Positions 1-64,000 of a stretch of DNA of 64,000 nt are shown here, in pieces. The notes below the pieces were generated by a model. That model was not told where the DNA came from, searched no databases, and worked only from the letters and a program-made list of their open reading frames with translations. The stretch is from an uncultured Bacilli bacterium. GTDB lineage: Bacteria; Bacillota_I; Bacilli_A; RF39; UBA660. The translations under genes were made by a program, and so were the position numbers. The stretch is from positions 3,836 through 67,835 of the forward strand of contig CALVJD010000002.1 of the NCBI GenBank assembly GCA_944332005.1. Direction: 5' to 3'. Numbering within the stretch: the stretch's first letter is position 1; every line of letters starts with the position of its first letter.

Positions 1-831
1 TACTTCATGAAAGCTTTATTATCGATGGTGATTGGAAGTGAGGTAAAAACCAAAGAATATATTTATGAGTGTAAACTGAATCACATCGATATTTTAAAAC
101 CAGATATCAATTTGAGTACAGAAGAGTATAAAATTGAAGAATTTGGCATTCGTTATCCTTTAACCAATATTAAAAATGTAGGTACTAGTACCATAAAAAC
201 GATTTTAAAAGAACGAGAAAAAGGACCTTTTCAAGATATTTTTGACGTGATGAGGAGACTTTATGGAAAGGGAGTCAATCGTAAAGTATTAGAAAGTTTG
301 ATTGCGGCAGGTGTATTTACTTCGTTTGGCCTTAGTCGTCAAACATTGGAATACAATTTGGATGTTTTAATCAACTATGGCGATTTAATGAAAGATTTAA
401 ACGAAGAATTTGTAGAAAAGCCCGAATTGGAAATAAAACCAGAATATCCAAAATCAGTATTGATGGAAAAAGAACTAGATGTGTTTGGTTTTTATCTATC
501 GAATCATCCCGTGACGGAGTATAAGTTGAAATATCCAAATAGTGTTGCGATTGGTGATTTGAACAAATATTTTGATACTACCATTGAAACTGTCCTTTAT
601 GTTGAACATGCTAAGGAAGTTTTGACTAAAAAAAATGACAAGATGTGTTTTCTTTCTGGTAGTGATGAATTATCGACGATCGATGTCGTATTATTTCCGA
701 AGATGTATCAAAAATACGCTCATGTCAAAGTCGGTGATATTTTACTTGTGACAGCGAAAGTGGAAAAAAGGTACGATAAATTACAACTTGTGGCAAGTGA
801 CCTGTTGCTTTTAAAAGAAGAAAATAAATGA
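1..831 (+). CDS. dnaE: DNA polymerase III alpha subunit, C-terminal fragment (5' end lies outside the window)
   Basis: The open frame runs from base 1. The HhH/OB-fold C-terminal region is typical of DnaE-type Pol III alpha. Confidence 0.7.
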   Translation, partial: YFMKALLSMVIGSEVKTKEYIYECKLNHIDILKPDINLSTEEYKIEEFGIRYPLTNIKNVGTSTIKTILKEREKGPFQDIFDVMRRLYGKGVNRKVLESLIAAGVFTSFGLSRQTLEYNLDVLINYGDLMKDLNEEFVEKPELEIKPEYPKSVLMEKELDVFGFYLSNHPVTEYKLKYPNSVAIGDLNKYFDTTIETVLYVEHAKEVLTKKNDKMCFLSGSDELSTIDVVLFPKMYQKYAHVKVGDILLVTAKVEKRYDKLQLVASDLLLLKEENK

Positions 832-836
832 AAAAA

Positions 837-872
837 ATCCCATTATCTTTATTTAGTAATGGGATTTTTTTC
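837..872 (+). terminator. rho-independent terminator
   Basis: Hairpin atcccattat...taatgggat followed by a T-run. Confidence 0.7.
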
Positions 873-1103
873 AAACAAAAGAACGGTCCCCCTGAGAACC
901 GTTCCATAAAAGAATAAAAAGGGGTTGGCTAGTGTGATACTAGCATGCCAATTCGCCTAATTCGAATTGGTACTGTATATACTAATCGATCTTGTCCTTT
1001 TTGTCAAGCCTTTTTTGTTCAAAATGAGAGAAAATCCTGATAAATTAGTTGATAAACGAACAACTGTTTGTTATAATGAATAAGTAGAAAGCATGGTGAG
1101 AAA

Positions 1104-3095
1104 ATGCTGGAAGAAATGAAAGGAATCGGACCAAAGTCACTCCGTTTATTAGAAAAGTTAAATATTCATAATGTAAACGATCTTGTCATGTATTATCCAT
1201 TTCGTTATGATGTGATTAAAAGAAGCGACATGGAAATGCTTACTCAAGATGATCCTATTATTATGGATGGGGTAGTAGAAAATGTTCCCTCGCTTTTTCA
1301 CTTTAATCGAAAGATGAATAAAATGACATTTCGCATGCGTAGTGAGGAACAATTGTTTCAAGTTATCATCTATAATCGCGGTTTTTTAAAAAATAAATTA
1401 GTACCTGGCGTAGCAATTAGTGTTTTTGGGAAATACGATTTAAAAAGACATACGATTGTTGCCAGTGACCTTCGTTTTGGATTTCTTCCAGATGAAGTGA
1501 GAGTAGAACCGGTTTATCATGTAGTGAATGGTATTACATCGAAACAGTTGGGAAGTTTTATCGAAGAAGCACTTCATATGCCATTTGACGTGGTTGATTA
1601 TATTCCTGCACCTATTGCTTCTCATTATCATTTTTTAGAAAAAGAACAAAGTATTCGTGCCATGCATAAGCCCCAAAACATCGCCATGTTGAAACAGGCT
1701 AGATTGCGTACAAAATATGAAGAATTGTTTTTATTTATGCTCAAGATGAATTACTTAAAAAATAAAAAAGGAAAAGAACGAGGTATTAAAAGAAATGTTT
1801 CTTATGAAGAAGTAGAAGCATTTTTAGAACGATTACCATTTCATTTGACCGATGATCAAAAGAAATGTGTCGATGACATTTATCATGATTTAAACGATAT
1901 CCATAAGATGAATCGCTTATTGCAAGGTGATGTAGGAAGTGGAAAGACGATCGTAGCCTTTATTAGCATGTATATGAATTATTTAAGTGGTTATCAAAGT
2001 GCACTTATGGCACCGACGGAAATTTTGGCGATTCAGCATTATGAATCTTTGGCTCGTTTAGTAGAGGGTACGAATATTCATGTTGGATTGTTAACAGGAA
2101 AATTAAAGGCGAAAGAAAAGAAAGCATTATATGTAGGATTGAAAGATGGTACCATCGATATGGTGATTGGTACCCATGCTTTGATCAGTGAAGATGCCAT
2201 TTACCATAATCTGGGATTAGTCATTACTGATGAGCAGCATCGTTTTGGCGTCTCGCAACGAGGAAATCTAAAAAACAAAGGATTATTTCCTGATATTCTT
2301 TATATGAGTGCGACGCCTATTCCCCGAACCTATGCTTTGACAATCTATGGTGATATGGATATTTCTAGTATCAAAACGATGCCAAGTGGAAGGAAACCAG
2401 TTATCACAACGGTAAAATCGTTGAAAGAAATTACTTGGGTATTGAATGAAATGCTTCGAGAGTTAAAATTAGGTCACCAAGTTTATGTGATTGCACCTAT
2501 GATTGAAGAGAGTGAAAATAGTCATTTAGAAAATGTTAAAACATTGACAGAAAAGATGCAAAAGGCATTTGGAAAATATTTTCAAGTAGGAACGTTACAT
2601 GGTAAGATGAAGAGTACAGAAAAAGATGAAGTAATGAATGCGTTTAAAGAAAACCAAATACAAATCTTGATTAGTACGACGGTAATTGAGGTAGGAGTCG
2701 ATGTTGCAAATGCAACGATGATGGTGATTTTTGAAAGTGATCGCTTTGGTTTATCGAGTCTCCATCAACTACGAGGTCGAGTTGGCCGTAACGATTTACA
2801 ATCTTATTGTATTTTAATTGCCAGAAAAGATACCGAACGTTTACATGTTTTGGAAGAAACTTGTGATGGCTTTAAAATAAGCGAAGAAGATTTTAAACTT
2901 CGTGGAAGTGGTGATTTGTTTGGTTATCGTCAGAGTGGAGATATGAGCTTTCAAGTTGCTGATATAAAAAGAGATTATTCGATTTTGTTAAAGGCAAAAG
3001 AAGATAGTGAAGCTTTTTTAGAAAGTCCTCTTTACGATTCCGATGAATATAAATATGTGAAAAATATGATCGAACTAGCTGTGCAATTAGATTAA
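1104..3095 (+). CDS. recG: ATP-dependent DNA helicase RecG
   Basis: 663 aa with a wedge domain and a DEQH superfamily-2 helicase (GSGKT, TDEQHRFG, QLRGRVGR). Confidence 0.9.
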   Translation: MLEEMKGIGPKSLRLLEKLNIHNVNDLVMYYPFRYDVIKRSDMEMLTQDDPIIMDGVVENVPSLFHFNRKMNKMTFRMRSEEQLFQVIIYNRGFLKNKLVPGVAISVFGKYDLKRHTIVASDLRFGFLPDEVRVEPVYHVVNGITSKQLGSFIEEALHMPFDVVDYIPAPIASHYHFLEKEQSIRAMHKPQNIAMLKQARLRTKYEELFLFMLKMNYLKNKKGKERGIKRNVSYEEVEAFLERLPFHLTDDQKKCVDDIYHDLNDIHKMNRLLQGDVGSGKTIVAFISMYMNYLSGYQSALMAPTEILAIQHYESLARLVEGTNIHVGLLTGKLKAKEKKALYVGLKDGTIDMVIGTHALISEDAIYHNLGLVITDEQHRFGVSQRGNLKNKGLFPDILYMSATPIPRTYALTIYGDMDISSIKTMPSGRKPVITTVKSLKEITWVLNEMLRELKLGHQVYVIAPMIEESENSHLENVKTLTEKMQKAFGKYFQVGTLHGKMKSTEKDEVMNAFKENQIQILISTTVIEVGVDVANATMMVIFESDRFGLSSLHQLRGRVGRNDLQSYCILIARKDTERLHVLEETCDGFKISEEDFKLRGSGDLFGYRQSGDMSFQVADIKRDYSILLKAKEDSEAFLESPLYDSDEYKYVKNMIELAVQLD

Positions 3096-3103
3096 TTTGT
3101 AAC

Positions 3104-3131
3104 TTGACTTTTTTTCGGTTGCTGTTATAAT
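3104..3131 (+). promoter_or_regulatory. sigma-A-type promoter (TTGACT, 16 bp spacer, TGtTATAAT)
   Basis: Consensus -35 and extended -10 hexamers read directly from the sequence. Confidence 0.5.
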
Positions 3132-3138
3132 GATAATA

Positions 3139-3235
3139 GCGTGAATACGTTCACGCTTGAGGCTCTTACGGACTAAGTGTGAGAGTGCTCAACCAAAAAA
3201 CCCCCTGAGATCCCTAGTAATAGGGATCATTTTTG
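3139..3235 (+). ncRNA. candidate small RNA of about 95 nt (5' hairpin plus intrinsic terminator); no family recognised
   Basis: It has its own promoter and a perfect 5' inverted repeat gcgtgaa-tac-gttcacgc. A terminator hairpin gatccctag-taa-tagggatc with a T-run follows. No ORF is present, and a second promoter lies downstream for the next gene. Confidence 0.3.
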
Positions 3236-3346
3236 TGCTTATTTCACTAGTTTACTTTTTTTTGACAAAAAAACGTAAAATAACTATTTTTTTATAGTAA
3301 AATATGCTATAATTCATGTATGGAATATAAAAGGAGGAAATAATAT

Positions 3347-3634
3347 ATGGAAGAAAAACAAATGATTAATGTAATAAAAGAAGACGGAACCCCTGGAGAA
3401 GCTGAAGTTTTGTTGAATTTCACTTTAGATCTTACTGGAAAGGAATATCTTTTATATACATTTAATGAAGTAGATGAAAAAGGTTTAGTAACGGTTCATG
3501 CTTCAACGGTAGATCGTAGTAATAATGGTCATGTTGTGTTAAAGGGAATTGATACAGACGAAGAGTGGTCTGAGATCAAACGTGTCATGAAAGAAGTTAT
3601 CAAACAAGTTCAAGCATCAAAAAAAAGCGAATAG
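3347..3634 (+). CDS. DUF1292-family small protein
   Basis: 95 aa preceded by the RBS aaaggagg. The sequence pattern is typical of Firmicutes DUF1292 proteins. Confidence 0.6.
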   Translation: MEEKQMINVIKEDGTPGEAEVLLNFTLDLTGKEYLLYTFNEVDEKGLVTVHASTVDRSNNGHVVLKGIDTDEEWSEIKRVMKEVIKQVQASKKSE

Positions 3635-3646
3635 GAGTGATCATTC

Positions 3647-4993
3647 ATGGTAAATGAAGAAACATTAGGAATAGCACGCGAAGAGTTACGTGACGCTAAA
3701 AAGAATATGTATTATCAAATATTTGAACGTGGGAAAGAACAAGGTTATAGCGATGATCAGATAATAAAATTTATGGAAGAGCCTATACCAGCTCCTATGA
3801 ATTATAAGGAAAGACAACGTTATCTTGCGGAAAATGGGAACGAAGCAGTACTGATAAATGATAATAATTTTTGGCAATTTGCGACGCGTTTAAAAACACT
3901 TTATGATGAAAAATTGTCTCATTATAACAAGTTAGAACGAGAGTATAATCATCAGTTGTTGGTTGAAGAAAAACGTGAACAATTTAATCTTCGCCTTATG
4001 GAAATTAAAGAAGAAGAAGCACGTTTGACTGATGAAGTAGAACCAAACGGTGTGGCTGAATATTATACGAAAATGCAAGAATTAGAAAAGGAAAGAAAGC
4101 AACTTGCAAATAAATTATCATTTTTGTCCTTACATCCAGAATTAGTTGAAAAAATTGATCAAATTACCATTCATGATGATATGACTTATACCAATCCTGA
4201 AGTTAAAACTTATATGGAACGTTTGCAAGAAGAGAAAACGAAGGTAGAACAAGAGAAAAAAGTAGAAGAAGAAAAGAAATCGGAAGAAGAGAAGAAATCG
4301 GAAGAAGAGAAGGTGAAAGTAGATCCTAATCCTTCTAATCAAGAGGAAAAACAAGATCAAATACAAGATTCAAAGGTAGAAAAGCCGTTAGAGGATATCA
4401 AGCAAGAAGGAAGTAAGAAAAGTAAAGCATTACCTAAAATGGTAAAAAGTTTGGCAGGTGCTGGAAAAGTATTAGCAGCAGGTGCGATTGTAGGAGCTAC
4501 TTTACTTGGTTTTGGTACGATTGTTGCTACTTTCGGAACTGCTGTTGGGACTGCTGTCGCAATTGGGGGTGGAGTAACTGCTGGTGCAGTTTACGTGGCT
4601 CGAAAATTCCATATACCAGGAAAATTAAAGGAATTTATTTTCGCTCCTGAAGATTCGATTGAAGAAGAAGATAGCCGTGATATTCGTATGACCAATGAAT
4701 ATGTAGAAGATCTTAAAGAGGCTAATAATCAAGTAAAAATTGAAAATCATATGGAACCTGTACAGGATCCAAATAAAGTTGTCGAAGAAGAAATTCCTAC
4801 ATTACATGCGTCAGATGATCAGGGACGAGCTGTCATTGAACCGGTCGGTGATCCACAGAAGACGGATGAATTAGAAATTGAAGCTCCAAAATCAATTCAA
4901 ATTCAAACGTTGAACCAAGCAAAGCAAAACTTACAAGAAAATGCTAAAACTTTAATTAGTCAAGCGGTTGAAAGTAACGCTTATACTAAATAG
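3647..4993 (+). CDS. hypothetical coiled-coil protein with KKSEEE repeats and a Gly/Ala-zipper transmembrane segment
   Basis: 448 aa. It contains tandem KKSEEEK repeats and a hydrophobic stretch AGAIVGATLLGFGTIVATFGTAVGTAVAIGGG. No catalytic motif was found. Confidence 0.5.
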   Translation: MVNEETLGIAREELRDAKKNMYYQIFERGKEQGYSDDQIIKFMEEPIPAPMNYKERQRYLAENGNEAVLINDNNFWQFATRLKTLYDEKLSHYNKLEREYNHQLLVEEKREQFNLRLMEIKEEEARLTDEVEPNGVAEYYTKMQELEKERKQLANKLSFLSLHPELVEKIDQITIHDDMTYTNPEVKTYMERLQEEKTKVEQEKKVEEEKKSEEEKKSEEEKVKVDPNPSNQEEKQDQIQDSKVEKPLEDIKQEGSKKSKALPKMVKSLAGAGKVLAAGAIVGATLLGFGTIVATFGTAVGTAVAIGGGVTAGAVYVARKFHIPGKLKEFIFAPEDSIEEEDSRDIRMTNEYVEDLKEANNQVKIENHMEPVQDPNKVVEEEIPTLHASDDQGRAVIEPVGDPQKTDELEIEAPKSIQIQTLNQAKQNLQENAKTLISQAVESNAYTK

Positions 4994-5047
4994 AGATAGT
5001 TTAAAATTGTTCAAATAGTTCATACTAAAAATAATGAGGTGATTAAT

Positions 5048-5518
5048 ATGAAAAAAATTGCTTTATTATTTTTTTTGTTGATTTTTTTGATCAGAATATG
5101 TGATTCTCATCCAATATTACAACCTATGATTGGGGTGAGTGGTTATTTAGATCGTGATCCTTTTCTTGCTACTTATGAAATTGATTTTAGCAATTTGCAA
5201 GTAAATACGAACAATTTAAAAGATTACTTGTTGGAAGATATGGAAGTATTGATGATAAAGCCATTTTTTTCTGAGGTTGTAGATAAAAAAATAAAACAAA
5301 AGGAGTTTTATTTTAATTATGCGAGTAATCAAAATAATTTGGATCGAATGCTTACATATTATCAAAAAATATTGAGAGAAAATGGTTTTATAAAAGAACT
5401 TACCCAAATTGATTATATGGGAATCCGCATTTTAAAGGTTAGAGTAAAAGCTTCTCATGCCACTATGGAAGCCTTGCAAAATCGTGAACCAAAGATTCGA
5501 TATCAACCAGTTTATTAA
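5048..5518 (+). CDS. secreted hypothetical protein
   Basis: ATG at 5048 follows the RBS gaggtga. The N-terminus is a signal peptide MKKIALLFFLLIFLIRICDS. The track start at 5039 is a GTG. Confidence 0.55.
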   Translation: MKKIALLFFLLIFLIRICDSHPILQPMIGVSGYLDRDPFLATYEIDFSNLQVNTNNLKDYLLEDMEVLMIKPFFSEVVDKKIKQKEFYFNYASNQNNLDRMLTYYQKILRENGFIKELTQIDYMGIRILKVRVKASHATMEALQNREPKIRYQPVY

Positions 5519-5587
5519 GAACGTGTGTCGTTCTTTTTTCTTGTCATTTATCATATTTTGTAGTATACTGAGTTCAAGGTGATAAGT

Positions 5588-6013
5588 ATGGTTTATATAT
5601 GGCTTGGAATAATTATTTTACTTACTTTAATCGAATTGATGACGGTCAATTTGACCACTATTTGGTTCGTGATTAGTGGATTGGTTGCTCTGGGTGTTTC
5701 CTTTATCAATGATAGTTTTCTTGTTCAATTTGGTTGGTTTGCTGTTTTGGGAATTATATTATTAGTGATTACTCGTCCACTTTTGCAAAAATGGCTCGTT
5801 AGAGATGGAGAAAAGACGAATTTAGATCGTGTTGTTGGAATGGAAGGTGTCGTAACTGAAGAAATTACGAGAAAACATATGGGGGAAGTAAAGGTAGACG
5901 GGAAAAAATGGACTGCTTTTATCGATACGGGACGTAAAATTAAGGTTGGATGTACCGTTCGAGTACTAGCCATTGATGGAGTAAAGTTAAAGGTAGAAGA
6001 AGTAGAGGAGTAG
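5588..6013 (+). CDS. NfeD-family membrane protein (short form)
   Basis: Two TM helices plus a C-terminal OB-like domain, located upstream of an SPFH gene. The start was moved to the ATG after the RBS aaggtga. Confidence 0.75.
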   Translation: MVYIWLGIIILLTLIELMTVNLTTIWFVISGLVALGVSFINDSFLVQFGWFAVLGIILLVITRPLLQKWLVRDGEKTNLDRVVGMEGVVTEEITRKHMGEVKVDGKKWTAFIDTGRKIKVGCTVRVLAIDGVKLKVEEVEE

Positions 6014-6017
6014 TTGT

Positions 6018-6917
6018 ATGGAGTTATTTATTATTTTAGTTGTATTGGCTGCCGTTTTAATCATTCCTAATATTAAAGTCGTACCACAAGCCAAAGCATA
6101 TGTAATTGAACGAATTGGTTCTTATTATGGTACCTGGTCAAACGGGTTACATTTTAAAATTCCGTTCGTCGATCGTATTTCTAATCGTGTCAGTTTAAAG
6201 GAAATTGTAAAGGATTTTGATCCACAACCAGTGATTACCAAAGATAATGTTACGATGCAGATTGACACTGTAGTTTATTTTCAAATTACGGATGCAAAAC
6301 TATATACTTATGGTGTTGAAGATCCTATCCGCGCCATTGAAAATTTAACAGCGACTACGCTTCGTAATTTGATTGGTGATTTGGAGCTCGATCAAACGTT
6401 AACATCTAGAGATATTATCAATTCTAAAATGCGTGCTATTTTAGATGAAGCAACTGACCCATGGGGTATTAAAGTGAATCGTGTTGAAGTAAAAAATATT
6501 ATTCCTCCTCGTGATATTCAAGAGGCGATGGAAAAACAAATGCGTGCAGAACGTGAACGTCGCGAAAAAATTTTACAAGCAGAAGGAGAGAAAAAATCTA
6601 GTATCTTGATTGCTGAAGGAGAAAAAGAAAGTGCTATCTTGCGTGCAGAAGCGAAACGTGAAAGTCAAATTCGGATTGCCGAAGGCGAAGCAGAAGCTAT
6701 TTTAAAACTAAAAGAAGCAGAAGCACAGGGAATTAAATTGTTAAAAGAGGCAAAGGCTGATCAGGCTGTTTTAACATTAAAAAGTTTTGATGCTCTTAGA
6801 GATCTTGCAAATGGAGAAGCGACCAAAATTATTGTTCCATCTGATTTACAGAATATGGCTACTTTAGGTGTAACTTTAAAAGAAATGTTTCAAGAACATA
6901 ATAAGAAGGGATCATAG
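6018..6917 (+). CDS. SPFH/Band 7 (stomatin-like) protein
   Basis: N-terminal TM helix, an SPFH core and a C-terminal Ala/Glu-rich coiled coil. It forms the classic NfeD-SPFH operon. Confidence 0.85.
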   Translation: MELFIILVVLAAVLIIPNIKVVPQAKAYVIERIGSYYGTWSNGLHFKIPFVDRISNRVSLKEIVKDFDPQPVITKDNVTMQIDTVVYFQITDAKLYTYGVEDPIRAIENLTATTLRNLIGDLELDQTLTSRDIINSKMRAILDEATDPWGIKVNRVEVKNIIPPRDIQEAMEKQMRAERERREKILQAEGEKKSSILIAEGEKESAILRAEAKRESQIRIAEGEAEAILKLKEAEAQGIKLLKEAKADQAVLTLKSFDALRDLANGEATKIIVPSDLQNMATLGVTLKEMFQEHNKKGS

Positions 6918-7694
6918 ATGAATCGTTTATTACAGAGCGTTTGGAATGTTATAAGAGTAATCATTTGGCCTGTTTTACTGGGAATTGGTCAATTTCTAAT
7001 TGCTTTTATTTTGACTTATGCCTATTTAACGATTCATCAGATATCGGATGTTAGTGATGTTGTAGTGCAAAAAGAACTGAATCAGTTTGTTGCTGATTAT
7101 ACGTGGATTGTCTTTTTGTGGAACATGTTATTAATTTTCCTTTTTTCTTTTTTTTATAAAAAGTCGATCTCACGTAAGAAACAAAGAGGGAATATAAAAG
7201 AGTTTTTTTTGATCGCTATGATCGGAATAGGATTAGCACTTACGAGTGATATCGTGTTACAATTTTTGTTTCCAGTAACGGTTTCAAACGATATTCATTA
7301 TCATTTATGGATGCAAATTTTAACGATCGGTATTACTGGTCCTATTTTGGAAGAATTGGTTTTTCGAGGCATTATGTTTGAAGAATTAAAGAAACAATTT
7401 TCTGGTTTTTGGCCAGCATTGATCGTTACTTTGATTTTTGCTTTCTGTCATCAAGGTATTAGTCAAATCATTTATGCCTTGATTATGGGAACATTATTTA
7501 TATGGATTTATATGCGAACTAGTAATTTAAAATTATCGATGTTTGCTCATATCAGTGTGAATATTAGTACGTTATGTTTAGCGTCTTTCTCGTTTTCATC
7601 GGGAACGTTCTTAGCCATTCTTTTATTAATTTTTCTAGTTTTGTTTGGAATTAGTTTTTATTTCTTTGTCGAAGATAGTCAAAAAATAGAGTGA
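6918..7694 (+). CDS. CPBP-family intramembrane metalloprotease (CAAX protease-like)
   Basis: Motifs EELVFRG, FAFCHQG and HISVN inside a polytopic membrane protein. Confidence 0.8.
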   Translation: MNRLLQSVWNVIRVIIWPVLLGIGQFLIAFILTYAYLTIHQISDVSDVVVQKELNQFVADYTWIVFLWNMLLIFLFSFFYKKSISRKKQRGNIKEFFLIAMIGIGLALTSDIVLQFLFPVTVSNDIHYHLWMQILTIGITGPILEELVFRGIMFEELKKQFSGFWPALIVTLIFAFCHQGISQIIYALIMGTLFIWIYMRTSNLKLSMFAHISVNISTLCLASFSFSSGTFLAILLLIFLVLFGISFYFFVEDSQKIE

Positions 7695-7717
7695 ATTTTT
7701 TATTTCACTCTATTTTT
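7688..7717 (+). terminator. rho-independent terminator
   Basis: Hairpin agagtgaa...ttcactct followed by a T-run. Confidence 0.65.
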
Positions 7718-7763
7718 CCTGTAAAAACATAGAAAAATGAGGTATAATGTTAATGGTGATAAG

Positions 7764-8507
7764 ATGATAAAAAAAATCAATGATGTGAATATCAATTATA
7801 TCACATATGGAAATGAAAGAGGAGAAGATGTTGTTTTCTTACATGGTTGGGGTCAAAATATTCAAATGATGCGTCCACTAGGGGATTTGCTTGCTCGTGA
7901 TTATCATATTACTATTCTAGATTTACCTGGATTTGGAGAAAGTGATGAGCCAAAATATGCTTGGACTGTTTATGAATATGCAGAGTGTGTAAAACAATTA
8001 TTATCTAGTTTAGGAATTCGTAAACCCATCTTAGTAGGGCATTCTTTTGGAGGTAAAATTAGTTTACTTTATGCGAGTATGTATGATACGAATAAGTTGG
8101 TTTTACTTGCACCTACCTATAAAAAAGAAGTAACGAAATTATCCTTCAAAACAAAAGTGTTAAAATCATTGAAAAAAGTACCTGTTTTAAATCAGTTAGA
8201 AGGTTTTGCAAAAAAACATATTGGTTCGACTGACTATCGGAATGCTTCTCCTATTATGAGAGAGATTTTGACACTTCATGTCAATACTGACATCAGTGAA
8301 GAGTGCAAGAAAATCATGTGCCCTTCTTTAATTATTTGGGGTACGAATGATGAGGCGGTTCCTTACGTGCGTGCTCATCAATTAGAAGATTTAATTCGTA
8401 ATGCAGGTGTCGTTACTTATGAAGGATGTACACACTATGCTTATTTAGAACGTTTGCATCAAACGGTAAATGTTTTGTATAGTTTTTTTGGTAGCAAAGG
8501 AGAATAG
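7764..8507 (+). CDS. alpha/beta hydrolase
   Basis: HGWGQN and the nucleophile elbow GHSFGG. The start could instead be 7737, which has no RBS; 7764 follows ggtga. Confidence 0.75.
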   Translation: MIKKINDVNINYITYGNERGEDVVFLHGWGQNIQMMRPLGDLLARDYHITILDLPGFGESDEPKYAWTVYEYAECVKQLLSSLGIRKPILVGHSFGGKISLLYASMYDTNKLVLLAPTYKKEVTKLSFKTKVLKSLKKVPVLNQLEGFAKKHIGSTDYRNASPIMREILTLHVNTDISEECKKIMCPSLIIWGTNDEAVPYVRAHQLEDLIRNAGVVTYEGCTHYAYLERLHQTVNVLYSFFGSKGE

Positions 8508-8509
8508 TC

Positions 8510-10105
8510 ATGAGAATTTATTTTCTATTATCATTAATTCCATTGTTGATTTATTTTATTTTAAAAAGTAAAAAAGCATTACATATGTTGCAACAAAACT
8601 GGTATAACGAAGATGAACGCTTTTTTAAATGGATTATACAGAATCGCTACCGTGTGTTTGTCGATAATGATATGTTGTTTGTCGTAGCAGCATGTCTTGC
8701 CTTGGTTGTAAATTCTAATCTGGCTATGATTTTATTTGATTTTTTCTATATGGTAGTCACTTATCTTTACTTTACGAGAATGCGTAAAGAACAGGTAAAA
8801 AAACCACTTGTGTTTACAAAGCGTGTTATGCGTCTTTGTATTACGATTGTTCTTTTATACTTAATAGCTATTTTACCAATGATGATTTGGTTTGATGAAA
8901 ATTTGATTGGTTACTATTACTTTATTTTGGGTGCATTAATCTATTTTCATTATTTTGTTGTTATGTTGGCAGCATTCATCAATGTTCCAATCGAAAAAGG
9001 TGTTTTCTATTATTATAAACATCAAGCGTCTCGTAAACTTGCTAGTTTAAATCGTATGAAAGTGATTGGAATTACGGGGAGTTATGGGAAAACGAGTAGT
9101 AAGAATATTTTGAATGATATTTTGAATGTCAAATATATTGCTTTTGCGACTCCGAAGAATTTCAATACGACGTATGGATTAATTAATACAGTCAATAATT
9201 ATCTTGATAAATTTAATGATTATTTTATTGCTGAAATGGGTGCATTTAAACGTGGAGAAATCAAAGAATTGTGTGATTTTGTAAAACCTACTTATGGAAT
9301 TTTAACGACGATAGGAACTGCTCATTTGGAAAGTTTTGGTAGTCGTGAAAATATTCAAAAAGGGAAATTTGAATTGATCGAATCATTGCCAAGTGATGGT
9401 TGCGGTATTTTAAATGCTGATGATCCTTATCAACGTTCTTACGAGTTAAAGAATGATTGTAAGATTTTATGGATCGGTATCGAAAATCATGATGTTGATT
9501 TGTATGCAACTAATATTAAACTTTCTCATCAAGGTACTTCTTTTGATTGTGTTTTTAAAGGTGATAAAACGAAGTATCATTTTGAAACAAGGTTATTAGG
9601 GCGTCACAATATTTATAATATTTTGTCCTCTATTTGTTTAGGAAAGTATTTAGGCATTAGTATTCCAGAATTGCAACTAGCAGTAAAGCGTGTAAATCCT
9701 GTAGAACATCGTTTAGAATTAAAGAAATATGGGCAAATTAATATTATTGATGATGCTTATAATTCTAATCCAGTTGGTTCTAAAATGGCAGTTGAAGTAC
9801 TAGGAATGATGCCTGGAAAACGAATCATTGTAACGCCTGGTATGATCGAACTTGGAATTGAACAATATAAACTTAATAATGAATTTGGTCATGTGATTGC
9901 CGGTCATGCCGATATTGTGATTTTAATTGGAAAGGATCAAACAAAACCAATTTATGACGGTTTGAAAGAAGAAAAATTTAAAGAGAAAAATATTTATGTT
10001 TTGAATGATGTAAAAGAGGCTTTCCCTCTTGTAACAAAATTAAGTGAAGGTCATGAGACCTATGTATTACTAGAAAACGATTTACCTGATATATTTAACG
10101 AATAG
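8510..10105 (+). CDS. murF: Mur ligase family protein, MurF-like (UDP-MurNAc-tripeptide--D-Ala-D-Ala ligase) with an N-terminal polytopic membrane extension
   Basis: P-loop GITGSYGKTS and Mur ligase central and C-terminal domains. The first ~180 aa are hydrophobic TM helices instead of the canonical MurF N-domain. The gene sits next to ddl. Confidence 0.65.
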   Translation: MRIYFLLSLIPLLIYFILKSKKALHMLQQNWYNEDERFFKWIIQNRYRVFVDNDMLFVVAACLALVVNSNLAMILFDFFYMVVTYLYFTRMRKEQVKKPLVFTKRVMRLCITIVLLYLIAILPMMIWFDENLIGYYYFILGALIYFHYFVVMLAAFINVPIEKGVFYYYKHQASRKLASLNRMKVIGITGSYGKTSSKNILNDILNVKYIAFATPKNFNTTYGLINTVNNYLDKFNDYFIAEMGAFKRGEIKELCDFVKPTYGILTTIGTAHLESFGSRENIQKGKFELIESLPSDGCGILNADDPYQRSYELKNDCKILWIGIENHDVDLYATNIKLSHQGTSFDCVFKGDKTKYHFETRLLGRHNIYNILSSICLGKYLGISIPELQLAVKRVNPVEHRLELKKYGQINIIDDAYNSNPVGSKMAVEVLGMMPGKRIIVTPGMIELGIEQYKLNNEFGHVIAGHADIVILIGKDQTKPIYDGLKEEKFKEKNIYVLNDVKEAFPLVTKLSEGHETYVLLENDLPDIFNE

Positions 10106-10117
10106 GAGTGAAGTAAG

Positions 10118-11302
10118 ATGAAAATAAAAGTAGGAGTGATTTTTGGTGGGCCAACAGTCGAACATGAAGTAAGTATTATCTCAGCTGTACAAGCTATGAA
10201 TCATTTAGATAAAGAAAAATATGATATTATACCAATTTATATTACAAAGGATAGACAATGGTATACTGGAAAAATGCTTATGGATATCGAGGTTTATAAG
10301 GATCTTGAATTAGTGAAACGTTATGCAAAAAAGGTGACTTTTTATAATAAAAATGGAGAATTTGTTTTACAGACGACTGGTTTATTTAAACGCGTATTAG
10401 ATACGATCGATGTTGCATTTCCCATCGTTCATGGTAATAATGCCGAAGATGGAACTTTGGCTGGATATTTGAAAACAATTGGAGTTCCTACGGTTGGAAG
10501 TGATGTTTTAGGGTCTGCATTAGGACAAGATAAAATCGTAATGAAACAAGTATTTGAGGCTACTGGACTTCCTGTTGTCGATTATACATGGTTTTATGAT
10601 TGTGAATATTTAGCACATAAAGATGAAATCTTTCGTGATGTTAAAAAGATGGGATATCCAGTTATCGTAAAACCAGCTTCTTTAGGAAGTAGTGTAGGTA
10701 TCGAATTTGTAAAAGATGAATTGGATTTAGATAAAGCAGTACGCGAAGCTATTCGTTATGATGAAAAAGTGATTATTGAAAAAGCAGTCGATCATTTAGT
10801 CGAAGTAAATTGTAGTGTACTTGGTAATTACGAATATCAACAAACGGGAGCAATCGAAGAAGTAATGGGGAGCGAAGAGTTCTTGACTTACCGAGATAAA
10901 TACTTAGGAGGCAGTAAAGGCGGTAAAAGCAAAGGAATGGCTTCTACTAATCGTATTGTTCCGGCTCGCATCAGTAATGAGTTGACAGAAAAAGTACAAG
11001 AATTAGCGAAGTTAGCTTTCAAGGCTCTCAATTTAAGTGGTGTTTGCCGTATTGATTTCTTGATTGATAAAAAGAATGAAAAAGTCTATATCAATGAGCC
11101 AAATACTATTCCAGGAAGTTTATCTTTCTATTTATGGGAACCAGTTGGAAAACCATATCGAGAATTGTTGGATGATATGATCTCTTTAGCAATTAAAGAA
11201 TATAAAAATCGAAATAAAAAAGTGATTTCTTTCGAAACAAATATCCTTAGTAATTTTAGCGGAACGAAAGGAATAAAAGGTGTGAAAGGCAAATTAAAAT
11301 AA
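10118..11302 (+). CDS. ddl: D-alanine--D-alanine ligase
   Basis: 394 aa with an ATP-grasp fold and the typical Ddl N- and C-terminal motifs. Confidence 0.9.
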   Translation: MKIKVGVIFGGPTVEHEVSIISAVQAMNHLDKEKYDIIPIYITKDRQWYTGKMLMDIEVYKDLELVKRYAKKVTFYNKNGEFVLQTTGLFKRVLDTIDVAFPIVHGNNAEDGTLAGYLKTIGVPTVGSDVLGSALGQDKIVMKQVFEATGLPVVDYTWFYDCEYLAHKDEIFRDVKKMGYPVIVKPASLGSSVGIEFVKDELDLDKAVREAIRYDEKVIIEKAVDHLVEVNCSVLGNYEYQQTGAIEEVMGSEEFLTYRDKYLGGSKGGKSKGMASTNRIVPARISNELTEKVQELAKLAFKALNLSGVCRIDFLIDKKNEKVYINEPNTIPGSLSFYLWEPVGKPYRELLDDMISLAIKEYKNRNKKVISFETNILSNFSGTKGIKGVKGKLK

Positions 11303-11322
11303 CAGAGTTCTGTTATTTTTTT
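11301..11322 (+). terminator. rho-independent terminator
   Basis: aacaga..tctgtt followed by a T-run. Confidence 0.6.
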
Positions 11323-11344
11323 CTTAATCAAAAGGGAATCTTTT

Positions 11345-12820
11345 TTATAATTTTATATCGTAGACACTAGGACCTTCAATCACATTACCATCAATATCGA
11401 AACGGCTTCCATGACAAGGACAATCCCAAGTTTTATCCACTTCGTTGAAAATGAGACTACATTTTAAATGAGGACATAGATTTCGAACTTTGTGTTCTCT
11501 CCCATTCTCATCCGTATAAATGCCAATCTTTTTACCATCTTCATGTGTAATTTTTACATTGTTAGGATAGTATGGTTTGTTGGTATGAAATTTTGTTTTT
11601 AAAATTGATTTACTTGTTTGATAAACATCTAGAAAAAAGCTCGTGATTTTCTTTTTATTGAATGATCGATTAGGGTCAAATATTTTTTCGTATTCATTTT
11701 CTTTCCCTAATAGAATATCACTTAATATTTTGCCAGCAATGATACCGTTTGTCATTCCCCATTTATTGAATCCGGTAGCTATCAATAAATGATCATTCTT
11801 TTTTTCCATTCTTCCAATAAAAGGAAGTCCATCATTGGTCATAACATCGTGAGTAGACCATTGATAAAGAGGCGTCACTTGTAAATAATCTTCCATTTGT
11901 TTTTTTAGTTTTTCGTATTCTTTCTTAGCATCCATTGCTTGATCTGTTTTATGACTTTCGCCAGCATAGATAATATAAGCGTTTTTATCTTGATGATAGC
12001 GAATTGATTCAGTTGGACTTCCTTCTGTAATGGCACTAAAATTATGTACGTTATCGATGGAAGCAGCCCCTACATAATCTTTTTCGATGTGTGTACGTAG
12101 AGGAATCCAACCAGGATCTAGAAAGAAAGGATAGTGTGTTGTCACAACGACTTTAGTTGCCACAATATCACCTCGGTTCGTATGCACAATATAATGTTTA
12201 TCGTGTTTTTCTAATGTTAGTGCGCGAACATTTTCATAAACATCGATGCCCTTTTTTTCAATGATTGTTAATAATCCTCTTATATATTTAACGGGATGAA
12301 AAATAGCTGTATCATCCACGCGAATACCATATTTAATTGAGTAGGGAATAGGTAGACTGTCCACAACTTGATATGGTAATTTGATTTTATCGAAAAAATC
12401 TTGTTCTTTTTGAAAGGCTTTGATTTTCTTTTCGTCGTTGGTAAACGTGTAAGAAGAGACAATTTCGAAGTTACAGTCAATGTTATTTCGAATCGTATTT
12501 TTACGAGCAATTTGAATGGCTTCTTTTTGGCTTTCTAAATACTTCAAGGCCGTATAAAAATCAAATGTTTGGGTTAATTTATGGTAGGGAAGTTCCTGTA
12601 GATAGGTTAGCTTTCCCGTCGAATTGGAAGAGACACCAAAACCAATGATATCGCTGTCAATAACGGTTACCTTTTGTTTACTATCTTTTAAATGATAAGC
12701 AGTTTCAATGCCTGCTATTCCACCACCAATAATTAAAATATCTGTTTGATAAGGAGTATGGATTACTTTTTTATTTTTTTCTACTTTGATTCCTGCTTGC
12801 CATAATGTTTCTTTTTTCAT
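11345..12820 (-). CDS. FAD-dependent oxidoreductase fused to a C-terminal Rieske [2Fe-2S] domain
   Basis: N-terminal GGGIAG dinucleotide-binding motif. C-terminal CPHLKC...CPCHGSRF Rieske motif. Confidence 0.8.
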   Translation of the reverse strand: MKKETLWQAGIKVEKNKKVIHTPYQTDILIIGGGIAGIETAYHLKDSKQKVTVIDSDIIGFGVSSNSTGKLTYLQELPYHKLTQTFDFYTALKYLESQKEAIQIARKNTIRNNIDCNFEIVSSYTFTNDEKKIKAFQKEQDFFDKIKLPYQVVDSLPIPYSIKYGIRVDDTAIFHPVKYIRGLLTIIEKKGIDVYENVRALTLEKHDKHYIVHTNRGDIVATKVVVTTHYPFFLDPGWIPLRTHIEKDYVGAASIDNVHNFSAITEGSPTESIRYHQDKNAYIIYAGESHKTDQAMDAKKEYEKLKKQMEDYLQVTPLYQWSTHDVMTNDGLPFIGRMEKKNDHLLIATGFNKWGMTNGIIAGKILSDILLGKENEYEKIFDPNRSFNKKKITSFFLDVYQTSKSILKTKFHTNKPYYPNNVKITHEDGKKIGIYTDENGREHKVRNLCPHLKCSLIFNEVDKTWDCPCHGSRFDIDGNVIEGPSVYDIKL

Positions 12821-12869
12821 ATTGTCACCTATTATATTATGAAAAAGAATATTGCTTTTTATTCAAATT

Positions 12870-12902
12870 TATGTAAAAATAAAAACTACACAGATGTGTA
12901 GC
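12870..12902 (-). terminator. rho-independent terminator of the minus-strand tRNA-Val/Lys transcript
   Basis: ctacacatctgtgtag hairpin plus a T-run on the minus strand. Confidence 0.6.
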
Positions 12903-12915
12903 TTGAATCATCAAA

Positions 12916-12992
12916 TGGTGTCCCCTTGCGGGCTCGAACCGCAGACCCACTGATTAAGAGTCAGTTGCTCTACCAACTGAGCTAAGGAGACA
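12916..12992 (-). tRNA. tRNA-Lys(CTT)
   Basis: Manual cloverleaf: acceptor tgtctcc, anticodon loop ctCTTaa, T-arm ggttcgagcc, encoded CCA. Confidence 0.8.
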
Positions 12993-12997
12993 AAGCA

Positions 12998-13075
12998 TGG
13001 TGGGCGATATAGGACTCGAACCTATGACCCCCTGCTTGTAAGGCAGGTGCTCTAACCAACTGAGCTAATCGCCCG
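12998..13075 (-). tRNA. tRNA-Val(TAC)
   Basis: Manual cloverleaf: anticodon stem cctgc/gcagg, loop ctTACaa, encoded CCA. Confidence 0.8.
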
Positions 13076-13309
13076 TTACGTATTACATTTTACCTTATTT
13101 TATATAAAAACGCAATCCTTTTTTCCAAATTTATGGGAATTTAATAGAAGAGATCGTTTTTTTGAATCTCATGAAATAAATAGCAAATAAGAATGATAAA
13201 GAATAAATTTTCGAAATGAGAATAAACTATAGTAGACTAGGAATATTCGATTAAAAACAAGAAAATAAGTTAGAAATGGGAAAAAATAAAAAAATTATGG
13301 GAAAAACTC

Positions 13310-13338
13310 TTGTCAAAGTATGAAAAATCGTGTATACT
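13310..13338 (+). promoter_or_regulatory. strong sigma-A promoter (TTGTCA, 17 bp spacer, TGtATACT) for the plus-strand tRNA operon
   Basis: Read directly from the sequence, about 22 nt upstream of tRNA-Ile. Confidence 0.6.
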
Positions 13339-13359
13339 GAAATAGTCTTATGGAAAAGT

Positions 13360-13436
<77 letters not shown>

Positions 13437-13442
13437 TTTATT

Positions 13443-13519
13443 GCCTCAATAGCTCAGTTGGTTAGAGCACTTGACTGTTAATCAAGGGGTCGCTGGTTCG
13501 AGTCCAGCTTGGGGCGCCA
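13443..13519 (+). tRNA. tRNA-Asn(GTT)
   Basis: Anticodon loop ctGTTaa; CCA encoded. Confidence 0.85.
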
Positions 13520-13525
13520 TTTAAT

Positions 13526-13602
13526 GGCCCGTTGGTGAAGTGGTTCAACACACATGCCTTTCACGCATGCATTCATGGGTTCAAATCCCGTACGGGTCAC
13601 CA
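13526..13602 (+). tRNA. tRNA-Glu(TTC)
   Basis: Acceptor ggcccgt; anticodon loop ctTTCac; CCA encoded. Confidence 0.85.
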
Positions 13603-13652
13603 TTTAGAAATTACTTGCTTATGCAAGTTTTTTTGTTGTATAATAAGTTTAT

Positions 13653-13737
13653 GCAGGAATGGTGGAATTGGTAGACACGCAAGATTCAGGTTCTTGTGAA
13701 GAGATTCATGTGGGTTCGAGTCCCATTTCCTGCACCA
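13653..13737 (+). tRNA. tRNA-Leu(CAG)
   Basis: Long variable arm; anticodon stem caaga/tcttg with loop ttCAGgt; CCA encoded. Confidence 0.8.
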
Positions 13738-13875
13738 TAAGAGTTTAATCGGAACCTTTAGAGGTTTTTAGATCATTTATCGTAGAACTTTAAAGTCTTT
13801 TTCTGTTATTCTGATTGACAAACGAATCATTATAAGGTAAAATGTTAAATGTCCATGATGATGTATATATTGTTA

Positions 13876-13967
13876 TTAGAAATCTGGAGACGTACTCAAG
13901 AGGCTGAAGAGGCGCCCCTGCTAAGGGTGTAGATCGGGGTAACCGGTGCGAGGGTTCAAATCCCTCC
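13876..13967 (+). tRNA. tRNA-Ser(GCT)
   Basis: Long variable arm; anticodon loop ctGCTaa; CCA encoded. A TTGACA..TATAAG promoter lies upstream. Confidence 0.8.
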
Positions 13968-14061
13968 GTCTCCGCCATTTTAGTAGTTAAAGTTTTACTT
14001 TTAGTAAAGCTTTTTTATTTTAAATTTTGTTATAACGCATTTCGCATTGGAGGTTGGTTGT

Positions 14062-14670
14062 ATGAAAAAGTGGCTGCTTATTTTGATGAGTGTGATGTTA
14101 ATGTTTGGTGTTGTGGGGTGTGATACTAAAAAGGAAGAATTTGATGAGCCTATCGAAACGGACGCAGTGAAGTTTAAAACAGAATATGAAAGTTATAATC
14201 ATTACCAAAATAGTGAGGGAAATTCGATTGTTCTTTCAATTCCGGAAGATAATCCTATGATTTTTGCATCTAGTACTGATGTATTTCATATTTTAGAAGG
14301 TGGTACCGGTATTATTTATTTTGGTTTTCCTACTTGTCCTTGGTGTCGTAATATTATTCCTGTTTTAATTGAAGTTGCACAAGAACAAAATATCGATAAA
14401 GTTTATTATTTTGATGTTTCTAGTATTGGCCGTGATGATTCTAGTGATTATGATCGTCTGAAAGAGTATTTAAACGATTATTTAGAATCAAATAATAGCG
14501 GTGAAAAGACACTTTATGTTCCAGATGTATATTTTATCAAAGAAGGAGAGATCGTGGGACATCATTTGGGAAGTGTCAATTCACAAAGTGATCCTTATAC
14601 GGCACTTACGGAATCGCAACATAATGAATTAAAGATGATTTATCAGAATTTAATTAAAAATATGCAATAA
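14062..14670 (+). CDS. thioredoxin-fold lipoprotein
   Basis: Lipobox VVGC and a TCPWC redox motif. ATG at 14062 follows the RBS ggagg. Confidence 0.7.
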   Translation: MKKWLLILMSVMLMFGVVGCDTKKEEFDEPIETDAVKFKTEYESYNHYQNSEGNSIVLSIPEDNPMIFASSTDVFHILEGGTGIIYFGFPTCPWCRNIIPVLIEVAQEQNIDKVYYFDVSSIGRDDSSDYDRLKEYLNDYLESNNSGEKTLYVPDVYFIKEGEIVGHHLGSVNSQSDPYTALTESQHNELKMIYQNLIKNMQ

Positions 14671-14884
14671 AAAGGATGAATCAATTTTTTCGGAGATAAA
14701 AATATAAATTGAAATAAGACATGATAGAGAAAAAAATGTTTTGTGTGATTAATGATGGGGAGATAATCATTACTTGCTTCCTATTTGGGAACTTGCTATA
14801 ATAAAAATACTGAGTATAGTTAGATAAAAAATGAGAAAAAGGTAATGAAGTTAATACTTTTGAAATTTCAAGAGGAGTGAAGTT

Positions 14885-15238
14885 ATGAATCATAAAAGCT
14901 ATTTGAAACATGAATATTTTATGACAGTGAAGAATGGAAAAAAGACAGTTGATGTTCGTCTTTGCGATGCTGCTTGCTCATCTTATCAAGTGGATGATAC
15001 GATCAAATTTATCGATATCGATACCGAAGAGTCCTTGATTGTACGTATTAAAAGCCTTTCATATTATTTTAATATCGATGATTTGGTAAATGATTATCCG
15101 GTTGATTTATTAGGATTTTCTGGTAAAAGTAAAGAAGAAGTGAAAGCAATCTATGATGCAATTTATTCGAAAGAAGAGCAAGAAACATATCATGTGATGG
15201 CAATTGGATTCGAGGTTTCTCATGTTGGTAAAAATTAA
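14885..15238 (+). CDS. ASCH (PUA-like) domain protein
   Basis: 117 aa with an ASCH-like pattern of basic and aromatic residues. Confidence 0.5.
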   Translation: MNHKSYLKHEYFMTVKNGKKTVDVRLCDAACSSYQVDDTIKFIDIDTEESLIVRIKSLSYYFNIDDLVNDYPVDLLGFSGKSKEEVKAIYDAIYSKEEQETYHVMAIGFEVSHVGKN

Positions 15239-15863
15239 AAATTTTTGTTATCGAAATCGTAAATTGCTTCTTTTCTTTATTGGTGTCATCATTTTTTTGA
15301 TGGTTACAGAGAATTTGCTAGAACAGGAATTAGATGCGTTTGACGAGACGATCTATCAAATGGTTATGACAGTAAAGACACCTTTTGTGACATCTTTTTT
15401 TAAGGTGATTACGAATTTTGGAAATGCTTTTTGGCTAATCGCGATTGTTCTTCTCCTTTATCTTTTTTATCCGAAACGACCCTATAGTATTTGGATGCTT
15501 TCTAATTTGATTATGATTACGTTGCTTAATTTGGGATTAAAAAGTATTTTTATGCGCCCTCGTCCAGAGGGGATTCGCATGATAGAAGAGTCTGGCTATA
15601 GTTTTCCTTCAGGGCATTCCATGATTAGTATGGCATGCTATGGCTTACTTGCTTATCTGGCGTTTAAAAAAATAAAACGTCCAACTCTTCGTTTCTTTAG
15701 TTGTAGCCTATGTTTTCTTTTGATCTTATTGGTAGGAGTTAGTCGTATTTATTTAGGTGTTCATTATGCGTCGGATGTTTTGGCTGGTTTTGCTTTTTCG
15801 ATTTCTTATTTGATGGTTTTTATTATGGGAGTAGTAAAACCAAGTCTAGAATTTACAGAGTGA
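15222..15863 (+). CDS. PAP2-family phosphatase (undecaprenyl-diphosphatase-like)
   Basis: Motifs KxxxxRPRP, PSGHS and SRIYLGVHYASD. The start at 15222 follows gaggt and overlaps the upstream gene's end. Confidence 0.8.
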   Translation: MLVKIKNFCYRNRKLLLFFIGVIIFLMVTENLLEQELDAFDETIYQMVMTVKTPFVTSFFKVITNFGNAFWLIAIVLLLYLFYPKRPYSIWMLSNLIMITLLNLGLKSIFMRPRPEGIRMIEESGYSFPSGHSMISMACYGLLAYLAFKKIKRPTLRFFSCSLCFLLILLVGVSRIYLGVHYASDVLAGFAFSISYLMVFIMGVVKPSLEFTE

Positions 15864-15927
15864 CAAAACTGTAAGTTTTTTTAAGGATTTATCATGTTAT
15901 AATAGGAATGTTGTTAGGAGTGATTGT

Positions 15928-17067
15928 ATGAGTCAGTATTTAATACCTATTCAAGTTGCTTTTCTTGTATTTCCTTTTTTAGCGGCTCTTTTTACTATAC
16001 CTTATATTTTATATCAATATCATAAATATGGTTCTGTTCCAGTGCTTAGGAGTTTGATTGTTTACTCGTTTATTCTGTATTTAACGAATATCTATTTTTT
16101 AGTCATTTTACCACTTCCGTCCTTTGAATATGTGAATCAATTGAATACGCCAAGAACACAACTTGTCCCATTTCAATTTGTCATAGATTTTATTCACAAC
16201 GTCAAGGTGAGTGGGGATCCTCGCACATGGCTTCATGCTTTCGCATCACCTGAGTTCTATCAAGTCGCCTATAATATTGTCATGATGGTTCCATTTGGTG
16301 TTTATTTACGATATTATTTTAAATGTGGATGGTTTAAAACAATTTTACTTTCATTTTTACTAAGTTTCTTTTTTGAACTAACACAATTAACTGGTTTATA
16401 TGGTATTTATTCTAGAGGATATCGTCTATTTGATGTCGATGACTTGATGTTGAATACCTTGGGTGGTATATTGGGATTTGCTATTACACCTATTTTTTGG
16501 AAATTCTTACCGAGTCGAGATCGATTAGATGAAATGGCTTATCAGAAGAGTGCTAAAATTTCCTTTTTACGAAGATTTGTCGCTTATTCTATCGATTGGT
16601 TTTTTATGGGAATCCTTCTTTCGTTTATGAATTTTTTCTTTGGATATTTTAATATAAATGATTGGAATTTCGTTTATATTTTATCTATTTTGCTTTATTT
16701 TGTTTTGTTACCATGTTGTTATAAGGGTCAGACCTTAGGAAAACGATTTGTCAATATTAAAATTGAATCGTTAGATGGAAAAAAGCCTAAATGGTATCAA
16801 TACTTGTTACGTTATGGTATTTTATATTTCTTTTTGTTTTTCATACCACATATTATTTTGCAACTACTAGAAACCTTGTCGTTTTTATCATCACCGATCG
16901 TCGTTGTTATGATTGTAATTATCCTCTTTTTAATCATTTTATTTCTTTCGTTTCTATGGGGAATTATACGTATTTTCTTTGGTAGTGATCATTTACTTTT
17001 CTATGAAAAAATTAGTAACACACAAAACCAAAATACGATTCAAGTAAGTAAAGAAGAAACATCATGA
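15928..17067 (+). CDS. VanZ-family domain fused to an RDD-family membrane domain
   Basis: N-terminal VanZ-like helices. C-terminal RDD-like region YSIDWFFMG...GQTLGKRFVNIKI. Confidence 0.65.
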   Translation: MSQYLIPIQVAFLVFPFLAALFTIPYILYQYHKYGSVPVLRSLIVYSFILYLTNIYFLVILPLPSFEYVNQLNTPRTQLVPFQFVIDFIHNVKVSGDPRTWLHAFASPEFYQVAYNIVMMVPFGVYLRYYFKCGWFKTILLSFLLSFFFELTQLTGLYGIYSRGYRLFDVDDLMLNTLGGILGFAITPIFWKFLPSRDRLDEMAYQKSAKISFLRRFVAYSIDWFFMGILLSFMNFFFGYFNINDWNFVYILSILLYFVLLPCCYKGQTLGKRFVNIKIESLDGKKPKWYQYLLRYGILYFFLFFIPHIILQLLETLSFLSSPIVVVMIVIILFLIILFLSFLWGIIRIFFGSDHLLFYEKISNTQNQNTIQVSKEETS

Positions 17068-17159
17068 TTTTCTATGTAAAACAAATTTGACAAACTTCTT
17101 AAAAGATTTGATAGAATGATATTTTGAAATTTAGTAGAATGAAGTGGAAAGGAGAAAAT

Positions 17160-17720
17160 ATGAAATTAGCAAATAAGTTATTAGAACTTCGTAAAAAGAA
17201 GGGAATTTCGCAGGAAGAATTAGCAGAGAAAATCGAAGTGACAAGACAGACAATCTCAAATTGGGAGACAGGTGAAACGAGTCCGAATCTAGAACAAGCA
17301 GCTAAATTATCGCAGTTTTATCAGGTTAGTTTAGATGAGTTAGTTGGTAATGATATTCAAAATATTGCTTTAGCAAAGATGAGTAATGTGGAAAAACTAG
17401 CTGGTATTATGATTACTATTTTAAAGGTTTTGGGAGTTCTTTTTCTACTGTATTTAATTCTTATGATCGTAGGGGGTATCCTCTTTATGGTAGTAAGAAA
17501 GAGTCCTCAAGAATCGATCGTTCAAAAGTCTGAGCTTACTTGTACCTTGCAGGAGAAGGATTATGTGATTACGATCCAATCAGATGGACTTTACAATTGC
17601 TCTAATTGCGATGCTGATCTGCACGATCGATTAGAATCATATGTAAACTTCGATGACATTGAAAATAGTATGAATCATATTCAAACAGAGTTTATCAGTT
17701 TAGGTGGAACATGTAAGTAA
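17160..17720 (+). CDS. membrane-tethered XRE-family HTH regulator with a Cys-containing extracytoplasmic C-terminal domain
   Basis: HTH_3 at the N-terminus, one TM helix, and a C-terminal domain with four Cys. The start at 17160 follows the RBS aaaggaga. Confidence 0.7.
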   Translation: MKLANKLLELRKKKGISQEELAEKIEVTRQTISNWETGETSPNLEQAAKLSQFYQVSLDELVGNDIQNIALAKMSNVEKLAGIMITILKVLGVLFLLYLILMIVGGILFMVVRKSPQESIVQKSELTCTLQEKDYVITIQSDGLYNCSNCDADLHDRLESYVNFDDIENSMNHIQTEFISLGGTCK

Positions 17721-17759
17721 GTATTCATGATTTATGAATGCTTTTTTTTGTAAAAATCC

Positions 17760-17790
17760 TTGACTTAGAGTCTACTCCATGGTGTAAGAT
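17760..17790 (+). promoter_or_regulatory. MerR-type promoter (TTGACT, 19 bp spacer with the dyad gagtctactc, TAAGAT)
   Basis: A 19 bp spacer is the hallmark of MerR-regulated promoters, and the dyad sits inside the spacer. Confidence 0.5.
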
Positions 17791-17807
17791 GAACATGAGG
17801 TGATTAG

Positions 17808-18197
17808 ATGACGATCAAAGAGGTGAGTGACAAGTATCAACTTTCTACCGATACATTACGGTATTATGAAAAGGTTGGTTTGATTGGTCCTATTTCCAAA
17901 AATAAAAGTGGAATTCGCGATTATAAAGAGGTGGATCTTAGAACGATCGCATTTGTCAAATGTATGAGGCAAGCAAATATGCCAATCGATAAATTGATTC
18001 GTTATATGAATTTATATAAAGAAGGAAATAAAACACTTGAAGATAGGAAACAACTATTAGTAGAACAATTGCATAAAGTTGAAAAAGAAATTCAAGAACT
18101 TGAAAAAGCGAAAGAAAGATTATGTTATAAAATTGATTTATATGATTATCAACTATTAGAGAAGAATTTAAGTATGGAAAAAGAAACGGTGTTATAG
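17808..18197 (+). CDS. MerR-family transcriptional regulator
   Basis: N-terminal HTH_MerR (YYEKVGLI) and a C-terminal coiled coil. Confidence 0.85.
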   Translation: MTIKEVSDKYQLSTDTLRYYEKVGLIGPISKNKSGIRDYKEVDLRTIAFVKCMRQANMPIDKLIRYMNLYKEGNKTLEDRKQLLVEQLHKVEKEIQELEKAKERLCYKIDLYDYQLLEKNLSMEKETVL

Positions 18198-18297
18198 TTG
18201 ATTTGAGTGGAAAATAGAAAAGGTGGAAAGTCATTACAAATCGTTTTGAAATGGATAAACGAGTGGTAATACTTTTATAAAAAAGGAGGAAAATAAT

Positions 18298-19041
18298 ATG
18301 CAAAAACAAACAGCAGGAAGAGATCGTTTAGGTGAATTTGCTCCTAAATTTGCCGAGTTAAACGATGATGTATTATTTGGTAGTATTTGGTCGAGAGAAG
18401 ATAAATTATCTTTGCGCGATCGTTCTTTAGTAACGATATGTGTCTTTATGGGGAAAGGATTATTTGATGATTCTTTAAAGCATCATTTGATGAATGCTAA
18501 GATAAATGGAATTACCAAAGAAGAAATGGCAGAAATTATTACTCATGCGGCTTTTTATGCTGGATGGCCAAATGCATGGGCGGTATTTGATTTAGCTAAA
18601 GAAGTGTATGCGGATGATGATAGTTTAGCCGCTCATGGTGGAATATTTGGAATAGGAGAACCTAATGATCAATATGCTAAATATTTTAGTGGTAAATCTT
18701 ATTTAAAGCCACTTACAAAAAGCGGGTCTTCGGTGGTTTCATTAGCAAATGTTACGTTTGAACCAACATGTCGAAATAATTGGCATATTCATCGTGCCAC
18801 TAGTGGTGGGGGACAAATTTTAATCTGTGTCGAAGGAGAAGGTTGGTATCAGGAAGAAGGAAACGAAGCACAAAGCTTAAAACCGGGAGATATTGTCGTG
18901 ATACCTGCGAATGTAAAACACTGGCATGGTGCTAAGAAAGATTCTTGGTTTAGTCATATTGCCGTAGAAGTTCCAGGAGAAAATGCAGAAAATGTTTGGT
19001 TAGAACCTGTGACGGATGATGCATATAACAAATTAGATTAG
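18298..19041 (+). CDS. carboxymuconolactone decarboxylase-family domain fused to a cupin domain
   Basis: AhpD-like CMD fold at the N-terminus. C-terminal cupin with WHIH...H motifs. Confidence 0.65.
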   Translation: MQKQTAGRDRLGEFAPKFAELNDDVLFGSIWSREDKLSLRDRSLVTICVFMGKGLFDDSLKHHLMNAKINGITKEEMAEIITHAAFYAGWPNAWAVFDLAKEVYADDDSLAAHGGIFGIGEPNDQYAKYFSGKSYLKPLTKSGSSVVSLANVTFEPTCRNNWHIHRATSGGGQILICVEGEGWYQEEGNEAQSLKPGDIVVIPANVKHWHGAKKDSWFSHIAVEVPGENAENVWLEPVTDDAYNKLD

Positions 19042-19097
19042 TAGCTTGAATGAATTTGAAAAAATAGATATAATAAATAATGGAAGGATAGATAAAT

Positions 19098-19985
19098 ATG
19101 AAATCAAAAGTATACTTTACAAAAGAGATTACGCCTGAAAGCTTAATTAAAATCTATGAAGCTTTAGGAGTTGAACTGAAAGGGAAAGTCGGAGTTAAGG
19201 TGTCAACTGGTGAAAGAGGATCGAAAGGATATTTAAAACCTGAATTAATTGGTCCATTAGTAAAGAAATTAAACGGTACTATTATCGAATGTAATACTGC
19301 TTACGATGGGGCACGAAATACGGCAGAAGATCATTTGAAAGTAGCTGAAGAACACGGATTTACTTCTTATGCTGATGTCGATATTATGGATGCGAATGGA
19401 GAATTTAAAATTCCTGTTAAAAAGGGAAAACATTTGAAATATGACATCGTAGGTGAGAATTTAAAGAATTATGATTGTATGCTGAATCTAGCTCATGGAA
19501 AAGGTCATCAAATGGGAGGATTTGGAGCAAACTTAAAAAATCAATCGATTGGTGTTGCTTCTAGAAATGGAAAAGTTTATATTCATACGGCCGGTAAAAC
19601 CGATAATCCCGATTTATTATGGAATAATCTTCCAGAACAAATTGATTTTATCGAATCAATGGCAGAAGCGGCTACGGCTGTTGCTGATTATTTTAAAGAA
19701 CAAAATAAACCAATTTTATATATTACTGTCATGAATGCATTATCATTAGAATGTGATTGTGATGCACATCAAGGAGATCCTGTTATGGCTGATCTTGGAA
19801 TTGTTGCTTCATTAGATCCGGTTGCCAATGATCAAGCATTTATCGATATGATTTGGAATAGCACTGATCCAGGAGCTAAGAAGCTTCAAGAACGAATCGA
19901 TGGACAATTAGGAAGAGAAATTCTTCCATACGCAGAAAGTCTTGGATTAGGAACAAGAGATTATGAATTGATCGAACTTGATTAA
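19098..19985 (+). CDS. DUF362-family protein
   Basis: 295 aa with DUF362-like conserved blocks and a CDCDAH motif. Confidence 0.5.
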   Translation: MKSKVYFTKEITPESLIKIYEALGVELKGKVGVKVSTGERGSKGYLKPELIGPLVKKLNGTIIECNTAYDGARNTAEDHLKVAEEHGFTSYADVDIMDANGEFKIPVKKGKHLKYDIVGENLKNYDCMLNLAHGKGHQMGGFGANLKNQSIGVASRNGKVYIHTAGKTDNPDLLWNNLPEQIDFIESMAEAATAVADYFKEQNKPILYITVMNALSLECDCDAHQGDPVMADLGIVASLDPVANDQAFIDMIWNSTDPGAKKLQERIDGQLGREILPYAESLGLGTRDYELIELD

Positions 19986-20060
19986 GAGAAAGAGGTGAAA
20001 TACCTCTTTTTGTGATATAATAGAAAAGTATGAATGATGTGATAAGATGGGAAGTGAAGT

Positions 20061-20774
20061 ATGAATCAGGAAAAGTTTGGAGCTTTTATAAAGAAAATAA
20101 GAAAAGAGAATCATCTTACACAGAAAGATTTAGCGCATAAATATAATGTTACTTATCAAGCTGTCAGTAAATGGGAAACTGGTAAGAATATGCCAGATAT
20201 TGCTCTAATTAAGAAGATCAGTGAAGATTTTAATGTCAGTATGGAAGAATTGTTCGATGGCGAATATAAAAAAGGCAACACAAAGAAACCCTATTTTATT
20301 GTGGTTATGATCGGCATTGTTGTTTTTGCTATTTTGATGTTCACATTATTCCAACTTTTTAAAAATGATGATTTTGACTTTAAAGTTTTATCAAGCAATT
20401 GTGATAACTTTGATATTTCGGGCACGATCGCTTATAACGACCAAAAATCTTCTATTTATATTACGAATATTCGTTATTGTGGAGAAGAAGATAATACGAA
20501 TTATAAGACGATTGAATGTGTTTTGTATGAAACTGATCAAAATATCGAGCGGAAAATTAGTTCTTATCGTTATGAAAGTGAAGAAAGCATACACTTAGAA
20601 GAGTTTTTACAAATGGTGACATTGACAGTTGATCATTACGAACAAATTTGTAGTGATTATTCATCGAATCATTTATATTTATCGATCAATGCGACGGATT
20701 GTAATGATCGAACGACGACTTATAAAATTCCTCTTTCGCTAGCAAGTTCATGTGTTTATGAAATATCATCGTAA
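20061..20774 (+). CDS. membrane-tethered XRE-family HTH regulator with a Cys-rich extracytoplasmic domain
   Basis: HTH_3 followed by a TM helix and a C-terminal domain with several Cys. It is a paralogue-like match to the gene at 17160. Confidence 0.7.
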   Translation: MNQEKFGAFIKKIRKENHLTQKDLAHKYNVTYQAVSKWETGKNMPDIALIKKISEDFNVSMEELFDGEYKKGNTKKPYFIVVMIGIVVFAILMFTLFQLFKNDDFDFKVLSSNCDNFDISGTIAYNDQKSSIYITNIRYCGEEDNTNYKTIECVLYETDQNIERKISSYRYESEESIHLEEFLQMVTLTVDHYEQICSDYSSNHLYLSINATDCNDRTTTYKIPLSLASSCVYEISS

Positions 20775-20861
20775 CTCAACTAAAAGTTGAGTTTTTTCAA
20801 CTCTCTCGTGATTGGAATGAAATCGAGAAGCTTGTAAAATAATAATGGAAGGAGATAAATT

Positions 20862-21530
20862 ATGAAAAAGAAATGTTATAAGATCGTATTAGTACTTCTT
20901 TTATGTATTACGGCATGTGCCTGTTCGAATACCAAACTTGCTGAATTACCAAAACCAGAAGTGACGGATGGTATTCGTGGAACCTTTGGTATTGACAAAA
21001 ATATTAATGAATCTACGATCGATCAATATTTAAGTAGGAAAGATTCGGTGTACCGAGATATGAGAATGCTCATTGATCCAGGAAATTATGAAGCAATCGG
21101 AGGGGATGCTTATCTATCTGGATTTGTCAAAGGGTTTGAAGTTGTTCCTTATCCTTATTTAGTCAATGTCAGTGGGTTACCAGACGAAGTGGGAGATACT
21201 TATACTGGTACTACACTGTTTACCGAAGAAGATGGAAAATACATTGCGAACTATGAAGAATCGATGGAAATTTTAGAATATTTATTTCCCAAAGATAAAA
21301 ATATCTTTCTGATGTGTGGTGGTGGTGGTTATGCTGGCATGACGAAAACGTTGTTAGTAGCATTAGGATGGGATGAAGATAAAATCTATAATGTTGGCGG
21401 TTACTGGTATTATGAAGGAAGTAATAATGTAACTGTGAAAAATACTTCTTATGGGGATGTGTCCTATGATTTTTGGAAGATTCCTTATCACGATATCGAT
21501 TTTGATAGTCTTCATGAGGTTTTAAAATGA
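20862..21530 (+). CDS. lipoprotein, hypothetical
   Basis: Lipobox ITACAC. No domain recognised. Confidence 0.55.
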   Translation: MKKKCYKIVLVLLLCITACACSNTKLAELPKPEVTDGIRGTFGIDKNINESTIDQYLSRKDSVYRDMRMLIDPGNYEAIGGDAYLSGFVKGFEVVPYPYLVNVSGLPDEVGDTYTGTTLFTEEDGKYIANYEESMEILEYLFPKDKNIFLMCGGGGYAGMTKTLLVALGWDEDKIYNVGGYWYYEGSNNVTVKNTSYGDVSYDFWKIPYHDIDFDSLHEVLK

Positions 21531-22402
21531 AAAAAGGCATTTTAATTATTTCTAGTCTTTTGGTGATAATAAGTTTAGTGGCGATTTTGAATAAACAAAA
21601 AGTCGAACCATTTTATCTAGAGGATCGATATTATGAGGCAGGAGCATTTATCGAAATTGGTAGTAATGAACTAGAAGAACTTATCAAGAATAAAGAATCA
21701 TTTGCCATTTTTATTTATCAGCCTGCTTGTACGACCTCTTCTGAATTTAGTGAACTATTAACAGAGTTTGAAACAGTTTATCAAATGACGTTTTATCAAA
21801 TTGCTTTTTCTGATATCAAAGGAACTAATCTAGAGAAATATATTCAGTATTATCCTTCTTTTGCAATCTATAAAGATGGAAAAATCGTCGATTATTTGAA
21901 AGCTGACGACGATGAAGATACGACTCGTTATCAATTGTTTGATTCCTTTGCATCTTGGTTTACGGAATATGTATTATTAAAAAATGAAGCGAATTATGAT
22001 GATACGGATACTTCCTCTGATATAAAACAAGAAAACATGCTCAAAGATGTCGTATTGGAAAATGTCACATACGATGAAAATAAAGTCAATATTTATTTCT
22101 TTTGGGGCAATGGTTGTCCTCATTGCGAAGAACAATTTTCCTTTTTAGAAAGTATCGAAGAAGAGTATGGACAGTATTATCAGTTGTATACATTTGAAAC
22201 TTGGTATGATGATGAAAACGCTGATTTGATGCAACGCTTTGCTACTACGATGGGAGATAGTACGAGAGGTGTTCCTTATACGATCATTGGAAACAAAAGT
22301 TTTAAAGGCTTCAGTGCAAGTAGTGAACAAGCCTTCTTAGATGCTATTATGACACAGTATCAAAATAGTTATGATGTATATTTCGAAAGTCGAAATGAAT
22401 AA
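21527..22402 (+). CDS. thioredoxin-fold membrane-anchored protein (two thioredoxin-like halves, CPHC motif)
   Basis: N-terminal anchor, FWGNGCPHCEE motif and a second degenerate thioredoxin-like half. ATGA overlap with the upstream gene. Confidence 0.6.
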   Translation: MKKGILIISSLLVIISLVAILNKQKVEPFYLEDRYYEAGAFIEIGSNELEELIKNKESFAIFIYQPACTTSSEFSELLTEFETVYQMTFYQIAFSDIKGTNLEKYIQYYPSFAIYKDGKIVDYLKADDDEDTTRYQLFDSFASWFTEYVLLKNEANYDDTDTSSDIKQENMLKDVVLENVTYDENKVNIYFFWGNGCPHCEEQFSFLESIEEEYGQYYQLYTFETWYDDENADLMQRFATTMGDSTRGVPYTIIGNKSFKGFSASSEQAFLDAIMTQYQNSYDVYFESRNE

Positions 22403-22404
22403 AG

Positions 22405-22434
22405 AGATTATCGAATGAATAATCTTCTTTTTTT
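22405..22434 (+). terminator. rho-independent terminator
   Basis: agattat-cgaatga-ataatct followed by T8. Confidence 0.7.
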
Positions 22435-22476
22435 ATGATTTTTAATATGGTATAATGAAAAAAGGTAGGTGGGGTT

Positions 22477-24954
22477 ATGAAACAAGAAATTGTGACGATT
22501 ACAGGAATGACCTGTTCAGCATGCTCGTCTAGAATCGAAAAAACGGTTTCGAAATTAAAGGGAGTAAAAAAAGTAGAAGTCAATCTTTTAACAAATAAAA
22601 TGATTCTTTCTTATGATGAAAATAAAATATCGATGGATCAGGTAACCAATGCGATTGAAAAAATTGGTTATGGGGTAAGTAGTGATCATTCTAAAAAAAG
22701 TGAAAAAGCGAAAGATCCTATATTATCACGTTTACTCGTTTCCATCTTATTTACGATTCCTTTATTTTATTTAGCTATGGGTCATATGTTCCATTTTCCA
22801 CTTCCTAGTATGTTTAAGGGTATGGAAAATGCGCTTACGTTGGCCTTTACAGAGTTTTTGTTATTACTTCCTGTATTGTTTGTCAATCGTAATTTTTATA
22901 AAAATGGTTTGAAATCGCTCATCCATTTTGCGCCTAATATGGATACGTTAATTGCTCTGGGATCAGGAGCTGCAACGCTGTATGGTATTTATGCGATTTA
23001 TAAGATCGGATATGGTCTTGGACATCAAGACTTCCACATGGTGGAACATTTTATGATGGATCTTTATTTTGAATCTGCTGCTATGATATTAACTTTAATA
23101 ACACTAGGAAAATATTTAGAAAGTAGAGCGAAAGGAAAAACGAGTGAAGCGATTACGAAATTGATGGATCTTGCCCCTAAAATGGCACATGTCAAAAGAA
23201 GAGGAAAAGAAATGACGATTCCGATCGAAGAGGTAGTAGTAGGGGATCGTTTGATCATTCGTGCTGGTGAAGCGATACCAACTGATGGGATTGTTCTCTC
23301 TGGATTGGGCTATATTGATGAAGCTATGATTACGGGAGAAAGTATTCCTGTTTCCAAAAAAGAAAAAGATGAAGTAATTGGATCGACGATTATGAAATCA
23401 GGATATCTAGAAGTAAAGGCAACTAAGATCGGAAATGATACGACGTTATCCAAAATCATTCAATTAGTAGAAGATGCCACTACATCGAAAGCACCGATTG
23501 CAAGATTAGCGGATCGTATCAGCGGTATTTTTGTACCAGTTGTTATTTTGATTGCGATATTAGCTTTTGTCATCTGGTTGTTGCTTGGCCAAAGTTTGGA
23601 ATTCGCCTTATCGATTGCCATTTCGGTATTGGTAATTTCTTGTCCTTGTGCTTTGGGACTGGCAACACCAACCGCTATTATGGTCGGAACAGGAAAAGGT
23701 GCATCGAACGGAATTCTGATTAAATCCGCACCTGCGTTAGAACATGCTGGTAAAGTTGATACGGTTGTATTAGATAAAACCGGAACCATCACAGAAGGAA
23801 AACCGATCGTTGTTGATATTTATTCGCCTCGCCTAAAAGAAAACCGTCTTTTAGAAATTGCCGCATCGATCGAATCGTTATCGGAACATCCGCTTTCTAA
23901 TGCAATTGTCGACGCTTCCAAAGAAGTGAAGGCAGTTATTCATAAAGTCACGGATTTTAAACAATTACCAGGTGAAGGAATATCGGGTAATATTGGAAAA
24001 GAAACTTACTATATTGGAAACGACCGCCTTTTACAAAAGATGAAGGGAAAAGATTTGGATTTAGAAGCGCTCTATGAAAAAGCAGTTCAAAAAGGACAAA
24101 TTCCCCTTTATGTGATGGATGATAAGAAAGTATTGGGATTAATCATCGTTGCTGATACGATCAAAAAGGATAGTAAAGAAGCTATTTCGGAATTAAAAGC
24201 GTTAGGGCTTCATGTTATTATGCTGACCGGAGATCACCACAAAACAGCGGAAGCGATTCAGAAAGAATTGGATATTCCGGAAGTGATATCTGAAGTAAGG
24301 CCAGATGAAAAAGCAGCTGTGATCGATCGTTTAGAAAAACAAGGAAAACATGTTTTGATGGTAGGTGATGGTATCAACGATGCTCCAGCACTTGCTCGTA
24401 GTGATGTTGGTGTCGCAATTGGAGTAGGAACTGATATTGCGATCGAATCAGCCGATATCGTTCTTATGAAGAATAACTTGATGGATGTTGTTACAACCGT
24501 TCTTTTGAGCCGTGCTGTTATGAAAAATATCAAGGAAAATCTGTTTTGGGCATTCTTCTATAATACGATAGGTATTCCTATTGCTGCTGGATTATTCTAT
24601 GGTATTTGGAATTTGAAATTGAACCCGATGATTGGAGCAGCAGCGATGAGTTTAAGCTCGGTATGTGTTGTTACGAATGCTTTACGATTAAAATTTTTTG
24701 AACCAAAAATAAAAAGAAAGAAGGAAATAGGTGTGCAAAAGCGTATTATGATTGAAGGAATGAGTTGTATGCACTGCGTAAATCATGTTAAAGATGCTTT
24801 AGAAAAGGTCGAGGGAGTTGAACATGTGAATGTTGATCTCGATAAAAAAGAAGCAATTGTGACAGTGAATGGTACCCAAGATGAGGCCTTGAGGCAGGCT
24901 GTTCTAGATGCTGGATATCAAGTAAGCAAAATCGAAGAAATAAATCGAATATAA
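22477..24954 (+). CDS. copA: copper-translocating P1B-type ATPase with N- and C-terminal HMA domains
   Basis: Motifs CPC, DKTGT and GDGIND. N-terminal MTCSAC and C-terminal MSCMHC heavy-metal-associated domains. Confidence 0.9.
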   Translation: MKQEIVTITGMTCSACSSRIEKTVSKLKGVKKVEVNLLTNKMILSYDENKISMDQVTNAIEKIGYGVSSDHSKKSEKAKDPILSRLLVSILFTIPLFYLAMGHMFHFPLPSMFKGMENALTLAFTEFLLLLPVLFVNRNFYKNGLKSLIHFAPNMDTLIALGSGAATLYGIYAIYKIGYGLGHQDFHMVEHFMMDLYFESAAMILTLITLGKYLESRAKGKTSEAITKLMDLAPKMAHVKRRGKEMTIPIEEVVVGDRLIIRAGEAIPTDGIVLSGLGYIDEAMITGESIPVSKKEKDEVIGSTIMKSGYLEVKATKIGNDTTLSKIIQLVEDATTSKAPIARLADRISGIFVPVVILIAILAFVIWLLLGQSLEFALSIAISVLVISCPCALGLATPTAIMVGTGKGASNGILIKSAPALEHAGKVDTVVLDKTGTITEGKPIVVDIYSPRLKENRLLEIAASIESLSEHPLSNAIVDASKEVKAVIHKVTDFKQLPGEGISGNIGKETYYIGNDRLLQKMKGKDLDLEALYEKAVQKGQIPLYVMDDKKVLGLIIVADTIKKDSKEAISELKALGLHVIMLTGDHHKTAEAIQKELDIPEVISEVRPDEKAAVIDRLEKQGKHVLMVGDGINDAPALARSDVGVAIGVGTDIAIESADIVLMKNNLMDVVTTVLLSRAVMKNIKENLFWAFFYNTIGIPIAAGLFYGIWNLKLNPMIGAAAMSLSSVCVVTNALRLKFFEPKIKRKKEIGVQKRIMIEGMSCMHCVNHVKDALEKVEGVEHVNVDLDKKEAIVTVNGTQDEALRQAVLDAGYQVSKIEEINRI

Positions 24955-24963
24955 AAACGTAAA

Positions 24964-24992
24964 AAACGCATCCAAAATTGATGCGCTTTTTC
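24964..24992 (+). terminator. rho-independent terminator
   Basis: gcgcatc..gatgcgc followed by a T-run. Confidence 0.75.
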
Positions 24993-25037
24993 GTTATAAA
25001 AACTCGGCATAAAATCTATACCAAGTGTAAAGTCAAA

Positions 25038-25111
25038 TGGAGCAGCTGAGGAGAATCGAACTCCCGTCTCAACCTTGGCAAGGTTGCATTCTACCATTAA
25101 ACCACAGCTGC
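25038..25111 (-). tRNA. tRNA-Gly(GCC)
   Basis: Acceptor gcagctg/cagctgc, anticodon loop ttGCCaa, CCA encoded. Confidence 0.8.
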
Positions 25112-25218
25112 ACAACAATTAAATTATAACAAAAAGAAATGAATTTGTAAACATCTATTTTATTTTTTCTAGTATAAAGATATGCAAAAAGATATCCTAT
25201 ATGAGGATATCTTCTATT

Positions 25219-26184
25219 TTATAATTTATTGTGTAATTTTAATATTGCAACTAACATATCATCACGATATGCAGCAAGAGAAACATCATCATTTCCGATT
25301 TCTCTTGGACGGTTTTTCATGGCTTCTTCAACACCATCGCGAGCGATTTTGGCAAATTCTGGTGGGAATTCTTTCCAATCAGCCATATCATTTAACCATA
25401 GGGTAATAGAATCATGTAAGTGATTCATAAGTCCATCGACACCACCTTCGCCACCGCCTAATTGAAAGACTAAAGATGGTCCCATAATACCCCAACGAAT
25501 TCCAGGACCGAAGGTAACTGCTTTGTCTGCATCTTCGATTGTACAAACACCACGCATAACAAGTTCACAAACTTCGCGATAAAGTGCCATTTGTAGGCGG
25601 TTGCAAATAAATCCTAGTGCTTCTTTTTGTAGAACAACTGGTTCTTTTCCTACCGAAATATAGAATTCTTTGGCAAGTTGAACATTTTCTTCAGTTGTTT
25701 TTTCTCCTTTTGTAATTTCGATGAGAGGAATTAAATGAGGTGGATTGTAAGGATGTCCACCTATAAAACGTTCTGGATATTTTGCAACTTTTGCAATTTC
25801 GGTAATCAGTAATCCAGAAGTAGAACTTGCAATAATGGCATCTTTATCGGCATATTCTTCAATTTCTTTTACGATTTCATGTTTTACATCATAATGCTCT
25901 GGACCTGATTCTTGTATAAAAAGAGCACCTGTAACTGCTTCTTCCATCGAAGTGGTATAATGAATTCGATTTTCGATTTCTTCTCTTTCTTGTTCTGAGA
26001 TGATATTGTTTTTAATCAATAATTCAAGACTAGTATGAACTCTCATTTTAGCGAGATCTAATGCTTCCTGATTGATATCGTATAAACTAACCTCCAACTT
26101 TTTCAAAGCAAAGCTTACTGCAAAACTATAACCGATGACACCTGATCCAACACAGGCAACTTTTTTAATATCTGATACTTTCAT
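25219..26184 (-). CDS. 3-hydroxyacyl-CoA dehydrogenase family protein (NAD-binding)
   Basis: VACVGSGVIG Rossmann motif and an HBD-like C-terminal domain. The start at 26184 follows the RBS aaggagg. Confidence 0.75.
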   Translation of the reverse strand: MKVSDIKKVACVGSGVIGYSFAVSFALKKLEVSLYDINQEALDLAKMRVHTSLELLIKNNIISEQEREEIENRIHYTTSMEEAVTGALFIQESGPEHYDVKHEIVKEIEEYADKDAIIASSTSGLLITEIAKVAKYPERFIGGHPYNPPHLIPLIEITKGEKTTEENVQLAKEFYISVGKEPVVLQKEALGFICNRLQMALYREVCELVMRGVCTIEDADKAVTFGPGIRWGIMGPSLVFQLGGGEGGVDGLMNHLHDSITLWLNDMADWKEFPPEFAKIARDGVEEAMKNRPREIGNDDVSLAAYRDDMLVAILKLHNKL

Positions 26185-26487
26185 ATATCCTCCTTTATTT
26201 TCCAATTATATTGTACCTCTTTTTCGACATAAAATACTCTTTTTTTTATTTGATTGTCATAAGTTGACATAAAATTGGGATAGGCGTTTAATAGTTAATT
26301 TTCTGTTGGACACTTATTTCAGTTTCATCTAAAAAAGTAGGTACAAATGGAAATATTTTAGTTTATATTATGTTTTTGTAATAAAATGAAGATATATGTT
26401 TCTGATATGTGTTTTTACGACCAATATTATTAATAGTGAGGCATTTTGGTCTACATGAAGGAGATGGATGTTATATGCCAGAAGGTA

Positions 26488-26511
26488 TAAAAAAAGAGAT
26501 TTTGTATCTCT
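26488..26511 (-). terminator. rho-independent terminator of the minus-strand islet operon
   Basis: agagat-acaaa-atctct hairpin followed by T8 on the minus strand. Confidence 0.5.
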
Positions 26512-26634
26512 TGTATATCTAATGGAGCCACAGTCGAGCCTATCTCGAACTTTTTCTCAAAAGAATATTGATAAATATCAAATCTATTAATATTTTACTA
26601 AATTACAATAAAAATATCAATGCTATATATCTGA

Positions 26635-27756
26635 TTATTTAAAATTTTTGAGGTTTAAATATTTATGATAAGTTTTTGCAAAATTATACCTTATTGAATA
26701 AAAAAGCTGATAATGTGGATTAATAGTACTGTTAAAATCAGATTCTTTAATGGATTTATATATATCATTTTCAATTGTTTCGCTATTAACAAAGGTAAAT
26801 ATTTCTTCTAAATTTTTATCAATATAATAGAAACATAGTATAGTTTTTTCTGAATGTTTTACTCGTTCTTCATATCTTTCATTAAAATTAATATTAGTAG
26901 GTAATACATAGCTTTCCCAAACAACAAAAATGCCAATAATATGTTCTCTTTCTATTTGCGTAGATATGGTATTTATTTTTCTATAAAATGTGGCCTTTGA
27001 TTCAGCTAAAAAGGGATTTATTTTAAAAGTTTTATCTTTATAAAATATAAACATAGTAGGCATTATATGTTGTTTTTGTAATTTATAAATAAGAATATGA
27101 CATGAAATGAAATCTTTAAACATATCTTTTAAATTATTACTTTGGAAAAAGTTATTATTTATTGGAACTTTTTCTTCTTTTTTATTTATATTATTATCAT
27201 TAAATCCTAACATTTTTGCTCTAGATTTAGGCTCTAGTAAATTGGTGCTTGGTATATATTTATAATCTCTCTCTAAACATAATTCATATATGCATATTTC
27301 TTTAATTTTTTCAGAAATTTTTAATTCCATATTTTCACATTTAAGACAGTTAGTATTGGTGGATAATTTAAATTGTGTAAGAAAACTATTCATATCGGCA
27401 ACTCCATGTTTTATTAAATCAATAATATTTATTTCTTTACCATTTTCAGTAAATCTAATTATAATAGACAAATATATTTCTGGTGCTTTAAATGTTTTTA
27501 GTTTCTCTTTAATTTCGGTTTCTAATTGTTTTGCATTTTCCCAATTTTCATAAGTATAGTTATGTTTTATAATTTCATTACTATTTCCATAAAAATATAC
27601 ATTCACCATTATTTGCTTATTTAATTTAAAGGGATTTTGATGAATTACTTCAACTCTCTTATCGTTAAGCCATTTTAATTCATCACTGATTAAATATTGA
27701 TCTCTTAATTGCTTATATATTTTCTTATTTTTGGAAGAATCTAATGATTTTTGCAA
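26635..27756 (-). pseudogene. hypothetical protein, very AT-rich, no recognisable domain; apparently the 3' part of a gene split by a frameshift in an A7/T7 tract
   Basis: The 373-aa frame starts only at a TTG with no RBS. The upstream 45-aa ORF fuses in-frame if the T7 run at 27783-27789 gains one T or loses two. Confidence 0.5.
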
Positions 27757-27764
27757 AACAAATG

Positions 27765-27902
27765 TTATATTTCTAAATTCAGAAAAAAACTATCAATGGA
27801 AGAAACTACATCGCAAAATTCTTCTGCTTTTATAAAGTCAGATAAGTTTTTTAAAGCACTATAAAATTTTTGATATGACGTACACATTATACAATTACTC
27901 AT
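27765..27902 (-). CDS. 45-aa Cys-containing ORF, probably the N-terminal part of the frameshifted downstream gene
   Basis: Strong RBS ggaggtatat upstream of the ATG. It ends 8 nt before the TTG of the 373-aa frame. Confidence 0.4.
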   Translation of the reverse strand: MSNCIMCTSYQKFYSALKNLSDFIKAEEFCDVVSSIDSFFLNLEI

Positions 27903-27973
27903 ATATACCTCCTCATTGTTTTCTCAGTATTATAGCATAAAAAAACAAAATTTTCGGTTTTGTTTTTAGAATA

Positions 27974-29071
27974 TTATATATAATTTATTTTTTCAGCTTT
28001 TAAAATAGCATCAATATATTCTATTGTGTAATCACGAATAAATTTCTTTGGAGATAAAACCCAAGAATTTATTTCATTATACAATCTTTCGAATCCGATT
28101 TCTCCATATTGATTATAAAATTCAGAATAATTAATTAGGCCTTCTTTTAAATATTCTCTGTACGCTTCATTTCCCACATACATTCTTTTTGACAATTTAC
28201 TTCCTGACCAATCTAATATTGTTGGAGTATAAATGATACTTGGAACATCATGTATTTTCATTTTTAACAATGGTTCCATATAAACTCGTAAAGGCCACAT
28301 TCCAGACCAATCGCCACCATCAACAATAACATTTAACGAATTATCAATTTTATCTTGTTTTAATAAATATAAAATTTTTACTAAATAACGCAACGGTACA
28401 TTCATATCAAAATTGTCATTACTATTTTTGTCGATGTTTACTTCAAAATTGCCATGTTTTGGACAAAAAGAATTTATAATAATTTTATTGTCTACAGCTT
28501 TAATTTTTGTATTAGAAAGATGTTTTTCTGTTAAGCCACATTTAGGGCATGGGACTCTTAATCTAATTTCGCCATTTTTTGGATCTAAAGTGTATCTTAA
28601 TTCTTTTTCGTTCTGTATTACTTCATAAAGTGCTTCTTTTACTAATGGATTTTTTTGATAATCATAAAAAAATAATACCTCATAATTTATTTTGTCTTTT
28701 TTACTTAATTTGTCTAATAACTCTTTAAAATAGGGGAAAAATTTTTCTTTAATTGTTAATCCATTATTATCTTTAACAATATTTAAATTTTTGTAATACT
28801 TAATTCCATCTATCATAAATTCTTCGCCAGTAACACTTTCTAAAAGCTCAACTTTTATTTTTACTGGAACATTATAATATTTTTTGAAATGTTTAGCTAA
28901 TGCAAAGGCTGAAATAAAATTGGTTAGAGTACCGACATGTGGGTAACTATTAACCTGTGCTGAAAGCCATAAAACAATTTCCTTTTTTCCGTCCATTTTG
29001 TTTTTTATAATTTCTGCTAAATCATCTATTATATAATTCATTCCTGCTAATGGATAATATACATTTTTCAT
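27974..29071 (-). CDS. truncated class I aminoacyl-tRNA-synthetase-like protein (class I LysRS-like catalytic core, no anticodon-binding domain)
   Basis: HIGH-like NSYPHVGT, KMSKS-like GSKLSKR, and a Zn knuckle CPKC..27 aa..CPKH. It is 365 aa, against ~520 aa for class I LysRS. Strong RBS gaggagg. Confidence 0.55.
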   Translation of the reverse strand: MKNVYYPLAGMNYIIDDLAEIIKNKMDGKKEIVLWLSAQVNSYPHVGTLTNFISAFALAKHFKKYYNVPVKIKVELLESVTGEEFMIDGIKYYKNLNIVKDNNGLTIKEKFFPYFKELLDKLSKKDKINYEVLFFYDYQKNPLVKEALYEVIQNEKELRYTLDPKNGEIRLRVPCPKCGLTEKHLSNTKIKAVDNKIIINSFCPKHGNFEVNIDKNSNDNFDMNVPLRYLVKILYLLKQDKIDNSLNVIVDGGDWSGMWPLRVYMEPLLKMKIHDVPSIIYTPTILDWSGSKLSKRMYVGNEAYREYLKEGLINYSEFYNQYGEIGFERLYNEINSWVLSPKKFIRDYTIEYIDAILKAEKINYI

Positions 29072-29649
29072 TTTGACCTCCTCGTTATGTATCCCGCTTT
29101 AATTATATCATATTTCTTATTTTTGGTATATTCAACATCTTTTAACTTAAATTCTTCTGTCATTTCCATTTCCTTACAGGTCATACAAAAATTGTCTTCA
29201 TATAATTTTGAGTGAGAATTGATATATTCTTTATTATATAATTCTTGTTTTTCTAAATACTCATATACTGCTGGAAAATTTTGAATATTCAAATAACATT
29301 GTGGGACATTAAAATGACTATCAATTTCTTTTATTTTATTTATACTTATTGGTTGTTTAAATAATTGTAGAGATTCTATAGGAATAGCAAATTTTTCTCC
29401 ATTTTTAAGGCAATTTTTAATTCTATCATATATAATAGAATCTTTATTATAATCGTCTATTTTTTCAGCTGTATGTATTGGTTTTCCCAATTCCATTATG
29501 CCTACTACTTCTTGTACAGGGGCGCTTAAATAAAGATATGCTGTCGTTGGTTTATCACAAAATCTTTTTCTGTATTCATACATTTTCATGTTATATAATA
29601 TTGGCCTAAAAAATTCAGGTCTAAAACTCAAAAAAATTTTTCTTTTCAT
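29068..29649 (-). CDS. ASCH/PUA-like domain protein
   Basis: N-terminal KIFLSFRPEFFRPILYNMKMYEYRKR pattern is typical of ASCH domains. Its stop overlaps the downstream ATG by 4 nt (ATGA). RBS ggaggt. Confidence 0.5.
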   Translation of the reverse strand: MKRKIFLSFRPEFFRPILYNMKMYEYRKRFCDKPTTAYLYLSAPVQEVVGIMELGKPIHTAEKIDDYNKDSIIYDRIKNCLKNGEKFAIPIESLQLFKQPISINKIKEIDSHFNVPQCYLNIQNFPAVYEYLEKQELYNKEYINSHSKLYEDNFCMTCKEMEMTEEFKLKDVEYTKNKKYDIIKAGYITRRSK

Positions 29650-29696
29650 TTATTTTACCTCCAATCAACAAAAATGCAATTTAAGTTTCTGCTTAA

Positions 29697-29730
29697 ATTA
29701 TAACATATAAATACTAAATTATAAAATTAG
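29697..29730 (-). promoter_or_regulatory. candidate promoter of the islet operon (extended -10 TGtTATAAT on the minus strand)
   Basis: Extended -10 read on the minus strand with a weak -35. It lies about 45 nt upstream of the first gene. Confidence 0.35.
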
Positions 29731-29892
29731 CGTGTGATATATTTTAATGTTATTTAAAAGCAAAATGTTATTTATTTTTTAAACTTTTCTGCATTTCACA
29801 AATAACATCAATTTCTTTTTCAAAGTATCATTAATTGGGTTTTCTTTCTTAATAACATTTACCATTAATAAATCACTCTCACTTTCTTAAAC

Positions 29893-29925
29893 AAAAAAAT
29901 CAAATCCATTTCTGAATTTGATATT
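29893..29925 (-). terminator. rho-independent terminator downstream of tRNA-Gly(TCC)
   Basis: atcaaat-tcagaaatgg-atttgat followed by a T-run on the minus strand. Confidence 0.6.
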
Positions 29926-29961
29926 TATCATAATGCCCGAAAGTTCGAGCAGATTCATCTC

Positions 29962-30035
29962 TGGAGCGGATGATGAGAATCGAACTCACGTAGTCAGCTT
30001 GGAAGGCTGAGGTTCTACCATTAAACTACATCCGC
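29962..30035 (-). tRNA. tRNA-Gly(TCC)
   Basis: Acceptor gcggatg/catccgc, anticodon loop ctTCCaa, CCA encoded. Confidence 0.8.
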
Positions 30036-30362
30036 ATTTATAAAATAGGTTTTAACATATATGGAATTTCATATTGTCAAAGCCTTCCTAATCAGTAGGC
30101 ACTATTAATTTTACCAGAAAGGATGAAAAAGTCAATAACTTTGTGAAAAAAAATAAATTTTTTTACTCATTTTATATGATATACAGATTTTACTAATTTG
30201 ATACATGTTCAATTAAAAGAAGTTATGATATAATGATGATATAAGAAAAGTAGAGAAGTATTCATGTTGAAAGAATGTTGACATCTATTGATAAAACTTA
30301 TTTTTGCTTTTTTTATTTTGTATACTACGACATGAATGCAAACAATCAATTAGGAGTAAGTT

Positions 30363-32093
30363 ATGAAGAAGAAAGAATCAACAAAAATGAAAGTAAAGAC
30401 ACCTTGGTTACAATTTTATAGTGAAGTAGAGGAAAAATTAGAGGTTCCTAATTATTCTCTTTATGAACATTTGCGTAGAACCGCTCTTAAATATCCGGAA
30501 TATATTGCTTATGATTATTTTGGAGTAAAACGTCAATTTAAAGATTTGATGATGGAAATTGAAACATGTGCGAGAGCATTTAAATCTTATGGTATTGGGG
30601 TAGGTGATGTCGTAACATTATGTATGCCAAATACACCAGAAGCGGTTATCGCTTTTTACGCCTTAAATCGCATTGGTGCAATTTCCAATATGATTCATCC
30701 CAAATCAGCGGAAAATGAGATTAAATATTATTTAAATGTATCGGAAAGTACAATGTTAATTACGATCAATATTTCTTGGGATAATATCAAAAATATCTTG
30801 AAGGATACCAAGGTGAGGCAAACCGTAGTTGTATCACCAAAAGATAGTATGCCAACATTACTTGGAATTGGATATTTACTGACACAAGGACGTAAGTCAA
30901 AAATTCCTCGTAGTAGTGATCATTTATGTAATTGGCGTGAGTTTCTTTATCATGGAAAATATTATGATCAAGAACTGGATGCAAATTTAGATGGAGATGC
31001 TTACGCTTCTATTTTATATAGTGGTGGTACGACGGGAAGCCCAAAAGGAATTGTTCTTACAAACCGTAATTTTAATGCGGAAGCAATTGCCAGCTTTACA
31101 GCGGTTGCAACCTTGCATGCTGGTGATACGGCGTTAGCCATTTTGCCAATCTTTCATTGTTTTGGTTTGGGTATCTGCATTCATACGGTGTTATCTTTTG
31201 GTGGAACATCCATTTTGCTTCCTCAGTTCAATGCGAAAACATTTGATAAATTACTTGCCAAACATCGCCCTAATGTTATTTTAGGAGTTCCTACTTTATT
31301 TGAAGCGTTACTCACAAATGATAATATTGCTAAGATGGATTTATCTTTTTTGAAATGTATTATCTCAGGTGGGGATTCGCTGTCTATTAGTACAAAGAAA
31401 AAAATTGATGCCTTCTTGCGTGAACATGGCGCAAATATCCAAGTGCGAGAAGGATATGGACTTACTGAAAGTACTTCTGCTGTGTGTCTTACGCCTCCTT
31501 CTATTTATCGTGAGGGAAGTATCGGGATTCCTTATCCAGGAAGTTATATGAAAATCGTAAAGCCAAATACGCACGAAGAACTTCCTTATGGTGAAATTGG
31601 TGAAATAGTCGTTAGTGGTCCAACCGTGATGTTAGGATATTTAAATGATGTTAATGAAACAAATCACGCTTTGCAAGAACATGAAGATGGCCTTGTTTGG
31701 TTACATACGGGTGATTTAGGAATGATGGATGAAGATGGATTTGTCTACTTTAAGCAACGATTAAAACGTATGATTGTATCTTCTGGGTATAATTTATACC
31801 CACAATATATTGAAAATGTCATCGATAGTCATCCTGCGGTATTAACTTCCACTGTGATTGGAATTGAACATCCTTATAAGATTCAGGTGGCTAAAGCATT
31901 TATTGTCCTTAAGAAAGGTTTTGAACCATCTGAAGAATTGAAAGCGGATATTTACGAGCATTGTAAAAAGAATTTGGCTAAATATTCACTTCCTTATGAG
32001 ATGGAATTTCGCGAATCATTACCGAAAACACTGGTAGGGAAAGTGGCTTATATGCAATTAATGGAAGAAGAAAAGGAAAAGAGAGAAGTATAG
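30363..32093 (+). CDS. long-chain fatty acid--CoA ligase (AMP-binding adenylate-forming enzyme)
   Basis: YSGGTTGSPKG P-loop, the GYGLTE motif and a C-terminal AMP-binding domain. Confidence 0.85.
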   Translation: MKKKESTKMKVKTPWLQFYSEVEEKLEVPNYSLYEHLRRTALKYPEYIAYDYFGVKRQFKDLMMEIETCARAFKSYGIGVGDVVTLCMPNTPEAVIAFYALNRIGAISNMIHPKSAENEIKYYLNVSESTMLITINISWDNIKNILKDTKVRQTVVVSPKDSMPTLLGIGYLLTQGRKSKIPRSSDHLCNWREFLYHGKYYDQELDANLDGDAYASILYSGGTTGSPKGIVLTNRNFNAEAIASFTAVATLHAGDTALAILPIFHCFGLGICIHTVLSFGGTSILLPQFNAKTFDKLLAKHRPNVILGVPTLFEALLTNDNIAKMDLSFLKCIISGGDSLSISTKKKIDAFLREHGANIQVREGYGLTESTSAVCLTPPSIYREGSIGIPYPGSYMKIVKPNTHEELPYGEIGEIVVSGPTVMLGYLNDVNETNHALQEHEDGLVWLHTGDLGMMDEDGFVYFKQRLKRMIVSSGYNLYPQYIENVIDSHPAVLTSTVIGIEHPYKIQVAKAFIVLKKGFEPSEELKADIYEHCKKNLAKYSLPYEMEFRESLPKTLVGKVAYMQLMEEEKEKREV

Positions 32094-32132
32094 CTCTTCT
32101 TTTTGTTGTATAATAGAAATAAGGTGATGACG

Positions 32133-33242
32133 ATGGGATGGTTATTGACAGCTTTAGCAGTAGTAATAGCAAATTGGTATTTATGGTATCGTTACCGAAG
32201 ACATGCTTCTAAATTAGAAATTCGCATGATTGAATTTTTTCAAGTATGTCTTTTGATACCGACAGGGCTCTACTTTATTTTATACTTTAGTCGCAATATC
32301 GATTCTGTTTGGGTTCAAGTGTTATCTTATGTGGCAGGACTTTATGTAGCTACTTTGGTTTACTCTTGTATTCTTTTTCTTTTTTTTGATGTTTTAGATT
32401 TTATTTGGAAACATCTTTTTAAAAAGGAACAAGGTGCTTTTTCAGTTTCATGGTTTCATCGCAACTTTTTTCTTTTTTGCCTTGCTTTTGTCATTGCTTT
32501 TTATGGTCTTTGGAATGGGACTCTTTTGGAAATTACTTCTTATCATATTACGATGGAAAAAAGAGAATCGAATCTGTCTTCTCTAAAGATTGCTTTTTTA
32601 TCGGATTTACATATTGGAGGTTTCATAAGAGATGAAGAAATTTTAAAGATTGTTGATCGTACGAATGAATGGAATCCAGAATTAATTGTTTTAACGGGAG
32701 ATTTATTCGATGAAAGTACTTCTGAAAGACAGAAAACATTATGGATTCAAGGAATGAAAGAGTGGAATCCTAAATATGGTATTTATTATGTGTATGGTAA
32801 TCATGAATACTTGTCTTCTACTTTTGAAGAAGATTTAAAACTTTTGGAAAATGCTGGTATTCATGTTTTAGAGGACGAAGTAGTCAATGTTGAACATGCT
32901 TTTACGATTGTCGGAAGAAAAGATCGTCTAGCAAAGAGAAGAGCATTATCGGATCTTTTAATGGAGACCGAAGATTTGCCAATTTTACTACTTGATCATA
33001 GACCTTATTATGAAGATGTTTCTGATTACGACCGTGAAATATTACAACTTTCGGGGCATACTCATAATGGTCAAATTTTTCCTTTTAAACCTTTTTATGA
33101 TCTCGTTCATTTACATGCTTATGGTTATTATCAGAAACCTTCTTACGATTTACTAGTAACTTCTGGAGTTGGAATGTGGGGAATTCCCGTTCGAATTGGA
33201 AGTAGTAGGGAAATTGTACAAGTGTTGATCAATTTTAATTAA
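32133..33242 (+). CDS. membrane-anchored metallophosphoesterase
   Basis: Four N-terminal TM helices. Calcineurin-like motifs DLHIG, GDLFD, GNHE and GHTH. Confidence 0.8.
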   Translation: MGWLLTALAVVIANWYLWYRYRRHASKLEIRMIEFFQVCLLIPTGLYFILYFSRNIDSVWVQVLSYVAGLYVATLVYSCILFLFFDVLDFIWKHLFKKEQGAFSVSWFHRNFFLFCLAFVIAFYGLWNGTLLEITSYHITMEKRESNLSSLKIAFLSDLHIGGFIRDEEILKIVDRTNEWNPELIVLTGDLFDESTSERQKTLWIQGMKEWNPKYGIYYVYGNHEYLSSTFEEDLKLLENAGIHVLEDEVVNVEHAFTIVGRKDRLAKRRALSDLLMETEDLPILLLDHRPYYEDVSDYDREILQLSGHTHNGQIFPFKPFYDLVHLHAYGYYQKPSYDLLVTSGVGMWGIPVRIGSSREIVQVLINFN

Positions 33243-33300
33243 GTCATGTTTTGAAATTACTTTCATATACTTTTAATGTAGAAAGTGAGGAATTAAAATC

Positions 33301-33561
33301 ATGGAAACATTAAAAGTTTCATCGAAATCCAATCCGAATTCAGTTGCAGGAGCACTGGCTAATGTGTTTAGAGAAACGAACGAAGCTGAAATTCAAGCGA
33401 TTGGGGCAGGAGCACTCAATCAGGCGATTAAGGCCATCGCTATTTGTAGGGGTTTTGTCGCACCAAGTGGCAAAAACTTAGTCTGTATACCTGCTTTCAC
33501 TGATATTGTGATCGAAGGAGAAGAACGTACGGCTATTAAATTAATTGTCGAAGCAAGATAA
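33301..33561 (+). CDS. spoVS: stage V sporulation protein S
   Basis: 86 aa whose pattern (SKSNPNSVAGALANV..., AIGAGALNQAIKAIAI) matches SpoVS. Confidence 0.85.
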   Translation: METLKVSSKSNPNSVAGALANVFRETNEAEIQAIGAGALNQAIKAIAICRGFVAPSGKNLVCIPAFTDIVIEGEERTAIKLIVEAR

Positions 33562-33614
33562 ATATCCAAATGGATATTTTTTTTCTTATCTTCCATACTA
33601 GTATTGGTGATACT

Positions 33615-35027
33615 ATGTTTGAAAGATATGAGATTCGTAAAATGGATGGAGAAGAAGTATTATATTTATACGTGAATCATGATTATGAATTTGGTATTTT
33701 AGATTCGGTTCGTGAGGCAGGAAAAAATTTGATTGGTGAAATTAACCAATATATTCAAGATCGTAAAATTCGTTTTCGTGGAAAAAAGGTTGCTTTAGTC
33801 GTAAATGGAATTTTAGTTACTTCTTTACTAGTAGCATCGAATTATCCGGATTTTGTGTTTCCTGAGAAGCCGAATAGGTTACCAACTCTTTCCATTACCG
33901 AGGTATTGTTACCCGATAAAAAAGAAGAACTTCCTTCCAAAGAAGAGCAGGGATTAGACGGAGAAGTGATCGTGGATGTAGAAGATGAGGTGACCGAAAA
34001 CGTCGAAAATGAATTGGTGATGGAAGATACGAATTCTTCTATCACTTCTAATCCATCGACAAAGCCTAATGCGTCTAAGCCATCCACTGATACGGGAACA
34101 TCAAAACCTTCGACTGGTACTTCTAGTCCATCTATCTCTATTCCTAATGAGACTCCAGTGGAAGACTCTACCCCAGTCGTGAAACCGGAAGCACCATCAA
34201 AACCGACGAGTCCAGAAGATCCTTATACGACTGGGATTGGAATACCAGTGACGGTTATTCGAAGCAATGGTACGATTATTCAGCTTGCCCTGGAAGATTA
34301 TGTGATTGGCGTTGTCGCAGCTGAGATGCCAGCCTCTTTTTCGATAGAGGCATTGAAAGCACAAGCGGTAGCAGCGAGAACTTATGTTTTAAAGAAAATC
34401 AAACAGAATCAAACGGTTACCGATACCATTCAGGATCAAGTATATAAAGATGTTGATCAATTAAAAAAAGAATGGGGAAATGGTTTTACAACTTATTATA
34501 ATAAAGTAAAACAGGCGGTGTTAGATACGCAAGGGAAGGCGATCTATTATCACAATCAGTTGATCGATGCCGTTTATTTTTCTACTTCGAATGGTAGAAC
34601 GGAAGATGCGAAAGAGGTGTGGGGGAATGCCTTTTCTTACTTAGTGAGTGTCGATAGTCCATGGGATGTCGGTACGAGGGAATATTTAAAGACGGTTGTA
34701 AAATCACGTCAAGATGTCAGTAATCGTTTGGGCATCGAGTTAAGTGAGGATACGCCAATTGAAGTATTAGAACGCAGTAGTGGGAATCGAATTGTGACAA
34801 TCAAAATTGGTACAAAAATTTTTCGAGGTGTTGATTTATATAATAAGCTTGGCCTTCGTAGTCGCGATTTTGATATGTGGGTGGAAGGTGATTCGGTTTA
34901 TTTTACTACCCGTGGTTGGGGTCATGGCGTAGGAATGAGCCAATATGGAGCGAATGGAATGGCCAAGGCAGGATATCGTTATGACCAAATTCTAACTCAT
35001 TATTATCAAGGTGTTACGATCAAATAA
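33615..35027 (+). CDS. SpoIID/LytB-domain protein with a Pro/Ser/Thr-rich linker
   Basis: C-terminal SpoIID motifs (GWGHGVGMSQYGA), an N-terminal TM helix and a low-complexity linker. An upstream TTG start is also possible. Confidence 0.75.
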   Translation: MFERYEIRKMDGEEVLYLYVNHDYEFGILDSVREAGKNLIGEINQYIQDRKIRFRGKKVALVVNGILVTSLLVASNYPDFVFPEKPNRLPTLSITEVLLPDKKEELPSKEEQGLDGEVIVDVEDEVTENVENELVMEDTNSSITSNPSTKPNASKPSTDTGTSKPSTGTSSPSISIPNETPVEDSTPVVKPEAPSKPTSPEDPYTTGIGIPVTVIRSNGTIIQLALEDYVIGVVAAEMPASFSIEALKAQAVAARTYVLKKIKQNQTVTDTIQDQVYKDVDQLKKEWGNGFTTYYNKVKQAVLDTQGKAIYYHNQLIDAVYFSTSNGRTEDAKEVWGNAFSYLVSVDSPWDVGTREYLKTVVKSRQDVSNRLGIELSEDTPIEVLERSSGNRIVTIKIGTKIFRGVDLYNKLGLRSRDFDMWVEGDSVYFTTRGWGHGVGMSQYGANGMAKAGYRYDQILTHYYQGVTIK

Positions 35028-35076
35028 TTGCTATTTTGAATAGGTTGTATTATAATAAACCTACCGAGGTGGTTGT

Positions 35077-35517
35077 ATGGATCCAAATATGAAAAGAAGT
35101 ATTATTTTAGAACATTATCAAAATCCTAAGAATAGAGGGCTGCAACATCACGAAGATTCTATTAGTGTTAATATGAATAATGAATCTTGTATCGATGAAG
35201 TGAATCTGGAAGTATTAATTAAAAATGGTCGTATTCAAGATATTCGTTTCGATGGAGAAGCTTGCGCGATTTGTACCAGTTCGACATCGATTATGATCGA
35301 TACATTGATTGGAAAAACGATCGACGAAGCAATTCAAATTTATGGTCAATTTGAAAATATGATCAATGAAAAAGAATATGATTCTGAATTATTAGAACAA
35401 GCAGTTGTCTATTATGATATTGCTCGTCAACCAAATCGTAAAAAATGTGCACTTCTTCCTTGGTGGGGAATGAAGAAGGCATTAGAAGATCATCAAAATG
35501 AAAATTTGGAACAGTAA
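35077..35517 (+). CDS. sufU: SufU/IscU-like Fe-S cluster assembly protein (NifU N-terminal fold)
   Basis: The conserved Cys triad and overall pattern match SufU. Confidence 0.7.
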   Translation: MDPNMKRSIILEHYQNPKNRGLQHHEDSISVNMNNESCIDEVNLEVLIKNGRIQDIRFDGEACAICTSSTSIMIDTLIGKTIDEAIQIYGQFENMINEKEYDSELLEQAVVYYDIARQPNRKKCALLPWWGMKKALEDHQNENLEQ

Positions 35518-36024
35518 AATCAAATAGATATGCTAAGAAAGAAGTAATGGAACAAAGATGAATTAAAGACTTGCTTTTTTCTTTTTTTATAAAAAAGCTC
35601 GCTGTTATAGTAGTTAATATGTTTTTGAAATTGATCTAGATGACAGAAATTATGTGTTTTGAATTATTACCAGATCATTATGAACACTTATGTAAAAATC
35701 ATTCATGAATGTGCTTTTTTATCGTAAGAATGGTAGTATAGAAATAATAAGATACAGTTTTGTATGAGTGATCAAACGAATTCTTTTTGCTTTGGTGCGT
35801 AGCAAGATAAAAGACGCTATGAAACCGATTAGGATTTAACAATGAATATATGAAAATATGATGTACAAGATAGATCAAAAGGAAATTGATGCAAACAAAT
35901 TGTCGAAAATTTCTGTAATTAAGTAAGAAGAACGTTGGATCACGGATCTATTGATCTTTATTAAAAAGCTGCTTTTCATTTAAATAAAAGTGTGTTATAA
36001 TGCGTATAGTAGGAGGAATAAAAA

Positions 36025-36360
36025 ATGAAACATTGGAAAAAAGGAATGGTTGTAATAAGTGTTGCTTTGTTATGCATATTTGCTGTCGGATGTGGTGAAG
36101 GGAAACAAGCATCTTACGAAAAAACGATGGAAGAATATGCTAGAGATTATTATGAAACCTATATTTTGGACAAGGTAGAAGGATTGGATGTTCCAGAAAT
36201 TACCATTGCTAATTTAGAAAATGTAAATGCTAATGGTGGAGCGAATTATGATCTTAGCAAACTAGAAGGTTGTACATCGACTTCCTATGCTCGCTTAATC
36301 TTGAAAGAAAATGGTAGAGATATCGACCATGTAGAATTTAATATGAGTTGTGAAAAATAG
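36025..36360 (+). CDS. small lipoprotein, hypothetical
   Basis: Lipobox AVGC and a TATAAT promoter upstream. Confidence 0.55.
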   Translation: MKHWKKGMVVISVALLCIFAVGCGEGKQASYEKTMEEYARDYYETYILDKVEGLDVPEITIANLENVNANGGANYDLSKLEGCTSTSYARLILKENGRDIDHVEFNMSCEK

Positions 36361-36752
36361 ATAAAAGAATTAATTGAATAAATTTCTATGTCAAATAAAA
36401 AGGTAATTATGACAACATCGATCATTGATCGGTGTTTTTTTCACTTGTTTTTGATTTTAATATATAGCATATCCATTCGTTCCATCCAATTTGTAATTTA
36501 TTCAGAGTTTTGAAACAAATCCTCTTTTGATGAAATTTCGATACTATTCGATTTCGTTTCCCTTATATTTTATATTTATTTTTTTAAATGGTAATAATTT
36601 ATAAATCACTTGAATGTACTTTTAAAAATTTTCAAGAATTCCTTTTTTTATTTTTTTAATTTGATGGAAAAGAATTCAAAAAACGTTTCATTATTTGCCA
36701 TTTGCTTACCTTTCTTTCTTTTGCTATAGTGGCTACAGAAAGGAGGTAGAAC

Positions 36753-37094
36753 ATGTTGAATCAATTGGTAATCGTTGGAAGAATGGTCCGGGAACCAGAA
36801 CTTTATGAGACGGATACCGGTAGGAAAGTAACGTCGATTGTATTAGCTGTTCCTAGAAGTTATAAAAATTCTAATGGTGAATATGATACGGATTTTGTCA
36901 AATGTATTTTGTGGCAAGGAATTGCTGAAAATACAACTCAATATGTCAAAAAAGGTGATTTGTTGGGCGTGAAGGGCCGTATTCAATCCAAGGAACGTGA
37001 GTTAATGGATGGAACAAAATGGACCTATTTAGAAGTTGTCGCAGAAAAAGTTACATTTTTATCATCAAAACCGAAAGAAAAGCGAGAAAAATAG
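36753..37094 (+). CDS. ssb: single-stranded DNA-binding protein, short form lacking the acidic C-terminal tip
   Basis: OB-fold SSB pattern. The protein ends KPKEKREK with no DDDIPF tail. Confidence 0.8.
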   Translation: MLNQLVIVGRMVREPELYETDTGRKVTSIVLAVPRSYKNSNGEYDTDFVKCILWQGIAENTTQYVKKGDLLGVKGRIQSKERELMDGTKWTYLEVVAEKVTFLSSKPKEKREK

Positions 37095-37184
37095 TAGAAA
37101 AAACGTTAACTAATGATTAATTATGTTTCAAATAGCTAATTACCTGTTATAATATAATTAACACAGAGATAACGAGGTGATAGG

Positions 37185-37523
37185 ATGATTGGAACGAAAA
37201 TTAAGGAAGAACGTTTAAAAAGAGATTGGACCCAAGAGGAATTAGGCGACAAAATTGGTGTCAGTAAGGTATGTATTTCCGGATATGAAAAAGGAACAAA
37301 ATCCCCAACTTTAAATACGATTTATCGCTTATTAAAAGCGCTTGAATTAACACCCAACGAATTACTTGGCTATGAGGTAGAAACGGTTATAGACAAGGAG
37401 GTTATTCATCTATCACATAGCGATGTTCATATTCTTTGTTCCTTAAAAGAATATCCAGAACTTTATCAGAAAATCAGTGAGGATCCGAAACGAATCTTGG
37501 AGCGAATGCAGAAAAAAATATAA
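37185..37523 (+). CDS. XRE-family HTH transcriptional regulator
   Basis: HTH_3 domain. It is a paralogue of the gene at 37875. Confidence 0.8.
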   Translation: MIGTKIKEERLKRDWTQEELGDKIGVSKVCISGYEKGTKSPTLNTIYRLLKALELTPNELLGYEVETVIDKEVIHLSHSDVHILCSLKEYPELYQKISEDPKRILERMQKKI

Positions 37524-37532
37524 AACCAAGAA

Positions 37533-37736
37533 TTATTTCTTGGTTTTATATTCCTCATAAAATAGGTGGTCAGGCGTAACTCCAAAAATGGTTGCCATCT
37601 TTACAGCCATATCATAAGAAAGGCGCCTTTTGTTATTTTCTAACTGCCAGTAATAAGTTTTACTGATCGATAGTAATTCGGCCATTTGTCTATGACTGTA
37701 ATGAAACTTTAAACGATATTCTTTTAATCGTTCCAT
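37533..37736 (-). CDS. XRE-family HTH protein (Cro/cI-like)
   Basis: 67 aa HTH_3. It is divergent from 37875 and convergent with 37185. Confidence 0.75.
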   Translation of the reverse strand: MERLKEYRLKFHYSHRQMAELLSISKTYYWQLENNKRRLSYDMAVKMATIFGVTPDHLFYEEYKTKK

Positions 37737-37776
37737 CTTATCACCATCCTAGTTCTATTATATATTAACTTCTAAT

Positions 37777-37789
37777 TAACTTCAAGTTA
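37777..37789. promoter_or_regulatory. candidate operator palindrome (taACTTcaAGTTa) within TTAACT repeats in the divergent intergenic region
   Basis: Inverted repeat and repeated TTAACT half-sites lie between divergent HTH genes. Confidence 0.35.
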
Positions 37790-37874
37790 AAATTAACTAA
37801 AAATTAATTTTCTTTCAAAATATGTAAAGAATGCTTATAATAGTATTAACAAATGGATAACGGAGGAACTGGAT

Positions 37875-38231
37875 ATGTTAATTGGAAAGAGAATAAAAGA
37901 AGCAAGACTTGCTAAGGGTATGAGTCAACAAGCTTTAGGAGATTTGTTGAATGTTTCAAAAGTATCAGTTTGCGGGTATGAAACGGGAACGAGAACCCCT
38001 ACATTAGAAACATTCTTAGATTTAATCGAAGTACTAGATTTAGAACCATCTTATGTGCTAGGAATTGAAACTTCTGTTGTAAATGAAGAAGGAGTACCTT
38101 ATGGTGCGAAAATAGCCAAAGAAGATTTTGAAATTTTAAACGAATTGAAAAATCATCGCAGTTTGTATAACCAATTGTGTGAAAATCCAAAACGTACGGT
38201 CGATATCATCGCGAAAAAGATGGAAAAATAA
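37875..38231 (+). CDS. XRE-family HTH transcriptional regulator
   Basis: HTH_3 domain and the RBS acggagga. Confidence 0.8.
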   Translation: MLIGKRIKEARLAKGMSQQALGDLLNVSKVSVCGYETGTRTPTLETFLDLIEVLDLEPSYVLGIETSVVNEEGVPYGAKIAKEDFEILNELKNHRSLYNQLCENPKRTVDIIAKKMEK

Positions 38232-38335
38232 AAGTGGAATGAAATACAACTCGTGGAGTTGTATTTTTGTGTCAAAAAATGTATAGAAAAGAAGAATATG
38301 ATAAGAAGCATGTTATAATGAATATAGGTGAGAAT

Positions 38336-39610
38336 ATGAATATATTAGAAATAATCGACAAAAAAAGAAACAAACAAAGATTGTCGAAAGAAGAAATGGA
38401 ATATATGATTCAAGGTTATCTAGATGAATCGATTAAAGATTATCAAATGAGTGCCTTACTTATGGCGATTGTATTAAATGGTATGAATGAAGATGAAGTT
38501 GTCGATTTGACGACGGCTATGTTGAATAGTGGAGAAGTGATGGATTTATCTTCGATTTCTGGTATTAAAGTTGACAAGCATTCGACGGGAGGAGTTGGAG
38601 ATAAGACGACGTTAATTCTAGCACCTTTAGTAGCGAGTTGTGGAGTTCCTGTTGCCAAGATGAGTGGCAGAGGATTAGGACACACTGGTGGAACGATCGA
38701 TAAATTAGAGTCGATCCCAGGGTTTCAGGTTGATTTGTCAGTTGAGAATTTTATTCGTGAAGTAAATGAAATTGGTCTATCTATCGTCAGTCAAACTGGT
38801 AATTTAGTCCCGGCTGACAAGAAGTTATATGCTCTTCGCGATGTAACTGGAACGGTAGAATCAATTTCCTTAATCGCTTCTAGTATCATGAGTAAGAAAC
38901 TAGCGAGCGGGGCTGATAAAATTGTCATTGATGTCAAAGTGGGGAATGGAGCTTTAGTAAAGACGATTGAAGAAGCGAAAAAACTAGCTCAATTGATGGT
39001 TCATATCGGTAATTCTCATCAAAAAGAAACCGTGTGTGTGATTACACGTATGAGTGAACCACTTGGATGTGCGATCGGGAACGCTTTAGAAGTACTGGAG
39101 GGTATCGAAGTGTTAAAAGGCGGAGGACCAGAAGATTTAAAAGAATTGGTTTTGACCCTTGCTACGATTATGGTGAGTTTGGGATTAGAGTGTCAGATGG
39201 AACAAGCTTCTAAATTAGTGAATGAAAACTTAGAAAATGGAAAGGCTTATCAAAAGTTTTTAGAATTTGTGAAAGCACAAAAAGGAAATTTAGATGAGTT
39301 GGCGGTAGCTCCGAAAATCTTTTCGATTAAAGCTCCGAAAAGCGGAATTGTCAATCATATTGATGCCTTAAAATTAGGAGAATTAGCGCGCTTAATCGGA
39401 GCAGGAAGAATGACGAAAGAAGACAAGATTGATTATGGAGTTGGTTTTGTTTTATCCAAAAAAGTAGGTGATTTTGTTTTACAAGATGAAGAGCTTATGA
39501 AAGTTTATTTAAATGAAAAAGATGTTCATTTAGATGTATTACTGAGTTGTTTTATGATCGAGGATGATTATACGAATACAGAACCACTTATTCATGAAGT
39601 TGTCAAATAG
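38336..39610 (+). CDS. pdp: pyrimidine-nucleoside (thymidine) phosphorylase
   Basis: Glycosyltransferase family 3 motifs (DKHSTGGVGD). The start at 38336 has the RBS aggtgag and an internal extended -10 lies upstream. Confidence 0.85.
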   Translation: MNILEIIDKKRNKQRLSKEEMEYMIQGYLDESIKDYQMSALLMAIVLNGMNEDEVVDLTTAMLNSGEVMDLSSISGIKVDKHSTGGVGDKTTLILAPLVASCGVPVAKMSGRGLGHTGGTIDKLESIPGFQVDLSVENFIREVNEIGLSIVSQTGNLVPADKKLYALRDVTGTVESISLIASSIMSKKLASGADKIVIDVKVGNGALVKTIEEAKKLAQLMVHIGNSHQKETVCVITRMSEPLGCAIGNALEVLEGIEVLKGGGPEDLKELVLTLATIMVSLGLECQMEQASKLVNENLENGKAYQKFLEFVKAQKGNLDELAVAPKIFSIKAPKSGIVNHIDALKLGELARLIGAGRMTKEDKIDYGVGFVLSKKVGDFVLQDEELMKVYLNEKDVHLDVLLSCFMIEDDYTNTEPLIHEVVK

Positions 39611-39621
39611 GAGGGCATGCT

Positions 39622-40254
39622 ATGCAAATATTAGCCATTTTACTTTATGCGATCTGGATTTTTATCAGTACTGCTTTTCGTGTTCTCTATCCGTTTTTCA
39701 TTTTGGCCTTTCTTTTTACTGTTGGTCGTATGATCTATCGTCATTATAAATATGGATATGATTATTTTTCTTTTTTAAAGAAACGTGAAGTGATCGATGC
39801 CAAGCGAGAAGTATTGTTACGTATGTTAGAAAAACAAGAGTTTGAAAGTATTGTTCTCGAAGATAAACAGTATCACTCTTCGCTTATTGCCATTACGGAA
39901 ATTGGAATCTTGTTATTTCAAATTTTCCCGTTTACAGGTGTTCATGTCGAAGGAAATAAAGAAGAGGGAGAATTTACTTACTGGGAAGCAAAAAATAAAA
40001 AGAAACGACTTCATAATCCTTTCTTGTTTCAGAAAGAAGATATGGAAAAGCTAAGAACCTTATTACCAGATGTACCATTATTTTCTTTCGTCGTATTCGA
40101 TAATTTGTCGATTTTGTTACTTTCTGGTGATTCGGAAAGTGAAGTTTTATACGTACAAGATTATTATTATAAATTAGAAAAGTTAGGAAAAAATAAAAAG
40201 CATCTTTATCAAATGGAAGACATGAAGAAGATGCATCAAGTATTAAAGGGATGA
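39622..40254 (+). CDS. NERD (nuclease-related domain) protein with N-terminal TM helices
   Basis: The NERD-like core pattern is IAITEIGILLFQI...EGEFTYWEA. Confidence 0.55.
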   Translation: MQILAILLYAIWIFISTAFRVLYPFFILAFLFTVGRMIYRHYKYGYDYFSFLKKREVIDAKREVLLRMLEKQEFESIVLEDKQYHSSLIAITEIGILLFQIFPFTGVHVEGNKEEGEFTYWEAKNKKKRLHNPFLFQKEDMEKLRTLLPDVPLFSFVVFDNLSILLLSGDSESEVLYVQDYYYKLEKLGKNKKHLYQMEDMKKMHQVLKG

Positions 40255-40258
40255 GAGA

Positions 40259-42103
40259 ATGGCAATTACGAAAACGAATTTTATTAATTATACACGTTGT
40301 CCACGTTATATTGCTTTAGAAGATATCAAAAAAGAAACGTTAGTTAGTTCCATCAGTTTAGAAGAGTATCGCAAGCAAGAAGAATGGGAAGATCTAAATG
40401 AAATTACGAGTTTGATGATCGATGAAAACGGAGAAGATTTGATCGATACGAAAAATGAACAGATGGAGATTATGCTTCCGTTTTATCGTCATGTGGAGTT
40501 GTTAGCAGGAAAGATCGCTCATCAATATTTTGATGGTAGCTTCGTATATTCCAAAGATACAGCTCATCAAGAAAGTTTCGATACGCTTATCGATGGCATT
40601 CGTTATTTGTGTTATGTCGATATTTATAATGAAGTAAAAAATACGTTTCGAATTATCGAAGTAAAAGCTACGACGAGTAACCAGTATCTCAGCTTGGGAA
40701 GTAAAGATCATTCTATTTTTCAAAAAAAAGTGGATGGTACGTATGCGTTATTAGAAGATTTGAATATGGATATTGCCGAATGGATGAGTCCCAACATTTA
40801 TGAACGAGAAAGAGCAAAATTGCTTGATCGTTATACATCGGTTGGGCATTATGTTTACGATTTAGCTGTGCAGAGATATATCATTGAACATGATTTGATG
40901 GAACATGGTCAAATAGATAAGATTCCGACGGTTCGTTATTATTTGGCCGTTTTAAATCATCGTTATGTTTTACCAAAAGAAAATGGAATTCCTACTTATC
41001 CAAAAGATGTAAATGGGAATGACGTTATTCTTTATCTTGATATGACAAGTGTAACAAAAGATATGCAAGATAAAATTGATCAAGATCGTAAACGAATCGA
41101 ACAATATCTTCAAGATTTAAATCAGAATCCTTATCCAATTGGACTATACTGTGAAAAGAAAAAGACGACGAAATGCAAATTTATTCCGGTTTGTTGGAAC
41201 ATCGTTCCTGAACAGAATTCTCTTTTTGCTTATCTCGATAACCACTTTGGTTTTAAAGATCCAAATGGCGTGAAACATACGACTTTTGAACTTGTCAATG
41301 ATGGCTATGTCAAGATGACCGATTTGCCAGAAACTTATTTGACGCGAGAGAAAAATAAAATTCAAAGGAATGTTGTTATGAATCATAAACCTTATATCAA
41401 TCGAAAAAAAATTGCCGATGGAATTAGCAACATTCATTATCCCATCTATCATTTGGATTTTGAAACCTTTAATTCACCACTTCCTCGTTTTTATGGCGAA
41501 AGTCCTTATACCCAATCGGTTTTCCAATTTTCTCTACATATTGAAAAAGAACCAGGAGTATGTGATAAAGAGCAAGATCACTATGGTTATTTAGCTCCTG
41601 ATCATTTGGATCATCGTTTGGATTTGGTTCAAAAATTATGTGAATGGATCGATACCGATCATGGTGGGACAATCTTGGTTTACAACGAATCCTTCGAAAA
41701 AACACGTCTCAAGGAACTTGCTAATATTTTCCCAGAATATCGAACGAAATTGTTGAAAATGAGAGATATGATTTTTGATTTGATGTATGTAATCAGAGGA
41801 AATACCAAACTTTATGAAGCATTGGGTTATTCATTGGAAGAGGCCAAACAGTTTAATTATTATCATGAATATATGAATGGTTCTTTCTCGATCAAGAAGA
41901 TTTTACCTTTATTTAGTAATCTTACCTATCAGGGAATGGAAGTGAGTAATGGAACGGAAGCGATGGTTACTTATGCTTCTTTTCCAAAACTAGAACCGAA
42001 AATTTATGAATATAAATATCAAAAATTAGTAGAATATTGTAAGCAAGATACTTGGGCAATGGTGGAAATTCTTGCCGGTTTAAGAAAGTTAGGAGATGAT
42101 TAA
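40259..42103 (+). CDS. Cas4/RecB-like PD-(D/E)xK nuclease domain fused to DUF2779
   Basis: N-terminal Cys (YTRCPRY), a D..E.K motif (YVDIYNEVK...IIEVK), and a C-terminal Cys triad (CEKKKTTKCKFIPVC) typical of Fe-S RecB-family nucleases. The C-terminal half is DUF2779-like. Confidence 0.55.
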   Translation: MAITKTNFINYTRCPRYIALEDIKKETLVSSISLEEYRKQEEWEDLNEITSLMIDENGEDLIDTKNEQMEIMLPFYRHVELLAGKIAHQYFDGSFVYSKDTAHQESFDTLIDGIRYLCYVDIYNEVKNTFRIIEVKATTSNQYLSLGSKDHSIFQKKVDGTYALLEDLNMDIAEWMSPNIYERERAKLLDRYTSVGHYVYDLAVQRYIIEHDLMEHGQIDKIPTVRYYLAVLNHRYVLPKENGIPTYPKDVNGNDVILYLDMTSVTKDMQDKIDQDRKRIEQYLQDLNQNPYPIGLYCEKKKTTKCKFIPVCWNIVPEQNSLFAYLDNHFGFKDPNGVKHTTFELVNDGYVKMTDLPETYLTREKNKIQRNVVMNHKPYINRKKIADGISNIHYPIYHLDFETFNSPLPRFYGESPYTQSVFQFSLHIEKEPGVCDKEQDHYGYLAPDHLDHRLDLVQKLCEWIDTDHGGTILVYNESFEKTRLKELANIFPEYRTKLLKMRDMIFDLMYVIRGNTKLYEALGYSLEEAKQFNYYHEYMNGSFSIKKILPLFSNLTYQGMEVSNGTEAMVTYASFPKLEPKIYEYKYQKLVEYCKQDTWAMVEILAGLRKLGDD

Positions 42104-42610
42104 ATGAAAAAAGAAGAAGGAATGAGTATTGTAGTATCAGCTCTATTTCTAATTTTAGGAATTATTTTATTTACGAATCCTGGTGGAGTTGTACAGTTTA
42201 TCGCATATATTGTAGGAGGATTTTTTGCTTTACTAGGTGTCATTTATTTATTTAAATACTATCGTTCTTCTGATCGAAAAGCAAATATGGATAGTTTATA
42301 TAGTGGTATCATTAGTGTGATGATTGGTATTATCGTCATGTTTTGTGCTGGTGCGATCGAACTAGCTATTCGCCTTTTATTAGGTAGTTGGATTCTATAT
42401 CGTTCCATCATTACGATGAAGCATGCGATCGATCTAAAAAACTTACAAGTAGTCACTTGGAAGAGGGGACTTGTGATTGCCATTCTTTTATTTATATGTG
42501 GACTTTATATCGTTCTTCGCTCTAATTTGGTGCTATCAACGATTGGTTTACTTTTAATTATCTATGCGATTACTGAAATCGTCGGCGTTATATGTTCTAT
42601 TGTAAAATAA
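42104..42610 (+). CDS. DUF308/HdeD-like membrane protein
   Basis: Polytopic small membrane protein with an HdeD-like repeat pattern. Confidence 0.55.
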   Translation: MKKEEGMSIVVSALFLILGIILFTNPGGVVQFIAYIVGGFFALLGVIYLFKYYRSSDRKANMDSLYSGIISVMIGIIVMFCAGAIELAIRLLLGSWILYRSIITMKHAIDLKNLQVVTWKRGLVIAILLFICGLYIVLRSNLVLSTIGLLLIIYAITEIVGVICSIVK

Positions 42611-42680
42611 TGTCAAAATAAGAGGATTTCCTTGAAAGTACAAAAAATATAATATATGATTAAATTAAGGAGAGTGAAAT

Positions 42681-42881
42681 ATGATATATCCATCAATCGA
42701 TAAATTATTGGGTCAAGTAGGATCTAAATATTTACTCGTCAATATTGTAGCAAAACGTGCCAAAGAGATGCAGGAAACAGGTCACTATCAATTAAAAGAG
42801 AGTGAATATGTTTCCAAAAAGAATATTGGTAGAGCATTAGAAGAAGTAGCAAAAGACTTAATTCATTTACATAATGATTAA
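42681..42881 (+). CDS. rpoZ: DNA-directed RNA polymerase subunit omega
   Basis: 66 aa; IDKLLGQVGSKYLLVNIVAKRAKEM is a typical RpoZ pattern. Confidence 0.85.
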   Translation: MIYPSIDKLLGQVGSKYLLVNIVAKRAKEMQETGHYQLKESEYVSKKNIGRALEEVAKDLIHLHND

Positions 42882-42938
42882 GTCTTTTTTATCGTTGTAA
42901 CCAAAACAAATGTTTGCTATAATAGAAATGGTGGTTAT

Positions 42939-43718
42939 ATGAAAGTAGAAAAAATAAAAAAAACGAATAGTGGAAAATATCGTATTGAGTTCGATAACCA
43001 CGAGAAATTCGTTACTTATGATGATGTCATTCTAAAAAATCATTTATTATTTCAGAAGGAAGTCAATAGTAAAACTTTGGTGGAACTGACGAAAGATACG
43101 GAATATTATGATATTTATAATAAATTGATCAAAATGATCACGACGAAATTACGTAGTAAAAAGGAAGTATATGAATACTTGAAAAAGAGAATGGTTGATC
43201 CGAAGGATCAAGAGACGATCATCCAAAAATTAACGGATTTAGGACTTATCAATGATCGCAATTTTAGTGCAGCTTACGCGAGCGATCGTCTTTATTTAAG
43301 CAATGATGGCCCTAATAAAATAAAAGGAGATCTTTATCGTTTCGGTGTAGAAGAGAACGTTGTAGAAGATGTGATGTCGTCTTTAGATGAAGAAGAGATT
43401 ACGAATAAGTTACGCAAGATTATTACTAAAAAAATGAATCATAATCATAAGTATTCTAGTTATGTATTAAAACAGAAGCTAGCAGTTGAACTTGTCAACT
43501 TAGGTTATGATCGTGACATGATTCTTTCCCTTTATGATGAGTTAAATACTGGTATTGATAAAAGTTCTGTTTTAGAAAAGGAATATCAAAAGCAATTTCA
43601 AAAATGGAGTCGTAAATATGAAGGAAAAGAACTTTATCAAAAAATCAAAGAAAAATTATATCAAAAAAGATTTGATATCAACGAGATCAATTCTTACTTG
43701 GCGGAAAAAGACATATGA
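42939..43718 (+). CDS. recX: recombination regulator RecX
   Basis: 259 aa with three RecX helical repeats. Confidence 0.8.
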   Translation: MKVEKIKKTNSGKYRIEFDNHEKFVTYDDVILKNHLLFQKEVNSKTLVELTKDTEYYDIYNKLIKMITTKLRSKKEVYEYLKKRMVDPKDQETIIQKLTDLGLINDRNFSAAYASDRLYLSNDGPNKIKGDLYRFGVEENVVEDVMSSLDEEEITNKLRKIITKKMNHNHKYSSYVLKQKLAVELVNLGYDRDMILSLYDELNTGIDKSSVLEKEYQKQFQKWSRKYEGKELYQKIKEKLYQKRFDINEINSYLAEKDI

Positions 43719-43756
43719 TGTCTTTTTTGATTACAAAAAAATAGACACAGCAATGT

Positions 43757-44119
43757 CTATTTTAATTTTTCGTATATTTCTTCGACAGGAAGAATTGTTT
43801 GCTTTTCTTTATAGTATGGCTTAAGATGTAAGTGAAAGTGTTTGACGATTTGAATATCACCATTATTTTGAATAAGAGTCAAACCGTCTGGGTTTAATCG
43901 TTCTTCTAAATGATGTTTCATTTTCTTCGTGACATTTAGAATATGATTCCAAGTGTCTATATCCATGTCATTTAAATCTAAAATATGTTTTTTGGGAACG
44001 ATCAAACAGTGGCCATTACTATCTGGATTGAGATCCATAAAGCATCTTACAATGTCGTCTTCATATAATGTATAAGAATTGGTTTCTCCGCCTGCGATTT
44101 TACAAAATAAGCAATTCAT
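43757..44119 (-). CDS. HIT-family protein
   Basis: Histidine triad HFHLHL. The start at 44119 follows the RBS ggaga. Confidence 0.85.
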   Translation of the reverse strand: MNCLFCKIAGGETNSYTLYEDDIVRCFMDLNPDSNGHCLIVPKKHILDLNDMDIDTWNHILNVTKKMKHHLEERLNPDGLTLIQNNGDIQIVKHFHLHLKPYYKEKQTILPVEEIYEKLK

Positions 44120-44182
44120 ATCATCATCTCCATCTTTATTGTAACAAAATTTTCTTATAATCACAATAAGAACTTGGGGAAG

Positions 44183-45145
44183 TTACATATTTGGTATCAG
44201 AAGCTGTTGCCCAACATTTAAAAAATCACTGGTTAAATGATTGAGAGATTTAATTTGATCGACTGTGGTACCAAATCTTTTTGCAATCGACCATAGAGAA
44301 TCTCCAGCTACCACTGTATAAATAGTAGTAGTTTGCTCAGAAGTGGGGATTTTTAGTTGTTGTCCAATTTGAAGGATATCGCTGGTCAAATTGTTGAGAG
44401 ATTTAATTTGATCGACCGTAGTACCAAATCTTTTTGCAATTGACCATAGAGAATCTCCAGCTACCACTGTATAAATAGTAGTAGTTTGCTCAGAAGTTGG
44501 GATTTTTAGTTGCTGTCCGATTTGAAGGACATCACTGGTCAAATGATTGAGAGATTTAATTTGATCGACTGTGGTACCAAATCTTTTTGCAATCGACCAT
44601 AGAGAATCCCCGGCAACGACGTTATAAATAATATATTGATCATTCTCATCTCCTTCACAAATGGCGAGTGGGGAATATAGACTGGATAATGCACTCCATG
44701 TGTTACGTCCAACGATACCATCTGGCGTTAAATTATTATTGGTTTGAAATCTTTTTACGGCATTTTCGGTACTAGTTCCAAAATTACCATCGATTTCTCC
44801 AGTATAATATAATAAGGTTTTTAACGTGGATTGTAGTTCGGTTACATAAGGCCCCGTGCTTCCTAGTCTTAAAACAGGTCGTGTATCGTATGTGGCGGGC
44901 GATAGTTCATCCGTCAATTGATATAATTTTTGCCATGTTTCTTCGTTTACGACACCACTAGCAATCAATCCATTTTGCTTTTGAAAATCCATGACAGCAC
45001 GTTCGGTATACTCGTCAAAACTTCCGGTGATACTAGCGAAAAAATAGGCTAGATCTTTTAATTTACTTTGTAAAATAATGACGTCATCGCCAGTATCTCC
45101 TTCGCTTATGATGGGATTTAATACGTTATACTCATTCGTATTCAT
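44183..45145 (-). CDS. cell-wall-binding protein with two PG_binding_1 repeats and three LysM repeats
   Basis: N-terminal peptidoglycan-binding repeats followed by three tandem LysM modules (YTVVAGDSLWSIAKRFGTTVDQIKSLN). Confidence 0.85.
   Translation of the reverse strand: MNTNEYNVLNPIISEGDTGDDVIILQSKLKDLAYFFASITGSFDEYTERAVMDFQKQNGLIASGVVNEETWQKLYQLTDELSPATYDTRPVLRLGSTGPYVTELQSTLKTLLYYTGEIDGNFGTSTENAVKRFQTNNNLTPDGIVGRNTWSALSSLYSPLAICEGDENDQYIIYNVVAGDSLWSIAKRFGTTVDQIKSLNHLTSDVLQIGQQLKIPTSEQTTTIYTVVAGDSLWSIAKRFGTTVDQIKSLNNLTSDILQIGQQLKIPTSEQTTTIYTVVAGDSLWSIAKRFGTTVDQIKSLNHLTSDFLNVGQQLLIPNM
44225..44612. repeat. tandem direct repeat of about 153 bp, roughly 2.5 copies, near-identical at the DNA level (LysM modules)
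   Basis: Long identical strings such as ttgatcgactgtggtaccaaatctttttgcaatcgaccatagagaatc recur with a 153 bp period. Confidence 0.85.
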
Positions 45146-45247
45146 AACATAACCTCCATTACCTATTATATTATTCTAACTAGAAAAAATGCATTTTAGT
45201 TTTGTATTCGCATATATTAGTGGTGATGAGAGAAAGGATTTGAGAAT

Positions 45248-46468
45248 GTGGCAAGCGGACGTTTAGTAGTTCAAGTATTTGTCGATAATGTCGCGTTACC
45301 ATTAGAAGGAGCAATGGTGACGATTAGTGGAGAAGATACCGATCTCAATTTAATGACCGATGAATCAGGTAGAACAAGTGTTGTAGAATTAAAGGCTCCT
45401 GATTTAGAATATACATTGGAACCACAAAATACAGTTCAACCATTTAGTACGTATGATATTACCGTTTATAAAGAAGGATTAGGAGTTGGAACGGTAATCG
45501 GAGCTCAAGTATATGCTGGAATCGAATCGATTCAAGATGTCTTTCTTAGTACCACTCCGGGTGGGTCTGGAAAGAATGTGACGGTGGTGACACCACCTGC
45601 TATTTGGGCGAATGACCCATCTAAAATAGTACAGAACCCCAATGCCTTTCTTGGAAGTGGAAGAGTGCTTCCAAGAGTGATTGTTCCGGGGTATATTATT
45701 GTTCATGATGGAATACCAAGTGATACAAATGCACCAAATTATTATGTGACATTCCCAGATTATATTAAGAATGTTGCATCTTCAGAAATATATCCTACGT
45801 GGCCTAGAGAGACGTTGAAGGCCAATGTTCATGCGATTGTATCATTCACATTAAATCGTGTTTATACAGAATGGTACTTTTCGAAAGGTTATCCTTTTAC
45901 GATTACTTCTTCGACAGCATATGATCAAAAATATACGCATAATCGTACGATTTTTGATACCATTTCAGAAGTGGTAGATGAATATTTTGACGAATACTTA
46001 AAATTTCCTGATCGTTCGTTTCCCTTTTTAGCTCAGTATAGTGATGGTATCAAAGTAGTAAGAGATGGATGGCTCAGTCAATGGGGATCGAAAACATTAG
46101 GTGATCAAGGTTATAACTCATTACAGATTGTCAGATATTATTATGGTAATACGATTCAATTAGCGGTAGCGGAAGTTGTTTCTGACCTTCCAACATCATT
46201 TCCAGGTTATAATTTGAGTGAAGGTGCATGTGGAGAAGAGGTACAATTACTGCAAAATGCTTTGAATAAAATTCGCGGCAGTTATCCAGCAATCCCACTT
46301 ATTTCAAATGCCAATGGTGTATTTGGCTCTGATACTACTGCGGCGGTCAAAAAATTTCAATCGGTATTTAATTTACCGGTTACAGGTATTGTCAATTTTG
46401 CAACTTGGTATCGTATATCTGCAATTTATGCAGCTGTTTCTAATATGCTAAAAGGTATTTTTGAATAA
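45248..46468 (+). CDS. cell-wall protein with a C-terminal peptidoglycan-binding (PG_binding_1) domain; GTG start
   Basis: C-terminal CGEEVQLLQNALN...FGSDTTAAVKKFQ. The N-terminal and central domains were not recognised. Confidence 0.6.
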   Translation: MASGRLVVQVFVDNVALPLEGAMVTISGEDTDLNLMTDESGRTSVVELKAPDLEYTLEPQNTVQPFSTYDITVYKEGLGVGTVIGAQVYAGIESIQDVFLSTTPGGSGKNVTVVTPPAIWANDPSKIVQNPNAFLGSGRVLPRVIVPGYIIVHDGIPSDTNAPNYYVTFPDYIKNVASSEIYPTWPRETLKANVHAIVSFTLNRVYTEWYFSKGYPFTITSSTAYDQKYTHNRTIFDTISEVVDEYFDEYLKFPDRSFPFLAQYSDGIKVVRDGWLSQWGSKTLGDQGYNSLQIVRYYYGNTIQLAVAEVVSDLPTSFPGYNLSEGACGEEVQLLQNALNKIRGSYPAIPLISNANGVFGSDTTAAVKKFQSVFNLPVTGIVNFATWYRISAIYAAVSNMLKGIFE

Positions 46469-46473
46469 TTTAA

Positions 46474-46507
46474 AAAAGAAAGAACGTTTAGGTCCTTTCT
46501 TTTTTAA
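46474..46507 (+). terminator. rho-independent terminator
   Basis: aaagaaag..ctttcttt followed by a T-run. Confidence 0.65.
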
Positions 46508-46682
46508 GAATCATTTCATTCTGACATGAATATCTGCGAATATTCTATTTTTATATTGTCCAGATTTACAAAAAATATGCATATTCAAAAATTTCCATGT
46601 TAAAAATTGGTGAGTTCTTTTGCTTTTTCTTTTGCATAGTTAGTTTCTTCCTATCCAGACTATAAATGGAAAGGAAGGTAAT

Positions 46683-47417
46683 ATGAAAAAGTTTTTACAA
46701 GTATGTATCTTAGCGTTTGCGATCATTCCTTTTATCGATGTCGATGCTGCTTCTATAACGGTTCACAATCAAACGGAATTAAAAGAAGCCATTGGTAATT
46801 CTGATATTAGCGAAATTGTTTTGGCAAACGATATTGAGACAACGGAAAAGATCAATATTTTGCGTCCGCTTAAAATCAATGGTAATGGCTATACGATGAA
46901 GTATGTTGGAACCTTTGGTTCAGCAGGAAGTTCCGATTATACCGTATGGGGCGGAATTTACGTCTTACAAGTTTATAAAACAGAAGTAACGCTAAAAAAT
47001 ATTCGTCTTACCGGCGGAAATGGTGGACTTTTGATCAATGGTGGTAAAGTTACTGTTGAAGGTACATTAGATGTTTCTGGTAATGGTTTTGGCGGTATTG
47101 AACTTGGTCAAGGTGCAGCTGTTGAGAGTGTCGCCCATCTTGTACTTGCATCTGATGGTAAAATTGTCAATACAACGGAGACAGAAGATCGTCCAACATT
47201 ATGGGTACCAACGGATTCTACGGGATCCATTCTAGAGATTAATGGTAAACAAATGACGTTGGAAGCAGATAAAGAGATTACATTAGCGGATCTTGACAGT
47301 TTGATAAACCCACCTGAAAATCCAAGTACAGGGGATTTATTGCCACTTTATGGAGTAATTACATTAATCGGTAGTACGATCTTACTACTTACTAAAAAAT
47401 GGAATTATGAAAATTAA
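46683..47417 (+). CDS. sortase-anchored surface protein with a Gly-rich parallel beta-helix-like body (NPSTG sorting motif)
   Basis: Signal peptide, GGxGG repeats, and a C-terminal NPSTG, hydrophobic segment and KK tail. A sortase B gene is adjacent. Confidence 0.7.
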   Translation: MKKFLQVCILAFAIIPFIDVDAASITVHNQTELKEAIGNSDISEIVLANDIETTEKINILRPLKINGNGYTMKYVGTFGSAGSSDYTVWGGIYVLQVYKTEVTLKNIRLTGGNGGLLINGGKVTVEGTLDVSGNGFGGIELGQGAAVESVAHLVLASDGKIVNTTETEDRPTLWVPTDSTGSILEINGKQMTLEADKEITLADLDSLINPPENPSTGDLLPLYGVITLIGSTILLLTKKWNYEN

Positions 47418-47443
47418 GAAATTCATTTACGAATTTCTTTTTT
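47416..47443. terminator. bidirectional terminator hairpin between convergent genes
   Basis: aagaaattc-atttac-gaatttctt with flanking A/T runs. Confidence 0.6.
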
Positions 47444-48166
47444 GATGAGCTTCGCATGTACGACTAAACGATTTTGATTGTCGTCCTGACAAGTGGAAAG
47501 GGTTAGAATTTGATCGTTTGGATAGAGCGTGGTGCCGAATGAGTAAATACTTCTTCTTTGAATGGCCTTTAGATATTGTTGCCATTTCTGGTCGTTTTCA
47601 AAAAAAGTAGTAAGATAATAGGTTTCTGGTTTGATTGTATAAATAGAAACGATTTCATAAAGGCGATCCTCTTTTAGAGTTGATAATTGAATTTGATGAG
47701 ATTGATTTTGAATAAACCAATCTTCCTCTAACAAAAGGCGAAGACTTCCAAACATACTATTATCTAATCTACCATGACCATAGAGAATGATGTTTTGATC
47801 GGATAGAGAAGAAGGGTTACGATAATCTGCAAAAATCCACCCGGCCTTACTTGTTTTTTTATGAAAATCATGATTGAGATAAAATTGATTATCAAAGCTT
47901 TGAACGATTGGATAATCGACATTGGTGTTTTCAATTTTAATCCATCCAATGACGTCTTCATTTTGGGAAGTAAGAGTAGAAAAATCGATGGATAAAAAAG
48001 GAGATGGTTCCGTTTGTTCCACTGGATCAATTATGGCATCTGTTCTCAGTTTGTCTTGTAGCTTTTTAGAATCATGACTTTCTTGAAACCAATCAAATAT
48101 TTGCAAGCTTCCAAATAAAAGCAATGTCATACCTAGTATCAAAAGAAATCGTTTTCCATTTTTCAT
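47423..48166 (-). CDS. srtB: class B sortase
   Basis: TLSTC active-site motif, a conserved His, and an N-terminal anchor. The start at 48166 follows ggtga. Confidence 0.8.
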   Translation of the reverse strand: MKNGKRFLLILGMTLLLFGSLQIFDWFQESHDSKKLQDKLRTDAIIDPVEQTEPSPFLSIDFSTLTSQNEDVIGWIKIENTNVDYPIVQSFDNQFYLNHDFHKKTSKAGWIFADYRNPSSLSDQNIILYGHGRLDNSMFGSLRLLLEEDWFIQNQSHQIQLSTLKEDRLYEIVSIYTIKPETYYLTTFFENDQKWQQYLKAIQRRSIYSFGTTLYPNDQILTLSTCQDDNQNRLVVHAKLIKKEIRK

Positions 48167-48511
48167 ATCATCACCATTTTTAGTATGGAAGAGAACAAAA
48201 AAACGATACATTCTATTCAATTTTATTGTAGAAGAAGTTATTTTCTGGTAAAATAAAAGTGTTTGAAAGAATACTATGTATCGAGATCAGGTTTTAAAAA
48301 TATAAGTTTAATGATTCAAAATAGAGAAAAAAGAAAAATGATAATTATAAGAAGAGTATAAAAAGGTTTTAATTGGGACTTATATTATAATAGAAATGAT
48401 GGGATATGAATAAACTAAAAGTAGTGAATGATAAAATCGTATCACGTGAATTAGATAGTCAGTTGGAATAGAGGCTGATTTCTATTTTGGAAAGAGTTTG
48501 GAGGTGAATAT

Positions 48512-49705
48512 ATGAATCGAGAGGATTTTCCCATTTTAAAAAACGAACTGATTTATTTTGATAATGGGGCAACTAGTTTGAAACCTCAGTGTATGATCGA
48601 TGCAGTGGTGGATTATTATATGAATTATACTGCCAATGCTCATCGCGGTGACTATGACAATAGTTTAAAAGTAGATGCGATCTATGATTACACAAGAGAA
48701 ATCGTTAAAAATTTCATTCATGCTGAGCAAAAGGAAGAAATTATTTTTACGAGTGGAACGACCGATTCTTTAAATCGCGTCATTTTTGGATATTTTGGCG
48801 TTTATCTAAAAGAGGGTGATGAAGTTTTAATTACGAAAAGTGAACATGCATCGAATGTACTACCTTGGTTTGAACTTGCTGATTTAAAGAAGATCAAAGT
48901 TTCTTATATCGAATTAGACGAGAATCTTCATGTGACGTTGGAACATGTTAAAGCTGCTATTACTCCACGCACGAAAGTCATTAGTTTAGCGCAGGTTACG
49001 AATGTAATTGGCGATATCCGTCCGATCAAAGAGATCAGCAAACTTGCTCATCAAAATGATATTTTGATCGTGGTTGATGGCGCACAGAGTGCGGCTCATA
49101 TGAAAGTCGATGTGTGTGATATGGGAGCCGATTTTTTCGCTTTTTCAGGGCATAAAATGTGTGGACCAACGGGGATTGGAATTTTGTATGGCAGAAGAGA
49201 GTTACTAAATAATATGCGACCTTTAGAGTTTGGTGGGGGTATGAATGCGACCTTTTCACCTAATGGTTTTCGGGTCTATGAAGAGGTACCAGAACTTTTT
49301 GAAGCTGGAACACAGCATATTGCTGGTGTAATTGGGCTTGGACGGGCAATTCAATATCTGAGTGAGATAGGAATGGATTTTATTCATAAACATGAATTAG
49401 AACTACGTAAATATGCAATTTGTCGTTTGAAGGAAATACCAGAAATCATTATTTATAACGAAAAAAGTGAAAGTGGTATTTTAGCCATTAATTATCAAGA
49501 TATTTTTGCTCAAGATTTGGGAATTTATCTCAATCACTACCATATTTGTGTAAGAAGTGGTAATCATTGTGCGAAAATTTTAAGAGAAGATATGGGAATT
49601 AAAAATACTTGTCGCGTCAGTTTTTACTTTTATAATACGTTTGAAGAAATCGATCGTATGATAGAAGTGTTGAAAAATCCAAATATCAAAAACGACATTA
49701 TTTAG
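48512..49705 (+). CDS. cysteine desulfurase (class V aminotransferase, SufS/Csd-like)
   Basis: PLP lysine motif SGHKMCGPTGIG and VRSGNHCA near the C-terminus. Confidence 0.85.
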   Translation: MNREDFPILKNELIYFDNGATSLKPQCMIDAVVDYYMNYTANAHRGDYDNSLKVDAIYDYTREIVKNFIHAEQKEEIIFTSGTTDSLNRVIFGYFGVYLKEGDEVLITKSEHASNVLPWFELADLKKIKVSYIELDENLHVTLEHVKAAITPRTKVISLAQVTNVIGDIRPIKEISKLAHQNDILIVVDGAQSAAHMKVDVCDMGADFFAFSGHKMCGPTGIGILYGRRELLNNMRPLEFGGGMNATFSPNGFRVYEEVPELFEAGTQHIAGVIGLGRAIQYLSEIGMDFIHKHELELRKYAICRLKEIPEIIIYNEKSESGILAINYQDIFAQDLGIYLNHYHICVRSGNHCAKILREDMGIKNTCRVSFYFYNTFEEIDRMIEVLKNPNIKNDII

Positions 49706-49793
49706 ATCATTGAGAGCTTAGAAATAGGCTCTTTTTCTTGAAGAAAAAAGACGGTTATGTTATAATCTAAATAGATAACATAGGAGGTATTAC

Positions 49794-51995
49794 ATGGCGA
49801 AGAAAAAAAAGAGAAAAGAAACAAAAAAAACGGATAGTGGTTATAAAATAGAATTGACCGGATTATTATTTATTTTGATTGCGATTATTGGTTTTGGGCG
49901 ATTTGGAATCGTAGGAAGATGTATTGGGGACTTTTCTGCGTTTTTAGTTGGTAGTTGGTACAATGTATTATTAGTAGCATTTTTAATTGTTGGTGGGTTT
50001 ATGATGATTAAAAGAAGTGTACCAAACTTTTTTACATCAAAATTAATTGGAATTTATGTTTTTGTGATTGGGATTTTGGTTTTTTCTCATATTAGTTATG
50101 TAAAGCAGAATTCTTTGGCAGGAATGGATATTATCACGGAAACAGTCAATAACTTTATGGCAGCTACCAAAAATATTGCCGTCATTCAAGGAGGAGGAAT
50201 TTTAGGAGCTTGTTTCTCTTGGGGCTTTGTCCAATTATTCGATATCAAAGGAACAGAGATTGTCATGTGGGCACTACTCGTATGTGGGGTTGTCATGTTT
50301 ACAGGGATGTCGATTATGGATATGATTCAAAATGCAAAAGAAAAAGCGAAGAAAGCCCTTGTTCATAAGAAACAAGAAAATGATGAATTGGAAATTAAAA
50401 AAGCAGAAGATAATTTTGAAAGGGATGGCAAGATTGTCGTATCCAGTGTCGATGAATTGATTCATAATGGAGAAGAGGCAAAGAAAAATACGTCTCCGAT
50501 CAGTAATCAAGCTGTCGAAGTACCAGTTGGGCCAATCGATACAAGAGGATATCATTATCCGCCTCTTAGCTTATTGAAACGTCCTGGCAAGACGAACAAT
50601 AAAGAAAATGAAGCGGCGATCAAAGAAACCGTTCCTATCTTAGGAGAAGTGTTCAAAGATTTTGGTATCGAAGGGAAAGTCGTCAAAGCGAATATTGGTC
50701 CGTCAGTTACACAGTACGAAATGGAAATTAAAGCGGGTACGAAAGTAAGTAAAATTTTGAGTATCAATCGTGAAATCGCTCTGGCTCTTGCTGCGAAAGA
50801 TGTGCGAATCCAGGCTCCGATTCCAGGGAAGCGTACGATTGGTATCGAGATACCGAATAAATCAATTTCAACGGTCAGTGTGAGAGAAATATTAGAAAGT
50901 GTTCCAAGTTCCCTAGATAGTAGCAAATTACTTGCAACGTTAGGACGTGATATCATGGGACAACCACAATGGATGGAAATCAATAAGACCCCTCACTTGT
51001 TAGTAGCAGGAGCGACAGGAAGTGGTAAATCGGTATGCATCAATAGTATTATCACATCTATTTTAATGCGTGCTAAACCAGACGAAGTAAAATTGGTTTT
51101 AGTGGATCCGAAAAAAGTAGAATTATCGATGTATAATGGTGTTCCACACCTCTTGATTCCCGTTGTCACTGATCCTAAAAAAGCAAATATTGCTTTGAAG
51201 AAAATGGTTAGTGAAATGGAAAATCGTTATGATAAATTCGAAGCGACGGGAACAAAAAATATCGCTGGATACAACATGTATGTAGAAAAACAAAATGAGC
51301 ACTTACCAGAAGCAGATAAGATGCGTAAACTGCCTTATATTGTCGTTATTATCGATGAACTTGCTGACCTTATGTTAGTAGCAGCAAAAGAGGTCGAAGA
51401 TTCAATCATGCGAATTACCCAAATGGCGCGTGCAGCAGGAATTCATTTGATCGTTGCAACTCAACGTCCTTCTACCGATGTTATTACAGGTGTCGTAAAG
51501 GCGAATATCCCATCTCGTATTTCCTTTGCGGTATCGAGTGGAATCGATTCTCGTACAATTCTTGATATGGTTGGAGCAGAAAAATTGTTGGGAAAAGGTG
51601 ATATGCTTTTCTTACCACAAGGAGAGAATACACCGATTCGTATTCAAGGAACTTTTATCTCTGATGAGGAAATCAAAGCTGTTGTCGACTATACCATTTC
51701 TCAGCAACGTGCTCGTTATGACGAAAGTTTTCTACTCGATGAAGAAGAAGCTAAAGCAACGACGATGGTCGATGATAAAGACGATTATGAAGAACCTCTT
51801 TATAACGAAATTGTCGAATTTGTCGTAACACAAGGAAAAGCAAGTGCTTCTTTGTTACAACGAAGGTTTCGTCTTGGATATAATCGAGCAGCAAGATGCA
51901 TTGATTTATTAGAAGAACGTGGTATCATTGGGCCAAATAATGGATCTAAACCACGAGAAGTATTAGTAAAAGTGGAAAAGGATCATGAGCAGTAG
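49794..51995 (+). CDS. ftsK: DNA translocase FtsK/SpoIIIE
   Basis: N-terminal TM helices, Walker A GATGSGKS, and a gamma winged-helix C-terminus. Confidence 0.9.
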   Translation: MAKKKKRKETKKTDSGYKIELTGLLFILIAIIGFGRFGIVGRCIGDFSAFLVGSWYNVLLVAFLIVGGFMMIKRSVPNFFTSKLIGIYVFVIGILVFSHISYVKQNSLAGMDIITETVNNFMAATKNIAVIQGGGILGACFSWGFVQLFDIKGTEIVMWALLVCGVVMFTGMSIMDMIQNAKEKAKKALVHKKQENDELEIKKAEDNFERDGKIVVSSVDELIHNGEEAKKNTSPISNQAVEVPVGPIDTRGYHYPPLSLLKRPGKTNNKENEAAIKETVPILGEVFKDFGIEGKVVKANIGPSVTQYEMEIKAGTKVSKILSINREIALALAAKDVRIQAPIPGKRTIGIEIPNKSISTVSVREILESVPSSLDSSKLLATLGRDIMGQPQWMEINKTPHLLVAGATGSGKSVCINSIITSILMRAKPDEVKLVLVDPKKVELSMYNGVPHLLIPVVTDPKKANIALKKMVSEMENRYDKFEATGTKNIAGYNMYVEKQNEHLPEADKMRKLPYIVVIIDELADLMLVAAKEVEDSIMRITQMARAAGIHLIVATQRPSTDVITGVVKANIPSRISFAVSSGIDSRTILDMVGAEKLLGKGDMLFLPQGENTPIRIQGTFISDEEIKAVVDYTISQQRARYDESFLLDEEEAKATTMVDDKDDYEEPLYNEIVEFVVTQGKASASLLQRRFRLGYNRAARCIDLLEERGIIGPNNGSKPREVLVKVEKDHEQ

Positions 51996-52066
51996 AAACT
52001 ACTGCTTTTATTTGACACTAAAGGAATTTTAAATTATAATACAGATGCGAAAGAGAGGAAAATAAG

Positions 52067-53080
52067 ATGTTAGAGACCGAGTTATATCAAATTTTAAATG
52101 ATCAAATAGCTTGCAGGAGAAAGATCGAACAATTAAAAGAGAATCAAAAAGAATGGAAAGAACGACATCTTTATCTTTTTTTGTGCTATCAAAATTATCA
52201 AGACATGATTTCTTTGATGGTAAATTATAGTAGATTATATCAGAGAAAGATTTATGAATTGACTGCCTCAGATTCTATTTCTAAAGAAGAAATGGAATCC
52301 CAATTAGATGATGAATTAAAAAAAGTAGAAGCGAAAGAAAAAGAACTTGACTATAAGAAGAATGTATTAGCTCATACTTCTTTGTTCCAGCAATATCAAA
52401 ATTATCAAAATGAAAAAGGTCGTTTATTAAAACATTTATCTTTATGCAACCGTTCAGAGGAACGACAAATTATTTATCAATTTATTCATAATATACAAAG
52501 TAAAATTACGATGTTTGAAAAGAAGAATCAAGATTTTTTATATTATTATCGTCAACTTGAACGTCAAATCGCTCTTATTAAACAAATAGAGCAAGAAATC
52601 ATGGTAGGAAAACAACGATTGTTTTGTCTTTCTGAAGCAGATGGATCAAAACAAAAATGGTATGCTGATTGGTTGTATCGTCAAAGAACGCGTTGTTATT
52701 TAGAAAAAGTTCAGCAATTAAATAAACAATTGACAGTATTTGAACAAAAACCAAAATTAAAAGAGTATCACACCTTAATGCTTGCATTGACACGTTATGA
52801 ATTACAAAATCAAATATTCCATAATCAAGAAAAAGAATTACGATCTATGCCTCACGAATGTCGCTGGGTAGTAGTAAAAGAAGATAAATCAGAGCTGCAT
52901 TTAAAATGTCTGATTTGTCAAAAAGAAATAGTTTCTAAAAAAGATGAGGTGCCAGTAGATTATTATCGTGATGGAAATGAAACCATATTTTATAGTAAGA
53001 AAAAAGAACGCAAAATTTTGAAAGAATTGGCGAAGCCAGAATTGGAAAGAAGTTTAAAAAAGGTAAAACGTAACATTTAA
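52067..53080 (+). CDS. hypothetical coiled-coil protein with a C-terminal CxxC-containing segment
   Basis: 337 aa, Q/K/E-rich. Contains C..C...HLKCLIC. Confidence 0.45.
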   Translation: MLETELYQILNDQIACRRKIEQLKENQKEWKERHLYLFLCYQNYQDMISLMVNYSRLYQRKIYELTASDSISKEEMESQLDDELKKVEAKEKELDYKKNVLAHTSLFQQYQNYQNEKGRLLKHLSLCNRSEERQIIYQFIHNIQSKITMFEKKNQDFLYYYRQLERQIALIKQIEQEIMVGKQRLFCLSEADGSKQKWYADWLYRQRTRCYLEKVQQLNKQLTVFEQKPKLKEYHTLMLALTRYELQNQIFHNQEKELRSMPHECRWVVVKEDKSELHLKCLICQKEIVSKKDEVPVDYYRDGNETIFYSKKKERKILKELAKPELERSLKKVKRNI

Positions 53081-53149
53081 AATTGTCTACTAGACAATTT
53101 TTTCTTTAAAAATAAAGAGAAATATGATAAAATGACAATGGTGAAAGAT

Positions 53150-55066
53150 ATGGCAAAATATGATGAAAGCTCGATAAAAATTTTAGAAGGACTAGAAGCA
53201 GTTCGAAAACGCCCAGGAATGTATATTGGTTCGACTGACAAAAGAGGACTTCATCACTTAGTATGGGAGATCGTCGATAACGGAATCGATGAAATCATCA
53301 ATGGTTATGGAGATCACATTAAAGTAATGATCCAAAAAGATGGCAGCATTAGTGTCGAAGACAATGGACGTGGTATTCCAACAGGGATGCATAGTAGTGG
53401 TATTTCGACTCCGGAAGTCATCTATACGATTTTACATGCTGGTGGTAAATTCGAAAGTGGTGGATATAAAGTATCTGGTGGACTTCATGGGGTTGGAGCC
53501 AGTGTTGTCAATGCTTTAAGTGAATGGATGGAAGTTTATATTAAACATGATGGTTACGAACACTATATTCGTTTTGAAAATGGTGGACATACGACGGTTC
53601 CACTCAAAAAACTAGGTAAAACCAACAAAACGGGAACTCGTGTTATTTTTAAACCGGATTCTACCATTTTTTCTAGTACGACATTTTCTTATACGACAAT
53701 TTGTGAAAGAATGCAAGAATGTGCTTTTCTTTTAAAACAACTCACAGTGGAAGTGATCGATGAGGCAGATGAGAAAGCGGAAACTTTTCATTATGATAAT
53801 GGACTTTATTCGTTTGTCGAATATATGAATGAGGATAAAAAGCCTCTTCACAAAGTGATTGCTTTTGAAGGAAATAAAGATACCATTGAAGTCGACATCG
53901 CTTTTCAATATACAGATACCTATAATGAAAATATTATTTCCTTTGTCAACAATGTCAAAACAAATGATGGTGGAAGTCATGAGGTCGGCTTTAAAACTGC
54001 CATTACTCGTGTTTTTAATGACTATGCTCGTGCCAATGGATATCTAAAAGCAAAAGATAAAAATTTGGAAGGAAGCGATACACGAGAAGGATTGACAGCT
54101 GTGATTAGTTTACAGATACCAGAAAATCTCCTTCAATTCGAAGGACAGACGAAAGGAAAACTAGGAACCCCAGAAGCGCGTAACGTTGTCGATAGTGTTG
54201 TCAGTGAGAAATTGCAGTTTTTTTTAGAGGAGAACAAAGAGATTGCGACGACTTTGTTAACGAAGATGGTACGCAGTAAAGCAGCTCGTGAAGCAGCTAG
54301 GAAGGCACGCGATGAAGCACGTAACGGTAAGGATAAAAGTAAGAAAGAACGACTTTTATCAGGAAAACTCGCACCGGCTCAGACAAAAAATCCGAAGAAA
54401 AACGAACTCTTTTTAGTCGAAGGAGATTCGGCCGGAGGATCAGCAAAACAAGGAAGAGATAGTAAATTTCAAGCGATTTTACCACTTAGAGGTAAAGTTT
54501 TAAATACCGAAAAAACAAAAATGGAAGATATTTTGAAAAACGAAGAGATCAATACGATGATTTATACAATAGGAGCAGGGGTCGGAAGTGATTTTGTGGT
54601 TGAAGATAGTAATTATGATAAAGTTATCATCATGACCGATGCCGATGTCGATGGTTCTCATATTCAGATTCTTCTACTTACATTCTTCTATCGTTATATG
54701 AAACCGTTGATTGAAGCAGGAAAGCTTTACATTGCAAGGCCACCGCTTTATAAAATCGATTATGGAAAAAAACATTTTTATGCTTGGACGGATGAGGAGT
54801 GGAAGGAAATTGTAAGTAACAATACAGGAAAACCAGTTGTTCAACGTTATAAAGGTCTAGGAGAAATGAATGCGAATCAATTATGGGAAACGACGATGAA
54901 CCCAGAGACGAGAGGACTTATCAAAATCAGTATTACCGATGCGGCTTTAGCTGAAAAACGTGTTAGTATTTTAATGGGGGATAAAGTAGAACCTCGTAAA
55001 GAATGGATTGAAGAGAACGTTGAATTCTCATTAGAAGATAATTATGCGATTCATATTGATCGTTAA
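53150..55066 (+). CDS. parE: DNA topoisomerase IV subunit B (type IIA topoisomerase ATPase subunit)
   Basis: GHKL ATPase and TOPRIM motifs (EGDSAGG). The start at 53150 is MAKYDESSI. It is called ParE because it pairs with the gene below, away from the oriC context. Confidence 0.8.
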   Translation: MAKYDESSIKILEGLEAVRKRPGMYIGSTDKRGLHHLVWEIVDNGIDEIINGYGDHIKVMIQKDGSISVEDNGRGIPTGMHSSGISTPEVIYTILHAGGKFESGGYKVSGGLHGVGASVVNALSEWMEVYIKHDGYEHYIRFENGGHTTVPLKKLGKTNKTGTRVIFKPDSTIFSSTTFSYTTICERMQECAFLLKQLTVEVIDEADEKAETFHYDNGLYSFVEYMNEDKKPLHKVIAFEGNKDTIEVDIAFQYTDTYNENIISFVNNVKTNDGGSHEVGFKTAITRVFNDYARANGYLKAKDKNLEGSDTREGLTAVISLQIPENLLQFEGQTKGKLGTPEARNVVDSVVSEKLQFFLEENKEIATTLLTKMVRSKAAREAARKARDEARNGKDKSKKERLLSGKLAPAQTKNPKKNELFLVEGDSAGGSAKQGRDSKFQAILPLRGKVLNTEKTKMEDILKNEEINTMIYTIGAGVGSDFVVEDSNYDKVIIMTDADVDGSHIQILLLTFFYRYMKPLIEAGKLYIARPPLYKIDYGKKHFYAWTDEEWKEIVSNNTGKPVVQRYKGLGEMNANQLWETTMNPETRGLIKISITDAALAEKRVSILMGDKVEPRKEWIEENVEFSLEDNYAIHIDR

Positions 55067-55146
55067 AAATAGAGAAGCAAAGAATCATCGCTGGTATTCT
55101 TTGCTTTTCTTATGTTTTTCTGATATAATTCTAATGGTGAGATAAG

Positions 55147-57678
55147 ATGCAAGAAGTAATAAAACGAATTTATGATTATTCCTTAGAGGAAATCATGGGA
55201 GAACGTTTTGGAGAGTATGCAAAATCGATTATTCAAGATCGTGCTATACCAGATGTTCGTGACGGATTAAAACCAGTTCAAAGAAGAATTCTATATGGCA
55301 TGTACCGCGACAAAAATACATATGATAAACCTTATCGAAAAAGTGCAAAGTCAGTAGGAATTATCATGGGTAATTATCACCCTCATGGTGACTCTAGTAT
55401 TTATGATGCCATGGTTCGTATGAGTCAATGGTGGAAACAAAATACACCATATATCGATATGCATGGTAATAATGGATCGATGGATGGAGATAGTCCGGCA
55501 GCAATGCGTTATACGGAAGCAAGACTAGCCAAAATTAGTAATGAACTATTGAAAGATATCGATAAAGATACGATCAGTTGGGCTCCTAACTTTGATGATA
55601 CGGAACTTGAACCAACGGTTTTACCTGCTAAGTTTCCTAATTTGCTTGTCAATGGGGCAACTGGTATTAGTGCTGGATATGCCACGAATATTCCTCCCCA
55701 TAATTTAGGAGAAGTAATCGATGCGACGATTAAACGAATTGATAACCCTAATTGTCGTCTAGAGACCATTATGGATATTATGCCTGGACCCGATTTTCCA
55801 ACGGGAGGAATTATCGAAGGAAAAAAAGGAATCGAAGATGCATTCTGCACGGGACGAGGTCGTATTGTGATTCGTTCGAAAGTAGAGTTTGTTGAAGAAA
55901 AAGGACGCAATCAATTAGTGATTACAGAAATTCCATTTGAGGTGAATCGTGAGGGATTAGCGCGTGCCATTAACGATATTCGAATCGATAAAAAAGTCGA
56001 TGGTATTTTAGATGTTCGCAATGAATCTTCTGATCGCATTGGTCTAAGAATTGCGATCGATATGAAAAAAGATGCCAACAAAGATCTTATTTTAAATTAT
56101 CTTTATAAAAATACGGATTTACAAGTTTCTTATAATTATAATATGGTTGTAATCAATAATCGTAGACCGATGACATTAGGGGTATTACCCGTTTTAGATG
56201 CATATATTAGTTTTCAAAAAGAAGTCATCGAAAAAAGAACACGTTTTGATTTAGATGTCGCCAATCGTCGTCTTCACATTGTCGATGGATATTTAAAAGC
56301 AATCAGTATTTTAGACGAATTAATTAAAGTCATTCGTGCTAGTAAAGATAAAGCGGATGCGGGGAGAAATATTGTTGCGAAGTTTGGCTTTACGGAAATT
56401 CAAGCGAAAGCTATTCTCGACCTACAACTTTATCGATTGACAAACCTTGATATTGTCGCTTTTACTGATGAAGCTAGTAAATTAAAGCTTATCATCCATG
56501 GGTTACAAGCAATCTTAGCTGATGAAAACAAACTTCGTGATGTCATGAAAAAAGAACTTCGCGATATCAAAAAAGAATATGCGACACCAAGAAAGAGTGT
56601 TATTCATGATGAAATTACGGAAATTAAAATTGAGAAGACTGAGATGATCACGAAAGAAGACTGTATGGTTGTCGTAACAAAAGAAGGATACGTAAAACGT
56701 GTCTCATTACGTAGTTACGGTGCAAGTAATGGGGAGGCTCCAATGGTAAAAGATGGAGATTATCCAATTGGTATCTATGAGATGAATACATTAGATACAT
56801 TATTGCTGTTTACAGATATGGGAAATTATCTATATGTGCCAGTTCACGAAATCCCTGATTTGAAATGGAAAGAACTTGGTAAACACATCAGTAACATTAT
56901 TAAAACCAAGGCCGATGAAAATATCATCAGTAGTATCCCTGTTTATGCTTTTGATGATAAGCATTATATTACCTTATTTAGTCGTAATGGTATGGTCAAA
57001 AGAACACTATTATCCGAATTTGAAGTAACACGTTATAGTAAACCGATCGTATGCATGAAATTAAAGGGAGACGATCGTATGCTCACAGCTGTTATGAGTC
57101 CTAAAAAAGATATTTTCATTGCAACGCACCAAGGATATGGACTTTGGTTCGGTATTGAAGAAGTGCCAATGTCGGGCGTTAAATCTTCGGGAGTAAAAGC
57201 AATTGGACTTAAAAATGATTATGTTGTAAGTGCGACACTATTTGATGGAAGCGCAGAATATGTAACGGTTATTACGGAAAAGAATACAGCAAAACGAATT
57301 AAGATTAGCGAATTTGATAAGACCAGTCGCGCTCGCCGTGGATTACTACTTGTACGAGAAGTTAAAACGAATCCATATCACATTTTGAAAGTGTTTCTCG
57401 TATCCCATAAAACCTTATTGGGAATTAAAACAAAAGAAGAACAACGTACTTTTAAAATCACAGAATGTCCAATTACGGATCGTTATTCGACTGGAAGTGT
57501 TATTTCGAAACAGGCAATTTTGGATAGTTATCCAATCGTAGAACCTCAAACAAAAGAGCAAACGGAAGATAATGCTGTGATTGAAGTTCCCAAAGAAAAT
57601 GTGTCTTTGAAAGAAGTGGATGAAAGAATTATGACGATCGATGATTTTTTAGACGAGATCGAAGATCATGAATCATAG
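55147..57678 (+). CDS. parC: DNA topoisomerase IV subunit A
   Basis: Type IIA A-subunit motifs with the active-site Tyr region AAMRYTEARL. Adjacent to the B subunit. Confidence 0.8.
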   Translation: MQEVIKRIYDYSLEEIMGERFGEYAKSIIQDRAIPDVRDGLKPVQRRILYGMYRDKNTYDKPYRKSAKSVGIIMGNYHPHGDSSIYDAMVRMSQWWKQNTPYIDMHGNNGSMDGDSPAAMRYTEARLAKISNELLKDIDKDTISWAPNFDDTELEPTVLPAKFPNLLVNGATGISAGYATNIPPHNLGEVIDATIKRIDNPNCRLETIMDIMPGPDFPTGGIIEGKKGIEDAFCTGRGRIVIRSKVEFVEEKGRNQLVITEIPFEVNREGLARAINDIRIDKKVDGILDVRNESSDRIGLRIAIDMKKDANKDLILNYLYKNTDLQVSYNYNMVVINNRRPMTLGVLPVLDAYISFQKEVIEKRTRFDLDVANRRLHIVDGYLKAISILDELIKVIRASKDKADAGRNIVAKFGFTEIQAKAILDLQLYRLTNLDIVAFTDEASKLKLIIHGLQAILADENKLRDVMKKELRDIKKEYATPRKSVIHDEITEIKIEKTEMITKEDCMVVVTKEGYVKRVSLRSYGASNGEAPMVKDGDYPIGIYEMNTLDTLLLFTDMGNYLYVPVHEIPDLKWKELGKHISNIIKTKADENIISSIPVYAFDDKHYITLFSRNGMVKRTLLSEFEVTRYSKPIVCMKLKGDDRMLTAVMSPKKDIFIATHQGYGLWFGIEEVPMSGVKSSGVKAIGLKNDYVVSATLFDGSAEYVTVITEKNTAKRIKISEFDKTSRARRGLLLVREVKTNPYHILKVFLVSHKTLLGIKTKEEQRTFKITECPITDRYSTGSVISKQAILDSYPIVEPQTKEQTEDNAVIEVPKENVSLKEVDERIMTIDDFLDEIEDHES

Positions 57679-57685
57679 ATAGAAT

Positions 57686-57712
57686 AAGACATAACAAGGT
57701 TATGTCTTTTTG
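57686..57712 (+). terminator. rho-independent terminator
   Basis: aagacataac-aagg-ttatgtctt followed by a T-run. Confidence 0.75.
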
Positions 57713-57760
57713 TTTGGAAACATTTGGGACGATTTTCATATAATGAATTAGGTGGTTATC

Positions 57761-58153
57761 ATGGCGAAAAAAGAGGAATTTAAGGAATTTGTAAAAAAAC
57801 ATCCAAGACTTTTAAAGCCAGTTCAAAATGGCGAGACAACTTGGCAAAAACTTTATGAGATATATGATCTATATGGGGAAGAAGGAGAGGCTTGGAACGA
57901 TTATTTAAAACCGAAGAACGAGGATCGTGCATTGAATACTGAAAAAGCAGCGGTTGGTGCGGCAACAGGATTTGGCCTTGCCGAACTAGTAAACGTGTTT
58001 AAAAATCTTGATTTAGATAGTTTACAGAATGGAATTGGGAATATACAAAGAGTACTTGGAGTGATTCAAGATTTTGGACGAAAAGAGAATACGACTGATA
58101 CTAAGAAAACCCAATATAAACCAAGACCAATCTATAAACATTTTGAGGATTAA
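57761..58153 (+). CDS. YlbD-like protein (putative spore coat protein family)
   Basis: Synteny ylbD-ylbE-rsmD(ylbH) as in Bacillus subtilis. RBS aggtgg. Confidence 0.5.
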   Translation: MAKKEEFKEFVKKHPRLLKPVQNGETTWQKLYEIYDLYGEEGEAWNDYLKPKNEDRALNTEKAAVGAATGFGLAELVNVFKNLDLDSLQNGIGNIQRVLGVIQDFGRKENTTDTKKTQYKPRPIYKHFED

Positions 58154-58374
58154 TGGTATTAGATTTACAATTTAAAATTAAAAATAATCCCAATTACCAA
58201 CGTTATTTACGAGAACATTCTTATTGGTATAAAACACTCAATCGTGATCCTTCGACTTTTCGTGCTTTTGAAGAAGAAGTAAAAGATGCTTATCGACTGA
58301 GAACAAGCGATAAAATTAGTAAAGCTTTGGATACTTTAGAGATGGTAAGTGCATTGATGTCGACTTTGAAATAG
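58153..58374 (+). CDS. YlbE-like small protein
   Basis: NNPNYQRYLREHSYWYKTLNRDP resembles B. subtilis YlbE. TAATG overlap with the upstream gene. Confidence 0.55.
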   Translation: MVLDLQFKIKNNPNYQRYLREHSYWYKTLNRDPSTFRAFEEEVKDAYRLRTSDKISKALDTLEMVSALMSTLK

Positions 58375-58497
58375 AGTATAATAAAAAAAGAAAACTCATA
58401 AATATGAGTTTCTATGAAGGGGAGTATCGGTCGTGATCTTTCACGACATTACTATTATGGACAATCCTTTTTAGATTTATACGAAAGAAGTGACAAT

Positions 58498-59040
58498 ATG
58501 CGAATTATTAGTGGGAAATATAGAGGAAGAGTATTAAAAGGATTCGATATCGAAGGTACGAGACCAACGATGGATCGTGTTAAAGAATCCTTGTTTGCAA
58601 TGATTCAAGAGCAAGTGAAAGAAAGTATTTGTCTCGACTTATTTGCTGGAAGTGGGAATTTAGGAATAGAAGCATTATCGAATGGTGCAAAAGAATGTTA
58701 TTTTGTCGATCATAATAAGCTTGCTACAAAAACGATACAGGAAAATATGCAGGCACTAATATTAAAGGATGATGACTATATTTTTACGATGGATTATATG
58801 GATGCACTTCGTTACTTCGAAAGAGAACAAATCCAATTTGACATTATTTTTTTAGATCCTCCTTATCACATGAATGTCATTAGTTCAATCTTATCGTATA
58901 TTGTCGATCATCATTTGTTGACCGATAAAGGAATTGTTATCTGCGAATATGAAAAAGAAGAACCTACTAATCATCAATTAATACTATGGAAAGAACGTAA
59001 GTATGGTTCTAAGAAAATACGGATTTATCGAAATTGCTAA
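58498..59040 (+). CDS. rsmD: 16S rRNA (guanine966-N2)-methyltransferase RsmD
   Basis: Motifs LDLFAGSG and DIIFLDPPY. The start at 58498 is MRIISGKYRG. Confidence 0.85.
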   Translation: MRIISGKYRGRVLKGFDIEGTRPTMDRVKESLFAMIQEQVKESICLDLFAGSGNLGIEALSNGAKECYFVDHNKLATKTIQENMQALILKDDDYIFTMDYMDALRYFEREQIQFDIIFLDPPYHMNVISSILSYIVDHHLLTDKGIVICEYEKEEPTNHQLILWKERKYGSKKIRIYRNC

Positions 59041-59112
59041 TAGCAATTTTTTTGTTTGTAAACAGGATTTCTAACATTATTCCTCGTATATTTTTAATAG
59101 GAAGGTGAAAAG

Positions 59113-61212
59113 ATGTTAAGAAAATATCCATTTGTACCACAAGAAGGAGAAAAAGATTGCGGTGTTGCATCACTTGCGATGATTATTCTATTTTATAAAG
59201 GTAATGTACCACTGGAAAAGTTACGGGAATTATCGAAAACGGATCGTAGAGGTGTAACAGCCTATCATTTAGTAGAATGTGCGAAAGAAATTGGGTTTCA
59301 TGCAAGAGGTCTCAAATGTTCGTTAGAAGACTTGGAGCGTAATCTTCATTATCCTATGATTGCTCATGTCACATTAGAAAAGAAATACCAACATTATATT
59401 GTCATTTATCGAATTGAACCCTCAAAAAAACGACTTTTAGTCGCAGATCCTAGCGAAAGAAAAATAAAGCGCATTAGTTATCAAGAATTTCTTGAAATTT
59501 GGGATCAAATTGTGATTGAGCTATACCCTTATAAACAATTACCTCGTTATCATAATTCGACTTCTTTTTTCGAATTATTACGTTCACTCGTTAGTCACTT
59601 TAAATGGGAATTACTACAAGTCTTTTTTCTGTCGATATTTGTAACCTTATTTGCCATTATACTCTCTTTTTATTTTCAGTCGATGATCGATGGTATTCAG
59701 TACTATTCGAATAAAGACTATTTCTTTCATCTGTTTCTTATTTTCCTTACCTTTGCTTTTTTAAAAGAAATGACCAATTATTTTCGAAATGATTTGATGA
59801 TTCGCGTTGCTCATCGAATCGATTACTTACTTACAAATGGAACGTTTGAAAAACTTTTACATCTTCCTTATTATTATTATCGTAGCCGAACAACAGGAGA
59901 AGTTGTATCACGAATGAATGATCTAGGAGTTGTCCAAAATTTTATTAGTCGATTGTTTGTGACTGTTTTTGTCGATTGTTTGTTATCGATAATTTGTCTC
60001 ATTTGTCTATTTTTTATTGATTTTAAGTTAACTTGTATTGCCTTATTAATGGCTTTTGGATATGGAGTAATATGGTGGTTTTTTCGCCCTTGGTTTTCTA
60101 AATATATTCAAAAAGGACAAGCCTTGCGCGGTGAGGTCCATTCGCATATGGTGGAATCCATTGCCGGATACGAAACGATTCAAGCTTTATCTTTAGAAAA
60201 TAATAGACAAGAAGAGTTAGAGACAAAGTATTATCGCTGGACGCACAATCAAATCAAAGGGGAAACACTTTATAACATTCAACTATTTTTAAAAGAATTG
60301 CTAGGTCAAATTGGATTTTTGTGGTTAATTTTGATGGGGATTTACGCGGTTTTAGATCAACGCATCAGTTTAGGTATGTTACTAACATATCAAATGTTAT
60401 TTTCCTATTTTATGGAACCTGTAAAAGCATTTATGGATGCGGATACCAATTTTAAAGAAGTGAAATTTGCTTTGAAACGAGTCTTAGAACTGTTTGTGGA
60501 AAGAGAAGAGGAAAAGACATTACTAGTCCCATTCTCACTTCCGATCGTATTTCATCATCTGAATTATACTTATAATGATCAAAAGTTGATTTTAAAAAAC
60601 ATTAATTTAACATTCAAACAAGGTGAAAAAACAATGATTGTCGGAAATAGTGGTGGTGGAAAGAGTACACTATTAAAATTGATTTTACATGATTATCCGC
60701 TCAAACGAGATCAACTTCAAATTGGTGGATACGATATTAATGATTATGATCGTAAAGAGTTAAAACAGAATATTGCTTATATTTCACAACAAGAAATGTT
60801 ATTTACAGGAACTCTTTATGATAATTTAACACTTGATCGACAAGTCTCACAAGATACATTTTCGAAAATAGTTCAGTTATGCGAAATTGATCAAATTATT
60901 CAAAATGAACCATTAGGATATTTTATGTTGATCGAAGAAGACGGTTTTAATTTATCCGGTGGTGAAAGAGAACGTATTTTTCTTGCTCGTGCACTTCTTC
61001 GTAATCAATCTTTTTTAATGATCGATGAAGGAATGGGACAGATGGATCTTTCGATGGAACGACGTATCTTAAAAAGGATGATTGAGGAATATCCAGCAAT
61101 GACCTTGATTGTGGTATCTCATCGTACTGATAATCAAGATTTGTTCGATCGTATGATCGAAATTAATAAAGGAAAAATTAGAAAAGATGTGAGAAGAAAT
61201 GTCGTGGAATAA
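59113..61212 (+). CDS. bacteriocin-processing ABC transporter with an N-terminal C39 peptidase domain (SunT/LagD/ComA-like)
   Basis: C39 catalytic Cys (GEKDCGVASL) and His; six TM helices; Walker A GNSGGGKST; ABC signature LSGGERERI. Confidence 0.9.
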   Translation: MLRKYPFVPQEGEKDCGVASLAMIILFYKGNVPLEKLRELSKTDRRGVTAYHLVECAKEIGFHARGLKCSLEDLERNLHYPMIAHVTLEKKYQHYIVIYRIEPSKKRLLVADPSERKIKRISYQEFLEIWDQIVIELYPYKQLPRYHNSTSFFELLRSLVSHFKWELLQVFFLSIFVTLFAIILSFYFQSMIDGIQYYSNKDYFFHLFLIFLTFAFLKEMTNYFRNDLMIRVAHRIDYLLTNGTFEKLLHLPYYYYRSRTTGEVVSRMNDLGVVQNFISRLFVTVFVDCLLSIICLICLFFIDFKLTCIALLMAFGYGVIWWFFRPWFSKYIQKGQALRGEVHSHMVESIAGYETIQALSLENNRQEELETKYYRWTHNQIKGETLYNIQLFLKELLGQIGFLWLILMGIYAVLDQRISLGMLLTYQMLFSYFMEPVKAFMDADTNFKEVKFALKRVLELFVEREEEKTLLVPFSLPIVFHHLNYTYNDQKLILKNINLTFKQGEKTMIVGNSGGGKSTLLKLILHDYPLKRDQLQIGGYDINDYDRKELKQNIAYISQQEMLFTGTLYDNLTLDRQVSQDTFSKIVQLCEIDQIIQNEPLGYFMLIEEDGFNLSGGERERIFLARALLRNQSFLMIDEGMGQMDLSMERRILKRMIEEYPAMTLIVVSHRTDNQDLFDRMIEINKGKIRKDVRRNVVE

Positions 61213-61654
61213 GAAAATACTAGGTTTTCAATTGCTTAATCAACGCCCTAAACTATACAAGTTTTGGCTGGTATTACTAGTTTTTCTAGTGATCGTTGGT
61301 ATCATATTACTATTTCGTTCTTATACTACTTTTATCGAATGTACTGGACTTGTCGCACGAGAAGAAGATCGTTTTGATGTTAGAATATTGATTCAAGAAG
61401 ATGATATTCCATATTTATCTCATCACAGAGTCTTAATTAAGGGAAGGATAGAACAATTTCAAATTGAACACATCAGCGAATCTTATACTGTTGGTAATGA
61501 CGGTAATTTATATCGTGAAATTTTCTTGACATTCCCGCTTTTGGAAGAAGAAAAAATAGAAAATAACATTTTGTTTTTAACTTTTCAAAAGGAACGAATG
61601 AAGGGATTTCAATGGTTAAAAAAACAAATAGAAAAGGGGTTTCATAATGAATGA
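61199..61654 (+). CDS. bacteriocin export accessory/immunity-like membrane protein (possibly a truncated HlyD-like accessory factor)
   Basis: 151 aa with one N-terminal TM helix. It overlaps the transporter end and precedes the precursor peptides. Confidence 0.4.
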   Translation: MSWNKKILGFQLLNQRPKLYKFWLVLLVFLVIVGIILLFRSYTTFIECTGLVAREEDRFDVRILIQEDDIPYLSHHRVLIKGRIEQFQIEHISESYTVGNDGNLYREIFLTFPLLEEEKIENNILFLTFQKERMKGFQWLKKQIEKGFHNE

Positions 61655-61790
61655 GTTATCAAAACAAGAATTATTAAAAATAAACGGTGGAGGCATTAGT
61701 TTTGGAATCGGCTGCCTTATTGTTGGCGCGGTAATTTTTTTAATCGGTGTTATAGATGGTTATTTAAGACCATTAAAATGTAATGAATAG
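61647..61790 (+). CDS. class II bacteriocin precursor with a double-glycine leader (peptide A)
   Basis: Leader MNELSKQELLKINGG. The 32-aa hydrophobic mature peptide GISFGIGCLIVGAVIFLIGVIDGYLRPLKCNE has 2 Cys. This ORF is not in the track. Confidence 0.75.
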   Translation: MNELSKQELLKINGGGISFGIGCLIVGAVIFLIGVIDGYLRPLKCNE

Positions 61791-61800
61791 GAGGGATGAT

Positions 61801-61968
61801 ATGCAAGAATTATCAAAACAAGAAATGTTGCAGATCGAAGGGGGAATTAGCATTTCCGGAACCTTGATCAATTCTTTGGTACGAGGAATCAATGCTTTAT
61901 TAGATTTAGGTCGTGCACTAGGTAGTGCTATCAGAAGATTACAAGGAAATAATATATGTCCACTTTAA
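61801..61968 (+). CDS. class II bacteriocin precursor with a double-glycine leader (peptide B)
   Basis: RBS aggaggg. Leader MQELSKQEMLQIEGG. The 40-aa mature peptide is amphipathic and cationic. Confidence 0.75.
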   Translation: MQELSKQEMLQIEGGISISGTLINSLVRGINALLDLGRALGSAIRRLQGNNICPL

Positions 61969-62132
61969 AACACTTTTATCAAAACCATAAATTAATGATT
62001 CAGATAGGAGGTACCATTTTGTTACTTCCTTTCTTGCTTCCAATTGTCACGGTTCTGATAGAAATACTATTTGATAGTGGACAAATCATCGGAGATTATA
62101 TTCGTCGTATCACTGAAATTGGTATTTGTTAA
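61956..62132 (+). CDS. small hydrophobic ORF overlapping the end of peptide B, putative immunity peptide; a TTG start at 62026 after aggagg is an alternative
   Basis: 58 aa from the ATG, or 35 aa from the internal aggagg..TTG. It has a hydrophobic helix LLLPFLLPIVTVLIEILF. The last position in a bacteriocin operon is usually the immunity gene. Confidence 0.35.
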   Translation: MSTLKHFYQNHKLMIQIGGTILLLPFLLPIVTVLIEILFDSGQIIGDYIRRITEIGIC

Positions 62133-62152
62133 AATACAAATTCTGATGATCG

Positions 62153-62186
62153 AAAGGCTTATTTTGTTTTAAAATAAGCCTTTTTT
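62153..62186 (+). terminator. rho-independent terminator of the bacteriocin operon
   Basis: aggcttatttt..aaaataagcct followed by a T-run. Confidence 0.8.
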
Positions 62187-62317
62187 AATGATGTAAATAA
62201 TGGAATTTAGTGAAAGGAATGAAATTAATGTGATATTTTGCTTTTTCTTGTATTTATTATTGAACTATCAAAAGAGAAGTGTTATAATATCTCTAGCTGA
62301 GAAGGGAGGGATTATGT

Positions 62318-62521
62318 ATGACAAAAGTTATTGTTCGAAATGGAAATGTGGAAAGCGCACTTCGTACTTTCAAACAAAAAAATGTGAAAAGTGGCCTCCT
62401 AAAAGAAGTTCGCGAGCGACAAGAAGGTTATATGAAACCTGGAGTTAAAAGAAGAAAGGCAAAACAAGAAGCAATTAAAAATAGTCGTAGAAAAAATAGA
62501 AGAGAACGTAATTATAATTAA
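62318..62521 (+). CDS. rpsU: 30S ribosomal protein S21
   Basis: 67 aa with the S21 pattern ALRTFKQK..G.L.EVRER..Y.KP. RBS aagggaggg. Confidence 0.85.
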   Translation: MTKVIVRNGNVESALRTFKQKNVKSGLLKEVRERQEGYMKPGVKRRKAKQEAIKNSRRKNRRERNYN

Positions 62522-62566
62522 TGGAGGGGCTTTTATGCCTCTTTCTTGTTATAGAAAGGATAGAAT

Positions 62567-63004
62567 ATGAGAGAAAGAATTTTAACGGATATTAAAAATG
62601 CAATGAAAAGTCAAAACAAATTTCGCCTGACCGTACTGCGTATGTTAAAGGGTGCTATGCAACTAGAGGAAATCAATAAGAAAAGAGAACTTAACGATGA
62701 TGAAGTGATCATGATTATCTCTAAACAAATAAAAACCAGAAAAGAATCGATTGCTGAATTCGAAAAAGGTGGCAGAGATGATCTAGTGGATCAGACGAAT
62801 CGCGAGATTGAAATATTGAATGAGTATATGCCAGAGCAACTTTCTGAAGAAGAACTAATGGCTATTATTGATCGTGTCATGAAAGAAGTAAATCCAACTA
62901 GTGTCAAAGATATGGGAAAAGTGATGGCTGCCATTACGCCATTTATCAAAGGAAAAGCTGATATGGGATCTGTTAGCAAAATGATTCGTGAACGTTTAAG
63001 CTAA
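62567..63004 (+). CDS. yqeY: GatB/YqeY domain protein
   Basis: 145 aa. The conserved rpsU-yqeY pair is present. Confidence 0.8.
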   Translation: MRERILTDIKNAMKSQNKFRLTVLRMLKGAMQLEEINKKRELNDDEVIMIISKQIKTRKESIAEFEKGGRDDLVDQTNREIEILNEYMPEQLSEEELMAIIDRVMKEVNPTSVKDMGKVMAAITPFIKGKADMGSVSKMIRERLS

Positions 63005-63005
63005 A

Positions 63006-63026
63006 AAAGAACGACGTTCTTTTTTA
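63006..63026 (+). terminator. rho-independent terminator
   Basis: agaac-gac-gttct followed by a T-run. Confidence 0.65.
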
Positions 63027-63081
63027 TTTGCTTTTTTGCAATGATAATGCTAGAATATTCTTGGAAAGTAAGGTAGATAAA

Positions 63082-63504
63082 ATGTATCAATTAGATCATT
63101 TTTTAATGGAGAAAAATAAGTATCAACAAAGTTTGTCTTTTATTGAGGCAAATGTAGCGGATTCCAAAGAAAGAGAAAGACAAATCGAAGTGTTAAAAAA
63201 GCAATTTCATTCTAGCATTGGATTATATTTATCGCCCGCTATTCAATATTTGAGTCAAGTTTTTCAAATTCATTATCAAGTTGTGAAAGAGACAATGGGG
63301 TACGATTCCAATTTTCATAAAATTTCTACACAAGTTCCTAAAACAGAAGAAGAGCTTATTCAAGATATGAAAAATTTCAAGAATCAAGCTCAAAACTACG
63401 ATGAAGAAGTTAAACATAAAGTCGACCTTGCGATCGAAGTGATCGCAAATTATTACCATTTGGATTTTGGAGCAAATGAAAAAGAAAGAGAAAAACGATT
63501 TTAA
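63082..63504 (+). CDS. hypothetical protein
   Basis: 141 aa from the ATG at 63082. No domain recognised. Confidence 0.45.
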   Translation: MYQLDHFLMEKNKYQQSLSFIEANVADSKERERQIEVLKKQFHSSIGLYLSPAIQYLSQVFQIHYQVVKETMGYDSNFHKISTQVPKTEEELIQDMKNFKNQAQNYDEEVKHKVDLAIEVIANYYHLDFGANEKEREKRF

Positions 63505-63687
63505 AAAGTCGTTTTTTTCGTGAAAAAAAGTCAAAAGAAACGATAAAAGTTCTTGTTTTCACATACAATATATGGTATATTATTTATGGCTTTTTCAAAT
63601 ACACACAACGGGGATTTTATTGCCTAGTGCCTAGTTAGGTGGCAATAATTAGAAACGTTGGAGGAAAAAAACAAAAGGAGGAATAGT

Positions 63688-64000
63688 ATGGCAGTTGTGT
63701 CAATGAGTTATTTATTAGAAGCTGGTGTTCATTTTGGACATCAAACCAAAAGATGGAATCCAAAAATGAAGGAATACATCTTTACTTCAAGAGATGATAT
63801 TTATATTATCGACTTACAAAAGACAGCAAAAATGATCGATGAAGCTTATCAAGCTTTAAAGGAAATTGCTGCAAATGGTGGAAAGGTTTTATTCGTTGGA
63901 ACGAGAAAACAAGCTCAAGAAGCAATTAAAGAAGAAGCACTTCGTAGTGAATCTTACTATGTTACAGAAAGATGGTTAGGTGGAACTTTAACGAATTTCA
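63688..64000 (+). CDS. rpsB: 30S ribosomal protein S2, N-terminal part (continues beyond the window)
   Basis: The N-terminal sequence [27 protein letters not shown] is a typical S2 N-terminus. RBS aaaggagg. Confidence 0.9.

Follow-up and report, generated by a model that had tools for sequence, protein, structure and literature searches.

In a 64,000-nucleotide stretch of DNA from an uncultured Bacilli bacterium (the window), two genes on the minus strand overlap by a few letters. The upstream gene encodes a 193-aa ASCH-fold protein, and the downstream gene encodes a 365-aa protein that resembles class-I LysRS and that we call the ligase. The pair and its surroundings comprise the following features:

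26521..29821, no strand assigned: low-GC block with the pair and one unrelated third gene (composition, blastn)
27941..27967, minus strand: candidate terminator, a weak A/U-rich hairpin with a U run (RNA fold)
27974..29071, minus strand: LysRS-like ligase gene, 365 aa, ATG start (six-frame ORF list)
29068..29071, minus strand: ATGA stop/start overlap from the ASCH gene to the ligase gene (sequence)
29068..29649, minus strand: ASCH-fold protein gene, 193 aa, ATG start (six-frame ORF list)
29077..29083, minus strand: GAGGAGG ribosome-binding site of the ligase gene (sequence)
29658-29662, minus strand: GGAGG ribosome-binding site of the ASCH gene (sequence)
29697..29725, minus strand: promoter-like site of the bicistron, TTTATA, 17 nt, TATAAT (consensus match only)
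29962..30035, minus strand: tRNA-Gly(UCC), about 310 nt upstream of the pair and on the same strand (ARAGORN)

The ORF list and the sequence confirm the overlap that the preliminary description of this DNA had reported: tcat on the plus strand at 29068-29071 is ATGA on the coding strand, where the TGA stop of the ASCH gene and the ATG of the ligase gene have 4 nt in common. That description went on to infer stoichiometric co-expression. The coupling of the two genes stands, upheld by the linkage, fusions and correlated divergence described below, but stoichiometry cannot be deduced from an ATGA junction alone, and the ligase gene has a strong ribosome-binding site of its own. This GAGGAGG lies within the 3' end of the ASCH gene, 5 nt ahead of the ligase ATG. 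Co-transcription of the two genes is likely. Ahead of the ASCH gene, a consensus scan identified a putative TGnTATAAT-type -10 element at 29697-29705. Directly 3' of the ligase stop codon, the hairpin at 27941..27967 has a folding energy of -4.7 kcal/mol (z -2.2 relative to shuffles) and possibly closes the two-gene unit as a terminator; a consensus terminator scan did not call it. A new ATG at 27902 follows beyond the hairpin, preceded by a TGnTATAAT-like -10 element and a GAGGAGG site.

The block that holds the pair has a GC content of 0.21-0.27, compared to 0.30-0.41 in its flanks, and shares 98% identity with other gut Bacilli MAGs (blastn against loci L011-L013). Related cassettes lie behind other tRNA genes, namely tRNA-Thr(CGU) at L015 and tRNA-Thr(GGU) at L016 (ARAGORN). 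We considered the third ORF of the block (26635-27756) as a part of the same system and rejected it, because it is found only in the closest relatives, is preceded by a separate promoter-like site and ribosome-binding site, and is interrupted in the window. No tailoring or export gene adjoins the pair here.

Pfam and NCBIfam scans of all three ORFs returned nothing above threshold, and the 193-aa protein has no match to the Pfam ASCH model PF04266 at E <= 1. Structural and sequence comparisons nevertheless agree that it is a true ASCH/PUA-like protein with an intact K-x-x-E-x-R motif, as had been proposed from the sequence, and not a member of an unrelated fold. Its AF2 model (pLDDT 95.2) is a five-stranded PUA-like beta-barrel, for which Foldseek returned ZmASCH as the best match (E 2e-8, TM 0.68-0.70 on the target), followed by McrB-N, EOLA1, TRIP4 (ASCH) and YTH. 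Using phmmer against the PDB, residues 3-119 matched ZmASCH from Zymomonas (5GUQ/5Y6C, E 4e-4), and phrog_3136 matched at 1e-15. The GKER-type ASCH barrel occupies residues ~1-124, and residues ~125-190 form a conserved helical extension of about 65 residues at the C-terminus. Conserved positions include K22, E25, R27, Y40, P116 and Y119. The octapeptide G-x-K-x-x-E/T-x-R is present as N20-M-K22-M-Y-E25-Y-R27, with G20 in most homologues. Among 68 partner ASCHs, K22, E25 and R27 are kept in all sequences covering those columns, Y40 in 65 and P116 in all 68. Partner ASCHs of other clades score 15-23 bits with PF04266 (cut-off 21.2), and gp29 of phage Picard scores 42.6 bits. The ASCH core is basic, with a pI of 9.2.

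Known ligands of ASCH pockets include cytidine derivatives. GKER-type ASCH proteins remove the acetyl group from N4-acetylcytidine in tRNA, a hydrolysis for which their Lys-Glu dyad is essential (bioRxiv 10.64898/2026.02.27.708502). ZmASCH, the closest solved relative, has been reported as an ssRNA ribonuclease (PDB 5GUQ), and RNA binding is frequent among PUA-like domains (PMC7641849). The window protein shares the fold, the G-x-K-x-x-E-x-R octapeptide and the Lys-Glu dyad with YqfB, the GKER-type N4-acylcytidine amidohydrolases and ZmASCH. Unlike them, it falls below the Pfam ASCH model, carries the C-terminal extension and belongs to a subfamily that co-evolves with the ligase. Ser128 of ZmASCH is not conserved; it aligns with Cys118 of the window protein.

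The downstream gene had been described as aaRS-like, and Foldseek, phrog_35625 (annotated 'tRNA synthetase', 3.5e-24) and sequence motifs all place it with the class-I synthetases. The best Foldseek match of its AF2 model (pLDDT 92.3) is the class-I LysRS 1IRX (E 1.8e-10, probability 1.00), followed by GluRS, BshC, MetRS and CysRS, and the class-I Rossmann-fold catalytic domain is present. The protein contains a HIGH-like motif (P44-H45-V-G47-T48), a KMSKS-like motif (G290-S-K292-L-S294-K295-R) and a Cys3His knuckle (C175-x-x-C178 ... C203-x-x-H206). All three sets of columns are invariant in two alignments, of 42 and 17 divergent homologues, including H45, G47, K292 and K295 in both. Weak GluRS matches aligned the KMSKS region with that of GluRS. 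At 365 aa, the protein is about 145 residues shorter than the 507-508 residues of the 1IRX chains; its model ends after short helices, and we found no C-terminal anticodon-binding domain in it. Curated models stay below their cut-offs: TIGR00464 gave 15.7 bits on the ligase (cut-off 290), and PF01921 was marginal in its relatives, with 24.1 bits for the best of them, P0225 (cut-off 27). Because a profile of 17 family sequences found no PDB sequence at E <= 0.01, the basis for the synthetase assignment is the fold search together with the motifs. We therefore describe the protein as a class-I LysRS-like catalytic core that is predicted to be an adenylating ligase, noting that conserved HIGH and KMSKS motifs are no proof of adenylation. 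Such proteins are rare: the family accounts for 554 clusters out of 1.84 billion representatives.

A search for the pair, or a fusion of its members, in other genomes had been suggested, and it was productive on both counts. At 80 genome loci anchored on the ligase, an ASCH gene adjoins the ligase gene or lies in the same operon in 65. It is directly adjacent on the same strand in 49 of the 80 (27 downstream, 22 upstream) and elsewhere in the ligase operon in a further 16; the other 15 are mostly contig ends, pseudogenes or loci with a more divergent ASCH. Gene order is reversed between clades, with the close spacing kept. At least three proteins are ASCH-ligase fusions (L070, of 501 aa, P0346 and P0398), and at L101 and L102 the two parts lie in one stop-free frame. 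Three plasmid matches named 'ASCH domain-containing protein' were rejected as annotated fusions, since the gene tables list a separate ASCH CDS. Across 67 loci the sequence identities of the partners are correlated (r = 0.97). Linkage despite changes of order, natural fusions and correlated divergence support the conclusion that ASCH and ligase are functionally coupled.

The pair is widespread. We found it in bacteria of the Candidate Phyla Radiation (CPR), DPANN archaea, Thermoactinomycetaceae and Mollicutes-like gut Bacilli of humans and animals, as well as on actinobacterial plasmids and mobilizable plasmids of cultured Macrococcus. In Streptomyces phage Picard it is gp28/gp29, between the lysis genes and the integrase, and a Streptomyces prophage carries it in an accessory region, adjoining an Eco29kI-type restriction-modification system. 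Some other copies adjoin recombinases. The idea of a mainly phage-borne element was rejected, as the 2.9 million viral contigs of IMG/VR contain one locus only and INPHARED contains three records, all of Streptomyces phages (two in GenBank plus the RefSeq copy of one). Single MAGs can hold two or three paralogous copies, and the ligase gene is often broken where the ASCH gene is intact (L008-10, L030, L039, L057, L065). The partnership is not absolute, as the ASCH subfamily includes members that have no ligase, and one ligase operon, on a Pantoea plasmid, lacks an ASCH.

In other genomes the pair belongs to larger operons. Recurrent neighbours are NUDIX, kinase, MazG and LOG proteins, methyltransferases and ATP-grasp ligases, together with transporters of the MFS, DMT or ABC type. 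One 10-gene operon encodes, in order, a NUDIX protein, a Tmk-like kinase, the ASCH, a methyltransferase, AlaDH/PNT, a second methyltransferase, an NNMT-like methyltransferase, an AlkZ-like protein, the ligase and an AdoMet decarboxylase; in P0221 and P0226, AdoMet_dc is fused to the ligase. Another combines the pair with DegT aminotransferases, radical SAM, APH, nucleoside 2-deoxyribosyltransferase-like, MazG and ABC-F proteins. We take its nucleoside 2-deoxyribosyltransferase-like, radical SAM and DegT genes to resemble cytosyl peptidyl-nucleoside clusters, such as the blasticidin cluster. Macrococcus plasmids carry two ATP-grasp ligases beside the ligase and ASCH, with an MFS transporter adjoining. 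On the Pantoea plasmid, the ligase is the sole bond-forming enzyme in an operon with a methyltransferase, a LOG-like protein, a DMT transporter and a HAM1-type NTP pyrophosphatase. A copy with 71% identity is adjoined by a HAD/UMPH-1-like nucleotidase and a nucleoside phosphorylase.

The preliminary description had cast the ASCH protein as a nucleic-acid-targeting module that delivers substrate to the ligase. We favor the part of this claim that makes it an acceptor-handling subunit. A nucleic-acid polymer as the acceptor is less secure, as the recurrent nucleotide and nucleoside enzymes, tailoring enzymes and exporters point at least equally to a small molecule. It is on account of these contexts that we read the ligase as acting on a nucleoside- or nucleotide-type acceptor.

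Our best explanation, to which we give about even odds (0.5), is that the pair is a two-subunit aminoacyl ligase for such an acceptor, with the ASCH protein handling the acceptor. The two genes would encode subunits of one enzyme system, made from one transcript. Using its HIGH-like and KMSKS-like motifs, the ligase would bind ATP and convert a carboxylate, most likely an amino acid, into an acyl-adenylate; lacking an anticodon-binding domain, it would not choose a tRNA by its anticodon. The ASCH protein would bind a nucleoside, nucleotide or nucleobase-type acceptor, free or possibly at an RNA end, and bring the amine or hydroxyl of that molecule up to the activated amino acid, and the Lys-Glu dyad might either activate the acceptor or trim products made in error. 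The outcome would be a nucleoside or nucleotide that carries an aminoacyl group. A polymer is quite possible as the acceptor, because of the basic ASCH core and because ZmASCH, the nearest relative with a solved structure, has been reported as an ssRNA ribonuclease. Elsewhere, larger operons for tailoring and exporting such a compound may depend on the pair to form the bond. The copy in this window appears as a stand-alone, horizontally acquired two-gene cassette, so it might either make a simple aminoacyl-nucleoside or neutralize an incoming nucleoside-type toxin by aminoacylation. Against this reading, similarity to real synthetases is very weak at the sequence level, the window offers no tailoring or export gene beside the pair, and the partnership of the two genes has exceptions.

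There are precedents for parts of this chemistry. GluQRS/YadB is a truncated synthetase paralogue that glutamylates queuosine in tRNA-Asp, and TmcAL is an acetate ligase for N4 of C34 in tRNA-Met. Like the window ligase, both have a class-I core without anticodon recognition, and both transfer an ATP-activated carboxylate to a base or nucleoside and not to A76. Neither needs a separate ASCH subunit; the window ligase is also closer to LysRS-I in the fold search and has no Pfam match to their families. The acylation of cytidine N4 at tRNA C34 by TmcAL shows that an aaRS-like enzyme can modify this position (bioRxiv 10.64898/2026.02.27.708502). AcmF and SbzA (PMC12945691) and BlsK (PMC12710036) are aaRS-like enzymes that aminoacylate small nucleoside-type molecules, in the ascamycin, SB-203208 and blasticidin S systems. 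The three act inside biosynthetic or self-resistance pathways, much as relatives of the window pair sit among exporters, methyltransferases and nucleotide hydrolases. They take the amino acid from aminoacyl-tRNA, and no ASCH partner has been reported for any of them. Their choice of donor counts against the ATP route, which calls for ATP and a free amino acid. AcmF is class II and SbzA is IleRS-like.

We found no published description of an ASCH and LysRS-like pair in literature searches, and a 2010 paper by Aravind on class-I aaRS-like proteins does not cover the ligase family. Synthetase paralogues outside translation (GluQRS, TmcAL, MshC, cyclodipeptide synthases, AcmF, SbzA and BlsK) are a small, well-studied set, and to our knowledge every one of them revealed new chemistry. 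The ligase is another such family, one for which we found no description in Pfam, NCBIfam or the literature. Its ASCH partner looks obligate, and the ASCH domain would thereby gain a constructive role, handling the acceptor in a ligation, next to the hydrolytic role already known. More tentatively, the pair may be an unrecognized and widespread two-subunit maker of aminoacyl-nucleosides or -nucleotides. Its products could then be puromycin-like or N4-aminoacyl-cytidine-like, or could consist of such an adduct attached to RNA or DNA; the ASCH pocket would be where the acceptor sits and where amide hydrolysis is reversed with the aminoacyl-adenylate. Small mobile cassettes such as this one might be minimal producers of a translation-blocking antimetabolite directed at competitors or phages, or portable resistance to nucleoside antibiotics by aminoacylation. 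Study of the pair could reveal nucleoside-derived metabolites of a new class, or else resistance by a new mechanism. Its occurrence in gut Bacilli, CPR, DPANN, Streptomyces phages and plasmids of cultured Macrococcus makes it directly testable in the laboratory.

Among the alternatives, an opposing writer/eraser or toxin-antitoxin-like conflict module acting on nucleic acid deserves the most attention, unlikely as we consider it. The ligase would aminoacylate a base, for example at cytidine N4, in tRNA, other RNA or DNA, and the ASCH protein would remove the adduct with its amidohydrolase dyad or read it; if the balance were lost, for example when a phage infects, translation would stall or DNA would be marked. 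Both half-reactions have counterparts in the deacylation of N4-acetylcytidine by GKER-type ASCH proteins and the N4 acylation by TmcAL, and the dyad is universally conserved in a basic ASCH core. The cassette is also mobile, being a low-GC islet behind different tRNA genes, near recombinases, in a prophage and in phage Picard, and its ligase gene is repeatedly broken while the ASCH gene stays intact. Coupling of two genes through an ATGA is a typical feature of toxin-antitoxin modules. However, natural fusions are hard to square with antagonists that need a variable ratio, and the many biosynthesis-type operons with exporters are unexpected for a toxin-antitoxin pair. A defense role, to which the preliminary description alluded, is likewise no more than a candidate. 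In a census of 150 neighbor proteins we saw scattered restriction-modification genes, Fic proteins and recombinases and no dominant family or defense signal, so a defense-island reading was not supported, and the single viral locus in IMG/VR tells the same way. The sole match in a defense library, which speaks for a conflict module, is that of the ASCH protein to the PADLOC PDC-M11B models (1.3e-13); PDC-M11 is an unvalidated candidate defense system whose A component is absent here, with the ligase and the third ORF matching none of its models, and the match probably reflects the shared ASCH fold only.

A version of our favored chemistry in which an aminoacyl-tRNA serves as the donor is rather doubtful; the ligase-like protein would be a transferase of the BlsK, SbzA and AcmF kind, and the ASCH protein would help to hold the tRNA 3' end or a small-molecule acceptor. 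The operon with nucleoside 2-deoxyribosyltransferase-like, radical SAM and DegT genes, which resembles cytosyl peptidyl-nucleoside clusters, would suit such an activity. So would the common binding of RNA by PUA-like domains (PMC7641849) and the dependence of the characterized nucleoside-antibiotic tailoring enzymes on aminoacyl-tRNA (PMC12945691; BlsK, PMC12710036). BlsK also carries a [3Fe-4S] cluster, to which the three invariant Cys and one His of the ligase family offer a suggestive parallel only. No protein named BlsK is among the matches listed. The ATP signatures of the HIGH-like and KMSKS-like motifs are invariant family-wide, which would be unexpected if ATP went unused. Furthermore, a scan of 60 loci found no dedicated tRNA gene with the pair, except for insertion-site tRNAs of varying identity, and a dedicated tRNA partner was rejected on this basis.

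Very improbable, in our view, is a split, unconventional LysRS in which the 365-aa core charges tRNA and the ASCH protein stands in for the tRNA-binding domain that the core lacks; such an enzyme might, for example, be a back-up that drugs do not affect or a synthetase for self-immunity. Class-I LysRS is the best structural match, and the Rossmann core, the HIGH-type and KMSKS-type motifs and a Cys/His metal knuckle within an insertion are common to the ligase, 1IRX and PF01921. PUA-like domains bind RNA, exporters adjoin the pair on some plasmids, and synthetase-inhibitor clusters are known to use resistant synthetase copies for self-immunity. Yet the ligase is shorter and lacks an anticodon-binding domain, and its divergence from real LysRS is extreme, below every curated threshold and with no profile match in the PDB. 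It behaves as an accessory gene, frequently pseudogenized and usually accompanied by an ASCH partner, that can occur as two or three paralogues in one MAG or be fused to AdoMet decarboxylase, in a family that is rare.

Finally, it could be argued that two unrelated genes overlap by chance and that their adjacency is meaningless, ATGA overlaps being, as is generally known, very common in bacterial operons, but this is already refuted by the fusions, by the correlated divergence of the partners and by a linkage that spans phyla and domains and persists through changes of order (65 of 80 loci). The 4-nt overlap is among the commonest junctions in operons and for that reason is not, by itself, beyond chance; the conservation of linkage, not the overlap as such, is what exceeds it. 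In the clade that has the ASCH gene upstream, the junction ranges from -4 to +12 nt (25 loci), and in the clade with the reversed order, ligase first, from -53 to +59 nt. The identical -4 junction recurs at L008-10, L011-13 and L032, and the phage and prophage copies from Streptomyces have it too.

The ASCH and ligase genes look like a self-contained bicistron, because a promoter-like site, two ribosome-binding sites, a hairpin and new start signals beyond the ligase delimit them. Their features in the window are as follows.

29697-29725, minus strand: predicted TGnTATAAT-type promoter-like site ahead of the ASCH gene
29658-29662, minus strand: GGAGG ahead of the ASCH gene, from reading the sequence
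29068-29649, minus strand: ASCH ORF, 193 aa, ATG start
5 bases before the second ATG, minus strand: GAGGAGG ribosome-binding site of the ligase gene, within the ASCH gene
29068-29071, minus strand: ATGA stop/start overlap, 4 nt (tcat on the plus strand)
27974-29071, minus strand: ligase ORF, 365 aa, ATG start

The TGA of the ASCH gene and the ATG of the ligase gene have four bases in common, and the ATGA read at 29068-29071 confirms the overlap claimed in the preliminary description. An ATGA junction alone is commonplace, and its significance hangs on other conserved features. Directly 3' of the ligase stop, an A/U-rich sequence with a U run can fold into a weak hairpin (-4.7 kcal/mol, z -2.2); beyond it come a new -10 element, a ribosome-binding site and then an ATG at 27902.

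The 193-aa protein, which received no assignment in Pfam or NCBIfam, is an ASCH protein. Residues 3-119 match the Zymomonas mobilis ASCH (ZmASCH; 5GUQ/5Y6C) in sequence (E 4e-4), and phage family phrog_3136 and PADLOC PDC-M11B match the protein at 1e-15 and 1.3e-13, respectively. The closest PDB structures to an AlphaFold2 (AF2) model built from an alignment of 42 homologues (pLDDT 95.2) are ZmASCH chains (E about 2e-8, TM 0.68-0.70 on target), followed by the PUA-like McrB N-domain, EOLA1, TRIP4 ASCH and YTH. The ASCH octapeptide is intact (x-x-K22-x-x-E25-x-R27), and a conserved helical extension of ~65 residues lies C-terminal to the barrel. These matches and the octapeptide bear out the ASCH/PUA-like fold first proposed; the unrelated fold named beforehand as the refuting outcome is therefore not what profile and fold comparison gave.

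Among 68 partner ASCH sequences from all clades, K22, E25 and R27 are kept in every one that covers those columns, Y40 is found in 65, P116 in 68 of 68 and Y or F at 119 in 66 of 68. GKER-type ASCH proteins cannot do without their Lys-Glu dyad when they hydrolyze N4-acetylcytidine, whether as the free compound or within tRNA (bioRxiv 10.64898/2026.02.27.708502). The ligase family is near neutral and the ASCH core, at pI 9.2, is basic; this would allow a nucleic-acid ligand without requiring one.

The 365-aa protein is no synthetase but a synthetase-like catalytic core. It is matched by phrog_35625 'tRNA synthetase' at 3.5e-24 and weakly by GluRS models, in which the aligned stretch sets G-S-K-L-S-K-R against KMSKS. 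Its AF2 model (pLDDT 92.3) is nearest to class-I LysRS 1IRX (E 1.8e-10), then to GluRS, BshC and MetRS, and distant relatives marginally reach the class-I LysRS family of Pfam (PF01921). A search of 1.84 billion representatives yields just 554 clusters of this ligase family at E <= 1e-3, which makes it rare. The following columns are invariant in the family.

Q39, N41, H45, G47: HIGH-like P-H-x-G-T
C175, C178, C203, H206: metal knuckle
G252, D254: further invariant columns
G290, K292, K295: KMSKS-like motif

The claim of an aaRS-like downstream gene thus stands on the class-I LysRS fold match, phrog_35625 and the HIGH- and KMSKS-like motifs.

A ligase-anchored scan, taking one genome per species, gave 80 loci, in which ASCH was sought by tblastn with the window's ASCH protein. 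An ASCH gene is directly adjacent on the same strand in 49 (27 downstream, 22 upstream), and in a further 16 it lies 4.4 kb upstream (15) or 2 kb downstream (1), clearly in one operon. The 15 loci where this search found no match are mostly contig ends, ligase fragments or loci with a more divergent ASCH. The pair occurs in gut Bacilli and Clostridia MAGs, Thermoactinomycetaceae, the CPR lineages WWE3, Saccharibacteria and Peribacteria, and DPANN and other archaea. It is also found in a Streptomyces prophage, actinobacterial plasmids, two mobilizable Macrococcus plasmids and the Streptomyces temperate phage Picard, as gp28 and gp29, whose genes likewise overlap by 4 nt. In the window's clade ASCH precedes the ligase, most other clades have the ligase first, and in one abundant lineage the two genes converge; the partners remain closely spaced, with junctions of -4 to +12 nt when ASCH comes first, compared to -53 to +59 nt when the ligase does. 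Both domains share a single 501-aa ORF at one locus (L070), a single protein (P0346) and a polypeptide whose residues 383-481 form a canonical PF04266 domain (P0398), and they lie in stop-free frames of two actinobacterial plasmids (L101-L102). The partners' identities to the window proteins correlate with r = 0.97 (67 loci, kinship ignored). Linkage in 49+16 of 80 loci, fusions and correlated divergence uphold the functional coupling that had been proposed for the two genes. The linkage has exceptions: in two contexts anchored on ASCH there is no ligase, and a Pantoea operon has a LOG-like protein in place of ASCH.

With a probability of about one half, we read the pair as a two-subunit aminoacyl ligase, in which the LysRS-like core would activate an amino acid and the ASCH subunit would handle a nucleoside- or nucleotide-type acceptor, either activating the acceptor amine or editing the product. 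The known ligands of the ASCH domain are N4-acylated cytidines, and its association with a synthetase-like acylating enzyme suggests that it holds a cytidine-like acceptor. The amino acid may be basic, given the LysRS-like fold and an AlaDH/PNT-family enzyme in a ten-gene operon of relatives; the AlaDH/PNT family includes lysine- and ornithine-side-chain enzymes. The window pair, as a minimal, mobile version, may either make or detoxify a compound. The pair groups with non-translational synthetase paralogues, and no description of it was found in the searchable literature. The synthetase-like AcmF and SbzA aminoacylate nucleoside-type small molecules in ascamycin and SB-203208 biosynthesis, respectively (PMC12945691), and BlsK leucylates a blasticidin intermediate as self-protection (PMC12710036).

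The two proteins could instead be an opposing writer and eraser acting on RNA or DNA. Hydrolysis of N4-acetylcytidine by GKER-type ASCH has a counterpart in TmcAL, a synthetase-like enzyme that makes this base on tRNA-Met from acetate and ATP (bioRxiv 10.64898/2026.02.27.708502). We consider this unlikely. The nucleic-acid-targeting and defense coloring of the preliminary description is not established, and context favors small-molecule chemistry at least as much. Somewhat less likely again is the same chemistry with aminoacyl-tRNA as the donor; on the simplest reading of its two invariant class-I ATP-binding signatures, the ligase would form an acyl-adenylate. A split LysRS would fit the fold match and is improbable: compared to real LysRS, the ligase is without the anticodon-binding part. 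Chance adjacency of the two genes is excluded, and meaningless adjacency is effectively refuted.

In larger operons, the pair's companions are free-nucleotide enzymes together with genes for tailoring and export. About twenty Bacilli MAGs (L036-L053, L065; for example, L042:1979-9426) have a ten-gene operon encoding, in its first half, a NUDIX protein, a thymidylate-kinase (Tmk)-like kinase, ASCH, an MTase and an AlaDH/PNT-family dehydrogenase and, in its second, an MTase, an NNMT-like MTase, an AlkZ-like glycosylase, the ligase and a pyruvoyl AdoMet-decarboxylase-family protein. This operon, conserved in uncultured gut Bacilli, looks like an undescribed nucleotide-derived pathway. Thermoactinomycetaceae and one Patescibacteria genome have a reduced form, and two metagenomic proteins combine AdoMet decarboxylase and ligase in one chain. 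MAG BRZ_ID bin45 holds the ten-gene operon (L043) together with a window-type cassette (L013).

A twelve-gene operon at L059, L061, L068 and L075 (for example, L075:43-11067) includes two DegT aminotransferases, a radical-SAM protein, an APH-type kinase, a nucleoside 2-deoxyribosyltransferase-like protein, the ligase, MazG, ABC-F and ASCH. It also has a 699-aa protein with a faint GNAT-like match. The PADLOC viperin model matches two of 150 neighbor proteins at 1e-22, likely radical-SAM proteins such as that of this operon. NUDIX or MazG with methyltransferases, ligase, kinase and ABC-F also recall the puromycin and A201A pathways, as a resemblance and not a test. Three plasmid operons are listed here.

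6545-10459: operon on Macrococcoides bohemicum p19Msa0383-2 (L098)
4134-8048: operon on Macrococcus sp. CCM 2573 pML2573_1 (L099)
5950-11044: operon on Pantoea sp. JZ29 pJZ29-01 (L100)

The first two belong to cultured strains, whose mobilizable plasmids measure 16 and 24 kb. Each operon comprises two ATP-grasp genes, the ligase and an ASCH of the partner type (E 1e-35 to the profile built here) and adjoins a divergent MFS transporter and HTH regulators; they offer a compact, experimentally tractable form of the system. The Pantoea operon encodes an inositol-monophosphatase (IMPase)-family protein, a SAM methyltransferase, the ligase, a TIGR00730/LOG-family protein, a DMT transporter and a HAM1-type NTP pyrophosphatase, with the ligase as its sole candidate bond-forming enzyme and no ASCH gene within 8 kb. 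A nucleotide-hydrolase-like protein sits there at the position that ASCH holds elsewhere. In a very common gut lineage, a 71%-identical copy is flanked by a nucleoside phosphorylase on one side and a HAD/UMPH-1-like nucleotidase on the other, and one clade has a peptidase-C26/GATase hydrolase gene after the pair.

Some contexts are conflict-like. The pair lies between lysis genes and the integrase in Picard (L091, 4855-7376), beside an Eco29kI-type restriction-modification system in the Streptomyces prophage and near recombinases at other loci. The census of 150 neighbor proteins gave no dominant defense family, and the pair hardly occurs in IMG/VR. In the S. ossamyceticus prophage, genes for an Eco29kI-like restriction enzyme, a C5 methylase and Vsr come ahead of the pair region. 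Two more conserved small genes, one a HATPase_c_2 / 'ATP-binding protein' of anti-sigma-kinase type, precede the pair at L091, L092/L093 (6908-9469) and L101-L102, which suggests a putative four-gene unit in actinobacterial phages, prophages and plasmids.

In the window, where only the ASCH and ligase genes of the system are present, the surroundings are as follows.

26521-29821: low-GC block (3.3 kb) holding the pair, GC 0.21-0.27 compared to 0.30-0.41 around it
29962-30035, minus strand: tRNA-Gly (UCC)
25038-25111, minus strand: tRNA-Gly (GCC)

The block, on the minus strand amid nearly all-plus-strand genes, has counterparts of 98% identity in three other gut MAGs, where the downstream flanks differ. 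The tRNA-Gly(UCC) is about 310 nt upstream of the pair; in two related cassettes, the corresponding tRNA is tRNA-Thr(CGU) or tRNA-Thr(GGU). The ligase is broken or truncated beside an intact ASCH at L008-10, L030, L039, L057 and L065. At L008-L010 (6579-6911), it is cut to its first ~103-110 codons with an ATA start codon, and the upstream ASCH gene is intact and 78% identical; because three independent assemblies have the same state, this ligase is a true pseudogene and not an assembly error. The low GC, the 98% sharing with differing flanks, the varied tRNAs, the ligase decay and the rarity of the family mark the pair as an accessory, horizontally moving module, not a housekeeping one.

The two tRNA-Gly genes bracket the only sizeable minus-strand block in that part of the window (25219-29649), over which GC skew goes negative. 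In three related MAGs (L011-L013, about 1740-7250), a ~5.5-kb element with a 636-aa recombinase-family gene, a serine recombinase by eye only, lies between tRNA-Gly and the ASCH cassette. The two blastn matches to the window overlap by 24 bp (29798-29821), in what looks like a duplicated attachment site. The third gene (26635-27902, minus strand), which follows the pair, encodes a protein with no family match that is present only in the closest relatives. It is interrupted in the window, where a 44-codon ORF from the ATG at 27902, with its own GAGGAGG and -10 element, is closed by a TAA immediately ahead of the TTG from which a 373-aa ORF is listed. At L012 and L013, the region is one 421-aa ORF, 94% identical.

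Follow-up and report, generated by a model that had tools for sequence, protein, structure and literature searches.

A lineage-conserved chromosomal operon of probable two-peptide bacteriocin type in uncultured Bacilli

Introduction

Between rsmD and rpsU in an uncultured Bacilli bacterium lie genes for a peptide exporter and two small peptides with double-glycine leaders, raising the question of what this locus makes: one two-peptide bacteriocin, two bacteriocins with a common exporter, a recently acquired weapon, or an exported pair that serves the producer itself. We analysed the locus within the window, meaning the whole 64-kb stretch of DNA under study, and in homologous loci fetched for comparison. 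On the sequence evidence set out below, we consider it probable (roughly 0.6) that this chromosomal, lineage-conserved operon belongs to the class IIb (two-peptide) type of bacteriocin systems. If so, four unannotated small-protein families (the pepA subfamily, pepB, ORF3 and ACC) would together make up an entire two-peptide system in uncultured Bacilli of gut, rumen and digesters, and the mature forms of pepA and pepB are short enough for direct synthesis.

Results

Operon layout

The region 59113-62190 forms a single operon of five genes, PCAT, ACC, pepA, pepB and ORF3, followed by a terminator (Table 1). All the elements that a first-pass annotation had placed in 59113-62186 were recovered at their positions. 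The promoter-like site detected for rpsU suggests that this gene has its own transcription. ENA gene calls on the identical contig list ORFs of 47, 61 and 58 aa. There is no modification enzyme in the operon, and we found no regulator, sensor kinase or induction peptide near the cluster, either in the window or in the ENA gene calls for the contig.

Table 1. Features of the operon and its neighbours, in window coordinates.
Feature	Position	Strand	Remarks
rsmD (16S rRNA m2G966 methyltransferase)	58414..59040	+	TIGR00095, 176 bits (cutoff 117.5); usual upstream neighbour, outside the system
PCAT, peptidase-containing ABC exporter, 699 aa	59113..61212	+	Pfam C39, ABC_membrane, ABC_tran
ACC, 151-aa single-pass membrane protein	61199..61654	+	14-nt overlap with the PCAT stop
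pepA precursor, 47 aa	61647..61790	+	TIGR03949 above cutoff
pepA leader	61647..61691	+	MNELSKQELLKINGG
pepA mature peptide, 32 aa	61692..61787	+	GISFGIGCLIVGAVIFLIGVIDGYLRPLKCNE; hydrophobic
pepB precursor, 55 aa	61801..61968	+	24 homologous clusters
pepB leader	61801..61845	+	MQELSKQEMLQIEGG
pepB mature peptide, 40 aa	61846..61965	+	ISISGTLINSLVRGINALLDLGRALGSAIRRLQGNNICPL; cationic amphipathic
ORF3, 58-aa membrane protein	61956..62132	+	overlaps pepB by 13 nt
Intrinsic terminator	62152..62190	+	15-bp perfect stem, then T-run; -15.2 kcal/mol, z -3.8; operon end
Promoter-like site for rpsU	62260..62288	+	TTGAAC-17-TATAAT with extended TG; consensus scan 10/12; pattern match only
rpsU and yqeY	62318..63004	+	Pfam Ribosomal_S21 and YqeY; usual downstream neighbours, outside the system
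rpsU alone	62318..62521	+	

The exporter

PCAT consists of a C39 peptidase, a six-helix transmembrane domain and an ATPase, and its Pfam matches all lie past their cutoffs (Peptidase_C39, 1.8e-34; ABC_membrane, 1.6e-35; ABC_tran, 3.2e-26). The residues Q10/C16/H94/D112, which we take from general knowledge of C39 peptidases to be the catalytic set, are conserved in 31 homologues, as are the Walker A, signature (LSGGE), Walker B and H-loop motifs. Against NCBIfam TIGR01193 the whole protein scores 421 bits, below the cutoff of 523.85, indicating that PCAT is a divergent member of the peptide cleavage and export ABC transporters. It is predicted to cut double-glycine leaders and to export both peptides. 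The class II bacteriocin character first proposed for the locus, with a C39 ABC exporter and two double-glycine leader peptides, agrees with these results, the exporter carrying the full catalytic set.

The two peptides

We identified pepA in 34 protein clusters of a 5.8-billion-protein set and in 55 distinct copies in the fetched loci, and pepB in 24 clusters of the same set and 54 distinct copies, indicating that both are real genes and not chance ORFs. The pepB start at 61801 is common to its homologues and lies 5 nt downstream of an AGGAGGG Shine-Dalgarno sequence, while the mechanical ORF begins at 61783.

With 25.1 bits, pepA passes the cutoff (21.5) of NCBIfam TIGR03949, a class IIb model of the lactobin A/cerein 7B family, which also matches 30/35 pepA relatives at E ≤ 0.01. 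The match joins model positions 2-35 of 45 to pepA residues 2-35 and takes in the leader and the first, Gly-rich half of the mature peptide. The invariant residues of pepA are F31, G34, D37, G38, R41, P42 and C45, and the invariant C-terminal block FLIGVIDGYxRPLKC lies mostly outside the match, so that the model misses it. In pepB, the residues G37, G41, A43, I44, R45, R46 and C53 are invariant, and searches of Pfam and NCBIfam returned no curated family past threshold (TIGR03949, 13.6 bits). Neither peptide reaches the gathering cutoff of Pfam PF10439 Bacteriocin_IIc (27.1 bits; pepA 16.7, pepB 14.2), and both of these matches include the double-glycine leader. Profile searches against PDB sequences returned nothing significant for pepA and neither a solved bacteriocin structure nor any other significant match for pepB. 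We found no pepA match in plasmid sequences and no pepB relative in viral contigs; the plasmid matches of pepB are confined to weak ones in Streptococcus suis.

A disulfide within pepA, as the first-pass annotation had it, was rejected: an internal Cys occurs in only 9/55 sequences, a single Cys is present in 46/55 mature sequences, and the second Cys of the window copy is unconserved, leaving the C-terminal Cys as the only invariant one.

One two-peptide system or two bacteriocins

Metagenomes yielded 62 distinct pepA/pepB pairs. In 54 of 57 distinct pairs pepA immediately precedes pepB, as it does in the window (stop at 61790, start at 61801), and all three exceptions are insertions; no fetched locus has an intact copy of just one of the two. 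The divergence of pepA is correlated with that of pepB (Spearman r 0.41, Mantel p 0.0015) and with that of PCAT (Spearman r 0.55, Mantel p 0.001). Adjacency and co-divergence favour a single two-peptide (class IIb-type) system over two bacteriocins.

The cleavage dipeptide is GG or AG in all 55 pepA and all 53 pepB sequences, and the mature peptides are 31-40 aa long across the family. Each peptide has one conserved GxxxG and one conserved Cys near its C-terminus; the GxxxG motif is present in 54/55 pepA and 53/53 pepB sequences, with invariant glycines G34/G38 in pepA (GVIDG) and G37/G41 in pepB (GRxLG). The profiles of the two peptides match only over the leader and the first mature residues. 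This dissimilarity of the mature sequences, together with the match of a curated bacteriocin family by pepA only, might be taken to mean that pepA and pepB are independent one-peptide (class IId) bacteriocins with a common exporter. We think this highly unlikely, given the adjacency of the pair, the lack of any locus with one intact peptide and the correlated divergence, as well as the complementary chemistry, the single invariant GxxxG in each peptide and the presence of at most one ORF3 for each pair. The first-pass annotation had offered both a two-peptide bacteriocin and two separate bacteriocins; the adjacency and divergence data favour the former.

The accessory protein

Searches of Pfam and NCBIfam with ACC returned no match, and a profile search against PDB sequences gave nothing significant. 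A word-indexed search yielded only two clusters, and an exhaustive one gave 86 representatives, nearly all of 130-155 aa. An AF2 model built from 78 sequences is confident, with a pLDDT of 90.5 (56.6 with a two-sequence input), and combines an N-terminal transmembrane helix with an extracytoplasmic β-domain and a helix at the C-terminus; the N-terminus is predicted inside (24:1). The best PDB fold matches are the membrane-fusion proteins MacA, Spr0693, BesA, AcrA and CusB; these Foldseek matches are weak and cover one domain (E 0.04-0.4, probability up to 0.99, about 85 aligned columns, TM-score 0.35).

HlyD and membrane-fusion accessory proteins combine a transmembrane anchor with lipoyl, α-hairpin and β-barrel domains. 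The ACC model resembles HlyD/MacA-type proteins in its N-terminal transmembrane helix and in an outward β-domain that superposes over about 85 residues, and its gene recalls their setting in overlapping the stop codon of the exporter; it differs in having neither the α-hairpin nor the lipoyl domain. None of 78 ACC members has any match in Pfam, HlyD included. ACC is not a member of the HlyD/membrane-fusion family, though it may function in a similar way. The predicted fold is compatible with the accessory role first proposed for this small gene, and we regard ACC as a candidate minimal accessory protein whose modelled β-domain resembles the β-barrel of membrane-fusion proteins. If this is correct, a minimal β-barrel protein of about 150 aa might be able to stand in for the large accessory proteins of HlyD type that peptide exporters use. 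In some lineages ACC is absent or cut down to a remnant of 59-60 aa.

ORF3, a candidate immunity protein

The fetched loci contain 30 distinct homologues of ORF3, which makes it a real family. Through its 13-nt overlap the gene is translationally coupled to pepB, and its product is predicted to have its N-terminus inside and its C-terminus outside (23:2); a GxxxG motif is present in 29/30 homologues. The C-terminal half of ORF3 matches that of the pepB family at profile level (hhalign probability 93%, E 3e-7, 32 columns), with a score of 34.2 against 8.2±1.9 (maximum 16.9) over 200 column shuffles. Controls with pepA (probability 0.2%), the reversed sequence and the 200 shuffles were negative. 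ORF3 thus looks like an anchored paralogue of pepB.

We also considered ORF3 as a third double-glycine peptide on account of its 'IQIGG', and rejected this candidate: the motif reads 'IQIGS' in L002, a close relative, its register misfits the leader consensus, and no GG is conserved across the family.

The suggestion that the micro-ORF over the end of pepB is an immunity gene is plausible for a conserved family of this kind, and ORF3 is likely to be an immunity decoy. A testable principle of immunity would follow, in which one subunit of the toxin, copied without its leader and anchored in the membrane, serves as the decoy. ORF3 was found in 29 of the 51 loci with enough downstream sequence, and three loci (L003, L010 and L041) have neither ORF3 nor ACC. 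Loci that do without ORF3 would be unusual if the peptide pair were toxic to its producer.

Chromosomal position and conservation

Dozens of metagenome loci from uncultured Bacilli of gut and rumen repeat the order PCAT-pepA-pepB-rpsU-yqeY, in lineages whose housekeeping proteins share only about 50-60% identity, and the place beside rpsU-yqeY is fixed across lineages with YqeY identities of 49-68%. In 21 of the 24 loci with enough sequence, rpsU lies no more than 2.6 kb from pepB. We detected rsmD upstream of PCAT in 21 fetched loci, and both relatives found via rsmD (RsmD identity 89% and about 56%) have the cluster at the same site. Upstream neighbours differ (rsmD, suf genes and others), and the module stays intact.

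The first-pass annotation had read the cluster as an insertion into conserved synteny that displaced coaD from its place after rsmD. The two genes are adjacent in Bacillus subtilis, and the 64-kb window contains no coaD, as would suit an island recently acquired between rsmD and rpsU. However, not one of the fetched loci has coaD after rsmD, so that no rsmD-coaD pair was interrupted in this clade. The shared site in both relatives and the order repeated in dozens of metagenome loci, the intact module beside varying upstream genes, and the lack of any integrase, repeat, mobile-element signature or GC shift around the cluster also speak against such an island, which we consider barely credible. 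The module co-diverges only weakly with YqeY (Mantel r about 0.2, p 0.04-0.12), so that the argument for vertical descent is one of synteny alone. An island was separately rejected on composition, the GC profile having no signature.

The peptides themselves are conserved to roughly the degree of housekeeping proteins. Identity to the window copies is 33-83% for pepA and 39-89% for pepB, similar to YqeY and RsmD and above that of their own transporter (PCAT, 24-44%, leaving out L002 at 83%).

Discussion

Under the two-peptide reading, the precursors of pepA and pepB would each start with a double-glycine leader of 15 residues, which the C39 domain would remove by cutting after the GG as the transporter exports both peptides, with ACC (a transmembrane helix and, at the outer face, a β-domain like that of membrane-fusion proteins) helping the exporter. 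Outside the cell, hydrophobic pepA and cationic amphipathic pepB would act as one unit in the target membrane, presumably killing the target, and their helices would probably pack against each other through the single GxxxG motifs, in parallel and with the two Cys residues near each other. ORF3 has no leader and would stay in the producer membrane with its pepB-like C-terminal half outward, where it might protect the producer by standing in for pepB, either beside pepA or at the target.

Housekeeping-like conservation and a fixed chromosomal position are not what one would generally expect of an arms-race weapon, and these features of the locus count against the bacteriocin reading. The exported pair could instead serve the producer, as a signal between cells, as a fratricide or cannibalism factor linked to sporulation or competence, or as a component of a membrane complex, with ORF3 as partner or receptor and not as immunity protein. 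This would suit the stable place beside rpsU-yqeY, peptides better conserved than their exporter, an ORF3 that is dispensable in about 40% of loci, surroundings free of mobile-element signatures and GC shifts, and an organism with sporulation-type genes (SpoIID, YlbD, YlbE). We nevertheless judge it rather unlikely. No sensor kinase or regulator adjoins the cluster, pepA passes a class IIb bacteriocin model, and the mature peptides, 31-40 aa long and membrane-like, contain the GxxxG typical of class IIb toxins, whereas pheromones, as we understand the field, are shorter and strain-variable. A wall-less producer lacking a cell-wall-linked receptor was also considered and found no support, as genes for a Mur ligase and SpoIID are present in the window.

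A broader proposal would join several of these elements. The pair might be not primarily a weapon but a slow-evolving exported heterodimer, near-core to a clade of uncultured gut, rumen and digester Bacilli, with an interchain disulfide between the invariant C-terminal Cys residues of pepA and pepB. ORF3, whose GxxxG-to-Cys spacing is the same, would trap pepA on the surface of the producer, acting as immunity protein or partner by mimicry of a toxin subunit, and the pepA coding sequence would be an attachment site for integrating elements, so that lysogeny would switch the system off. We hold this combination to be doubtful and offer it as speculation.

The two-peptide bacteriocin type remains our preferred reading. 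If it is true, a bacteriocin-type pair as conserved as housekeeping proteins would raise the question of whether it serves competition or the physiology of its producer.

Comparison with known systems

Our literature searches on the motifs and on accounts from RF39 or rumen MAGs found nothing specific. Among curated families, the likeness to TIGR03949 extends to pepA, which scores above its cutoff, and not to pepB, which is not a member.

We additionally identified a resemblance to the Streptococcus suis plasmid pBM407, in which an amphipathic double-glycine leader peptide, FVVTGTMIYTGVKLASASFALGYAIGQAIKNSK, adjoins a TIGR03949 peptide. Its similarity to pepB is weak (about 10 bits, tblastn E 0.02-0.06) and lies over the xTGTxI...LGxAxGxAI region. 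In contrast to the window locus, the pBM407 genes stand in reversed order (B-like first) and are plasmid-borne and multi-copy, and the peptide has neither the C-terminal Cys nor the RR motif. The paired peptides of pBM407 are annotated and, to our knowledge, uncharacterised; we treat the resemblance as a lead, short of established homology.

Known class IIb systems include lactococcin G, plantaricin EF/JK and ABP-118, as well as CibAB-CibC of Streptococcus pneumoniae. From general knowledge of such operons, the window locus shares with them adjacent genes for a hydrophobic and a cationic amphipathic peptide, both unmodified and 30-40 residues long, each with a double-glycine leader and a GxxxG, followed by a gene for a small membrane protein, as well as a C39 ABC exporter and an accessory gene in the cluster. 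It differs in that neither pepA nor pepB is related in sequence to a class IIb peptide of solved structure, in having no regulatory genes, and in an accessory protein of about 150 aa as opposed to the HlyD type of about 450 aa. The candidate for immunity looks like a paralogue of one member of the pair, not an Abi/CAAX-type or LagC-type protein, and loci of this type are chromosomal, stable in position and slow-evolving over family- to order-level divergence.

Organisation of the operon

Between rsmD and rpsU, we identified five ORFs on one strand, separated by short gaps or overlapping. These comprise a C39-peptidase ABC exporter (PCAT), a membrane protein gene (ACC), two peptides with double-glycine leaders (pepA and pepB) and a small membrane ORF (ORF3), confirming the exporter and peptide content reported by the first-pass annotation. 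The GC content of the cluster (0.31-0.33) does not differ from that of its flanks. An identical sequence is found on an ENA metagenome contig, on which the three small ORFs are called.

Features of the peptide operon and of other parts of the window
Feature	Position	Size	Remarks
Mur ligase	8510-10105		
Eight tRNA genes	12919-13974		both strands
Single tRNA	25041-25111		
Single tRNA	29965-30035		
YlbD (coat-protein family), YlbE, SpoIID-domain protein	57752-58374 and 33570-35027		
rsmD	58414-59040		
PCAT	59113-61212	699 aa	Pfam Peptidase_C39, ABC_membrane, ABC_tran
ACC	61199-61654	151 aa	14-nt overlap with PCAT stop
pepA	61647-61790	47 aa	
pepB	start 61801	55 aa	start common to homologues, preceded by AGGAGGG; mechanical ORF from 61783
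ORF3	61956-62132	58 aa	13-nt overlap with pepB
Terminator hairpin and T-run	62152-62190	15 bp	perfect; -15.2 kcal/mol, z -3.8; closes operon
Promoter-like site	62260-62288		upstream of rpsU
rpsU	62318-62521		
ORF after yqeY	63028-63504	158 aa	conserved in close relative L002 (152 aa); public gene call of identical contig L001 lists no Pfam match

With a Mur ligase, SpoIID, FtsK and YlbD/YlbE encoded in the window, the organism looks like a walled Firmicute that may sporulate, and not like a wall-less mollicute, in spite of the label "Mollicutes bacterium" on related records.

Distribution and pairing of pepA and pepB

Protein searches recovered 34 pepA and 24 pepB clusters, all of them from metagenomes or MAGs that carry the label Bacilli or Mollicutes. 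We gathered 72 loci through an RsmD genome scan, look-ups of three pepA homologues and a metagenome scan for the pepB motif GR[SA][LV]GSAIRR, and located their genes using HMMs derived from the window and a small number of relatives. The recurring gene order was [rsmD]-PCAT-[ACC]-pepA-pepB-[ORF3]-rpsU-yqeY. Counted over 62 distinct pepA/pepB pairs, pepA ends no more than 40 bp from the pepB start in 54/57 cases, the end of a PCAT lies at most 800 bp upstream of pepB in 42/47, rpsU lies within 2.6 kb downstream in 21/24, and ORF3 is present in 29/51.

Pairs of loci that differ more in pepA also tend to differ more in pepB (Spearman r 0.41, Mantel p 0.0015) and in PCAT (r 0.55, p 0.001), as expected of a single two-component unit, which argues against two unrelated bacteriocins. 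Thus, of the two alternatives left standing by the first-pass annotation, adjacency and co-divergence favour a two-peptide system over two separate bacteriocins.

The three exceptions to adjacency (L014, L017 and L051) are all insertions. In L014, the sole locus with a separated pair but neither peptide gene disrupted, a 227-aa methyltransferase-like ORF (600-1283) lies between pepA and pepB. In L017 (5900-6010) and L051 (5740-6000), different mobile elements split pepA at the same place, within its most conserved codons, leaving a 3' remnant (GYVRPLKCN or GLDGYTRPLACK, then a stop) ahead of an intact pepB. In L017, the end of a 560-aa large serine recombinase gene lies 30 bp short of pepB; in L051, a prophage module (tail, holin, lysin) ends in the same manner. 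The conserved pepA sequence appears to be an attachment site for integrating elements, and integration there would inactivate the peptide system.

Features of the peptides

Every pepA and pepB sequence carries the cleavage dipeptide GG or, occasionally, AG. Mature pepA (median 31 aa) consists of a hydrophobic helix-like segment followed by an invariant block, F-x-x-G-x-x-D-G-x-x-R-P-x-x-C. Mature pepB (median 40 aa, mean net charge +3.3) contains the block G-R-x-L-G-x-A-I-R-R, with a Cys near the C-terminus; invariance of this block was partly selected for in the loci from the metagenome scan, and it also holds in the 24 clusters found independently of that scan. Each peptide has one invariant GxxxG (GVIDG in pepA, GRxLG in pepB) and one conserved Cys, 0-4 residues from the end. 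Exactly one Cys is present in 46/55 mature pepA and 50/53 mature pepB sequences, and the additional C23 of the window pepA is a minority feature, leaving the previously suggested disulfide within pepA unsupported. An interchain pepA-pepB disulfide is conceivable, given the conserved Cys on each.

Exporter and putative accessory protein

In 31 homologous exporters, residues Q10, C16, H94 and D112 of PCAT, presumably the C39 catalytic set, are kept along with the Walker A, LSGGE, Walker B and H-loop motifs. On TIGR01193 (peptide cleavage/export ABC transporter), PCAT reaches 421 bits where the curated cutoff is 523.85, and we thus consider it divergent but complete. Locus L041 has a second ORF matching the PCAT HMM (3-2123), upstream of rsmD, besides the PCAT of the peptide operon.

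For ACC, a word-indexed search found two clusters only, and an exhaustive profile search 86 representatives, nearly all of 130-155 aa and none with a Pfam match. An AlphaFold2 model from a 78-sequence alignment was confident (pLDDT 90.5), with a transmembrane helix (17-39), a β-domain of six to seven strands and one short helix, and a C-terminal helix. Its best Foldseek matches in the PDB were the membrane-fusion proteins MacA (3fpp, 5nik, 9qgy), Spr0693, BesA, AcrA and CusB, over about 85 columns, with probabilities up to 0.99 and weak E-values (0.04-0.4). From this model, we interpret ACC as a minimal accessory protein, similar to the β-barrel domain of HlyD/MacA-type adaptors but outside that family. 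ACC is missing, or only a 59-60-aa remnant, in some lineages; in L004 (6825-7004) and L056 (5295-5477) its place is taken by a 59-60-aa acidic ORF without a transmembrane helix (MEHDLLLFMENVLIDENKDD...), which may derive from the C-terminal part of ACC.

ORF3 as a candidate immunity protein

The micro-ORF after pepB is a real gene, with 30 distinct homologues that share a basic N-terminus, a single transmembrane helix containing a conserved Pro, the motif G-x-x-[IV]-G-[TS]-x-x-R and, in 27/30, a C-terminal Cys. Profile-profile comparison with the pepB family gave a probability of 93% (E 3e-7, 32 columns), aligning the C-terminal halves, against 0.2% for the pepA profile. The score of 34.2 compares with 13.6 for a reversed alignment and 8.2±1.9 (maximum 16.9) for 200 column shuffles. 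The window copies of ORF3 (SGQIIGDYIRRITEIGIC) and pepB (LGRALGSAIRRLQGNNIC) have the same spacing between GxxxG and Cys. Thus, judged by sequence, ORF3 looks like an anchored copy of pepB. The positive-inside rule predicts an N-in/C-out topology in 23/25 decidable cases, so that the pepB-like part would face outward. In the simplest reading, ORF3 would confer immunity by mimicking pepB and occupying its partner or target. About 40% of loci lack ORF3, which makes it harder to argue that the gene is essential.

ORF3 lacks a GG leader: the "IQIGG" of the window copy was ruled out as one, being "IQIGS" in L002. In one sub-lineage (L015-L017, L031, L034), an insert of about 1 kb separates ORF3 from rpsU, encoding in L017 (6368-7207) a 279-aa ORF (MSELKEYTENIFEDIKHIDENGNEYWYARELQ...).

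Age of the cluster

Two species-level relatives found via RsmD (89% and about 56% identity) both have the cluster between rsmD and rpsU. Among more distant loci, the order PCAT-pepA-pepB-rpsU-yqeY is retained even next to a different upstream neighbour, such as the suf genes in L004. The cluster had been interpreted as an insertion displacing coaD from its position after rsmD. However, none of the fetched loci has coaD after rsmD, and relatives share the site, indicating that the cluster is old in this clade and did not interrupt an intact rsmD-coaD pair. Sought elsewhere, coaD was absent from the 64-kb window, and one lineage has coaE-coaD about 1.6 kb beyond yqeY. Synteny suggests strict vertical descent of the cluster, but co-divergence of the module with YqeY is weak (r about 0.2).

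The L010 lineage lacks ACC and ORF3. In L010, two paralogous 223-225-aa proteins without a Pfam match (3489-4842) lie just upstream of PCAT, and a 524-aa TPR-like protein and an adenine glycosylase (7505-9079) between pepB and rpsU.

Function and comparison with known systems

Across loci, identity to the window copies was 33-83% for pepA and 39-89% for pepB, compared with 49-68% for YqeY (92% in L002), 52-58% for RsmD (89%), 24-44% for PCAT (83%) and 19-32% for ACC (74%). The peptides are therefore about as conserved as housekeeping proteins and more so than their own export machinery. Combined with a locus that stays in place, an ORF3 that is often missing and an absence of regulators, this pattern would fit a role other than as a weapon (signalling, fratricide or cannibalism, or service as a membrane component), which we consider unlikely. 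The best explanation, to which we assign a probability of roughly 0.6, is a putative chromosomal class IIb-type two-peptide system.

At 25.1 bits, pepA exceeds the cutoff (21.5) of NCBIfam TIGR03949 (class IIb, lactobin A/cerein 7B family), and 30/35 relatives match this model; the match covers the leader and Gly-rich N-terminal half, with the invariant C-terminal block lying outside it. No curated model was passed by pepB, neither peptide matched any solved bacteriocin sequence, and no paper in the literature searched contained their motifs. A tblastn search of plasmids found only weakly pepB-like peptides, on those of Streptococcus suis (E 0.02-0.06), each adjoining a TIGR03949 peptide; a mature-only pepB profile gave just 10 bits against them, and we regard this sequence likeness as a lead. 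One such plasmid, pBM407, carries an array (2950-6800) in which at least six GG-leader peptides bear the lactobin A/cerein 7B family annotation; several of them have an amphipathic partner annotated "hypothetical", and one of these partners is weakly pepB-like. Three aspects of this putative two-peptide system are unusual: the accessory protein is minimal, the candidate for immunity is paralogous to one of the peptides, and conservation is lineage-wide.
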